A stretch of DNA of 64,000 nucleotides from Catajapyx aquilonaris (Eukaryota): positions 124,001 through 188,000 of the forward strand of contig KZ537962.1 in NCBI GenBank assembly GCA_000934665.2, in the 5' to 3' direction. Each line of letters begins with the position of its first letter. The stretch's first letter is position 1. The notes under the pieces are model-generated. The model worked only from the letters and a program-made list of their open reading frames with translations, did not search any database and had not been told where the DNA came from. The translations under genes were made by a program, and so were the position numbers. This document shows, piece by piece, positions 1-64,000 of this stretch.

Positions 1-3000
1 ACTTGTAATCTCAATGGCTACACAGGGTCCTGAACTTAGATGATTCGCCATGGACTGTAAAATCAGATATCAATTATTGTCACTCACTGTCTAAGTAGTA
101 TAATAGGCAAATGATATTGATCTCTAAAACTAACGGTGTATTCCATGAGAACATCCTTGTACACCTCGTAGAATTCTGCTGCATCCACATGCTCCATATG
201 GAACATCTGCAGTGCTGTCAGTTTGAAGCCCTTCATCTGTATGTCCCTCACGATTTGTCCCAAAAATTTATCTCTGATCACATGTGGTTTCAAAATGCAG
301 CAGGTGCAGTTGGTGAAGCGAGCAGATGTTATGGGGGCCCGCATTTTAGCCTCCTTGGTGTCAGGGAAAAAGAACCGCAACTCCTAGAAATACAATGCAA
401 AGTCATGCTCTGCAGTTCAGGGGCCATCCCTTTTTAGCTGGCCCACATGGTTATCCTACAGAAATCATGTGAGCCTGCTAAAATGCAGTGGCCACAGAAT
501 CTATATCTTAAGTGAATTATAACGATCAATTATTATCAGTCTGCAAAACTACATGCTCTTTTCTCTTGTGCTTGGCAAGGTCAGTGATTATCATGCATAC
601 ACCTTTTCAAGAGAAAATAAACCCATTTCTTTTTAACTGATTACTGATAATGATACAGAACAAGTGGTTGATTCTTGTCTTTCAATAATAGCAATAAACT
701 AAACCTGCCACTTGTTCAGGATCCACCATTGATTGTGCATCCCACCATTAAGATCAGCAGCCTCAGGAAAGAGTCAACTTACCCTCAATGCAGCTTGTGG
801 GCTGTCTGAGCCATGAGCTGCATTGCGTGTAGTATCGGCTCCAAACCTGGCCCGGACAGATTCAGGGGCCTCTTCCTTTGCCTTTAGTGAGTCTGTGGGC
901 CCCAAGATATCCCTCCATATTTGCACTGCATTCTCCCTGACTAGTTCCAAGGCAAGGACTGGCCCAGATGTTAAATACTTGATCAGGTTGCTGTCAATAA
1001 TATTACATATCATTTCAAACCAAATTTCAACCCAACTTCATATCAAATCCCTTGCAACAACAATATTTGGTGAAGAAACATATTTTGTGGCTGAAGCCTG
1101 GCAAAGGAATGTGGGTAGTGATGTCGGTAGCATTTAATTGTCAGTGTCATTGTCGCCATTGTCACTTCAGCAGCCAAGTTACAATACTACTACTGTAACA
1201 ATATTTGCCAAGAGCAATACTTGCTTCTAAAGGTTTTTAACACTGCAGTAAGATGGAAGGCCCCAAACTGCTGGATTATTGTAGACTTTGCAGGCTCCCT
1301 GGGTACCCTCAATCCCCCCTGAACATTGTTACATCTCTGCAACTACGACAGCAACATTGTTGCTCCAAGCATATGGGAGTTTTGGAAGTGTAAAGTTGTA
1401 GGCGGATACAAACACCTTCATATGCTAGGGCACCAAACACTGCCATTCCCCTTCTTTCTTGTTTGGAATGATTTGGTTTCCATGAAAATGTCACCATACA
1501 AATTACTAAGTGCAAGACTCGATGTGCATCCTGGATCCCACACCCCAGTATGTAGCACCAATTCTTATTGATTATTCTCTCTCCATGACAGGGAAGTTTA
1601 CCAAACTGGCTGGCACTGCCCTCCTGCTCCCATCCCGATCCCTACAACTGACTTACAAGTGGCCATCCAAATAATAACATTCCTCATGAAATCTGCACAA
1701 ATCACCATCCGGGAACATAGGCCCATATTTCAGAAAGTCCTGCACCAAATTGGGAGTCTACAACAATCCAGCTCTTTCTCTGCTGCATTACCTGTAAAAG
1801 GGTTTGTCTCGATGCTCTATGTAGAACTCTCTTGCCATGTCTGCATTTAGAATGGCCATCTTTGCACGTGATACACGGAAGCCATGCAGATTCATCACAA
1901 CCAAGATCTCACCCATGTTATCCATTGCATCTGGCTTGATCATTGCAAAGGTCCTAGATGGGGTGGGAAGAGTAGTTATTTAACTTTACAAGTTCAATAT
2001 GAACCAATCATACACAATGTATGGTTAAATGCAGGTCCCTCTGTTTAAGTGCACTAGTTTCTTATGTTACTAGCACCACCAATCTGGTTTTCCCTGCAGA
2101 GACCAAAAAGGCAAAAGCATGGTTTTCACAGAATGGGGTGTATTCAACTTCCAGGTTGGGTTGTTTAATGTACTTCCTGAACTATGACTGGTATTTGTGC
2201 ATTTTTTTTTTAGCAAACTGCTCACCTCTGTAGCTTCTCGCACAGAAGATTCTTGGTGAAGCCATCAGCAAAGTCAACCAAAGTCATCCTTTTGGACAGA
2301 ATAGTGACAGTGCTTCCCACGTACATGTCACTTAGATTGATATCCTTCAGAGTGGTCCTTCGCACAACCTTCTTGTTTGTTTTGGTGTCATACTTTTTAA
2401 AGCATATGTAAAGACAAAGAGTTATTTGATTACTATGAAAGTCGATCATTTTTTTTTTTTTAACAATATAATTCTTCGATATTGTTTCTCAAAATCTTCA
2501 TCAGCAGTTTAAAATTACTTTGGCATGGTTAAGGTGCAGGTAGCAGGTTAGTCACACTTTCTTAACATTTGGTAATTTATGTTTACATGTGAACACTGAT
2601 TTAGCTTAGGATTTAGGAGAAGAAATTTTTACCAAAATTAACATACTTCAGATATGCAAATCTTGCTTCCTGACAAGAATGGAATCATACTCCATGTATT
2701 CATTAACATACAATATGCCAATCACTTACAAGTTCAATTCCATCGTCATTTGAGTAGTAGAACAGCAAGTAGCGCCTGAGGATTGATGCCTGAGTGTCAT
2801 ACCACTCAGCAAAGAAGGCAAATCGCTGAACTTCTGGACCTTGCTGCTGTTTCCATTTAAAAAAAACACATGTCAAAGTATAATAACAAGTATATTTTAA
2901 ACATTGTGGGCCAACCATAAATAAAACAATGACCTAAATGGGTAAGATGCATTCAGTCTAATAAGTCAGCTCCTACCCATCAACGCATCACAAGGCCACC

Positions 3001-3217
3001 CCAGACCACAGCCAAGTGTGATAACTTAGGGTGACAGGAGGCTTGAGCTAGACATGGAAGTCTCACGTCTGGCATATAAAAATGGTGTCAAATGCAATAT
3101 AGTTTATGACTTCTCAATGATAAGTAATCACAGTTGGGTGTGGCATCAAGATAAGGTGGTGGGTGGAAGCTGACTTACCTGGCGGAATGCAATGCACAAG
3201 CTATCATTACCAGGCAT
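1..3217 (-). CDS. NME7: Nucleoside diphosphate kinase 7 (DM10 + two NDK domains), 3' end outside window
   Basis: Exons with GT-AG boundaries and consistent phase: 3179-3217 (candidate first, MPGNDSLCIAFRQ), 2730-2846 (RFAFFAEWYD, DM10), 2226-2392, 1792-1953 (TFAMIKPDA), 783-990 (SGPVLALEL...NAAHGSDS), 135-383 (CTCCILKPH, second NDK domain), 1-54 (SGPCVAIEI). The first coding exon is less certain than the rest. Confidence 0.93.
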
Positions 3218-3228
3218 TATGAGGTTGA

Positions 3229-3458
3229 TTGGTTGGTTGGTTTGTTGATTGTGCCAAAGCAACTAAGGCTACCTGGCATTCGTGTGATGGGTTTTTGGTA
3301 GCGGGAAGAAACGGGAGAACCCCAAGAAAACCCACGCAAACACAGCGAGAACCCATCAAAACTCTTCCACATAAGTGTCCTCTGTCCGACCCAGGAATCA
3401 AACTCGGGACCTTAGAGGTGGAAGGCTGTGGCGTTAACCACTACACCACCGTGTCGCA
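3229..3458 (-). mobile_element. tRNA-derived SINE with V-domain-like core and (AACC)n tail
   Basis: Minus strand has A-box TGGTGTAGTGG, B-box-like GAGTTTGATTCC, core GCGTGGGTTTTCTTGGGGTTCTCCCGTTTCTTCCC resembling the V-SINE central domain, and an AACC tail. Perfect 14-bp TSD CATTATGAGGTTGA at 3215-3228 and 3459-3472. Confidence 0.9.
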
Positions 3459-4559
3459 CATTATGAGGTTGAGAGAAGGAAAGTTTGTCAGGGTGCATCA
3501 TAATCAGTGGACATCCCATTTGGCTCTATCAGGCACTGGCATGTGCATTGATGCATGCATACGTGAACGTAATGCAGGTTCACAAAATTTGAGCCAAGTT
3601 GCATATTACAGCTGCAGAGCAGAACATTGCAGTGCCATTGCAAGGCTCATGATATCTTAAATGGCCTTTCCTCACAACTTATACAGCTTATTGCGCCGAA
3701 TTAAATTGCTTACTGTAACCATACTATACATATAGCCACTCGAAACATAGCCATACATCTGCCACAAGCACAGCTGGGAAAATTTTGGTTTTAAACTGCT
3801 CCAGCAAAATTTAAATCATTGCTTGTGAAGCAAAAATATTTCAAAATTAAATCTTCAACAAAGTCCCAGACTGCAAACAAAAGGTGGTAACATGAATAGT
3901 GGATCGCAAATATTGCAAAAACTTTCAGTGGACAATGAGTATTACATACTCATAGCATACATTGGCATACCAGTGAGTACCCCTTTGAATTTTTCTGAAC
4001 TACACTGTCACTCAGTACTTTGAATTAAGAGCTGAATACATTAAGGGAACTGATTATTTTGCACATTAAGGTTTAATGCATGGCAATGGGTCCCTCAAAG
4101 GTCAGGTTGCACCAATGAAGGCGCAATTGCCTATTGAGGATCTGTTATTGTTGCTGCTGGCAATATCAAATGACAACAAGAACAAGGACAAATGCCTGGC
4201 CAACAATCAACCTTCAACCAGCAACCTGGCCTAAGTTGCACTTGAACCCGATTCCATTTTCTTTCTCTTGCAAAATCAAAACAGAAAAGAAGCGTGCTCT
4301 GACCTGATGGCTTAAGTACAAGGTAAACAATAGGACGAATGGCATATAGTGATGGTCTGTCAACCCCCAAAACTGCAAAAAGAGAATACGGGTGAATCCC
4401 ATCTAAACAAACTCTCAACTGATCAATGCCACACACCATTTTCACCAAAAGTTGAAACTCCCTGGACGGTGCTCGCAACTACAGCTGGAAGGTGCTGCTT
4501 GTTTGTTCTGGAAAGGACAAATCGATCCTGCAATAAGTTTCCTGGAGCCTCCCTGCCTC

Positions 4560-5051
4560 CCCCTCCGGTGCCAGAAAATGCCTTACTTTCGGTCCCGTTG
4601 CCCGTTCCTCACGGCAAACAACAGTTGTCAACAAACTTGTTGACTTTCCACAGTCAATGAGACGCCATATTGTTTGTTGCCATCCACAAAGGCGGACATC
4701 TTGGAGCTCCTGGCCAATCAGCCACGTCCTTCCAGCACCACGTGACCACCTAGGTGCAATCACGGCCATATTGAAAATCCGACCAATCAGCAACCTGACT
4801 CAAGTCACGTGATACACGGACTCGCAACATGGCGCCCCACATGAACGGAGTAAATTCGCACCATTAAATTTCGCATTCAATCCAAGCGAGCACCACAGAT
4901 GCTGACCCGCTTCTTGCCAAAATTTCGGGTCCGCTTCGTGCAATTTGTCGGGGGCCATCTGACGGCGACTTGTGACATGACGTCAGACGCAAAAAACGAC
5001 GGAGAGAGAGAGAAGGTGGGGGGACGGGTGGTAGAGAGAGGGGGGGCAGAT

Positions 5052-5091
<40 letters not shown>

Positions 5092-5150
5092 GCGCCAGAG
5101 AGTGAGCAGAGTCCCGCAGCTCCATTGCCATTGCGACAGTCTGGGGTACG
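4560..5150. promoter_or_regulatory. CpG-rich bidirectional promoter between NME7 and MO25/CAB39
   Basis: CpG-enriched, with CCAATCA twice, CACGTG E-boxes (~4738, ~4806), YY1-like CAACATGGCG, CRE TGACGTCA (~4978) and (GA)n. Candidate first-exon donors: minus strand AAA|GTAAGG at ~4586, plus strand GG|GTACGT at 5146. Confidence 0.6.
5057..5086. repeat. (GA)n microsatellite
   Basis: Directly visible. Confidence 0.9.
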
Positions 5151-6681
5151 TGCACCTGTCTCCGATGGTCGTTGTACTGTACTGCACTCCTGGATCCGTC
5201 TGCTTGCCCTGTCATCACTCGTGGTGTTTGCGCTGGACCATACTGGAGGGGGTCAGAGAGTAGGGGTGGGGGGAGAAAAAAAAGGATGACACGGGGTCAG
5301 CCAGTCAGGAAATGAGTGCGAGTTAAAGAGAGTGCGTGCGTGTGTGGTCAGGACTGCATTGTTGTTGTGTGTGCCTTTGCGGAGATAGGGGCAGGCGTGT
5401 AACATGCGTGTGATCCTGTGGGGTGATCGGACCACAGGGTGTGTCAATACAAAGTGTTGGGCCAACTGCGTCAACGGGGGAGGGTGGCGGTGGAGGAGGG
5501 TGGGTTGACTCAACTGGTGTTGTCATGCATTCCCCTCCCCTCTTCCTTCCTTCCTTGGGGTCAAGGTGATGCTGGTGGTTTAAGTAGGGGGGGAACAAAA
5601 CTGCTGCTCAGGTGTGTGTGTGTGTGAGAGAGAGAGAGAGATGGGGTGGGCAGGCAGGTAGGTAGGTAGGGAGAGAGGGGAAGCTTATCTCTGATGCTCC
5701 ACTGATGTAGGGCAGGCCAAGAGGCACATTTTGCATAAACAAACCTAAAAAGGGGGACGCTCTATTCACTTGCGCACTCGGCCAATGCAACGTTTTGCAA
5801 GGGCCTTCCACGCACTCCTTCGAGGCATTTTTGAATCTCTAGTTGTCATTTGTCCACAAAGTTTATTATCATTGGTTCAGTGACATGTGCTCTGATGAGT
5901 GTGATGCACTTTCTATACGTGGCATTAATTGTCAGCGTGAGTGATGCTGGATAAGGGCAGGCTGGTTCCTTCTCAACTGATGGAGGGCTTGGAGCTTTTA
6001 GTACAATCTTTGCCACATAATCACATTTTTTTCTTGGTTTCATTATCTGTTGTTGACTAGTTGCAGTATTGCAACTAGGCAGCATAATACATGAGCAAGA
6101 CATTAAAATTTCAGCAGGTGCCATCCAGTGGAAATATCGGCTTCGAGTGTTTCACAGAGTGCTCCGCTAAGAATAAAATTAAGGATGCAAACATTTAAAT
6201 CACCTGTGAAAAGTGTTTAGATGTGAATAATTAAGAAAATGACCTTGCGTGTACAGCATGTCTGGATATGAAAAGGATGCTATTATGTGTAACTTTGATG
6301 CTTATGTAACAAACAGTTGTATTTTTAGAAAGCTTTTATCGCAGGTGGGCAAAGAATGTGATAAGTGAGAAATATTACTTTAGCCCTCTAATCCATGCAA
6401 TATGTACTTTACAGGTGCCTTTCCTATGGCTTTGTGGTGAAGTGCATCAGTTCCTGAGGGTTCCTTCCTCAGAAGAGGCAACATCAACTGCTAGTCTGTA
6501 CGAAGCAGAGGGCACAAGCACAGCAGAGGACGACACAGGCTATAGACGGAAGGGTAGCCTTGAGTGTTCTCATCTACCTTGGTCCCCGAATTTTTTTAAA
6601 ACCCCCCTCCACCACTAGTGTGAACTCCTGTGCTGTGGGCAAAGCAGCTCAATTTGTCCCCGCCTCATCTGAGCTTGCGCC

Positions 6682-9600
6682 ATGCCCCTCTTTGGAAAGT
6701 CACAGAAGAGCCCAGCGGAGGTGGTGAAAGCATTGAAGGAGGCCATAACTTCGCTGGAACGTGGGGATAAAAAGGCAGAGAAGGTTCGAATATTGACACC
6801 TAATTCTAATTATAGCCTGCATCACTGTTGTGAAGGTGTACCTTGCTTTGGGGCAGCCGATTATTAACTTTAATCCGTCTCCTTGATATTCGGGTCACAT
6901 TCCATCTATCACACTTTAGAATAATATGCCATATGAAGCACATGCCTCGTGACATTAGGTGCATTAACCCCTTTGAACCAGGTGGTTTGTACATCTTATC
7001 AGTAGTGGAAAACGAAACTGCATATTCAGTGAAACCCAAGCTTCCCACTGAATAGTGTTGCTAGAACGTAAGCAGGGGTTTATACTGTCTTACTATCAAT
7101 TGAGAAAATTCACAAATTTTGCAAGACAAAAACCAAAAACAAGCCTAATAAATTATCATTCTTTTGCCCAGAGGGCTTCCCACAGCCTTGTCCACATATG
7201 TCCCACAGCCTTGTCCACAAAAAGAGCAACTGTAGTGTGCCTATAGCTTTACAATCACTGAATATTGACCATTCTTATGGAGTTATAGAAGGATCACACA
7301 ATCCCCTCTCCCTATCGGCTGGGAGACAGGCAAGGTGCCAGACTGTGGCCGCCAGTTTCAATGAAGGCGTTTTGGTGTGGGGTGCACCAGCTACCGATCA
7401 TACCCCAACCCAGTGCAACCTTGCCACAACCGCACAATGTGGAAACCTACCACTCTGAATGGTGCACAAAGTCTTAGGATTCTTTTGACAGTCTGGCCCA
7501 AAATGCCAACAAGAGTTTTCCCATCATAGAGCCTACACCCTTTGAGAGACCTCTTGGACATTTTGAAACCACTCGCATAGCCACTTGCCAATGTTGTTGT
7601 TACTGTCCCCCCTCCCCTTTACCAAAATAAGCCTAAACCTCCTGATTTAAAGGGGTTAATATGTGTGTGAAATCTCCAGGAAATGGCGTAGAAAGTTGAG
7701 TTTAAGCTGTGTCATATATTGTCACATATGGTAAAATCTGTTAGGGATAGATTTCAAATTACAAATATTAGAATCAGCTTGGAATCTGGAAATTCGTATT
7801 ATCTAGTTGTAATGATCATATGATTTAAGCCCTCTTCATTATCATTGACATCATGATTCACCCATTGTCCTGGAAGCTTTTTAGATGTTTTATTGTCTTT
7901 TGGATTAGTGTGCAAGAGAGAAGGCAGTGCAGTAGTTATGAAACATGATTAACTCTCTGGTTACATGGAATTACTGTAGTAAGAAAGTACATGTAGGAAT
8001 TGTGCATTTTGCATATTCCAACACACTTGGCACTACATGGTGGAGTCATACTGTGCTACTCTGGCTTGATAACAGCTCCAAACAGATTGTACTGGGAAAA
8101 GGCTGAATTCTTCAATGGTCTCCTGGAAATTTATGAACATGTAGATGCAGGTGCTACTGCATTATTTTGAAACGGAGCATGATGTGATACCTTTTGTGTG
8201 CATTGTCTCCAGTAGCCAATCAGGCTCCAGTTTTGTTATTGAAACATAGGATATTTGGTAAAAGTTGGAATTGGAATATGGAAAATTGGTTTTCTCAAAT
8301 ATGGTACATGAGAAATCTGTATAAGCGGTTAGTAGGGGCCGTTGAATTGGTGAAGGATTTTAATGACACCAAAGCATGACTGGTGTGCATTCATGAATAA
8401 TTATGTTCTTCTCGAACAGTTCCACAAGGGCATCTTACAGCATCCTCCAGTCAGACCTGATCTTGCATTGTGTACCTTTTAAATGAGGGGTTGGATCGAA
8501 AAACTTGATTACCCTCCTACTCTACTGTGAGGGTTATCAAGTTTTTCAATCCAACCCCTCAAATGTATTTCACCATTTTGGTTTTGACTGCTAAAGTAAG
8601 CCTATGTAATGGCCATGTTTCTGTGTCAGAGGAATTCATAAATTTTCTTTCCAGGCTCAGGAAGATGTGAGCAAAAATCTGGTGCTGATCAAAACAATGC
8701 TGTACGGGACGGCAGACACAGAGCCTCAGACGGACATTATTGTTGCCCAGTTGGCCCAAGAGATGTATAACAGCAACCTCCTCCTCATGTTGATCCAAAA
8801 CTTAAGTCGAATCGACTTTGAGGTACGGAAAAGTGAGCAATATCCGGAATTGAGCCCTGTTGCTGACATCTTTGTGGATATATTCACAGGGGAAGAAAGA
8901 CGTAGCTCAGATCTTCAACAACATTCTTCGGCGCCAGATTGGCACCAGATCACCAACTGTAGAGTACATCTGCACCAAACCAGAGATCCTTTTCACTCTG
9001 ATGAGAGGGTAAGACCTACCTGGGATTTATGACCACCTTCATGCCCACCTTGCCATGGTATTTGGATTGGTTGGTGATTGTTTGAATTCTAGGTACGAGC
9101 ACCAAGACATAGCACTCAATTGTGGCACAATGCTTAGGGAATGTGCGCGCTATGAAGCTCTCGCCAAAATAATGCTTTATTCAGATGACTTTTATAATTT
9201 CTTCAAGTATGTGGAAGTATCCACATTCGACATTGCTTCCGATGCATTTTCCACCTTTAAGGTAACTTTTGGCTTCAATTTTGTGCCAATAGTTATTATA
9301 GTCTAGCATGATTGTTAACGTTATTTTTAATGTCCAGGAGCTTCTAACTCGTCACAAAATGCTTTGTGCGGAGTTCCTGGAAACCAACTACGACCAAGTA
9401 TTTACCCACTACCAACGCCTCCTCAACTCGGAAAATTACGTGACGAGGAGGCAGAGCCTGAAGCTTCTAGGCGAACTGCTTCTTGACAGGCACAACTTTA
9501 CTGTAAGTCAGACTGCTTCAGAGAAGAGCTGGTGAATTGATTGATTTCATCAATTTGTTCTCCAGGTGATGACAAGATACATCTCCAACCCAGACAACTT

Positions 9601-10138
9601 GAAGCTGATGATGAACATGCTGAAAGAGAAGTCAAGAAACATCCAGTTTGAAGCTTTTCATGTATTCAAGGTAGTTATGAGAAGCCATTAGTGCAATGAC
9701 TGTTGTTATGTACTGTATTAATTTGTCATGTGAATGCATCTTGTTATCCTGAGCTTGTTTTTGCAGGGCTGTTATGTTTTTAGCATAACCATTTGGAAGG
9801 GTCATTAACATCAGCAAACAGTTTCATTTGCATGGCCTTGATCCAATGTTGTTTGATAAGTGTAGGGAATATATTTGAGGCTTTTCTGTCTACAAGTGCT
9901 GCATAGAATGCAATTCATGATAACATCTGTGCTTAACTAATTTTTATTATTTCAGGTGTTTGTGGCAAACCCAAATAAACCAAAGCCAATCCTAGACATC
10001 CTCCTTCGCAACCAGGAAAAACTGGTGGACTTTCTGACCAAATTCCACACGGACCGCTCAGAAGACGAGCAGTTCAATGACGAGAAGGCGTACTTGATCA
10101 AACAGATCAAGGAGCTGAAACCTGTCCCGGACCACTAG
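6682..10138 (+). CDS. CAB39: MO25 / calcium-binding protein 39 (LKB1-STRAD scaffold)
   Basis: Exons 6682-6783, 8655-8822, 8890-9008, 9093-9261, 9338-9502, 9566-9670, 9956-10138, all GT-AG and in phase. Motifs [64 protein letters not shown]...[15 protein letters not shown]. Candidate AATAAA at 11856. Confidence 0.97.
6968..7655. mobile_element. piggyBac-like non-autonomous element in a CAB39 intron
   Basis: TTAA on both sides (6964-6967, 7656-7659). Termini CCCCTTTGAACCAGGTGGTTT and AAACCTCCTGATTTAAAGGGG are imperfect inverted repeats starting with CCC. Confidence 0.7.
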
Positions 10139-13100
10139 CAAGGCTGTTTTATCCATGCCAAAAATGGGAATGGAGGAGGATAGTATGGGGGTAAGGTTTT
10201 TGGTGGGTGAAGGGATGTGCAGTAGATTTTTTTATGGAGAGATGTGGCAGAGAAATATAAATGATAAAAGATAAATACAGGCCATAGATTATCTGGAGGG
10301 ATAATGGTGGGGCGCAGGGGGTAAAAGTAATTCTTTTGCGTGTGTGTCTCTCCATGGCTGTGCCTTTTTTTTTTCTTGGTGAGATATATCTGGGACCGGT
10401 GATTGTTTTCTTTTGCCCCCTCTTCCCTTCAAGCACCTTCCCCCTCTCCGTCATCCCACCCTATCAATCCTCTCCTTTACGAGTGGGCTGCCTGTACAGA
10501 AATGATGATTAGAAGTCTAATTACCTCCTATCTCCCAGCCATTGCCCTCCCCACTGGTGGCGCTCTCTGCATGGCAGAAATTGTCTAATGGCAGCGTAAG
10601 TTCTGGCTGATTGTGCGTCATTCCATACCTGCCCTGGTCTCCTTTCCCGCAGAATGGAAAGGGGGACAAAATTTATCTCACATGAAAATAATAGAGAGAA
10701 AAAGAATTGTGGTCTGTCACCTATTTTTCAGAGATGATCACACTTTTTCCTTAAGCTCCTATCGTCTCTTTTTTCCTGCCTTGGATAGCCTATGCAGAAG
10801 GCATGCAAAAATAAAAGATATAATATAAATGCAGTAAATAGTGAAGGAAAAGTCAGGTCTCCCTAAGCGCCGTTGAGGTGATTTTCAACACAACACTTCT
10901 GTTTTAATGCCGATCTATGTTTTTTGTGTAGCAAAGGTGGAAACACTGTCATAGTTGGGCTTTATACCTTTTGAAACTAGGAAATTTATGGGATTCCTGT
11001 GCCCCTCTTTATTATATTCACATAGTGTCCATTTTACCTGCCATTCAGCTGATATTTTTTCATGTTGACACACGTGAATAGGCTTCTCCTCCCCTCCTCC
11101 TCACTTGCTTTCATGAGCCAGGGTTCATGTATTAAAATCAGTATGCTTCCTTCCTTGTAGTTACTTGCAGTAATTATAGTCAGGTTAGGAAGAGAGAAAT
11201 AAGTCATGGGTCAGGGGTCAGGGGAGGGAGATGTAGCTATCACAGTATGTTTTTTTTAGGTAGTCTCACAACAAGAGTGGAAATTGAGGATTTATGTTTC
11301 TTCCCCCGGTTAGCCTTTTGAATGTCTTCCAAGCCCTGATTTTCACTTCCTCATAAATTTCAACTCGCAATTCGGGGAAAGGCAAAGTATTTTCCAGGCA
11401 ATTTCTGGTCCCTCTAAGAAGGGCCTTTAAAAATTTTCAACGTAGGTGTAATCCGTGTGTGAGAAAAACATGCTGCAACCTCCTGTTCACAAGCATGTTT
11501 CTTAACCATGATATCACCACACAATGACCAGACAAATACGCACTAGTTGTGATACAATAGTAGGTATATTTTATTTGTGGCCCCTCTCAAATTAAGTGTT
11601 TCATATGCATGTTTTTTTTCTTTGGAGATGTCTTTGTGTTAGGAAGGTGACATGTTTAGACGGAAAAAAAATGCAAAATCACAAAAAAAAGCATGGAGCC
11701 ATTAGTGTGAGTAATGTATTTCCTTAGTTAATCCAGTCACTCAATTTTTACATGCCAGGATGTGAAAGGAAAAGCGCCAGTCGTGTCGCAGACTAGAGTG
11801 TCAACTGCATGGGGCAGCAACATGTACCTCTGTAGGCACTGTTCAGTGGCAGAAGAATAAATGCATTCACTGCATTTCTTTGCTGTTGCACCTGTTTTAT
11901 TTTGGATCGCTACAGTTTAGTCATTAATTAGGGAGCTTTTCTTTGATGCCCATCACGCAAGTTGGGTGGTTAGACTCAGATGGGGGAGTTAGGAGGGATG
12001 GGGAGTGGACAGCGGTTGTGAAGGAAAACTAATGTAAAAGCTTACATTGGGCTTTATAAAATTGTAGATAACTGGAGTAATTCTGTTTGCGTTTCCCTTG
12101 TCCCTAAGCACACGATGCCCTCCTGCTTTCAGACATGGTTTGCACACAAGTAGTTGAGCCTCCGCCCTAAAAGGAAGTAGTGCGAAAGGGGGATGAAATT
12201 GGGGAAGCACTACCTAATGACACACACCCACACACATTCACACACTGCATTCATGTATGTTATTCTCATTTAATACTGATTTTTCCCACCCACCCCCTGC
12301 AAGTATCACTCTGAGATGTGGACTTGCTTTGCAATGTTTTCAGGAGGAAGTTTGAGAGTTATTTTTAAAAAAGACAATGGCAGCTGATTTGAGGGGATAA
12401 ATTTCTGAGGTCCAAATTGTGAAGACCAGTCGATTTATATTTTAGCATTGTCGGCGGAGTTGTAACCGGTCATTACTAATTGTTAATTGATAGCTCTGAG
12501 ATAATCATGTCTCCCTTTTTGGTTTCCTTTTAGGGAGGACTATGTTTGTGTCATGGCCAATAATTATTGTGTAAAGAAAGGAATTGATTTTCATTTAATG
12601 TGTACATAATGAAAAGTGTAAGTGTGACTTTCTCCTTTTATTGCAAACCTAATCAGGGTTTACAAAATGGCTTTTGCATTTTGCATGTGTTGGGAGCCAG
12701 AATCATTGAAGAGATCCCAGGAAATGAAAGAGTTCCTGGGAGGTTGTAAGTTACGACACTTTTATGTATCAAAAATTATCCAGCAGATTTCTGTTTCATT
12801 GGAATTTTTTTATGGTGCCTACTATTCAGGCTGACTTGTGATTTCAAGGGAATTTGGTTCGCTACAATACATGCAATTGCAATAATTCATAAGAAAGAGG
12901 AGAAGTATGTAATGCCTTTGTGGAATTAAATGAGCCTTGTTACCTAATCTACTTCTGTGTTACCCGATTTATGTCCTTGACCCAGTTTTGCAGCCAACAA
13001 AGCAGCTTGGGTGCGTTCCTGCCTCTGCACCAATCTGTTTAGCCGCAACTATGTCAGAGGGCAATACGATACCTTATAATTAATATGATCTTTGATTGAG

Positions 13101-14558
13101 CATAGCTCAAAAACTAATTTGTATTTATTCAAACTAAAAAACACCAATACAATTCATTTAAAAATAAGGATGATCGTTACATGGGTTTGCAAACTGTAAG
13201 CTAGGGCCCATTACATCCTTCTGAGACCTGGTATCATACTATCTCGACATTTTTACAGATTTTTTGTTTATAGCCAAATGGGATGCAACTTTTCTGTACC
13301 TACCTGTAGAGTATACAGACCTAGGTATATACACACACATTATGATCGAGTACCGCGTTGCATAGTGTAATATTTAAATTTAGTATTGACTGTTTGTCGT
13401 CTGAGATGGGCAGGGGTGGGGGGTGGGTTGTGTATAGGTTTAATTTTACAAGTTTTAATTTAGTTCATATTTTGGGTTAGCTTGTGGTTCCCGTCATCGG
13501 TGACTACCCCTTACAAGGAAATGTCGTGATGGTGGTGATGATGATGATTATGATATATTGTGTGAAAATTAAGGCTTTCTTTATTAGCTAGCAAGCACAT
13601 TCTTGGTCTTATCGATTCACAGAAATGGGCACACCACGTGTATTCATATACAAAAAGTGATCAAGAAGTTAATCTGCATGATGTGCATTGTGGGACTTGG
13701 ATGTACCATATAGTTTCTGTTGATCCTGCTGGTGATGATAGTCATTCTCTGCCCATTATGCTGCTCCTCCAAGAAGGTTCTCCAGACGGACAGAAGGAGC
13801 TGGACTTGAAACTGAGGAAGAGCACAGTACCTAGTAGAATGTCGAAGGTTTTATCAGTGAAAACGTGACTGGCTTTTATGGTGGAGCTTCTGCGAATTAT
13901 CTCTCACTTAATGAAATATTAGCTGGTGGTAGATGTATGTATGGAATATGAGGGAAGAAAAACCAAAGCGGATATTTGACTGCTTGGTTCCCATGGCCAT
14001 GTCCACACATATGCAATGTCTGTGTACATAGCCATTCCTTTGAATTTTCGTCAAAGAAAAATGTTTTCCATATAACCTCTTACTCACTAAACACCCTGCT
14101 GCTAAGAATGAGTATAAAGTCCTCCACTTAGGCTACTGACGCCAAACAATACACAGGTATGAAACAAATTGATGGGTCAGGCAACATGGCACTGACAGCA
14201 TGAGCAATATCGCTGTTTTTAATGTGCTTGTTTCATTGAGGGTGGCAATGGCTCCATGACAATTTAGGCTGAAAAGATGTTTTATATAACTTCATACCTT
14301 TGGACATCCATCCTGTCAATTGAAGAGGGGTTGTGGGTCATACAGCACGAAAGGCAATGGATGACCATGATGCTCTGTCTCGGCCATTGGTGAGAAAGCT
14401 CCATACAGTTCGATTCCTGTCGTCCTGTGAGACAGACGGGTTACAGCTTGAGTCCTGAATACACTGCCATTGTCATTGTTGCTGTTATACCTTCCCCGGT
14501 GTGTTACTTTATGTGGTGTCTCTGACGATTCAACGTGGGGCACTGTAAGTCCAAAAAA

Positions 14559-14683
14559 TGGGTCGAATTTTCGTCCCACTGCTAGATACTGCTGACATGT
14601 CAATGCCAGTGCTAACACTGGTACACTAACAAGTTAGAGTTGTAAGTTAGAGGTAACTAGAAGTGGGACAAAAATTCCACCCA
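14559..14683. repeat. Short imperfect inverted repeat (degenerate MITE-like hairpin)
   Basis: TGGGTCGAATTTTCGTCCCACTGCTAG pairs with CTAGAAGTGGGACAAAAATTCCACCCA. Confidence 0.5.
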
Positions 14684-15990
14684 CAATGTCTCGCCAACGA
14701 AGAAAATATAACGTAAACGGACTTTTTCTGGAAGTAAAAATCTATGGTAAGTTGTATTATTTTGATTGAAACAAGCAGCATACACTTTGTACAGTACAGT
14801 AGTTCATTAATACTGGGAATATCTCATTTTTAAGGTGTCCAGAACCATTTTCTGATTATCTGGTGACACCCGTGCAGTCATGAACCTGAATCATCATGAG
14901 TACAGTGCATTTCTGTTCTTGTGCACAGTGTCTGATGGGATTCAATTTACTCAAATGTAGAAGTCCCTTGTTATCATAAAGCGGAGATTCTCTGTCAGGT
15001 TGGGTGGCAATGAAGAATAGTGGGCGGTTCTGGTTTTTGCACAGTGTAGGGGCGTCCACTCCTTTTGAAAATCCATTGTGTTGCATCAGAACTAATTTTT
15101 CTGAGGTCCTCAGGTATGCAATGTGAATCGGAAAATCCTTCCTGACCACAATGTGCATCCAAACTCCCCCCNCCCAAGCCAGACCCAGCCACACCCCACA
15201 CCATTACATTGCATGGGCCAGAGGAGGCAATGACAAATCCAAAGCACATCCAAAGTGGCCCTTGGGGCACCCCCAGCCAACCTGAGGCAAACCCTATGGG
15301 GCAGAACCCCAGCCAAACCCCTGGCTTATGCCACTACCACCTGGGCGGGCCTTTTAAAAAATACTGCCACTCTCACGTAATGTCATCAGGGGACAGACAT
15401 TTGTTGATGCTGAATATTACACTCCTTTGCAGAAGGAAAGTTGCATGCAAAAATGCATGCTAAAAATGAAAATTCTCTCTAAACCATTTCCGCTAGTTTA
15501 TTGCCTCTTTGGTTAATTCTCTATGAAAGAATGGAAAAAAGGGTAACTCATATCACACAGTCCACTCAATCTCTCTCACATGTGGTACATTCAAGCCTCA
15601 TGATCCCAAGCTCATTTAAAAAACAACATACATCTTCATCCAAGCTGGGACTTGGCTCATGAACATTCCCAAGGTTGGTACCTTTGCAAACCTTAACTCT
15701 TGGTCTACACATACACAAAGAGGAAACAACTGCTGCTGTGGCAATGACCACTGGGGGAAGTTGGCACCTGGACAAGAAATGGTGAGAATATTTGCATCGT
15801 TCTCCTCTACAGAGTGGTAGGAGACTGTCAGTCATCTGCAACAACTGCTTATCAATATTATGAAGAAAATGCTCCAGTCAATTTTATTTTGAATCATCGT
15901 CAATGAAGAGGCCAACAACAATTGATAATTTGTTATGGATACCTGTGATAGGTCTGTGGCCAAATCCTGACTTTATTCATTAACTTCCCT

Positions 15991-16134
15991 GTGATGGATT
16001 TCAATTGTTGGAGGACCGGAAGAGCCCAAAGAAATTCCACACAAGCACAGAGAGAGTCTATCAAAACTCTCTCCAAATGAGAAAATCCTTGGCACCTCAG
16101 AGGTGGAATGCTGTGGCACTAACAACTACACCCC
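15991..16134 (-). mobile_element. Degenerate copy of the same tRNA-SINE family
   Basis: Shares ATCAAAACTCT, CCTCAGAGGTGGAATGCTGTGGC and AACTACACC with the 3229-3458 copy. Confidence 0.6.
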
Positions 16135-18397
16135 TTCATTCCCAAGTTTAATAAAACTGTTGGTCAACTATGCAGTGAAAATATGCTCGTACAAGCAGCA
16201 TTCTGTCATACAGGTGTTGTAAAATGTGGAGTAAAAATTATATTAATGTGAATGGCATTGTAACTGATACAGATGTGACCTTAATTATGAAGCGCCCACT
16301 AAATACTGGGGCACCAAGATGCAATATTGGACAACTCTCAAACAAGACAGATGATGCCCATGAAATTCCAGTAGTGGAGTACTTCCAAGATAGAGAAAGT
16401 ACTTGCAATACCATAAGGATGCTTCATGGAACTACAAAATACTAATACGGATAATCACTGAAATCTTCAGACAACTTCAGAGATAATCCTCAGTATGGTA
16501 ATCATTGCTGACCTTTCCTGTTCTCTCCGGAAAATACCCACACAACAGCCTGTATATGCCATGGATTTGAACCTCATGTCATGCCACCCCTAGAAAGCGA
16601 CAATATTGTATACTGTGCACCAATAATAATTCATTTGGAAAGGACTGGACCATTTTTGTCTTAGTAAATTAACGCAGGTATCTGTTGCATGACAATCTAA
16701 TCACCCTGAGCACTAACCATACATATCCGGTAGTGGTGGTACATGATCATGTCTGGTAATGCACTCTGTAATATATTGCCACAGAGCGCATTTTCATCTT
16801 TGTGAACACAAATCAAGTTCATTGGATCCACTGCATCACAAAACCCAACTGATGTACAGTACAATGTGATGTCCAGTGGAGATTCTCACTGATAACGCTG
16901 TCACCTCTGACTTATTGCAACTGTAGGTTTGCATTCTCCAGACATCACAAGTTATGAGTGAAGAGATGTTTAGGGCAAGGAAAAAAAAATAAATCTGAAA
17001 ATACTCTTGCTTCCATCTGAATACCGATCACCCACAAATTGTGCCCTGGAACACTGCTGTAACGAGTTCTCCAAGGTACAGTACAATGGTTGTCAGTCCC
17101 ACATGCACGTTCTAATTGAAGTAGGCATTACATGTCTTTCCAATTTAAACATTCCTTCACCCATTGGGTTCATCTTGCTTCATTAATAACAATTTGATAC
17201 ATAAATTCCCACTCAAAACAAAATAAATAAATAACTTTATTATTAATAATAATTGGCTCTGTGCCCAAATAAAATCCTTCAATGCCTCTGCATATGCAAA
17301 AAATATTTAATAGGAACCACAAAATCACTTAATTAACAGTAATATATGCATCATAGGCATCAAAGCCTGAAGTTCAATTCTTACAAGCTGTCCTGCACTT
17401 TGTAACACATTCAATTTTCAAACGTAACACTCCACACATTTTGGGCATATCTATATTAAAATACAACTTTTTATCGCCCACAAGAATGACTTTTAAAATT
17501 CAAAACGCTGTTCTCACCATATTATTAGTATATTATATTCTTCCTCAAAATTTTCTGTACCATTATAATTTAATGTAACATGTGCCCATAACTCTCCCAT
17601 CAAACAATATGTGCATACTCTCTAATACTGGATGTACAATTTGCCATTGTACATGAAACGGCATTAAGGTGAACAAAATTTGGAGTGAATTTCTTACAAG
17701 TCATGTGCACATGTTAGATCACACTGCATAATTATTGTGTTGTGCTGCAATGAATCAACGCGAGAGACTCAACAGTTACCAGTCCAAGGCTGTAACATAC
17801 CAACCATTATATCACAGCACTTCAACAGTTGCACATATTACTATGAGCAATGATGACATATTTTGATTAATTGTTACACTGCAACTGCAACTAGTAACTA
17901 TTTGATGCCTCTTTGCTAGTTCATGCAGTACAGCTTTAAAAATCCATTTTGAAACTTTGGTATTTCGATTCTAATGCTAAAGTCATGCTGTGAGACGCAA
18001 TCAGTCTTTCATAGAATTTCCGTCCCTGAGCACCTAAAACAAACATTTCCATGTGACTCCGTACTCCATTTGCAAATGACAATTGTGCTGCAAATTTCTT
18101 GTGAAAAATTCCTCTATTGCAAAAAAAATTACTACTTTTGCTGACCTGGAGTAAGTAGTGTCACAAAATTGAATGGGGAAGGGAAAATTACAATCCTCGA
18201 TAAATTTTCTTCTAACCAACAAAAATCCCAATTGCATGGCTGCAGGACAAGCTTTTCACTCACTCACTCACAATTTCTCTTGGCTGATCCCCTGAAATGA
18301 ATCAAGAGCAAGTGTTACACACCTAAAGAACAACATGTCATCAGAATAAGCTCACCTGTATAATTATTTTAACGCCAGCTGCTTTATGACTGTCATT

Positions 18398-21300
18398 TCA
18401 TTTAGACTGAGCATCTTCATCATCCGAGTACTCTTCTGAGACGGCAGTGTTGAAGCTCAAACTGGACGCTGATTCCGACAGCTCCCAGCGGCCGGCTTTA
18501 GGTGGTGGACTGAAAATAAATATGCCTGAGATTGTAACATTAAGCACATTCACCATCAATTAGTGCAAGGTGTTGCTAGCACAGAAAAGAGGGACACCTC
18601 TTATTATTATTGGCTATGACAAATGACGCTCTGAGACAGATCGTAGCTAACGAAATTGTAAAAACTTCATGCTGATTTCTATCACGAAGACATTGCTTCT
18701 GAATACTGTGATGCAACTGACCTGTCCAGATCATCTCCATTCTCACTGCTGCCTTCTCTGCGTGGGCTGGATGGAGGTGAGAGTGCCTGCATGATGCGAC
18801 CCTTGCCCTCGTTCCATATGTGGGACTAAAAATTTCTTTCACTTAATCTCAGATTTGATAAGACTTTAAAAACACAGCTCTATCTCATATATACTGACCA
18901 GCCGTTCTCGTCCAAAGAGAAGAAGGAAAGACTGAATGAAGTCCCTCGACTTCTCTTCCCACTTCTGTATCATGTCCGCTCTCTTTTCCTCTAGGTTCTC
19001 AAACACCCTCTTCCCCTTGTCTTTTAGTTCATCCATCTTGTTCTGGAACCGGAACTTCTTTTCCTGGCCAGATGGACAGGCAGTGTCACAAACTCGTTTT
19101 ATTTAAAACCTTACTCTAATGTGCAGCTGACAGATAATAAATATTTCAACAGTGGTGGAAAATTTCTACAGGTAATCTATTGAAAATGGTCCAAATTGAT
19201 CCCAAGTGCACATTAATCAAGTCATTTTAAAGTCCAGCTAAATCATCGTTGATTACTTCTTATCATCATGGACCATAAGATACCTTTTACACATTACATC
19301 CACATGAATCTTATCCACTGAGGGTACATACATTGAGAAAGGACACATTCAGTTCCTTCGCTGAATATCCTCTGGCAAGGTTGCGCCTCACATACATGTC
19401 GTAGTCCCTGACAATTCGGGCTACCAGGTCTGAGGTCGAGATGCCCTCCGTCCTCTGTGTCCCTACAAACATGCCCTTGGCCTTCAGGTGAGCATACACA
19501 TCTACTGCACTACCTGTGGTGTAGGGCTCTTCATCATGTGCAACAAAATCAATCTAAGTGAGAAAAAAACATATGTTGAAGCATTATCATAAAGGAGGAG
19601 GATTAACTCACTTCAAGCAGGCCAAATTACGTACATTGAGAAAGATTTAACCAATCAGTTTTAATGTAGGTGTTTAGGGTTTCATTGATGCATGCTGACA
19701 GAGGTTAAGCGTAACATCTTGAATTTTCTAATTACGTAAGTTAAAATTTTAGACACAAAAATGATTATTCTCTGACATAATCAGTGCACACACGCTCCCT
19801 ACCTTGTGCTTCTGAAGGTACTCATCATCTATGGACCAGGGTGCATCCCTCACAACTTCATCCACATATCTGCAATGCCTCACTGACTCATAACGTTCTG
19901 CTTCCATCATCACTGTGCAGCCCTTGTTGGACAGGGTCAGCTCATCACTGCACACTTTGGGATAAAGCAAACTGAGTGAAAATATGAAGGTCCTATAAGA
20001 GGGAACCAAATTAGCCTAAAATTATTCTCTGACACATGAGTGTCATCACACTGTCCAAAAAAAGACGATGCTTTGTATGAAACAAAGAGACTAATGACAG
20101 GGTGTTCTGTAAAAGAATACAGAGCTGAGAAATGTAATGTCTCTAAAATAACTTCCAGTAAATGAAATACTCATTATAATTTAATCATGTGAAATAGTCG
20201 CAACTCATGTCCTGCAAAACAGTCAATTGGATGAGTAAATGAAAGAGGAAGGTGGGGAAATCAGGATTGGGAAAACGGGTATTTGATTAATTTGGCTTTA
20301 CATCATATAACAGTAAAAATTAATATGAGTATATCCATGATATCAATCTTACCTCCCACTATAAGGTACACATTTGGGAAAATGTTCTTGGACTGCATAA
20401 GCTGCCTCGCATGGCCCTCGTGAAACAGGTCGTATATACCATCTGCATAAACACGGACTGGGCGAGGAGCTGTGAACACAATGGAGATTAGCTTATTCAC
20501 TCTTCACAATGCCTTTAAAAATATTCATAAGTGACAAATGCACCTGTGCCTGCCCGGGCCATTTCAAGGGTGATTTTGATGGAGTAGTCGCACTTGTTGC
20601 TCTCAAGAATGGCAGCTTCATCATCACTGAAAGGAGCTGGTCTGTAGATGGTCTGTAAAAAAATTTATCATATATTTAAAGAGTTACTTTCATCTACAAG
20701 GCCATATATCCGTCTTACTTATCCATGCCATATATTTCCCTAAAGAAGTTACACAGTTGGATCATTCTACGTCAGTTTAGTACCAAGATTACCCATGGTA
20801 TCTCAGGTCATGTTGAAACTTTTTAAAGTGAAAGTACTCCACCCACACAAAGGTGCCTGAGTCAATTTGTCTGGAAAGTTTTTAACAGCATTACAGGAGG
20901 TGGGGGTGGAATTTGTGACAAGCCACAGCACAGTACCTGAAAAGTCACGATCCTTAATACTGACAGTAAAGTTCTTAGGGAGAGCTATTAGGCCTATTAC
21001 AAATTACACCTTCTCCTGTAACTCCATTAAATAAAATTTTCCAGGCAAATGGGGCATGTGCACATTGGTTTAAGGCAGAGTACTTCCAGCCCAAAAAGTT
21101 TGACTGATATCCGAGATACCAAGGGCTAATCTGAACGAACTGTACAAACTGATGTGGAATGACCTAATGAGCGATCGTGTGAGGTGGCAATGTACTACAC
21201 AGTACTTTTAGACACAAGACATGTGGAATATTCATCTCCTTAAAAGAAGTAGGTAAATTGTATACCAACATTATCAAGTCTGAGCTATTCATGCTTACTT

Positions 21301-24300
21301 AAAATATGCACAAAATGACCTACACTCTTGCACAATTATAGAAGCCAAAAATATACTTCTCAACTGTTTACATTTTAACAACAACTACTGTAATGTTTCA
21401 CCTAGCATTAGAAACGTGACCAAACATAAGCAATTTCAGTGTAAAACTACCATGATTTGTCCAAAACTACCCTGGAACTATCTTGAATTTACCATCCCGC
21501 AAGTAGTCAAGAGTGTAGTGCCACACTATTGGTAGTGCACCTATATTACTGAGTCACCTCCCACATTCCCAACTCACCCAAAGCACATTCATTCCCAAAC
21601 TTGTCAGTGCCACCAGCTGAACCAATTTATCATTTGACATGCCTGACAAGGAGCTGTTAGTGTTGTCATGCATTCAGGTCATATGTACTACCTCCACATT
21701 AGTATAGGAAATGCTGTTGCAAATGTTACGGCAAGTGCACCCACACCTCTTTCTTTTGTGCTCCACAATGGTTAGTAGACAACACTTTATTATCCCACCA
21801 CCAATGCATTTGTTAAAAATCTCCACAAGCTCAACAGGTAATTCTTGCAAAGAAATAAATAAAACTGTACTTCTTGTTCAGCCAGGAAAGTAGAGCTTGA
21901 GTGTTATTCATGACGGGCGTGGCAAGGAATTCCCTGCAGAATCAGTTCTAATCTTGGTATACTGACGAGTGAGGTTAGCAGCATCAAAAAAGTTCGGATT
22001 TGCTCAGGTTGTGTCCTCCATAACAGGGAAGGTGGTGGTTTCCCCTATTTGAACAGTGCGCTTCCTTCCTGACATGCTTCATCACCTGCCCCGAAAGTAG
22101 AGTACCACTTCTACATAATTTATGAGCCACTTCAAATGAGAGCTAAATCCATTATGTTCTCCACATACGTAGCCTGCATTTGACATGCACAGACATGTGT
22201 TAAAAAGTTACTATCTTCGCAGGTCAGTTTATCACCTGCAGTGCATCAATTTTACCAACTGTTAAAATCTAAATATGAACTGTAATGTTACCAGACGTTT
22301 ATGCAAACAGAACACCACATGTACAGTACATCTGTTCCACAACATTTTTCTGAAGTGACTGTCATATGTAAAGTGCCAGCCTGAATGAGGAAAGTTATTT
22401 ATAATCAATTGACGTAATACTGAGCTGTTCACAAACTCTTCAAAAATTGCACAACAGTGCTAATTTAAAAACCTCAGTATGTTAGTCATATGTATTGTCA
22501 ACTTTCAATGTAAATGCAGGGATTTTGTACAAGCTAGCATTACAAGTGCACTGGTAACAGGCAGCAATAAAGAGGACCAACCGGTCATTCAGACTGCAAG
22601 TAGTATATTTGACACCATTCATTTGTCTTTAACAAAACAATATATTCTTGTCTTCTTCCTTCTCTCCTTCATAAAAACAAGATAATGAGTAGCAAGCAAA
22701 TATTCCCAGGTTTTCAGTGGATTTTAATTGAATCATCCTTATTTGTTCAAGAGATTGTGATTGGTTCAATCCTTGACCTTGGACGTTATGGTTCTGAGCC
22801 AGCAATTCCAATGATTCAGCTATGGATATCACAATATGGTTGGTTAACAACACTAGTTAGGAATTTTGATTACAGAGTGCCTTATCATCACCGAACCTAT
22901 CAATCATAATCAAGCAGCAAAGGAAGCTGAGAGAGGAGGCAAAGCCCAATTTGTGTGACATAGCGCCTACAAGAAGAGATAGAAAAGGACAGATGCAGAT
23001 GTGGTCTTTCTGAAAGGCAGCTATCCTGAAATCAAAGGGGGGAAACAACGTCCCAAGGTCATTCACACTGGGAATTGAATCTGTTCTCCTTAATGGCAGG
23101 CTGCGTGCACAACTAGCGGAAACTGCCTTCGTATTGAAATTATGGGACTGAATTGAGGTTTCCATTCAACATAACATTGAGAGCTAACAAAGGCCTTCCA
23201 AGTAACCACTCTGTACCTGCTTAATAATGAAATGTTTAGGGCCAAAAAACCGCTAACTAAAACAATACACTATACAGTTGGAAAAGGCAATGGCTTCATG
23301 CCTTTGCAACCAATAGATTCAGTTCAGCTCTATCAAACTGTTTGCCACTTCCCAATACACATTTGGCAAATTAGTCTGCATAAACAGACAATCACCAATT
23401 TATATTGCAGTAGCATTGGCATCCTTGCAAATCAGAATTTCAGCAGTTATCAAAGCGTTTAGGAAGGGCATTTCATCTCACTTTAAGGTCAATGGCGTAG
23501 GCTAAGATCAGGTCACTGATTTTCAGAAATTGTCAACACTGCACTGTTATAATTATTATCATGTACTGATGCAATGTTCCAGAATATTTTTTAGCCAACA
23601 TCACTATTTTGCAAGAATATGCACTTAGATCTAATTAATAAATGTTATCTCATGAGTGCTTTACATAACTTTACCTCATAAGACAGTAGAATAAAGGCCC
23701 ATTCACACAGGCCGTCGACGGTTTTGGTTTTGGTTTCGATTTTGGTTTTGGACCAATCAGAGCGGGCCCTCACTGTAACCATGACGCGTTGTTTACGTGA
23801 GGGCCCGTTCTGATTGGTCCGCGGAGTCGACGAGACCAAAAACCAAAACCGTCGACGGCCTGTGTGAATGGGCCTTAATACTGCATGTCATGTTGCATAG
23901 CAATATCTGAGAGACTTACTGGAAATCACAAGAAATATCTCACTTTTTCCTCAATTACTGCAAAGCCTGTTGCAAATAAATATGTCACAATACCGTGGCA
24001 TATGCACTGAGAACTGACAAAGTTGACATGTGAGCATTTTCCAGAAAATGAATTTTATTTATGCATGTCATTTCTGAACGAGATTGAGGTCCAACATGTT
24101 GACAAGTACTGATACATTTACTTGGCAAAAATTATACGAGGGCCGTACTAAAATGATTTACGATTTATTTTTTTGCCACAAATATAGTGCTCGTACAGGT
24201 TGGCAGATAGTCACATATTATAGATAGAATCCTCTTGGAGTCAAATACACACGAGTAATGGGTGTGAAACCTCTCTGTGCCCTCCAGGAACCATTATTTG

Positions 24301-26920
24301 GAGGTTCGGGACGCCCCATCCCGGACAACTCCTTACAGTCAACCATGTCCTCGAAATTGCATTATCAGCGAAGGAGTTTTTCTCATGGATCTGAACAGGT
24401 GAAAGTCACTGGTGGCCAAGCCGGGTGAGTGCAGCAGGTGTGGAAGCACCCAAACCAGATCCATGGAAAAAACCATTCGCCGACGCCATTTCGAGGACAC
24501 TGTTGACAGTTGGTTACATTGTTGATTGTGCACAGTTGTCCGGTTGTGGGTGTGTCGCACCTCCAAAAAGTGGTTCCTGGAGGGCCTGGAGAGGTTGACA
24601 CACATGTGGTGGTAGTGAATTCGGCTCCAGGAGGATTCTATCTATAATGTGTGACTATCTGCCGATGTGTACGGGCACTGTATTTGCGGCGAAAAAATTA
24701 ATTGTAAATCATTTTAGTGCGGCCCTCGTATTATGGTGTATCATTGGAGATTTCAAAATGCTATATTTGCAATCAATATTTATTAAAATAAATTATCAAA
24801 TTATGCACTCACAAATATCAAGCTCAAATATGGCAGCATATTAATTAAATTCGTTGCATCAGACGTGAATCAGATGCATTGAAAGTCAAAGTTGTTTAAA
24901 GTACTGGGCAAAAACAAATGTTTCCTTCACTTTTCATGACAAATGAGCGGTTGGAAATGTTGCGTTCATTCAGTCCCAACAATAAACTAACAGGTTGTCA
25001 CCACCTTAAAAGCCTGCACCAGAAACATTCAAAATTAAAATAAGACACCCTATCATGCACCTGTCTGAACAGCCTGACAAACAACCGAGAGTGAACAGCC
25101 CATCAACCAAGCGTGGCAATCACATCTTCAAATCCACTCAATCACCTGTAAACCAAACCAGGTGTATTTTGAATTCTCACCTGACTTAAGTCCCTCATGA
25201 TTCTAACAGCTCGCGACCAACCCGTTGCAAGGTCCAGTTCCTACTGTGCCACAGTGAAAGATTTCGCAAAAACATCACCTCCTACTCCCTCCCACCCACC
25301 CTCCCTACCCTCCAGGACCTCCGCAACAGTGACGTCAGTATCAACACCAAGCAGAATTTCTTCCTACGATTCCGTTATCTGCCTTTTTTTACCCCCAGGA
25401 ATCCGAGATGTCACCTTCTTGAACTAGAATTTGGAACCAGCTACGAGCGGTATCTCACGAACGTTGTTTGGTACACGCACTTGACTGATGCAAAAACAAT
25501 GTCCTTGATAACGATGATGAAACATATATGACGTGAGAAAAGACCTGCTTCAAAAGGATTTCCCACGCGCTGCACATTGCGCAAATTTCTCGCGAAATTT
25601 CTCCTCCCATCCTCCAAACGTGAATGGAAAATGGAATTTACTCTACTCGATTGTTGAATTGGATCTTTTCCAAGACGCCTTACAATCGATCCGGCAAAAC
25701 GATGCCAACCCGTTATAATTTGCTGAAAGGTCGCATATCCCGAAAACTGCCTAAATGTCATCCACGTGAACTCCCCCATTGTTTTTACGGGGCCATAGAT
25801 ATATCTATATATAAAATAAGTGCGCCCTGACCACAAGTCCAAGTTCCATGATTCTTATCAGAAAAAGATCGGGATCGAAGTGCGTGAGTCCCCCTAGATA
25901 ATAATTATCACAGGGTCGATGGCAAGCGTCCATTTCGACCAAAACAATACCTATGGGACACGCGCTCGCAATTACATCATATTACGCTGCCTCGTCATTA
26001 CTACAAGATCGATCACCCCCCCCCCCCCNNNNAAAAAAAAAAAAAAAAAAATCAGGACAAATTCAGCTAATTTATCATCAGAAAAATGTCAAGTTGACAC
26101 ACCATCAGCAATGGTCCGCATTGCCTACCCATGGTAACTATAATTTGCCCCGCAAACTTTGTCCTCGTGGTCATGGGTCACCCGTTGCCGTTGGTGGCTC
26201 GTGCTGCTTCCATAAACAACTTGCATTGACCCGCGACCAAGGGAAGACCCCAGCATGCTTGCAACACGTCACCAAATCAGCTTTGCCCGAATGACATGAG
26301 AACTGCATTAAATTCTTAAGAGGCGCCTCCCATTTCGTGACGGGTCCGGGTGAGAAATTCCCGTCGAAAACAACCCGGGGCTACTCTATCCGGTACTTGC
26401 GACCTGACACGTTACCTGGCCACACCATACAATTTCGGTTACGGTACCGCATAAGGTACAATTACTCCACCGGTACCCAGAATAAAAGGAAATAATAGGA
26501 AAATAAGGAAAATCCTCCGATGTTGCAACTCGATATCACTGGCTACGCCTCCGTCCTCGTAACACTACAGACTACTGATCCAGTTTCCTTTCCCTTTCGA
26601 CCAGGGCCAACCTCATTCCCTAAATCCCAACTGGTTAAGAAACACTCCTTACATAACCCACCCAATTTGCCAAATTAATTCTTCGAAACTAGAGCATGCA
26701 AAATGTATTTCGACGCTGGTCAATATTGATGGTTCTGCACTATGATTAGGCAACGCCGTGTGTCCCATGTACGATGTTTCATACTGTTAACGACCTTTTT
26801 AATATTACCTTAATATTTGCATAAATATGACAACCGAGGACATGCGGGTGCCCAAATAAATGTACTCACCGGTTGCGGGCGTTGAGCCAGAACCCCGTTG
26901 TGGGATCGCTTTAACGACAT
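18398..26920 (-). CDS. PCYT1: Choline-phosphate cytidylyltransferase (CCT), isoform starting MSLKRSHNG
   Basis: Exons 26870-26920, 20544-20652 (PAPFSDD), 20353-20469 ([19 protein letters not shown], HxGH motif), 19803-19954 ([15 protein letters not shown]), 19332-19553 (IDFVAHD...RTEGISTSD), 18899-19063, 18722-18825 (SPPSSP), 18398-18509 (stop TGA). All GT-AG and in phase. Confidence 0.95.
20759..21165. mobile_element. Degenerate long-TIR MITE (Kolobok-like termini) in PCYT1 intron
   Basis: Left GGATCATTCTACGTCAGTTTAGTAC...GGTATCTC mirrors right GAGATACC...GTACAAACTGATGTGGAATGACCT; imperfect arms of about 150 bp. Superfamily is tentative. Confidence 0.55.
23695..23875. mobile_element. PIF/Harbinger (Tourist-like) MITE, nearly fully palindromic
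   Basis: TAA TSD on both sides. TIR AGGCCCATTCACACAGGCCGTCGACGGTTTTGGTTTT matches perfectly at both ends; inner arms GGACCAATCAGAGCGGGCCCTCAC / GTGAGGGCCCGTTCTGATTGGTCC. Confidence 0.9.
24137..24728 (-). mobile_element. Internally deleted mariner element
   Basis: TA TSD, ~100-bp imperfect TIRs starting CGAGGGCCG. Internal minus-strand relic [22 protein letters not shown] resembles the mariner LPHPPYSPDLAPSDFHLF motif. Confidence 0.85.
25181..25198 (-). CDS. PCYT1: Candidate alternative first coding exon of PCYT1 (MRDLSQ)
   Basis: ATG AGG GAC TTA AGT CAG followed by donor GTGAGA; phase 0, compatible with exon 20544-20652; lies in a CpG-enriched region. Confidence 0.45.
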
Positions 26921-28668
26921 GTTGGTCAAACCGAGGGCACACCGACCGACCTCGTCCAAGTCCCACCACAAAAAGGGTCGTCCACGTGTGCACACACACG
27001 CGCGCGCGCGCACATACACCCGGATCCTATCCTGCTCTTATCAACCACTTCAGGTGAGCATATCTATGGGTCACCCTTGGATGGCCCGTGACATCCGAAC
27101 TGGGTACGTCGTTTCTACTGCATGAGGCCGGGGTGAGGGTGGCCTGCAGGAGAGAGACAGAGGGGTGGGGGAGGGGTTCTTTGCCAATACCGGTGCTCCT
27201 GACCTAAATCATTGATATCTGCACGGAACGCTTTTAGTCGCCTTATGTCACGAGATTTCGGAGACCATTAATCGAGGGGGTTTACCCTGCCGGGGAGGAT
27301 GGCTCCTAACTTCCGCACTTTGGAGGCAATTTCGGGTGGATGCACAAATTGTCAATCCCTAAGTGCATGTTACAGGGCTGTGGTTAATCACTTATGGGCG
27401 ATCACGGGTTCTGACAAATATTGGCTGATGGACACCTCGTGCATTTGTGGATGAGTAATATTTCAAAAAGGAATTAGTAATAATCTTTGCGCTATGATGG
27501 CCAGGGCCTATGAGTGGTACCCTATAAATACTGTACGATATGCAGTCACCGCAAAGCAGCAGCCCTCTGAGGCAAAATATATGACGAGTTCAAATTGGTA
27601 TAAGTGCACTGGTGTTAAATGCTCATTTCCTATCAGGGCAGGCGAGAATAATACCACAGTGGAAGTATAAATAACTACAATACCACTTCTTTTGTAATGA
27701 CGGGAAGCTTCCTTGGAGGCATCTGCACTGTCTAACTTTGAAGTGAATAATAATTAATTACAAACACTGCAAATTACACTTCCTGTCTGCTTTAGGTCAG
27801 TACTTCCTTCCTTGATGATATGTCACTTCCTTGCTGACATAAAGGCCATTATAACTAACACAAATGCTGGTGGCTTGCCAACTACTACATAACATAAGAT
27901 GAGTTCACAGTTCAGTGTAAAGCAAATACACTTTTGATACTGAAAATTGTTAGTTGTTCCCATTAATATCATCTGAAGGCCAGGAATTCGAATCAAGTGC
28001 AACATCATACTTAAGGTCATGACCCTATGGCTGTCTCACTAGGGGTGTGCATATGTTCACTTTCTTCACTGATTCACCAATTCAACTGGTGAATCCTGAC
28101 CCTATTAACAGCCAGGATTCACATTAACAATATATTATGCTACTTAGGAGCAAGTACAATTGGGATAGGAGACAGACTAAGAGAGATACCAGTCTTTCCT
28201 CTCTTCTTTTTCCTCTTTGTTTCTCTCTCCATCTGTCCCACCTTTTTTATTCTGATAACAACATAGCCATAGTTGCGTGGCTCTTTATTACGCAAACAAA
28301 CCATAATTTTTACACCCTTCCAGTGCCTACATATGCAAGGGAATGAGCAGTTTTGCATTTGCATTTAATATTGCTTGAGATCTAACAAGATTTCGGTGTA
28401 ATTATCCACGCTCTTTTTTTCCCTGTGCGAAGAACGGGTACCGCTGCTAGTCAGATACATAAAGCTACAGATTATAAAGGATGTGTAATATACATTGTAA
28501 CAACTGGTACTGCACAGCCAACATCTGGTATTAAGTTTTGCATTGGATATCTTGGTGTATGGCTGTACAATGTATATTGACTGATTGATTGAGTGATATA
28601 TGACATTGGGAAGATGCCAAAGCAACGAAAGGTACCTAGCTACAAGGTGATAAGGATGGGGAAAGGAA

Positions 28669-28690
28669 GGGAGGGAGGGAGGGAGGGAGG

Positions 28691-28732
<42 letters not shown>
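28669..28732. repeat. (GGGA)n-(GA)n simple repeat
   Basis: Directly visible. Confidence 0.9.
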
Positions 28733-28735
<3 letters not shown>

Positions 28736-31544
28736 CAGCATATATTGCCTGATAAGTTATCTTCTAGGAAGCAAAATCCACCAGCGGCCTTTGCACTGGA
28801 AAACTTCATAATGCTCAATGAACTTTATCCTGAAAGGGCAAAACTCCACTCTATGATTGATGACTCCAATCAGATGATGACCTAACCACGCAAATGAGCA
28901 TGATCAAAGAACGAGTGTGTGCCCTCTTAAAATCTCACCTCAATAAACACAGCTTGATAGGTGCCATAATCAATTATAATCTGGTTGAGAACAAATAAAC
29001 CATAGTTTTTTCTCCCCACTATTTTTCAGTCAATGACCTAGGAATGTGTTCCTTAGTAGCCAACAAAGCAAGAGAAAAAAATCAGAAGCAAGTGCCAAGA
29101 GGACTTTAGATCCTTGCTCAGCAATTGCATCATTGAAAAAACAGGCAAAATGCGTCATGGTTAGTACAAAGCTTAAAGCATGCATTTGGTTAAAGTTGAC
29201 ACTAATAAATTAAAAAACCATGATGTGCAATAACCTGATCCATGTCACGTAACAACTTGTCCAAAGTGGGTCGCTCAACAAAACAAGGCTCAGGCATCTG
29301 TAACAGGTTGTAACCATTACTAAGCCTGATAAACACATTTGCCTATATTGAGTAATTCAAAATAATAAAAATCGGCAACATCCACTACATAAAATAAAAT
29401 TGTACAATGTAAAATTCTAACTAGATGCAAACTAATGGTGAAACAGCAAAGTACCACGTGTCAAAATAATAGAAATAGCACTGATACAGTTAAATTTGTA
29501 GCACCTTGGGAATAAATAATGGCAATGGTCTGAAAGTTACAGGTTTTCAAAAGTTATTTTAAATGTGCAGAATTTGGCCTTTGAAAAGTTCAAAAGCACC
29601 AGCAGCAACTTTGCACTGCCACCAGTTTACATCATGCAAACACCTTCATAATACCATCAAGAATACATCTATAAGCTCACATTTTATATTATGTACGTGT
29701 AAACATCGAAACCTTTTGAAACTGCCGTAATTCGTATCATCCAAAAAGCAATGAACAACATAAAAATTTCAGTTTCAGAAACAGTGTGGTCATAGGAATT
29801 TATACCTAAAGGCCTTGTACTGCAGGACTACCAAGTTTGGCTCCCTGGTGGGAGGAGCTTCTGTGTACAGAAAATGCTGCTAGCATCACTGACACCTCCC
29901 AACCCCAAGTCCTCAACAACCAATGCTTTCCTTGTTTCCCTCTCCTTCCCTCCCCTCATATTTTTTGGGACTTGTGCACAGGTACATTATTTTTTGCTTT
30001 TATCAGATTCAGTAGTCCTACACTAGAGAGCGTTCCAACCTTTGGAAGGTGAGCATAAATTCTATTCCATGAACTGTATTACTCCACAATCTGAAGCATG
30101 CTGGTAAAAATTGATTGGACCAGATTTTAGAAAACACACTGGTGGCTACATAGACATGCCTCTATAAGGAGGGGTCGACTGGTATAGAGTCAGGGATTTG
30201 CCAGTATTTTACCTGTGAAAAGTGTAATTTTTTGAGTTGTAACATGAAGAACTATACGGGTAATGTAGTTTAATGTCCTCTTCTCCCATCAGCATCACAA
30301 GCGAAGAATAGCTACTGCAAATGACTTGCCAAATTTCATTGTATTTATTGTATTGTTGGTTAACAACTGGCAACCTAGCAACCAACAATTCATTATAATT
30401 ACCTATGTGTCGAGACTTTTGGGTCACCCTGTACATTGTGTGCTCTCCTCCCCTCCATTATGTGAGAACTAAACAGTCAATATGATGGCACAAGGGTTAC
30501 TGGCAGTCCTGGCAAAACTATTATTGATGTTCCTACACTACCAGGGCAAGAGTAGTTTGAAAAAAAAACATACTGTAATTATTGTCCTGGTTTTATAGAG
30601 ACCCTCATGGTGTAGTTGTACGATGTATAAAATAATGTAACAATGGTACGGTAAGTGAACCACTGTAAAAAATAAATAAAAGGAAAACGTTTACTAGTGC
30701 TATGAATTTATTTATTAAGCCTCCTGTCAGTGTCTACATAATAAATTTTATATGTTTAAAAGTATTTGTATTTTTATTTGATTCTGAGTACTAGTAATTT
30801 TGAATGGAAGGAGAAAATCACACAAATTACCCCACTTTATATCGGCTGGCCAGTTCCCCGAGGTATACCGGTCCCCTGGTCAACCTCATTTTATACTGGC
30901 ATGCTGCAGATTGCAGTATACATATGGTAAAATTTTACTATTGTCGCAATGACTTGCTGGAGATACATGGCAAATAGAAGATAAATTGGTCAGTCTATTG
31001 GAACTAAACATTATTAAATTTCATGTACCAGTGCATAGCATATTATATGACCAGCTCTTGATGACTAATGAAGTGAAATGTGATCCAAAATTATAAGATC
31101 CCTTGAACTCCACATGTACTTAAATGTGACAACTCTGACAAGCTGAATTTCAGACAGCTTAATATTTTTTTGGTGATGCCATATCTACACATTTCCCCCC
31201 AAATTATTTCTCCCTGCTGATATCCGATGAAATATTCAAAGGCCTTTTGGGTGAAAATGAAAGATCTACAAACTAATCCTACTAACTTCTTGAATTGTGT
31301 GGTCAAGTACATGGTGGATTGTGGATCCTGATAATTAGAGATAATTTAGGGCCAAGATGTTACAACTGGCCACAACAAACGGTTGGTAATCAAAAGTTAT
31401 ATCTTAATGTTGCATTATCATGGCATACTTGAGATTTGAATTTGACATTTGAAATTATTTTGAAAATAAAAATTACCATACAATGGTGCACACAAGCTCT
31501 TTGGGTGCACATACACAATGAGAATATTATAATTTTTTACTCAC

Positions 31545-31781
31545 TCCTGCTGGAATGGTTGGTGGCAATATGTGGTATAATTCTTCCTGTTCTAATGTCT
31601 CTTCTCCATTTTCTGGCCTGACTCGTTTTCTTGATGATTTCCCATCACCATGGGCAGAAGTTGCTTCTGTAGAGTTGAATTCTTCCATGACTGGTTCACT
31701 TGATGATTTCCCATCACCATGGGCAGAAGTTGCTTCTGTAGAGTTGAATTCTTCCATGACTGGTTCACTTGCAATTTCCAT
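31545..31781 (-). CDS. PCYT1: Candidate distal first coding exon of PCYT1 (79 aa, contains RKRVRP)
   Basis: Acceptor TTCTTTTTGGTTTTCAG (exon starts 31824), ACCATGG start context, 237-nt open frame ending GCA GGA|GTGAGT in phase 0. Confidence 0.65.
31630..31767. repeat. Perfect 69-bp tandem duplication
   Basis: Two identical units (31630-31698, 31699-31767) encoding SEPVMEEFNSTEATSAHGDGKSS twice on the minus strand. Confidence 0.95.
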
Positions 31782-31976
31782 GGTCAAATTCCCACTACCA
31801 CATTAACGTAAAAAAATTTCAAATCTGAAAACCAAAAAGAACACGTAGGTATTAAAATGCTTGATATGAGTAAAGCTGAGTGTTATATCGACATTTGCCA
31901 TTTCCATAATTTTTAAAGAAATTTGCACTATCACATTGCAGTAATCCAATGTGGGAACACATACTTGGGGATAGCA

Positions 31977-32085
31977 CATTAGTGTAGTGGTTTCGAGACC
32001 ATGGCCTTCCACCTAAAAGTCCTGAATTTGATCACGAAACAGGAAATGGAAGCTTCTTATGTATAAAGAGGTGGTTTCCTCCATG
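31977..32085 (+). mobile_element. Degenerate SINE head (same family)
   Basis: TAGTGTAGTGGTT...GCCTTCCACCTAAAAGTCCTGAATTTGATC matches the SINE 5' end. Confidence 0.5.
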
Positions 32086-32830
32086 CCAATATGGAGGGTC
32101 ACATTTCGTATGTACTTTACATGACTACACTCAATAACTTTGTACTTTATATTGAAATTCCTCTTACAACTTGCAAGTGATTGTCACATGGCACAATAGG
32201 CTCTACAAACGAAACAATAGAAAGTGAATATAGAAAATATCATGTGATGAAACTAACCAACATTTCAAAGCAATTCTCAATTGAACATTTCACTTGTTGG
32301 ATAGAATATAAGAAAGGGAATAGCAAACATTTGCATTATTGCTGTTGGCATTATTATGGTAATTATTATTGTTGGTGGTAGCTTCATCTACTGCACAGAC
32401 ACCTCATGCATAAACAGTCTGTTTGGGGCAGTAGTCCTAGGCAGAGAGAGACTTTCCTATCTGCATCTTTCTCTTAGAAGGCCTATCCTGGCCTATCTCT
32501 CTCCATCTGTCTCATCTCTGCATCTTCCAGATAGCAGTAGTAGCATCTGGCTCTTTCCGTGTAAATAAACAACCCCAAAAATTGTGTCTGTTTGCGCCAC
32601 CCTCCTTCCAGCTGGCAGCCTAGTTAAAAAACTACTCCTGTACAAATCCTTTCTTGTGCAAGCAGGGAAGAGCTAGTACTGAATCAGCATGCTCATCAGC
32701 AGGCATTAACCTTGGGTCCGCTAAGGATGCTCCTTCCTGACATGCACGGAACACCACCATGATAATAGCTCACTTTTTCACCAACATGCAGGGCGGATAG
32801 GTACGGGTTGGGCAGCAGAACAGTTCTCAC

Positions 32831-33620
32831 CTGTTCCTTATTTGTTTCAGCAGCTGACCACGATCCGTCCCTCCCCACCCTCCCGAGCACCACAAGGTCT
32901 GTCACCCTCTTCTTCCACACGGAACAGACGTATGATGCACGTAGGGTGTTCAATGTCGGTCGGTAACGAGAATGGAAGAGAATGTGCCTGGTCAGGCGTC
33001 GGTGAGTCTGTGGTCGTCGGGCACTCCCTCCTTCCTCAGAGTCAGGCGCTCGAGTGACTGACGATGCGACACCAGCCTTGACCTGACCACCACTCACTCA
33101 CGCACTCACTCACTCGATTTCATCAGTTGGATGCTGGGAATGGATAGATGGAAGCAGGGATGGAGTGGTGGTGCTTGCAATCTCCCTGCGACTTACGTCA
33201 CTGCAATGTATGGAACGGGCAGTGGTGCACAGGGTGGTGGGAAGGAAGGAAGGGAAAGGAACCCGCCTGCTGAGTGCGGAGGACCTGCCTGCCTTGCCCA
33301 ATCCCACACTGCACACTCTGCAATGCGCGCAATGGGATCATCACGGCTGGTCAGCGGACGGAAAGGGCCGCCATGTTGCCACAGGCAATGGAACCGCGTG
33401 CCAAATACGAACTGCATATTTGCCATGCCACCCAAACGCGTGTTCGGCCCAAATGGGAGTAAACAAGGGTGACGGAAAAGTTACTGGACGCGCAATTGCT
33501 GCTGGCCACCGCACCACGGTCACCGCAAACCGTCCTCCCGCCCACGCCACGGGCTGTGTACCGAAACATCCAGGCTGGCCCTATACCGAGGAGCACCACG
33601 TCATCTAGTTACATCTTACG
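32831..33620 (-). promoter_or_regulatory. CpG-rich distal promoter and non-coding first exon (~32831-33060), probably PCYT1
   Basis: CpG-enriched; Inr-like TCAGTC on minus strand at 33056-33061; no ATG before the strong donor CAG|GTGAGA at 32830. Confidence 0.55.
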
Positions 33621-34218
33621 TTGTTTATGCCAGGAAATAGTGTCAAGAAACCTATTGGAAGCAACCATAAGCCTTTTCGTGACAACACCCAAAGCTCTTG
33701 GTCCGTAGCCCTGCAAAAATATACTAGTTCACCTATATTAGGCCACTAAAAATTCTAGTACAATAATATGGGTAGTTCTGGGGCCCCACATGTGCACATG
33801 AAAGGTGGCAAGACCATGCAGATGCAGTCATTACTCATTTGCTATTCATAAAATTAACATCGCATTACTTGGGTTATTAGCTCTTGCTTGGGTATATTGC
33901 TTCCAGGACAATATTTACATACAGGAAAGTTGCTGGATCAAGCTGCATCGAGAAGTTTCTGGTTGAAAAGGGCAGATTTGCATTTCCCCTTATCCCCATA
34001 CATTCACACTTCCATATTGCAGCAAAAACACAGAGGACTTTCCTGGAATTATCACACAAACCAACTTATTTTCATGGAAATATGTACGTATACAGTATAT
34101 GCATAGATTCATCGATTGCACCATATTCCTGATCATTTGGCTGAATAGAACATCCTCTATCAGATACACATGGGTTATTGCAGTGCACTATCATGTAAAT
34201 TGTAGAGGAACTAGACAA

Positions 34219-34572
34219 CTGATAAAACTTTTCAGATTTCGCAAGATGTAGTTCCTTTTCCTGCATGAGCTTGGAATTTTCAGTTTCATCAACACATTCT
34301 GCAATCTTGTACACAAAATTGTTGCATCTACTGCATGTGTCACTTCGAGGCGTGCCAAACTTTCAACTGTAATTCTGCACAAAAATCTTCCTGTAAACTT
34401 TGTAAATCACATGAAGTTCTGGCTTCCTTTCATCCTGTAACATTTTGTGCATGAGGCTGACTTAAAGCCTTTCAGGAAGGTAATACATAGGTGAATTTTT
34501 CTTGCACGACTAGTAAGACTCTCTAGCCTTGAAGGACATAACATGTTTCATGATGGCATCAACGACATTAGC
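34219..34572 (-). pseudogene. Sola1-like DNA transposase relic
   Basis: Minus-strand translation with in-frame stops: HVMSFKARESY*SCKKN...YLPERL*...YRKIFVQNYS*KFGTPRSDTCSRCN...ELHLAKSEKFY. This resembles, from memory, Sola1 motifs (SFP..ESHY, YLP..L, YR.IF...F..P.SDTC..C). Confidence 0.7.
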
Positions 34573-35604
34573 ACAGGTTGTCCCGGGGTAGTGCTTAAGG
34601 GTGTGTATCACCCCTGAGAGGGAATAGAGAGGAGGAGGAGGAAATCTCCTCTTTTCACACATGCAACTTTTTTCAGGTAGCCATTCATAGGAATACATTT
34701 TTATGTTGATTTATTAATATGATGATGATAATCATTGCTCTGAAAGCACAAAATGTGTCACAGTTCTGCCATCTCAAGGTACAACCCCCTGACTATATAA
34801 CCAGTACAGGTGAAGGCTGCGTGAATGCCCTGCACTAATCCCCCCTTATGGCAGAGTTGGTCCATGGCCTTAGGATTGGTCAGTTTCCCCAGTAACACTC
34901 ACATGGCACATTCAGAATAAGGATGCTAGCAAGGTGCCAGTGAAGACTGGGGGAATCACGGGCATATAACAGTATCACATCACTTGGAACAAAGATAAGA
35001 CTCTCCCTCAACGCTCAGCGACTTGATATGGTAATGGTAGATTAGGTTCAAAGCCTCGAGTATCGAGTACCTTGACTCTTGTGTACAGGACAGAGGATAG
35101 ACTAGTACTAAAAACTGAATATCAATAGTGTTCTATCGTCATATCTCTATGTTTATTATTTTATGGACATTTTCATAAACCATGATTCATTTTCATAGTG
35201 TGCCACAAACCGCCACAAATTGTCAACTACAAATACTTTAGAGGATGCACCCACTTTTCCATTTTGTCAGTATTGATTCAACTGTAGTCCTTGAACCCAA
35301 AAAGAAGTCCAAAATCGAACACCTTATTTTTTGTTCTTTGCCCCCTCTCATTAGAACATATTGTCAGAATTCCAGAAAAAAAGTAAATCATCACAGTCAT
35401 GCCTCTTCACTCCCATCTCAGAACAGAGCCGGAGAAAAGATATAGTCCCTCCTATGGAAAAAGACAAAAAAAAAATCAAGTTTGTGGAAACTTACAAGTC
35501 GAATCTTCGTAATGCGGAAAAATAAATATTTGCCCCCTACGAACCCCAGAAAGGAATGGGAAGAAGGGGAAGGACACACGATTATTCCACGTGCCAAGTC
35601 TCAA

Positions 35605-38600
35605 TCAGTGTGGGCTGTTAAGCACTTTCATCAGTGTTTGTTGCTGATCTGGTGAGAGTCTGTTGCAACATGCCTGGAACACTTCTGCATTCCCCTGAAA
35701 TTGAAAAGGCTTTTATTACACAACATGGAACACCTTCACATTGGGAAATACCATTCTTTGTTGCAGTTTCACACCATGCTTTCCCCCATGCTGTGGCACA
35801 TTCCATATTGTGCACGAGCCACCAATTTCAACTTTCTTGTGAATGGGGAAGTAGCCTTCATTTTGGAAACTACATAATAAATTCACCCATATTTTTTGGA
35901 TTTTTTTGGCGTATTCCGTTTTAAGATATCAGTTTCAGTTCCGGAGATATTGGCGTTTTTTCGTAGGCAAATGGTGACGTCACTGTTTGTCTCGAAAATG
36001 TTGACGTCACGCGAACTGAAATGAACGCAAAAATGATGTTATAGAACTCGCCCCGGCAGGGTCGTAAAATAATTCGTTGTACTGTGCTGGACGCGGCTGG
36101 ACATTTGAGCAGTCCGAGTGTTTACTTAGTTGCCAGGTAACGGGCGAGTTTTTACTCTAAGCCGCTCAAGCCGCTTTTTACGTGGCAGTGATGCCACCAG
36201 GTCGGAATTATCTGTCACCCGAATTCGGCACATGAAAGCCCCCTTTCTCCACCTCAATGGCCTACAGCCGCCTTGCGAATGCTTTCCGTCGTGTCCGCGG
36301 TTAATTTAAAGTCAAATTCCTCATATCTCGCAGTCAACCAGGCATTTCAGTGTACCCTATCGATTGGCACCACCCGGGCGCCCCGTTTTTCCCGCCAATT
36401 TTGAAGGCACTTTTAAATGTGCCGTAATTTATCCAGTATTGTCATTTTGATGCAACCGAGTGATGGAATGTATGTTTACAGGCATGGGCTAGCTAGTTAT
36501 GAACAAAAATCCCAAATCCCAGACCAAGGCTACTTCCCCATTGTTAATGAATCTGGTGTGGTTCGCATTAATTACCTGAATTTGTCTGACAATGTTGATC
36601 ATCCGTTTGGCAACCTCATGATCAGTGCCAATGGCTTCCCTTGCAAATGCTTCAGTGATGATGACAATGAGCTGAGGGAGATTGGCATTGTTTGGACCAA
36701 GTATGAGAGGATGGTTTGCTTCTATCAAGTCGCACAAGTAGTTGTATACATGGGGACACTCATCAACGTCCTCCCACACTGGCAGCCAGGTTAGCCTATT
36801 GACAAAAATGGATATTAGTTGTTACATTGATTAAATAAATTGTGTAGAATATATTTATCCCCTTATAGATTAGCTTATGCACCTATGCTTTAGGTATATA
36901 GTCTGGTGACCCGGGGTAGCTTGCCCCCTTGGGTAACTGGTTGTTTACTGCTATCCTTTTACATATGTTGCCATGGTGATTGCCCGAGGGCAAGCTTACC
37001 CGGGGTCACCAGACTAGGGGCCTAATTATTTTATAACGATTACATCCCTGACAACCAGGCTTTTCTGGGATGATCCTTTTCTTTCAAGAACTCCCATAGC
37101 CTTCAGTAACCAAAACAAACAAACTCAATAACAACATTATCTGGTTCCCAGGGTAAAATAAAAGCTCTGCTTGCTGGCGCAAACAACTCAAAAAAGCAAT
37201 AATAAAACCTCACCAGTGAGGCAAGATCTCATCAACGTTGATTGCGCTGTTGTTGTATTTGAGTATCTTGGTGACAGCAGCAATGGCATTTTCAGTGGGG
37301 TTAAGATTCTCCACAGATCTGGCCTCTGGATCATTGATGACCTCCACCAACCTCGGTATAGCTTGTGCACAGGCAGTTGCAAACCCACTGCCCCCACACT
37401 GGCCCAAAATCCCACATCCATATGCTGCTGCCTGCCTTACTTCTCCAACTTTGTCTCCCACATAGGTTAGGAGAGGCTGTAAGAAGTACTCCTGATATTT
37501 TATGCAAGCTGGGCCCCCAAACTCAATGGCATCATCAAATACACACAGGGCCCATTGACGGTCAGTCCATGTCTTGTCAGGGGCCTGAAAAAAGTCGATT
37601 GTGATATTATGAACAACAGTAATGATAGTAATTATGTGCATTCATTATGGGGAAGTAGCCTTGGTCTGGGATTTGGGATTTTTGTTCATAACTAGCTAGC
37701 CCATGCCTGTAAACATACATTCCATCACTTTGTTGCATCAAAATGACATTACTGGATAAATTACGGCACATTTAAAAGTGCCTTCAAAATTGGCAGGAAA
37801 AATGCGGCAGCCGGGTGGTGCCAATCGAAAGGGTACACTGAAATGCCTGGTTGACTGCGAGATATGAGGAATTTGACTTTGAATTAACCGCGGACACGAC
37901 GGAAAGCATTCGCAAGGAAGCTGTAGCCATAGAGGTGGAGAAAAGGGGCCTTCATGTGCCGAATTCGGGTGACAGATAATTCCTACCAGTTGGCACCACT
38001 GTCAGCACAGAAGCGACTTGAGCGGCCTGGAATAAATACGCGCCCCGGCCACTATCTTGCTCACGGAATGGGACGGTTGCTAACAACAGCAAAGCATTTT
38101 ACAACAATGACGGGGCGCGTTCTATAACACCATTTTTGCGTTCATTTCACTTCGCGTGACGTCAACATTTTCTAGGGAAACAGTGACGTCACCATTTCCC
38201 TACATAAAAACCCCAATTACTCCGGAACTGAAACAGATATCTTAAAACGGAATATGCCAAAAAAATCCAAAAAATATGGGCGAATTTATTATGTAGTTTC
38301 CAAAATGAAGGCTACTTCCCCATTGTGAATCATGTAAATGGTAAAACTCGTAATCTTAAATTTGGAGGAATAAAAACTGAATGTGCCAATGCACTAAATA
38401 ATTTTGTTTCTGTACGGTGCTATAATTATTTCTTAACGTGCCATTATACTACGCTTACCATGAGTTGGACAAAATGTGGAAGGAGGGAGTCAAAATATGG
38501 GAAAAAGGCGTCCTTGTAGGTGACAAAGAGGGCATGAATGACATCAGCTGCTTTACTGAGGAGATACACATCTTCATCGTCCTCATTGAGCAACTGCTCC

Positions 38601-41600
38601 TCCACAACATCGTCATAGTCCTCATCTTTGCGCTTCTCCTGGCGGGCAACTGCACGCTCAAAATGCTCCTTCAAAATTTTATCCTCTAGCTTCATCACCT
38701 CAGCCATGTTCTCCTCAGACAAGCAGCCAGCACCAAGGGTTTCTATGCACTGTAATAATACAATAAAAACGAACTTTTTACATTTACAACAAACAATTCA
38801 CAGTAGTCAATCAATGTCACCTTCATGTTCAAAACCCAAACATGATACAACTTGCTTACAAATAAAACTTTTATTGGCAAATTCTGATGACAAAAGTTGA
38901 GAAGTGCCACTGATGAGTGAGCAACTCATTTTCCAACTTCTCCCAGCAAATTTTTCCCTGCAGTTTCTGACCAAAGTGGCATCTGCAAGGTCTGATAGGG
39001 AAGTTAGCAACAATCAATACCATTTTATAAATCCTGAATCAACTATCTATCTTGAGTGGTACACACAGTGTCATCTCAATCACTGAACAGTAAAAATTAA
39101 ATTAAATGTTCCTGAAACCTATACACCACAATATGTAGATTTTGCATTTTATTACGACATATGCAATTTTTCTCTGCATTATCAGTTCCAAAGACTAGGT
39201 TCAGCTTAACTGCAGGTAGATTTCACATTTCACTTAAAAAATGATCAAACCATATTATGAATGATGACCCACAAAGCACAACTCAACTTTTGAAGCCCTG
39301 AATTAAACACACTTCCATAATAATTCTTGAGAATGGGAAATAGTGCTTACCCTGGCTAGAGCATACAGGTGGTCGGCCAAGACTTCCTTTTCTGGTTCTG
39401 TGTCGATGGCTTTGAGCAATTCTGGACAGCTGAACAGCCACATGGATTGAACGTACTCAGGACCTGCCATATTAAGCACAAAAAAACAGGTTGATGTGAT
39501 ATAATTATGATACAGCAACACTTGCAGGCATTAAATATAAAGTGTGTAGTAAAAGCAACCATCTCCACACAAGAAAGTTTATAAAATTTTTCTGAAATGG
39601 CATAGTTCCGCCATGTTTACTGGAGAGAGAACAGGTTTCTTCCTGCTAAATTTAAATCAACATAATATTTTAAAATAAGCAAGACCATCTGCATCTTTCA
39701 ACCTCTTCAAAAGTTACACATGCTCTTCAGCTTAAAAATTAAACACAAAACTGCATCAGTTGTAAAATCAAAGGAAATCAACATTAGTCTACACATATTT
39801 TGTTGCACCAAACATGAGTCTCTTTTAAGTCACATAAATATGTTGAAATATTGAGTCCAAACTCTGGCCATGAGATAATTTATTCTTCCTGAAGAGAATC
39901 ACCATGTAATAGGCATAAAGCAGCATTTACATGCAAACGATTTGATCAGCGATGTTGCAGCAATGCCATCCCGGAGAAAAAGTAACAATCGTGGTAACAA
40001 TGTATTTTCGCCCCACACAATTGGTCTCATCACTAGGCGATGACATCATTGCAACAAAGCCAATCAAATCACTTGCATGTAAATGCAGCTTAACATGCTA
40101 CTAAAAACGAAAATTAACTTCTGTCTGTGGTATAACAAAGCTTGTGGATGTAACAGACCAAATTACACTGAAAACTATTGCCACATGACTAGGTGAAACT
40201 AACCAACAATTTTCATCAAGTCTTTTAAAGAATCAGTAGCCTATATTCCTGGTAGGACCAAGTAAATATTAGTTTCTCTTTGACACTGATATGCCTACAT
40301 GGCACAAAAAACAAACTGGTGGAACCACATAAAATCATGACCAGTGGGTGAACACCCACACATACATTCTCTCTCTCAACTTAACCAAGTCATGGAAAAT
40401 GAAATTGCGGCAGTGTACCTTTTATCTTGGCACAATCCAGCAAGTAAGGCAAACTTTCAGATGCAGCAGTTCGAACCCCATCATGGAAGTAGAACTTGAG
40501 CATGGAAACCATAAGTTTGACAACTTGCTCTGCATAGCCAGCAAAACTCTCTTTCAGTTCACGAGCGTAGCAGACCAGCATCTGGCAGGCAGTGGCTTTG
40601 TCCTCCAAGCCAGCTGTCCTGATACCAAAATTCTGCTGCTCTCCCAATGACACAAACTGCCACTCCTCATCCCCATCTACAGCTTGCATATCCTCATTGT
40701 CCAGTACAGCAACTTCTGGTTTCAGTGATGCAACCTTCATCACTGGGTCCATAACCATTGGAAGGTATGGCTCAAAGCGCTTTCCTATTAACAAAGAACA
40801 TATGTCATTAAGTAACTCACTTAGTATTACTTTAAATTACTTCAAATATGCACATCCTGCATGCTAGTTTTTAAAAATTCACATTGTAATATAAAAGATT
40901 AAGTCACCTAATATCTTGCATAGTCTTGCCCAGGCAGAAATCATAAATGAAATTTGAGGATCATCTGCAGCAAGTCCATCAGTTTGGGACTTGAGTAACA
41001 TCTCCATCACTTCAATAGCATCATTCATAAACTGTAAACGAACACATGTTATGCAACATAATATATAAGTTGCAAGCCTCTGAGTGCACATGCATCATCT
41101 TGTGAAACAACCCACCTTCTCTGAACCAACTGCTAGACCAATAAGACTGACACATTCAATAGTCTTCCCTCTAAGCATCCTGAGCTCTGGTGTAACAGCA
41201 TTCAAAATAATGTATTTGAGGCATGGCATCAGGCGGTCATAGTAGCCAACAAACTTTTCTTCTGCAGTGTCTGCCACTGAGGCTATGGTGGTAACAACCT
41301 GCTCCAGAACTAGTTTGGTTCCCTTTTCCACCAGCTGATCAGTGCAGAAAAAAAGAAAATTAGGCAATTCTGTTAAATTCTGAGCTAATGGGTGGGCAAC
41401 TACCTCCAACCAGGCTTAATTACATTGGTGCTTGGGAAACAGTTCCTTTAGGAGGATCTGTACCCCTGTGATTACATAGGCACATTACAAAGATCAAATC
41501 ACACTTGGTGTTGACAGCACTCAACATGTTATCCTGTATAAGAATAAAAGTACCAATGCTATACCTCTTTGAACTTAGTAGTTAAAACAGCTTCCAGCTT

Positions 41601-44600
41601 GCCCATGATTGCATCCAGATATTGAGTAAATATATTCTTTGGGCAGTCTTCGCTGAAATTGACCAATGCAGCACCAGCATGTGCTTGCACTCGAGGATTT
41701 GCATTGTCATCCAGAACCATAAGGAGTCCAGGAACTACTTTGTCATGGAACTTCTTCTCAAACACTGGGGCAAAGTCAGTGGCCATTTGACCCAGGGCAT
41801 TGCAAGTGGCATAACGAACACGAGGATGCTGCGGGAAAAAATAAAACAATATAGTCAAAAAATATATCAAACTTGTAATCTACAATCAAAATCAGAATTG
41901 AAGATTTGTCAGTGTTTTACTCGGTTTTACCAGTCAACACGGACCTGGTACTTTTCCTTTCAAATTAGTTAATTCACAAGCACAACATAAACATGACTTG
42001 AATATTACTGCACTGTACTTCAAGCACACCAGTGTGGAGACACTTCTCTCTTTCCAGTGGATGGAAAGGTGTAAAGTAACTTACAGGGTCTTGAAGAAAG
42101 GGAAGAATTCCATTCATAATGTCAGGCAGCATGGCTTCCATCTGCTTGTGGCAGCCTTCACCTACTGCTGACACAGCCATCAGAGCTGCATGACTGTTTG
42201 TTATTTAATTAGTTTATTATTGGCACCATAATGAAAGAAATATCCTATCCAGGCTGTATAAATCTCACCGGTATTTCCAATCAGGGTTGCGCAACATTTG
42301 TGGTATGCTTTGAACGATGTCTGGCAGAACCGTCTTCCCTCCAAGCCCACATGCCAACCTGTCAAGGGATGACTCAGCCACCACTGCATTGCTGTAAACA
42401 TCGCAAGTATATAATTTTTCCCTTTGCTTGTACACCTTATATACATTTCTCTTCCCAAAAGGTATCAACTATGGCACATTTACAAGCCCATGACAACTGG
42501 TCCTAGAGTGCGAATAAGGCAGTTTTAGAGATTAGCATATGACATCAGGCATAGCATAAAATCTTCACACTGCGTCTGCTCCTCCCTCTGATTGAATCAT
42601 TCAATCAAAACCAGAGAGAAAGGAGAAGGGCCACATCCTTTTGCTTCTTTTCCTGCCAGGGCTTTTCTCGCAAGTGATGAATAACTGCACAAAATCTCTA
42701 TTTAAACAGTTTGTTGGAGCAGGGGGTTCCCCTGCCAAAGCAGGCTGATGATGAGATCGGTCACACTCGACATTTTTTTTAAATGCATTGTGAAACAGAA
42801 CTTGCATATTCTCACAGCCTGTTCACTCACCCATTTTCATTGTAACATTATTTTAGTACGTGACCAAAGCATTCCAAATAGTTTCAAAATTATGGAAATC
42901 TACTTCAGTTATTGCAGCATGCCGGCCACCCCGGGTTATGCTGGCATGCGCTTTATGAAAGGTAATACAGTAGATATTCCAGTTTCCTTTTTTGCCCCCT
43001 TTTGAACACCATACTAGTATTCTATGCTTGAAGCTCTTTATTGCCATGCTAAAATGACAAAATTAGCTTTCTATACCAGTTCTTATGAGCTTGTCAATGA
43101 ATCTTCAGCCTCAAACTTCCATGATGCATCATCATTTCAAGGAAGCAGTGGCACAAAACATTTCAAACAAACCTGTCATTGTCTTCTTCTGCCAATTCAT
43201 CACTAATGCTCCAATCATCAATGTCTTCCAAATCTGCCATCATCTGTAGTATTTGTGGTATTAAAGTTGGAATGTACTTCCCTCCAATTTTTCTAACCAT
43301 TGCTGGTGCCGTTTCTGATAGCGTCACAATAACTTCCAGAGCTAAGTGACGCCAGGAGTCTAAAACTTCAGGATTTGAAAATACCTGAAAGTTATATGTA
43401 AATCTATTTTAGAAAGTCTCTATTACACACTTGTTATGGCCTGCAGAAACAGTAATAATGTACAAAATATCAACATTTTGTGTACAAAAGGCTTACCTTC
43501 ATGCACAGTTGTAATATGTTATCCAGGTGTGGCCTCAAATATTTGGGGACAGTTTCAGCAAGGTCTATCATGCACTTCAGCAAGGCATCGTCCACCTGCT
43601 GCTCTATGCTCTCTGCAGTTACCTGTACCAATCAAAGTCACTCAGGATCATAATCGTCATCCAAAAGTTTGCCAACATTATATTTCTTAGACTACCCCTA
43701 ATCTTCAGCTGTCCCATGACTGACACACAACTTCTAGCCTCCCAGTACAGGTACACCACCCAACAACCCCACATCCCATCTTCTCTTGGAAAAATTGCCA
43801 ATTCCCAAGTAACCCCTACTTGTGGTTATTGGGGGTGCCCCACAATTAAGGCACAAAAATAATCAAATCATGTGTTCTCAGTCATGATGGAAAAAACTGC
43901 CTTGTATCTCAGCAAGCTTGCACATCCAGCAAAGGTGGAAGCATGTGCGAGTGCAACTTGATTCATTCATGCTACCCGCTTGCCTGGTGCTCCCTGTGGG
44001 GGTACCAGGCATTTTTTTCCAGCACTGCAATGGCAAGTACATTCCCAGGCTGGTTTTGAATGTTTCTTTACGGTATAAGTTATATTTTGCAAACATTTTG
44101 TCAACTTAATGCAGTAGTAAGGTACACTACTGAAAAAAATAACCTTGAATCGCCACAAGTAGTGCCAAGCAGACATGTGTTGTTGGAAGTGTGCAATGAA
44201 TCAACCTGAACTTTACCCCTGCTTCCACTCACTTTCACACTGGCACTGACTGTGGGGATGCAAGGCTATTTTTTCCAGAAGTGTACAAGACCAGGCACGA
44301 GGAAAAATATCAGCTGATGTGGTTGTCAACAAGCCAGTGTTGTTAAAAAATAAATTTGCATGCATCCTCAAATATTAAAAACTTGAGAAGGTCGACAAAC
44401 CTCAGAGGTAACGGATAGAGAACGTGAAACTTCAGATAGGTATTGCTAGACAGTAGCTTTTCATTGTTGAAATAATACTGTATCTGATATTAGGACACTG
44501 TCTGACACTTGAGAGGGGACAGAATTTTTTTAACATCCTATGAAATAACAAGACAATGCAAGCTAAACTCACCTGAATAACTCCAGGCAGTAAGTCTGAA

Positions 44601-47600
44601 AAGTGCTTCTGAATGGCTACTTCCTTGTCATGAAGAAGGATAAACGCACATGTTGCTTTCACTGCCTGAAACCTCACCTAGGGCCAAGGAAATAAAAATA
44701 GTCAGCATGTGTTGCTAGGGACTCCACACATTTCTAATTTCACCTCGTGATTTGACTGGTCCATGAGAGATTGCTGTAGCATTTGTTTGATGACATCCAA
44801 GTAATGGTTCTGTTGGTTTCCAAATACACCTGGCACTGAAGTGAATAACTGCAGAGCACTCTCCTTGAGGGCAGGAGAAGGTGAGTTGGCGCATTCAAAC
44901 AGGAACCGAAGAAACTCAGGCCACTGGTTATTGCCATCGTCGTCTATAAAATTGCGCGCAACCTCTGCTGCCAAGTCACAAAGCTTCTTGCGTAGGCTCG
45001 GAGATAGGCTTTCTTGTTGTACAGCAATCAGCACTTGGTCCTTCAGTTGATTCTGGGCTTCAATCGGCAACTGTTGGCAATTTAATAATTAAAATTTATC
45101 TGTAATACGGTAATGCAAATTAAGCATTTTAATATCATTATATGAAAGCCAAATTTACTGACAAATTATAATTTATCCACATTAAACTTTTCATATACCT
45201 AGACACAACATAGTTCCATTTTCTGTCATGTACACATAGAAAAAAAAATATTGGTTTATCAAGGTCACGAACCGTGGGGTAAAATTCCATAAAATCTGAG
45301 GACAGCAACCGCCGGAATAATACAGCAGAAATTTGTCTAAGATCTTCTCCCAAGCATCCATCACAAACGGTGGCCAGAAGCAAGGCCACCCTGGTGTTAA
45401 GAGGAATTGCATCATAAGCAGTCTGAAAGAAAATCATTTGCATGAGTATCTCACATGTGCAAGTTCAGTTTGAAAATGTGCTGAAATGAAATTATCAATG
45501 AGACAACACAACAGCATTTACAAAACTAGTTCATTATCTGACACGTTTGCAAGATGCAAATTAAAAATCCCCACAGTGGAGACATTAAGCAGCAGCATAC
45601 AGTCTCATCTCATTATCCATAGTGGTCCTCTGAGAAATATCTGATGAGGGTCACCCGCATCTTCAATTTTCATAACACTCGGTGAAAGAGAGAATTGAAA
45701 CAATGTCACGACAAAATAATAGAACAACCTACTTCTGAATTACAGCAGTGCATGCGCAAATTATATCTATATGTAGGGCTGTAGTAAATTACATGTCTTG
45801 TAAACTTCAAGATGCACGAAACTCCACTTACCAAGTTTTTACCTCTTCCGCTACATTAGTAGTAGTGTTATGCTCCACCAAACCTACTTATGCATGACCT
45901 ATTTCAATTTGTTTTTATATAAATTTTATTCTTAGAATTTATAACAAGTTTAGTAACCAAATAACTTGCACAGGTTGTGTACAATAGAGATTAAGAACAA
46001 TATGTCAGGTACATGTTCAATTCCCACACCCACATGTAGCTGCAGTGCAATCCTACTTCTACAATGGACATGTTACTTGTCATAGAAAAGAACACCTGTG
46101 ATAAGGTTAATTAACCAGACCTCTTCACCAGCACAATGCCAGGGAAGCTCTTATCTGTAACTATACTATTGCCCAGGTTATCTGCAGCTGCTATGCAACT
46201 TTCCTGTCAACAACTACTGACAGCACCTACAGCACGGTGTTGCTACATGGAATGTGCTATCAGTAGCATTGGTATTTATGTTATTAAACATTGAAACATA
46301 ACATGTTTATTGAAAAGTCACTCTAAGTTTGTCTTCTTTTCAGAAGATAATTAGTACTTTTTTTCACAGGTCACAAAAACGAATTTTTGTTCGCTGTAAC
46401 CTGGCATGGCAACATAATGTCATAAATTCCTTGTGACATTGTTACTATTCCCTCCCTGAGAGGACTTCACATAGATTTGATTCATTTGGCTATTTGGAAA
46501 TGCCAAACGATTTTGCTCCTGGGCAAAGAAGGAAGTGCAAGGCTATCCAGACACATCAGTACCAAAGCACAAGACTCAACAAAGTGAAGGTTAACAGCTG
46601 GGATTTGAACCCCTGAGCCCTGACCTTCCACCTTGCTCACCAATATTACCATGTTCCTGCAGAAGTGAGAAATATGTTGATTGCAAAATTTAGAATTGGA
46701 ATGAAGCTAAGCACATGACAAACCCATACCCTGGAGAGTAACAATAGTAGCAAAATTCCCAATGGAATTTTAGCAGCCTCTGCTTATTTTCCTAGAAATG
46801 ACATTCCTTACCAATCTAACTTATAGGAATGGAACAATATTTGTCACAAGGTCACAATCTGGCTAGCAACAAACTCAGCATAATGGGAACACTCCTGTAC
46901 TTCTACCCTTGTTTACCTAGAAAATATTATCTTATAGAAGTCAAGGTTGTCATGCAGAGACAACCACCATACATCATTTCACCTGAATTATGTGTCTGCT
47001 AACAACAAACTCAGCCCTGCCTGCTTTGGGCAATAAATCCACAAAAGCACAAGATTCTATCTAGAAATACCACAACTTAAAATTACTTTCCATATTATGC
47101 ATCACGAGGAGCACTGTGTACTTCTCTCTCCCAAAAGTTATTTTCTTATGTCTAAAGCAGATGCGGAATAATCTGCATGAATGAATTTTCTTGTAGCAAA
47201 CCAGCCACAGGTTGAGTAAAATTTTGAATGAACATTTGAAACGGGTTGTCATGCTAGCCTCGTCTGAAATACAAAAATTATTCAGGTAGTCATTACAGAG
47301 ACGGCTGCAAATCAAAAATATGCCCTTGTTACCAGCCCAGTAGCAAACCTTCAACCTTTGCTTCTTTACTAACATGCTAAATGCTGCCCATCCCACTACC
47401 TCATCCTAACTCTTGAAAAGTGCGACCAGTTAACACAACCATCTTACATAACCATCAAAATCCAGTCACATTATGCGCCCACCCCGCAACAAACAAACAG
47501 TCGTCCCCAAGGCACCCTCCAGGCCTCCACATCAGCCCATCCCACCAACCCTTGGACCAGGGGCCTGGAGAGCCCAATACATTGTAGTGCCATGTGGAGG

Positions 47601-47783
47601 TGACCCTTTCCGCCAGCCCTGGCCCCTTCCCTCCCTGGCACCCCGATGTCCTTCCAACGCGACGGACCACGTGCCCCAAGTGTTCCAACGTCCATGTCTC
47701 ACCTCAGCCTGCGACCTGATGTCGTTGTCCGCGTTGAGCAAGCTGCCAAGCAATTGCTGGAATTGCTGCTGATCCGTCGCCAT
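35605..47783 (-). CDS. IPO5: Importin-5 / karyopherin beta-3, 17 coding exons
   Basis: Exons 47703-47783, 45273-45422, 44744-45070, 44573-44677, 43497-43622, 43173-43384, 42269-42391, 42085-42193, 41565-41828, 41116-41334, 40908-41031, 40419-40784, 39351-39463, 38459-38749, 37214-37584, 36576-36795, 35605-35694. Motifs [78 protein letters not shown]. Candidate AATAAA (minus) at ~35152. Confidence 0.97.
35845..36539 (+). mobile_element. Non-autonomous DNA transposon, copy 1 (ISL2EU/Harbinger-like), last IPO5 intron
   Basis: 14-bp TIR GGGGAAGTAGCCTT...AAGGCTACTTCCCC with AT on both sides; no ORF. Superfamily inferred from the AT TSD. Confidence 0.85.
36899..37016. mobile_element. 118-bp hairpin MITE (TAG...CTA termini, Academ-like)
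   Basis: TAGTCTGGTGACCCGGGGTAGCTTGCCC pairs with GGGCAAGCTTACCCGGGGTCACCAGACTA; no clear TSD. Confidence 0.65.
37649..38321 (-). mobile_element. Non-autonomous DNA transposon, copy 2, inverted relative to 35845-36539
   Basis: Same TIR and AT TSD. The reverse complement aligns by eye to copy 1 across both ends, with a divergent middle of about 90 nt. Confidence 0.85.
39919..40090. mobile_element. PIF/Harbinger MITE
   Basis: TAA TSD; TIR AGCAGCATTTACATGCAA / TTGCATGTAAATGCAGCT (1 mismatch). Confidence 0.75.
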
Positions 47784-49304
47784 TTTTCGGCCGGGATAGT
47801 GAGCGAGGGAGTTGAAGGCAAGGTGGAGGAGAGGGAGGGGGAGAGGGTGAGAGGGGGGAGGGGATGGGGGAAGAAAGCACTGGCGGGATTTTGAGAGAGA
47901 GAGGGCGCCAATTGCGCGGCGGATTGCGCACCGAAAAGGATGTGACGCAATGTGACGTTACTTGGAGACGGGAAAAAGCACAGCGGTTCACACGTGGCAG
48001 AGGTAGCCAAGTTGACTAATAATGCAATCCTTGCACGGACATTAGTGCAGGTCTGACCATTTAACGATAATTAAAGGCTGGATTTTGCATTACAACTGGA
48101 AGGGAATTATTCGTGAAAATAATAAGGACCGTAAATAAAAAAGCCAGTAGCATCAATATAACAGTAACAGTTTTCGTAACTAGCAGTGAATGGGGAGCTA
48201 ATATGAGGGGGAAGAAAGCATGGGAGGACGTGATGTGATTCTGTGCCGCCAGAGGCGCAACTATCGGTTCCCGCCTAAACACAAATGATGATTCGGTCGT
48301 GGTCTACGAGTGTTGCACACTCTCGTCCGTCATTTACTGGCTCTACGGTCTAGTTGAACTGTGTCCCAGGTGGTGGAAATGTGGCAGTGTAATTTCAAAC
48401 TTAGGATCATGTGTGCTTGCGAAAAATAAATTGTTAGTGATAGCAAGGTGATAGTTACTTCAGAGTGAGAGACATTTTGCGCTACCCAATCTTGACTCAT
48501 AATAGACCTAATATATCTTATAGTCGCAGTGTAGGCATGCAATAGGACCTGATTTCTCACAAACGCACAGACAACTCAAGATTAACATGTTTACACGAGA
48601 TAATCTCGTATGAAGATTTGTGATTTTTCACCAAGGCATGCTATAATTTCTTATTTTGATTTTACACTTAAAATTACTGCCGCTTTTAAAAACCTGTCAA
48701 CAAAAGGCAATAAATGTGATGATAATGATTTCTAATCCCTGTTAATACCGGCATATAGGCCTACTGCATTCTGCAATATTTTTCCAGACAAGTTTCGCCC
48801 AATTGTATCCTGGCGATGTACAACCATCATCACACACTTCCCCAGATGTTGATGGTTGCATAGCGCCAGGATGAGTTTGCCAAAACGTCGTTGACGTACT
48901 GTACTGTACAGTACAGCCTAAAGCACATGCTGATTCATACAAACCTTTCGTGCCATTTCATCGCGTGCAAATCTGGAAATAAGTGAAGAAAATCCGTCTC
49001 TCTCATCCGAACTAACTGTACAGTACGTAAGTGCTGGTCCTGACAGGGGGTGCTGGGGACTGTGAAATTCAGAACCATCTCCGTCCATGTCACAATTAAC
49101 GCCGTAACTGCTGTCGTCAGTCTGCCTCCAAGCACAAGTATTGCAGTGGCAGCTTCATAAACTTCTTGAAATAACTTGATGGCATCGATTTGACGGAAGA
49201 TTATACTACCAGCAGGATGACACTTGCATGCCACACTACCAACGAGTCCATGGCATTCATATGCAGCCAAGTATGCAGCTTCTTTGAGGATCCCATAATT
49301 TCCA

Positions 49305-49370
49305 CGGACCAGTAACCACCCAAATCACCGGACCTCACTCTGATTTTTTCCCCCCGCTGGGGATACCTAC
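49305..49370 (+). pseudogene. Tc1/mariner transposase C-terminal relic
   Basis: Translates, with a frameshift, to PPKSPDLT..DFF..WGYL, like the WPPRSPDLTPLDFFLWGYL motif. Confidence 0.55.
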
Positions 49371-51196
49371 TGGAAAATCGCCCTGTACAATGACCACATT
49401 GGCATTCTTAGCTTTGCGTATAATTCAACACGTCAATCACTACACTATAATTATTTGCAATCTGATTCTCAGAACACCAAATCCACCACTCCTAAAATAA
49501 TCATCCCTTCTAGTGATCCAAATATTTGAACACCCCACAAACGCCCGCAACGAGCTCATCCGGATGTTATTGACCACAAAGTCCAACAGCTCCAAATGTG
49601 TTGAAGCTACCGTTACACTTTGCACCGATGCCCACTCATATTTCGCCTTGCACATGCCATGAAGCGAATCAGGTCCGACTTTAAAATGACGTAACTCCTG
49701 TGTAGTGAAATGTAGGAAGTTGCAAAGAGACGGAAGCTCCGCCCTTTCCTCCTTTATTCTCCTCTCGACGAGAGACCATATCCCAGCATCACCGGTGGTC
49801 TCACACATGGAAGGTGCGTAAGGTTGTTGGTCTTTGGGCGTAGGAGTCAAAAAGGCGGTGCCAAATCGCCTCCTTTAACCTGATAAGATAACATGCCGCA
49901 AACGTCCTGTCCGTGGTAACACACAGTGCTGGTGCTCCACATAAGGCCGACTCACACCAGGACGTCACTCACGCTAACACTACATTTTCTGGCCTGGAAA
50001 TGATGCAGATGGATGCGTAACTCGGGTTTCCGGTAAGTGACTTTTTACCGGTTGTTAGTGCGTGCTGAGTCATAGTTTAGTCACAGGTAGGACCAGTTAT
50101 GAACTGAGCTGAGGTTTGAATAAGTGCGCCGGAATTATTTGGATTCTTGAGCATGACAAGTGGTCAGCTGCGACCTTAGGAATTAATTTCCATTGTTTGG
50201 TCCGTGGTCTACTTTCACTCTACAGGTATGCTACTTGTAATCAATCCTGTCTATCAGTGAGTGATAATTTGCTGGAATTCTCGAGACATGGCGTCAAGTA
50301 CGCGGTATTGCGGTTGGTAGTATTGCACACAACATTTTTAAAGCCCTTAGGATTATTTCTACGAACTGCTATATAGCTTTGTGTTCCTTATCTACAATGC
50401 GCAGTGCCCCTTCGTTATGGATGTTCGGCAATATTACATGCTTGTTACTTTGCGCATTATATCCGAAATCCACTGGAAAAGCAGCGCGTAATAATGTACT
50501 AAAACCCATAAGGAGAGCCCTTTGCAATGAAACAGTCAAGGCTAGCATTATTTTGCATTGCTCACGTGCAGGGAATACAAAGGGCAAGTAGAGGAATGCC
50601 ATTCGCAACCAGACATCGCGCAACAACACAAGCACTCTTCCTGACATAGACCTACATTTTGAGGCCCGCTAATTTTTGTCGCAGCTGTCAGGTGACCTAT
50701 TTTTTTATGTGCCAGTGACAACTCTCATTAACCAAGATTTATTGCGTCTTTTCAGGCACAAAATTTCCTAAACGAAGTCGGTCAGCAAAGTACACTTTTT
50801 TTTTTTTAACGATGACATTTTAGAGGTATAATCGCTTTATCTTTCGATGGCATTGTGATAAAAATGGGGTTTGCCAGATTAAAAATGACGAAACGAATAA
50901 CGGTATCGGTAAAAAAAAAGTCTTTTGGTGCGGATTTCTTGTTGTTTTAATGAGGTAGCTATAATAGTTCAGTCATGCCAGTACAGGAAGTCGCCCTTCC
51001 TTCCTCATATTGGATACCGCATCCGGAAAGACGTGTTGATTTCTATGCCACTTTGGTGTACTTAGGTTTTCCCCTTGAATAAGGAAATTTTGTAAAGGGT
51101 ATAAATGCACTGCAGATTATTACGCAGCATGGTGAATGATGGGTCATGCGATGAAAATTAATCACGCGTTCATTATCATCTCATTATAGGTAAACA

Positions 51197-52464
51197 ATGT
51201 CACAAAACAACAGCAAGGATGGAAACCAACCTTCAGCAGGACGACTGCTGAAACCTTTAAAAATTACAACAGTTGGCGATGGAACAGTTGGAAAAACTTG
51301 CCTGCTCATTTCTTACGTCCGAAAAGTATTTCCAACTGAATATGTTCCAACAGTGTAAGTATGAACAAAGTACTAAAGGTTGTCCCCACAAATATGTTTA
51401 ACACCTTGTACCCTGATTTCAGGTTTGACAACTATGCAGACACAATCCACGTAGACGGAGTGGATTACAGTGTCACATTGTGGGACACAGCGGGACAGGA
51501 GGAATATGAAAGGCTTAGGCCTCTCTCCTACCCTGGAGTAAGTTCAGTAATGAATTACAGATGAGATAATTGCCATATGAATAACTCCCTCCTTATTACA
51601 GACGGATTGCTTCCTGCTGTGTTACGCTATTGACAATCGCAACTCACTGGAAAATGTGACAACCAAGTGGTGGCCAGAGCTGCGCCATCACTGTCCAAAT
51701 GCTCCCATTCTCTTAATAGGTGCGAATCTGAATAGATATTGCATAAGTCTGGTCTTTCAGTCCTAGGTTAGATAATAATAATTATTGTTGCCATACAAGT
51801 GAACACATGAACAAAAAAAAAACAGTTTCAAGATAATAGAAAGCAAAGATTTAACATGTTCATATGCAGAGTGATATAAAAAAATCCTGGCTTCCTGGTT
51901 CCTTTTGAATCTTTAGGACTAAATGGATTTCAGAAGGCAATAAAGCAGAAAAAAATGTTACTTGGTAGTGGCATAAATAACTCTGAACCTCTAAAATTGG
52001 ACTTAATGTTTCACTTCTATGCAAATGATGTGTAATGCCAAGAATAGTCCAAGTTTTCCTGTGTGACAGGAGTTTATTTTGGTGACACTGAACAAGCACT
52101 GTGGGCCTGCACATAATGGGTTGAGGGTTATACATGTGCAGGCTCAGATACTTTTTATACTCGTCCACCTGTCAGTAACCAGAATATTCACTGAAGATCA
52201 AAATTTCATTGTTGAGATTAACGAGTCCATTGCCCATACTCCATAGGTACCAAGGCAGATTTGCGGTCTGGTGAGCACAATCCAAAAATTATTATGGCCA
52301 GCGAAGGGCGGAGGTTGAAGACAAAGCTCAAGGCAGCCAAGTACCTGGAGTGCTCTGCCATGCTGAGTGAAGGACTCTACGAAGTATTTCAGGAGGCTAT
52401 TCGAGCAGTGGTGCAGCAAAAGGCAGCGCCCAAAAAACCACTCTTTCAGTGCACTGTTTTGTGA
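51197..52464 (+). CDS. RhoL: Rho-family small GTPase, RhoL-like
   Basis: Exons 51197-51354, 51423-51537, 51602-51719, 52247-52464. Motifs [65 protein letters not shown]. Candidate upstream non-coding exon donor CCG|GTAAGT at ~50033. Subfamily assigned from recalled similarity to Drosophila RhoL. Confidence 0.88.
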
Positions 52465-53898
52465 GCACATTTCCTTCTGTCGGACTTCATCGAAGTATTT
52501 TTCAAGTGTTTGTTTTGTGTTACCACATACCATAAGTCAGTAAAAACACCAAAGATATACAGTGTGAATAAGTGTCATTTCCATTTGCTCTTTCCTACAT
52601 TTTGCGGAGATTGCAATCACGCTAACAAGTGGATGCGGGGGTAAAAGTAGCTGTCCCAAGCATCTTGGTATAGGCACTGCAGGCTGTGTCACTTGTTATA
52701 GTCAATTGAAAGCATCCCACAAATTGTGCATTAATTAACAGTTTAGGCTAGTCAGCAATAAAGCCTGGGAACTGAGAGGATCCACAATGAAACAAAAAAC
52801 AGCACTGAGAAATAATTATTGTTGCACTACCCTTGCAGACACAATTGATGTCAAATTAAAAGGTATCACAATTTTAAATTTGGTATTTATTTATTTATTT
52901 ATTACTCTGCTGGATGCCAGAGAATGGGATTTATGCTGTGAAGTAAATGAAATTTATTTACTGCACATACCCTGAGATAATATTTCAAAATTTTTGTAAC
53001 ACGCCAACAACAGACTAAAAACAAAATAATGTAACTTACACATTTTTTCCTTTAATTTCCCTGGAGATGTTAATGATTATTTTAAAATAATGAGACAACA
53101 TCTTTTCATCAATATCTTCACGAGGGGAGAATGTCTCTCAGATATAACAGGAAGTTACTGTTTGAGTCACCTTTTCTTACGCATATCTGATCATTCAGTG
53201 AGGCATTCATAACTCATTTCCAGATTTAATTTGTTGTTTTTAAATTCGGGTCAGTTGATTCAGGATTGTTACAGAGCACTCTCTTCTCAGATAACTCAGC
53301 AGGAAACATAAAGGTGCAGGATAGGGTGGAGGGTTACATGAGGTGACCCTTGCACAGCTAAATTATTAGAAGTCACTTTATTTTTATGCAAGGCCCTTGG
53401 ATCACTATGGATTTTTCTGAAACATAATGACCGACATTTTCCCATTATATTGTCTGTCACAATATCAGCCAATAACTGAAGGGTCATACAAAAGCCCATC
53501 CTTGTGCCAACATTTAAATGCAATGGTGACTCATTGTCTGGAAATGAAATCAAGAGACATCCACTTCATATGGACAAGGCATATAAAATCTTGAACATTT
53601 TAGCATGAAGTCCCCCAGGTGAAAATAGGTTCAATCCCATCACTGATTTCATTTAAATCACAGCATTATTTTGGGTTGCATCTTGAAATGATTACCCTGT
53701 ACGCTGTCATTAAAATGCCACTTACACTGCAGGTATTATCTTTATTTCGTCAGCTAATAGTTCAGTAGATATTCCAAGTTTGAACTAAATCTATCACCAA
53801 GTACCTGACACCTAATGGTTCATAGATCCTGTACTAAACTGCCCCAGCATGTCTCACTTATCACTTGTTTGAGGTGGAATTGTACAGGTGATTCCTAA

Positions 53899-54072
53899 GG
53901 CCGGGCGCAAACGGGGCGACTTGGAGGGGAGACAGCTTGGAGGCGATAAGTTTCTCCCATGGAAGAAAATTGTCTCCTGGCAGGTGGTGATCCCCTGCCC
54001 ACACGCTGTATGTGTCCCGGCTGGATGTGCAGGCAATAAGTTTCTCCCGAATTCCCCTGCTTGCGCCCGGCC
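53899..54072. mobile_element. PIF/Harbinger MITE
   Basis: TAA TSD; TIR GGCCGGGCGCAA / TTGCGCCCGGCC. Confidence 0.8.
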
Positions 54073-55040
54073 TAATAGTTTTCCCGCTGCTGACTGAGGA
54101 ATCATGGAGGGAGCTGCATGGACATGTCACAAAACACCTCCTGTCTGGAATTATTGTCAAAGAACTAACCAATAGAGGACATGAACCATTCATAATAGCA
54201 GATTACATGACCAGTAGTAATTCAATATTGCCCTGGATTTACTATCAATCACACAATCCACATTAACAAATATGTGAAGAATATGTAAATGTCACACAAG
54301 AGTCACTCACATGACAGTGAATCAGTCAACCTCTATTCAGACAGAGTTAAAATAAGTCCAGATAAAAATATTCAAAATATTGGGACATGATTGTCTTGTC
54401 TACAAGAGTGTCTTTAATATAGGGGCACATGTAAGTGTGAGAGTGCCAGAAGATACTCCCAATGAGAACCCTATGCAGACCATCTCAATACCATTCACTG
54501 TGTTTCACCCCTGCTTATGGCAGTTGGACTTCACAAGGTCATGAGGTCCTTTGGGAATATCTTCTGGCTCTCTTTCCACTCGGATGTGCACCAAATATCA
54601 AACATGCCCTGACTTTGCACATATTTTTATATGGACTTGTACCTGTTCGTATGGTTGACTGTCACACTTTCACCAAAGGAAACTTTGTATTTTCATGACC
54701 TGAACCTGATTAAATCGAAATCAAAATTAGTACTACTCATCTTCCTCATGTCCATCATTCTGGTTTGTTGAATGTGTGTAATGTTGGAGCCATGATCAAT
54801 GTGCTGGCCAAGGGTTCCATGAAAACCCAAAGAAAATATTACAAGCTGCAATACAATCATAGCAGGGATAACACAAGAGGCAATAAGCTCACTGGACTCA
54901 TCAAGCTGCAGAGAAACCTTGGCCACTCAAAATATGGAACAATATTTTATTAATATGAAATGAATCCTCTGGATATCAATATGAATATTCTTTGACACAA
55001 ACACACACACATTCAAATGTCATTTCCAATCAGGCTCTTC

Positions 55041-57014
55041 TCATGGATTAAAAAATTGCTGGTTGGTAAGCTTCTGCTGCACCAGTTTACTATATCCCCC
55101 TCGACCAGCGTCATAATCTGTCCGGTACTCATCCCGCACCTGAAATAATTCCAACATTGTGAATTGGAAGGGTACAATAACAGAGAAAGTCATCCACCTG
55201 TTGATTCAAATTTAGAGAGACACTAAGAATATTGATTAAGGAGAAAAGGCAAGAGATGTGTGATTTTGTGTGCAATAACATGATGCATAAAATACTTTTA
55301 CTGCACTTGCCATGATTTATTTGACCAAGACTGCTCTCTTGACTACCAAACAGGAATGGTTGCATGGTGTTTTACTTTGCTGTATTTTATTGTTCTGGCA
55401 TTGCATTTGTGAGCGAAAAATCATACAAATAAAGCATGGCAAGAGGAAGGAAGAGACAGGGAAGGAGGGGAAGGACAAAATAATTATCACCCTTTAAGTG
55501 CGGCTTAATGGTTCTGAAGGTAATATTGCTTCAGGGAGCAGGTGATTACACTAATCCAGCATTTAAATTATTTTAAAAAAATGTCCAGCATTAATTTACA
55601 GTCACTTTCATTAGGGCAGCTCCACCACTCAGCAGATGATGCTTCTTGTCCAACTTGGATATCTTTGCCCTTGGGTAACCTTTCAGTTCTTAGATCATAT
55701 TGCCTGCTTGGAATCAAGATATTTCCCAATATTTGGAGCCCAACTTGTCAAAAGCGTGCAGCATCTCTTTAAAATGTTAAAAATGGTTTCATTGTTTACA
55801 GTGTCGCTGGCATTCTTTTCAATCATCCTGTACCATTTTCACAATTCAATGTGATAGCTCTCTAATTCATTCCTACACCAAATTAACAACTAGAAACACT
55901 TAAGAAACAGCCCCTGTATGAACCACAAAAGATTATATTACAGGCCCATGACAGCAGCAGCAAATAGCTGCTGTCACAGCATTATTATAAGTGTTTAAAA
56001 AAAACTGCTTTGGTAATAGCACAATGTAACTCACCTGTCCACCACTCTTCCCTCTCCCGTACTGTCTTCCTTCAATGAAACCAGCATCCCAGTCAGTACG
56101 TATGATCCTGTCATCTAGTCTCGTCCCATTGATGTATCGCATTGCATTCTCTGCATCCGGACGTGTATAATACCTGAACTAATTAAGGTAGCAATCATAG
56201 TGCCCGGACCTGTGCACCAATTCCAAGGTATCATCAGTGGACAGGTATCTGTTGATACTTGTCCACTGACGTAGCCAGGGGAGTGGGGAGAGGCAACTGA
56301 AATCTTGGCTACGTTGTTGCACCTGTCACATGAATCCCAAATATGGAGTCCCCACATCCCTCAGCTGGACCTATTCATTCCCCCAGCCTCTCTAACACGT
56401 TTTCTATTCCCTGGTGCAATCGCATTTGAACCTCTGTCTAAACCCAGTGTTGCATTAACATGGTTCATCCCATGCATTGGAAAGTGGCTTCCCCAACAAT
56501 CTGCCCAACCAACCTATCTGGGAGGCACTGAGATGAGAGATCACCATGCTTTCAGCAACAACTAAGGATTTACGCAGTCCCACCAACAGTCCTTAGCACA
56601 CTTCATGCTACTCTAAATCTCCTTGCAACATCCACCGGCCAAAGGATACTCCATGAAACAGAATCCACAGGGCGTTTTCTTGAACTTGTCCAGGCCCATA
56701 ACAATCCTCTTGATGTCTCCACACTTGGAGAACAGCTCGTGGATCTGCTCCTCGGTGGTGAAGAAGGCCAGGTTCCCAACGTAGAGGGTGGTGGTGAGCT
56801 TGAGGAGCTTCTCCTGCTCCCCTCTCGATCCCTGCGTGGAAGACAACCAGAGCAGAGAGGATTAGCTGTGAGTGCCCTGGGGTGGGTTGCCGGGTCAGAC
56901 ACTGGACGCCACACATGCCTTGAAGTGCTGGTCCCTGTAGGAGCTGAGCTCCACGCTGACCGTCATCAACTTCTTGGCTGGCGGCTCCCCCTCCATCCTT
57001 TCCGATTCCTTCAT
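55041..57014 (-). CDS. NCBP2: Nuclear cap-binding protein subunit 2 (CBP20)
   Basis: Exons 56919-(56966, 56996, 57014 or 57170; start ambiguous), 56650-56831, 56035-56173, 55041-55139. Motifs [69 protein letters not shown]. Intron 1 is GC-AG; intron 2 is U12-type. Confidence 0.96.
56174..56649 (-). other. U12-type (minor spliceosome) GT-AG intron
   Basis: 5' site GTATCCTTT; branch-point-like ACCTTAAT about 10 nt before the AG; no polypyrimidine tract; splicing restores FCFMEYYTR. Confidence 0.9.
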
Positions 57015-57170
57015 CCAACGACGACCACCGGACACTTCTTGTTGCCGTACGGCAGGGACCGTGGCAGGGACCAAGCCCGTCGAATGTTGATGGGATGACG
57101 ATGATCGGACGATGATCACTCCTCGCTCCGATTGTTTGGGGCGCGTTCGGAACATACCAATAGACGCCAT

Positions 57171-57336
57171 TTACACGTCCCACCTACTCCGATTATAATC
57201 ACCGCCAATAAAAACACGCGTTGCAAAATATGTGGCCAATCATAGCTCAGAAATGTTTGCGCAGACGTACTGACAATGGCATGCGTAAACCGATGGTTTG
57301 CATTTGTAAGTGCTGAATGCACCCGGCTCTGCAAAT
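57171..57336. promoter_or_regulatory. Very compact bidirectional promoter NCBP2 / zinc-finger gene
   Basis: Head-to-head ORFs, two CCAAT boxes, AAATGGCG/ATATGGCG (YY1-like) at both starts. Confidence 0.6.
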
Positions 57337-58721
57337 ATGGCGTCGACTTCTTCTTCTTCTTCGACGTCGTCTGTGTCCTTTTGCTGCTTGTGCGGGGAAG
57401 AAGCGCTCCCTTCGGCCCTTCCGGAGCACCTGGCGGACCAGTTCGTGCCCATTCTCAAGGCGGCCAAAATCAAGGTACGAGCTGGCATACCGGTGACGCT
57501 TTTTGTTGATAATGTGCGTGTGCAGATGTCATTTGCATTTTGATTGATTTGATTATTATCCCGGTTAGTGTTGCTACCATTTGACTTATTCTCTTCGTTT
57601 TACAGTTTGTGGCGAAACCTGTGTTGGCCTGCATTTCTTGCCACACTAAAACGAAAGAAACAGTTGAATTCTTTTCATCTATAAAGTCAACCCAGCAGAA
57701 GTGTCTGGAGTGTGGATTCGTCTTTAAGTCAGCCAGTGGCCGCCTTGAACACCGACATTCACATCCATCACCGAGCTTGGTCTGTGAGATCTGCGGCCGG
57801 ACCTTTCACTACCGCCGTAGTCTCAAAGCCCATCTAGCCTCCCACGACCCTGCCCGTCCTTTTACCTGCGAAGAATGTGGGCGCGCCTTTCGGGATCGCA
57901 CCAACCTTATGTCACACCTGCGTACTCATACAGAATTAAAGCCATTTCGTTGTTCGCAGTGTCCAGACTCTTTTGGGAAGCGCAGCAATCTCCAAAGACA
58001 TATTCAACGGAAGCATTCAGGCTCTTCAAACTACAAGTGCCATTGTGGAAAGTCGTTTGCAGTAGAATCTGACTTAACTGAACATGCCCAGACCCACAGC
58101 TTAGAGCGGACACATCATTGTCGCTTGTGTGATAAATCATTTAAGTTTGCTAATGGTTTGCGAAAACACATGGAATGGCATAAGGGGGAGGCCAAACATC
58201 AGTGTTCTGAGTGTGGGAGGAAATTCCGAGACAGTGGCAACATGCTCAAGCATGTTCGGTTACATGCCAAGAAGCGGGAATCAGTGAAACCGGCTCCAGT
58301 TGAGAGTGCACAATTGGCTAGTGTCATAGTACCCCCACAGTGCAGCCAGACACGGCGGGTTATAGTGAGCCCAACTCCATGGAGTGGCAGGAGTGCAACC
58401 CAACAGGTCATAGTGTACAACACTGCCCGTCCCACAGGGCAGCCCTCACAGGTAATAACTTATGCCAACAACTCAGACTCAGGGCGGACTCAGAATCCAA
58501 CCCCAAACATAGTGTTTGGATCAACTGATCAAGTGATGGGTTACCAGCCCTGCATTTCCAACCCCAAAATCTCAGTGCCTGTGATTCAAGGATACCAAAC
58601 AGAGCTTCTGGACTCTGAGGTGGAGAACTTGCTGGAAAACTTTGAAGAGACCAGAGAGATTATTGTCCCAAATGTGGGTCTGGAGCGGGACATGTATCCA
58701 TTTGACATCAGTTACTTGTGA
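57337..58721 (+). CDS. C2H2 zinc-finger protein (7 fingers) with ZAD-like N-terminus
   Basis: Exons 57337-57474 and 57606-58721 (phase 0). CCLC...CISC N-terminal cysteine pairs, seven C2H2 fingers with linkers such as HTELKPF, acidic C-terminus, AATAAA at ~58745. Confidence 0.9.
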
Positions 58722-59435
58722 CCATGGATGTTGTCATTTTAGTTAATAAAGAATTGAAGTGTAATTTGTGAATGTGTTGCAGATTCGAAACATTCTCATT
58801 TCTACATATCCAAACATATTGGATTGCCAGGTACTGACACAGGAAATGAAGAGTCAAGGGCAGAGGGACAAAATGTGCTATAAATCATGTAGGGTCTAGG
58901 TACTGTAGCTATGAAGGTGTGTTACATTTTTTACGATACAATACCCTATTAGCACCATGTTTTGTGCATCTCAGGGTTATTGCTTAACTACAGTAGTGAA
59001 CCCATTGCCAAATTTTGGCAACACTGACTGTCTCCCCCCACTTGGATGTAGCCACTACCAGTTGGTGCATAGATGCTCCCTCTGCACACTACTGCCGCTC
59101 TGCCACTCTCAGGAGGAAAGTAGTACTACATGCATGTTGGTGATGAGTCATTGCAAGGTCAAAGCAAGGGCAGTCTTGCCCTTGGTCTTGCCTCCATTGA
59201 AGTGTGTCCCAAGGTGGGACACACTTGGTTGGTCCTCATGTTCGCTATAGTCCAACCTCCTGTCCTCTATAGAGAGTGAACCTGTTGGGTCCTGTCATTA
59301 TTGAACGGGGAAAGTGATGACCATAAGACCGAGGTAATAACTATGGTAACTACGTGCAGCCAGTAGCTAGGACCTAGGTGATGACTCAACACATTTAGGG
59401 ACTGAGTTACATCTAGCAAATTCTGAATATGAGCG

Positions 59436-61000
59436 GGAGGATCATTCTGCTACGTGACTTATTATCCATGAGGATGATTAATCTGCTAGGTGAATTATTA
59501 TTACTAGACACGATCAGGATTAAACCTCTAGGTGAATTACGCATTATAATCATGAGGATTAATCCGCTAGGTGAAATATCAGTATGCAACAAAAATGAAC
59601 ATTTTTCTGTCCATGAAACTTCATCGCCATATTCGTAGGCCACTCGTAACTAATAATGACCATTCATTTTGTCTTCGATTTGTTTTTGACCTCTGGACAG
59701 TCAAAAAACAAAAATCCTCAAATATAGCGGTTTTCCCAATCACGCGGGCCTAAAGTTTGCTAGACCATCTCGGATTTTGCTGAAAGAAATCACACCTATG
59801 CATACCTGATGCATACCTATGCCATAATGCTGCATATCAAGTTTCAGCCAAATTGCGAGATACTGTGGGGAGGGAAAAAATCTCGAGATTTTGAAAAGGG
59901 GGCTTTTTTGGATAAATTTTTTTTCGGTTATTGGACGTGGTCAAAACCCAATGAACATGTACATCAAATGAAAGAGAAACGCGAGTAGAATGCGACTATT
60001 GAATTTGTTTTTCTGGAAAATGCACTCAGAAAAACTAGGTCACATGCTCAGTGACATGTACTATCGGGTTCAAATACTTTTGGCCACTTTATCCTGGTCT
60101 TGAAGCAACCCTTCGCACTGTCAGACGCCACGTCAAGGAGGCGTGTGTGTGGGTGTGAGTGTGTGTGTGAAGGGTTGCTTCAAGACTAGGATAAAGTGGC
60201 CAAAAGTATGTTTAGACCCCCAACAATTAGTGATCTGTTAGCGTACTAAGAGCAGCCATATTTGGTGACACGAGTTGTGACCCATATCAGATTCAATATG
60301 TTCAGTTTCAATCATGGGTCATGCATGGCTCGCGAGATTTTGTTTGCCGAATTACCATTAATTTTAATGGAGCCAAATTCTTGGACATGTGACTGATGAA
60401 ATGCCACACGTGTTTTTCTGCATGCATTTTCGAGAAAAACAAATTCCATGGACGCATTCTACTTGCGTTTCCCTTTCATATGATGTATATGTTGATTGGA
60501 TTTTGACCACTTCCAATAACCGAAACAAATTAGGCCCGATTGTCAAAATTGCGTGATTTTTTTTCCCTCCCCACGGTATTTCGCAATTTGGCTGAAACTT
60601 GATGTGCAGTGTTCTGGCATAGGTGTGTACAGCTGTGAATATTTTCAGAAAAATCCGAGATGGTCTAACAACATTTAGGCCCACTTGATTGGGGGGAAAA
60701 ACTGCCATATTTGAGGACTTCGGGTTTTTTTGACTGTCCCGAGGTCAAAAACAAATCGAAGACAAAATGAGTCCTCATTATGAGTTACTTGTGACCTAAG
60801 GAACACGAACATGACGATGAATTTCCGTGGACAAATATTGTGTTGCATATCCACGATGAGGATTATTATCCGTGAGGAGGATTAATCTGCTAGATGGATT
60901 ACTAGCCATGAGGAGGATTAAACCTCTCGGTGAATTATTATAATCATGAGGATTAATCCGTTAAGTGAATTTTTATTAGCCACGAGGAGAATTAAACCGC
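59436..61000. repeat. Degenerate minisatellite (core GAGGATTAATCYGCTAGGTGAATTATTA) split by a foldback element
   Basis: Same-orientation units at ~59436-59580 and ~60852-61000. Confidence 0.7.
59583..60849. mobile_element. Foldback-type element with ~470-bp inverted arms and an internal hairpin
   Basis: Arm 59583-60060 is the reverse complement of 60384-60849 (for example TCATTTTGTCTTCGATTTGTTTTTGACCTC / GAGGTCAAAAACAAATCGAAGACAAAATGA). Inner palindrome at 60066-60219. Confidence 0.85.
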
Positions 61001-61543
61001 TTTGCATAAACGTTTATCCTGACAGTCCATAGCCACCCGTTAGCCACTTTTGTGCGGAGTGGAGCCTAACTTTCAGGATGAAATCATGATAAGAAATCTT
61101 GATCGTTTTTTGCCGCAACTTTTATGTATACAAAAAACCTATGACGCCATCATTATGTCAGCTCTTTTTTCACTGGTAGCACTTTTCTCAAATTGAAAAA
61201 TAATTATGAGGCCAAGAAGCAAGGTTGTTTACCGATCTCATATGCATTTGCTATAAAACCTCTTCGCCTTGACACTTCCAGCGCACGTGCAACATTATTC
61301 ACAGACGCCTAAGAGTTACCGTATAATAAAAAAAGCAGCCCACAAGGAAATGAAAACCATATCACGCCTGTCTTCCACAATAATATTCTAAGCCGAACAC
61401 GTATTTCATAACCTTCTGGCGAGAATAAGACCTTGAGGATTCCAGCTGACAAGCCGGTAAAAATGCGGTACTTGGAGCCCCATATCCAAGATGGGTTTTT
61501 GCTTCAACCGAGGCTGGATACTGTATCCGAAGGCTCGTGAAAA

Positions 61544-64000
61544 ATGGACTTGTGGGGGTTGATTACTGCAATAATTTTTGTGTCATTATTACCTGATGAA
61601 GTGCACGGTAAGATTAGTGCAGGAGTGATGATTATGTGGTTGTTGTTTTTCTCGTAGGTAAGTAATAGTTTCTTATTGTTGTTGTTTTTCACACAGGTAA
61701 TAGCTCAGTGTTTGGAAGACGTCAATTCATCTTACCGACGATAAATATATCTCCGCCTTCTTTCAATAATCTCTTTGCATGGTTAAATCCAAAGAGCAAA
61801 ATTCATTACCTTTTGTGGACCAGGTAAATATTTGACACTTTATTTTAGTTGAGTTTTTTAAATACTTATTTGCACGGTTCTTTGTCAATTTCGGCTTTGC
61901 AATGGTTTCTTTCTATTTATTACTTTTCTGCAATTTACCAACCAGTTCTTTGTTATCAGTGCTGCGTTTTTAAATGCTCAGATAAGAAAGTTGTGCCTTG
62001 GTAAACCGCGAAATTTTTCTAAAGCTCAAGCTAAAAATGAATCGCATATTGAAGTGTCCGGTTTTGTCTGGAATGATGGCGTCTCATTCACAATTTTTCA
62101 CGGATGACTGAGGTGGTATTGAGGCAAGACCCATTTAATAGGATGATAACAAACCGACACGAAACGTAGTAAACTGTTCATATCTACCAGGCACTGAATT
62201 TGACAGTCTTCCTGCCTTTTCATATTATGACATAAGAACCAGCAAACTAGAAATCCGTCTCACACTATCATATCAAATTGTCATTCAAGCATTATCTGCC
62301 ACATCATTCAAGCACGCAATGATTCAATGACTCAGTAAAAGTCTGGCATTGAAAATTACTGGGTCAATATCAACCTTCACAATATGCCATGTAATTATGC
62401 AGGTTCGAATAAAAGTATACCCCCCATAATGACGCCGGTTTACCCATACAAAAAACCCGGCAACAGACACATACCCTGACCTAAATCGACTTTCACCATG
62501 ACCTCAGCACTAGTAAGTGGAAGGCGAGACCAAACGTCAATAATAATGTCTTTTTCTCAGAGACAATACCGAAGTGCCCATAGAACTTTACACTGGAGAC
62601 GCCCGAGTACTGAGGTCTAGCCGGTTCAATTCGACCAATCCGACCAAAATAATAATCCATGGATTTGCAGATAACGGAAGGACAGAACCCTGGCTTCTGG
62701 AGCTCAAAGATGGTAAGTTTTTTTTTTCTTTTGTCAAGGTTGTGTGACAATGTCACCTATTCTGATGGCACTGAGGCGTCACGCTCTTTTGTACCACTGA
62801 TGTAAACCAGCTTTTGATGAATTCAAGGTTGGAAACCTTGACGGCCTTTTCGTGTCGACAAGGTCTCTTCGGGTGTCTCTTATACGGCTAGTTAATGGGC
62901 GGGGAAGTAACAAGAATGACTGTGTAATGTATTGCATAATTGCTTTTTTGTGGTGGATCCTGCACAGAACTTCTTACCTACGGTCCATGCAATCTAATCT
63001 CGGTGGACTGGACTGCCTTGGCCATGGTGCCCCTCTACCACACCGCTGCGGCCAACACTGAACTGGTTGCCAATGAGCTGTCCTTCTTCCTGGACTTCCT
63101 CTCTGCTCAAAGAGCTGTTACCTTGCCAGATCTTCATGTGATAGGGTTCAGCTTAGGGTCTCATGTGGCAGGGATAGCTGGAAAGAGAGTGAGAAGTGGG
63201 AAGCTGGGTCGCATAACTGGTATGAGATATGCATCACTTTACCTAATCCGTATGTCAAAAAGTCAGTGATGTAGCAGGTCATAAGTCGATCCAACTGCCC
63301 TTTACCTCATCCACAGCATTAGATCCAGCACATCCTGCTTTCCGGTTTCTAGACAACCAGTTTAAACTTCACAAAAGTGATGCTCTGTTTGTGGATGTCA
63401 TCCATACCACTGCATCAAAAAATTTGATCAAAGGAGTTGGGATGCTTGAGCCACTGGGACATGTTGACTTCTATCCAAATGGAGGAACCATTCCTCAGCC
63501 GGGATGTGAATCTCCAACCCTGTCCCTTTCTGATCACATACAAAGTAGGTGCCACAAGAGTACAGTAAGTATTTATTCTTGGCCCTTGTCGATCAGGAGA
63601 TAGGGAGAGATTGTCTGGGAAATTATGATGCTGTGCTTGGATACTGAAATTCCAGTTGCAGACACCAACGGCATGCCATTGACCATGACTTGATAAGTTT
63701 CTGCATATGTGTCTTGTTACTCATATTAAAAAGTAATGTGGCATTTGGCCATCAGTATTGCAAGACAAGCAGCATCCACAATAAGTGATACCAATAATAT
63801 TTACCAACAGCAGTATTAATCACTGTTCTTGTGTGCAGCTATCATATGTAGTCATCGGAGAGCCATTCATCTCATCACGGATTCAGTTAATTCTCAAGTG
63901 CCAATCCTTGGCTGTCATTGCCAGGATCTAAATTTAGTTCTAGCGAAGTCATGTCGCTGTGGGAGAAGCAATGACCTGGTGCCCTTGGGTGTGCATACAC
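61544..64000 (+). CDS. Secreted pancreatic-lipase/phospholipase A1-like protein, 3' end outside window
   Basis: Exons 61544-61607 (hydrophobic signal peptide), 61697-61823, 62561-62712 (PTKIIIHGF), 62968-63219 (ISVDW, HVIGFSLGSHVAG), 63317-63544 (LDPA, FVDVIHT, GHVDFYPNGG.QPGC), 63839-64000 (CSHRRA). Ser-Asp-His triad intact. Candidate TATAAAA at 61252. Confidence 0.93.

Follow-up and report, generated by a model that had tools for sequence, protein, structure and literature searches.

The importin-5 gene

The window, which is the whole 64-kb stretch of Catajapyx aquilonaris DNA that was analysed, carries on its reverse strand an importin-5 coding region (35605..47783) of 17 exons that encodes an intact protein of 1096 amino acids. 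By homology the gene is importin-5 (karyopherin beta-3), in agreement with the preliminary description: 249 proteins match at E <= 0.001, the best named of which are importin-5 or karyopherin beta 3, and the full-length protein is 73.6% identical to its best full-length match over 1094 columns. The translation of exon 15 reaches up to 78% identity to the best named homologues, and chains of human IPO5 are matched with E = 8e-40 and 8e-22. Pfam recognizes Importin_rep_5 in the protein at 32.9 bits, above the cut-off of 27, whereas HEAT, at 23.2 bits, stays just below the cut-off of 23.5.

The 3' part of the gene consists, in order of transcription from the reverse strand, of exon 14 (38459..38749; 291 nt, phase 0 at both ends), intron 14 (37585..38458; 874 nt), exon 15 (37214..37584; 371 nt, entered in phase 0 and left in phase 2), intron 15 (36796..37213; 418 nt), exon 16 (36576..36795; 220 nt, entered in phase 2 and left in phase 0), intron 16 (35695..36575; 881 nt) and the coding part of exon 17 (35605..35694; 29 codons and the stop), with a 3' untranslated region that extends beyond (below) 35300. 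Both the boundaries and the numbering of the two central exons as 15 and 16 of 17 had been given correctly, as is evident from an RNA contig spliced without mismatches and from CT..AC intron ends on the forward strand. Exon 15 aligns to residues 873-994 and exon 16 to residues 996-1068 of human IPO5 (6xte_A). Cargo of a composite transposon was considered as an origin of these two exons, and was rejected because they align to conserved IPO5 residues 873-1068. Intron 15, which would lie inside the precursor of the putative circle discussed below, also contains a strong hairpin of its own, at about 36900-37016.

Exons 15 and 16 together measure 371 + 220 = 591 nt, and the block they form begins and ends in phase 0. 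Its frame 0 is free of stops, whereas the remaining frames have 7 and 15. Closed into a putative circle, the block would comprise 197 codons with a single in-frame AUG at codon 189, within exon 16. A hypothetical skip from the donor of exon 14 to the acceptor of exon 17 would preserve the frame, joining ...VQLM to GNAEV.... What had been presented as an "endless open frame" is indeed a stop-free loop of 197 codons in phase 0 at both ends, but there is nothing special about it: 59 of the 120 contiguous internal exon blocks of the importin-5 gene are divisible by three, so that such a block is ordinary, with a default frequency of roughly 50% in this gene.

An inverted pair of elements in introns 14 and 16

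Two copies of one element flank exons 15 and 16 in opposite orientation. Copy A (37647..38323, reverse strand; 677 nt, from ATGGGG to CCCCAT) lies in intron 14 and copy B (35843..36541, forward strand; 699 nt) in intron 16, each delimited by inverted-repeat search, blastn, MAFFT alignment and a scan for the termini. In the direction of transcription, copy A begins with its outer end 135 nt after the exon-14 donor and finishes with its inner end 62 nt before the exon-15 acceptor, and copy B begins with its inner end 34 nt after the exon-16 donor and finishes with its outer end 148 nt before the exon-17 acceptor. These inner distances include an AT that extends the terminal repeat; measured from the ends of the GGGG...CCCC core they are 64 and 36 nt, the values first reported, and the two oppositely oriented copies of ~690 bp were confirmed where they had been placed.

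Within the window, the inverted-repeat search resolves the pair into three collinear blocks of 288 nt at 95% identity (36262-36549/37639-37926), 239 nt at 90% (35842-36080/38086-38324) and 120 nt at 84% (36142-36261/37926-38045), which blastn merges into one match of 711-714 columns with 86.6% identity, 28-32 gap positions and E = 0. In the MAFFT alignment 598 of the 701 element columns are identical; of the others, 26 contain gaps and 77 show substitutions, among which 34 are transitions. Divergence is mostly confined to the central ~100 columns, where the copies are non-homologous. The terminal core GGGGAAGTAGCC has exactly four exact matches in the window (35845, 36539, 37649 and 38321), which are the four ends of the elements, compared with 0.14 expected and with none of 100 shuffles that reached four. 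The inverted repeat is not due to chance. No third copy was found in the 64-kb window, the importin-5 gene included.

The copies appear to have diverged within a single family of non-autonomous DNA transposons that have terminal inverted repeats (TIR), for which a MITE-like type of ~680-700 bp is the candidate class. They resemble MITE-type transposons in being shorter than 800 bp, noncoding, multi-copy and intronic, and in having a terminal inverted repeat of 16-17 nt, (A)ATGGGGAAGTAGCCTT, at each of the four ends; they differ from them in that no target-site duplication is recognisable. Flanks inspected by eye gave no duplication of 3, 4, 8 or 9 nt common to both copies, and the AT found at all four ends is possibly part of the terminal repeat. 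A similarity of 9-10 nt between the flanks of copy A (ATGATTCAC and ATGAATGCAC) was rejected as a target-site duplication, having no counterpart at copy B. The longest open reading frame of the element is 87 amino acids, and none of three frames (66, 70 and 87 amino acids) matched a Pfam family. An Rfam scan of 35300-39000 found no family for the element; a mir-1329 match in the same interval is noise, since it scores 25 bits where the gathering score is 101.

RNA contigs from one public run, 90-99% alike to the element, cover it and diverge at its ends (35842 and 36542), and thereby reveal a multi-copy family that is also transcribed outside this locus. One such contig of 362 nt differs from copy A at only 12 of 349 positions, and so is nearer to copy A than copy B is. 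Exact-match scans of metagenome contigs with each terminus returned 0 loci. Copies A and B were probably inserted independently, a preference over a local hop followed by divergence for which the non-homologous central ~100 columns are the sole basis, and the 77 substitutions and 26 gap columns that separate them mark them as old. Selection for pairing was considered as a cause of the greater likeness of the inner halves (95%) than of the outer halves (90%), and was set aside because the difference is too weak and subfamily structure explains it equally well.

Predicted pairing of the pre-mRNA

Folding calculations support a strong thermodynamic preference of the pre-mRNA for a long duplex between the two introns, and the duplex that had been proposed is upheld in silico. 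For the 2764 nt from intron 14 through intron 16, the minimum-free-energy fold contains 612 predicted pairs between copies A and B, compared with 6 within A and 11 within B, and the predicted energy of the two arms folded together is -1087 kcal/mol, compared with -208 and -205 kcal/mol for the single arms. Pairing across the exons is thus predicted over pairing within an intron, and neither the gene nor the window has a competing copy. In common with circRNA loci flanked by inverted repeats, the arms lie in both flanking introns and near canonical AG/GT splice sites.

Evidence from RNA

The RNA data were assembled Logan contigs of the one available public run that contains this locus (32 million letters, library type not recorded), compared over 35300-47900. 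One contig of 3783 nt, with 0 mismatches and a depth of 40.6, joins exons 14, 15, 16 and 17 and the rest of the gene. Fifteen canonical joints are among those listed, and the sixteenth is accounted for by the remaining 257 nt of the contig, which are exon 2 and exon 1. Importin-5 is expressed here and its splicing is normal; a linear mRNA of canonical form, exons 15 and 16 included, was the only product observed.

The preliminary description had predicted that the pre-mRNA could give rise to a back-spliced circle and/or to an mRNA lacking exons 15 and 16. Among the joints listed for the contigs of this run (15 of 16), from which rare products may drop out, there was neither a back-splice joint from 36576 to 37584 nor a skip joint from 38459 to 35694, and none of any kind that runs backwards along the gene; the run is small and its reads are assembled, so that minor isoforms could escape detection. 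Bins that fall entirely within repeat-free intron sequence (43720-44561 and 45825-47508) had zero cover, which makes the run seem low in pre-mRNA and a poor place to seek circles. Changed places over the arms, 36 in all, include 5 of A>G and 3 of T>C, which is no excess. Most of them are in contigs that also have other types of substitution and are therefore attributed to further family members, so that they amount to no real test of editing. The name circIPO5 was not found in the literature searched, which consisted of full text and had subscription journals and circRNA database names outside its scope.

Interpretation

The best explanation, to which we assign a probability of about 0.55, is that two neutral MITE-like insertions flank exons that are spliced normally for the most part, with at most a minor 591-nt circRNA and/or a skipped mRNA as a by-product. 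Two members of the family would have inserted in introns 14 and 16 in opposite orientation, and normal splicing that retains exons 15 and 16 would be the main output. If intron 14 is still present once intron 16 has been made, the arms may zip into a duplex of ~600 bp, which would appose the exon-16 donor to the exon-15 acceptor and likewise the exon-14 donor to the exon-17 acceptor. Splice sites apposed in this way would be expected to yield a low level of exon 15-16 circRNA and/or of mRNA without these exons, as with mammalian Alu pairs and the DNAREP1_DM pair at laccase2. Pairing in vivo, the circle, the skipped product, editing and siRNA are all processes that we infer for this locus, which offers a sound prediction based on a mechanism known from textbooks rather than a discovery, and any consequences at the protein level are speculative.

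The yield of such by-products could lie on either side of "minor". According to Kramer et al. (2015; PMC4617980, in part), the laccase2 circle of Drosophila needs an inverted DNAREP1_DM pair near its exon that is 75% identical over 106 nt and 69% over 272 nt, and it is among the most abundant circles of the fly; a much weaker pair than that of importin-5 thus gives an abundant circle, and "minor" may understate the yield here. On the other hand, the introns are short and the splice sites good, so that intron 14 may leave before copy B is made and the yield could be nil. Liang and Wilusz (2014; PMC4201285, in part) found that repeats of 30-40 nt are enough for circularization and that a more stable hairpin can inhibit it, by which route too the yield could be nil.

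It is somewhat unlikely that the pair has no effect on splicing at all, either because intron 14 is spliced out during transcription, before copy B appears, or because helicases or double-stranded RNA-binding proteins part the arms; the copies would then be neutral relics, and any double-stranded RNA would feed editing or siRNA without a change in the mRNA. The canonical mRNA alone was seen, the introns are short and their splice sites good, the gene is intact, the copies are old, and the polymerase has to cover about 1.1-1.8 kb from arm A to the end of arm B. However, the minigene tests quoted in sections of PMC4617980 and PMC4201285 all gave circles, in fly and in human cells, when complementary repeats at least 40-100 nt long flanked the exons closely, and the 8 changes of A>G or T>C among 36, in contigs that are largely other family copies, lend nothing to the part of this reading that concerns editing.

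Efficient back-splicing, in which the 591-nt circle would be a major and stable product comparable to that of laccase2 and possibly made at the cost of linear importin-5 mRNA, is unlikely. It would agree with an overwhelming predicted pairing (in silico), with arms within 34-64 nt of the splice sites, with the lack of a competing repeat in the gene, and with repeats that are longer and better matched than those of laccase2 (288 nt at 95% as against 75% over 106 nt, the latter from an excerpt of PMC4617980). Against it, the back-splice joint is missing among the contig joints listed, and the linear contig is unbroken over four exons at its depth of 40.6; both are weak hints, as contigs drop rare variants. 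The inhibition of circularization by very stable hairpins (PMC4201285, in part) also speaks against it, as do the short flanking introns, which are untypical of circRNA loci of the fly, where flanking introns are usually long (Westholm 2014, as cited in a passage of PMC4617980).

The preliminary description had further suggested an in-frame skipping switch, by which the duplex would loop out exons 15 and 16 in a regulated manner and importin-5 would lose ~197 C-terminal residues of its HEAT repeats (human 873-1068). The geometry would allow skipping, since the exon-14 donor and the exon-17 acceptor would come to face each other over the outer end of the stem, with about 135 + 148 nt between them, the frame is kept, and a link between the skipping of exons and the making of circles has been described (Kelly 2015 and others, cited by Kramer et al. 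2015, PMC4617980). The skip joint, however, is not among the contig joints listed; keeping of the frame is the default of this gene; a solenoid that lacks about four HEAT repeats and retains the last 29 residues would likely be unstable; and production of the laccase2 circle is reported, in the same part of PMC4617980, (Kramer et al. 2015) to be unlinked to skipping. Nothing points to regulation, and with "switch" the locus had been over-read. A regulated switch is most improbable.

Still harder to credit is an abundant circle translated round and round into a concatemer of HEAT repeats, or a duplex whose formation is tuned by ADAR, by helicases or by the rate of transcription, with the locus toggling between full-length and C-terminally deleted importin-5; if either were true, transposons would have given a regulatory device to a nuclear import receptor that is essential. 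There is next to no likelihood that one copy is an assembly artefact in the form of a false inverted duplication, a caveat of the preliminary description in favour of which nothing was found: fold-back artefacts of assembly give near-identical arms, and these copies differ by 77 substitutions, 26 gap columns and a non-homologous centre, enclose unique coding exons in the order and orientation of the mRNA contig without mismatches, and are far from the nearest N, at 26032.

If the circle exists, it would be a clean natural case, outside model organisms, of one isolated and strongly complementary pair of DNA transposons that makes a circRNA. With short introns and no competing repeat, it would be useful for the study of the trade-off among repeat strength, intron length and co-transcriptional splicing, and the birth of the circRNA could be dated from which relatives carry each of the copies.

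Comparison with known systems

The importin-5 locus resembles Drosophila laccase2 and PlexA in that an inverted pair of DNA transposons lies very near the splice sites of an arthropod gene, and it differs from laccase2 in several aspects (Kramer et al. 2015; PMC4617980, in part). The predicted pairing is far stronger here (~600 pairs, with 288 nt at 95%), two exons and an intron are enclosed instead of one exon, and the flanking introns are 874 and 881 nt long instead of more than 9 kb. Whereas the laccase2 circle has been observed, that of importin-5 is a prediction.

The likeness to circRNAs with stop-free ("infinite") reading frames and rolling-circle translation extends to a length of 3n, the lack of stops and one in-frame AUG, but it is known here from coding-exon sequence alone and is purely formal, as it follows from coding exons that sum to 3n.

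Like the mammalian circRNA loci that are formed by Alu or other SINE pairs (ZKSCAN1, HIPK3 and EPHB4; Liang and Wilusz 2014, PMC4201285, in part, and Jeck 2013 as cited there), importin-5 has complementary repeats in both flanking introns, which at those loci draw the back-splice sites together, and young lineage-specific transposons are a source of repeats in common; recent transposon insertions give rise to many circRNAs as by-products (Gruhl 2021; PMC8516420, in part). In contrast to those loci, the repeats of importin-5 would belong to a TIR DNA transposon and not a SINE, they form the sole pair in their gene and so face no competition among alternative pairs, and their arms are about twice as long as an Alu.

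The importin-5 gene

The gene that encloses the two element copies lies on the minus strand and encodes importin-5 (karyopherin beta-3). At a threshold of E <= 0.001, a protein search with the translation of exon 15 returned 249 proteins; those top matches that have a name are importin-5 or karyopherin beta 3 of insects or other arthropods (up to 78% identity). The exon-15 translation also aligned with residues 873-994 of human IPO5 chain 6xte_A (E = 8e-40); exon 16 aligned with residues 996-1068 (E = 8e-22). Mapped by tblastn, the whole gene runs from 47783 to 35614 on the minus strand, and its 17 coding exons specify an intact protein of 1096 amino acids, with top full-length identities of 73.6% (termite), 73.4% (cricket) and 73.3% (damselfly). 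These matches point to an arthropod source, most likely a hexapod, with no protein of the species itself among them. The exon model combines the joints seen in a spliced RNA contig with a separate search for the first intron; it has CT..AC intron ends on the plus strand throughout and bears out the numbering of the enclosed exons as 15 and 16 of 17. Exon 14 ends at 38459, exon 15 (371 nt) occupies 37584..37214, exon 16 (220 nt) occupies 36795..36576, and exon 17 starts at 35694. Introns 14 and 16 measure 874 and 881 nt, so that transposon sequence makes up about four-fifths of each; the remaining introns are 66-955 nt long, except intron 1 (~2.3 kb). Directly upstream of the start codon at 47783, 82 letters (47819-47900) were masked as repeats in read mapping.

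The inverted element pair

Copy A (37647-38323, 677 nt) lies in intron 14 and copy B (35843-36541, 699 nt) in intron 16, the AT extension of the terminal repeat being counted in both. Their opposite orientation and placement, as given in the preliminary description, are confirmed by three collinear inverted blocks from a repeat search of the window (36262-36549/37639-37926, 288 nt, 95% complementary; 35842-36080/38086-38324, 239 nt, 90%; 36142-36261/37926-38045, 120 nt, 84%) and by a single blastn match of 711-714 columns with 86.6% identity and 28-32 gap positions. No third copy was found by blastn across the 64-kb window. Of the 701 element columns in a MAFFT alignment, 598 are identical, 77 hold substitutions (34 transitions) and 26 hold gaps; nearly all of the divergence falls in the central ~100 columns, the other ~600 being ~92% identical. 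Both copies are bounded by a terminal inverted repeat of 16-17 nt, (A)ATGGGGAAGTAGCCTT. The terminal core GGGGAAGTAGCC has exactly four matches in the window (35845, 36539, 37649 and 38321) versus 0.14 expected, a count reached in none of 100 shuffles, and these positions agree with the element ends described earlier. The inner end of copy A is 62 nt from the exon-15 acceptor (64 from the GGGG core) and that of copy B 34 nt from the exon-16 donor (36 from the core); the outer ends are 135 nt from the exon-14 donor and 148 nt from the exon-17 acceptor, respectively.

The element is small and has no evident coding capacity: its longest open reading frame is 87 amino acids; none of three submitted to Pfam matched any family, Rfam gave no credible match, and no target-site duplication was recognised at either copy. 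More copies of the element exist elsewhere, as the RNA run contains contigs with 90-99% similarity that cover it and diverge at its two ends, 35842 and 36542; one of 362 nt, which differs from copy A at 12 of 349 positions, is nearer to copy A than copy B is. We read the element, from its sequence features, as a MITE-like family of non-autonomous DNA transposons with members younger than copies A and B. Because the centres of A and B are non-homologous, the copies would descend from different family members; two independent insertions are thus more probable than a local hop in recent time. The outer third of either copy contains a pair of TGACGTCA palindromes with a spacing of ~27 nt, and CpG is not depleted (30 observed versus 33.7 expected, and 40 versus 36.4). 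RNA contigs of other family members have depths of 52-131, versus 40.6 for the importin-5 mRNA contig, these depths being summed over loci and not a measure of expression.

Predicted pairing and RNA evidence

In the minimum free energy fold of the 2764 nt that comprise introns 14 to 16 with the exons between them, 612 pairs join arms A and B, versus 6 within A and 11 within B; the two arms cofold at -1087 kcal/mol, versus -208 and -205 for single arms. No competing repeat for either arm was found in the gene or the 64-kb window. The long duplex proposed for the pre-mRNA is thus thermodynamically sound as a prediction; its formation in the cell depends on kinetics and on proteins that bind double-stranded RNA.

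The RNA evidence is a single public run containing the locus, as assembled contigs (32 million letters) compared over 35300-47900. One contig of 3783 nt (depth 40.6, no mismatches) is the fully spliced canonical importin-5 mRNA, which shows that the gene is expressed, that exons 15 and 16 are in the dominant mRNA and that the exon model is correct. The 15 splice joints listed are all forward canonical introns, including 35694|36576, 36795|37214 and 37584|38459; a further joint is accounted for by the remaining 257 nt, comprising exon 2 (150 nt) and exon 1 with its leader. Among the joints listed for this run there was no back-splice of 36576 to 37584, no skip from 38459 to 35694 and no change of strand; contigs drop rare variants, 19 loose ends and 56 pieces fell outside the listing, and the library type is not on record, so the run is no test of the predicted circle or skip. 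A>G or T>C changes made up 8 of 36 changed letters over the arms, no excess, and the other substitution types present mark these contigs as other copies of the family.

Possible consequences for splicing

The repeats, their geometry, the gene and the frame given in the preliminary description all stand, as does, in silico, the pairing that it proposed; its circular and exon-skipped products are predictions. The importin-5 locus has every structural feature of the inverted-repeat circRNA class, whose defining functional criterion is an observed back-splice, and would join that class if one were confirmed. We favour, with a probability of roughly 0.55, a neutral transposon pair whose circle or skip by-products, if any, are minor. 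The closest known case, going by excerpts from Kramer et al. (2015, PMC4617980), is Drosophila laccase2, in which an inverted DNAREP1_DM pair very near exon 2 (75% identical over 106 nt, 69% over 272 nt) must base-pair to give a circle that ranks among the most abundant in the fly, and miniature introns of <150 nt are enough. According to Gruhl et al. (2021, PMC8516420), many circRNAs originate as by-products when young transposons insert in a species-specific manner. No paper under the name "circIPO5" was found in the library searched.

A pair with no effect on splicing is possible, if clearly less probable. Arm A is transcribed 1.1-1.8 kb ahead of completed arm B, and intron 14 might be removed in that interval. 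Excerpts from Liang and Wilusz (2014, PMC4201285) state that circularization is governed by "more than simple thermodynamics", that a stronger hairpin can inhibit it and that ADAR may oppose it; they also report that repeats of 30-40 nt suffice in human cells.

That the exon 15-16 circle is a major product seems doubtful.

A regulated in-frame switch is very improbable. The exon 15-16 block does enter and leave in phase 0, with no stop in frame versus 7 and 15 in the other two frames, and a single in-frame AUG at codon 189, as the endless frame described earlier would require. That frame has no special significance: 59 of 120 contiguous internal-exon blocks of this gene are divisible by three, because most of its exons are phase 0/0, and any such block is stop-free in the host frame; neither the endless frame nor in-frame skipping is therefore informative on function. 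For laccase2, the excerpted text reports no link between circle output and exon skipping (PMC4617980). An assembly artefact in copy A or B can practically be dismissed, the only five N letters of the window (15172 and 26029-26032) being distant from the locus.

Other repeats and a candidate gene in the window

Intron 15 contains a strong hairpin (36900-37016, minus strand) with stems of ~28 nt and a loop of ~60 nt, whose 141-nt fold has -66.2 kcal/mol (z = -7.1; none of 200 shuffles as stable). It is matched, apart from a single difference, by an RNA contig at depth 9, which makes a second, smaller MITE-like family probable; the hairpin would fall within any intron-retaining circle. In intron 13, a 76-nt inverted pair (39918-40091, 71% complementary, arms 22 nt apart) is likely the edge of a further repeated element, and two distinct RNA contigs end beside it, at 39914 and 39915. 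Two fold-back elements of ~600 bp, at 24131-24734 (arms 120 nt, 87%) and 59918-60529 (118 nt, 88%), have no blastn relation to each other or to the importin-5 pair. On the plus strand, an open frame of 378 codons (57585-58721) with many C-x2-C...H-x3-H motifs looks, by eye, like a C2H2 zinc-finger protein gene.
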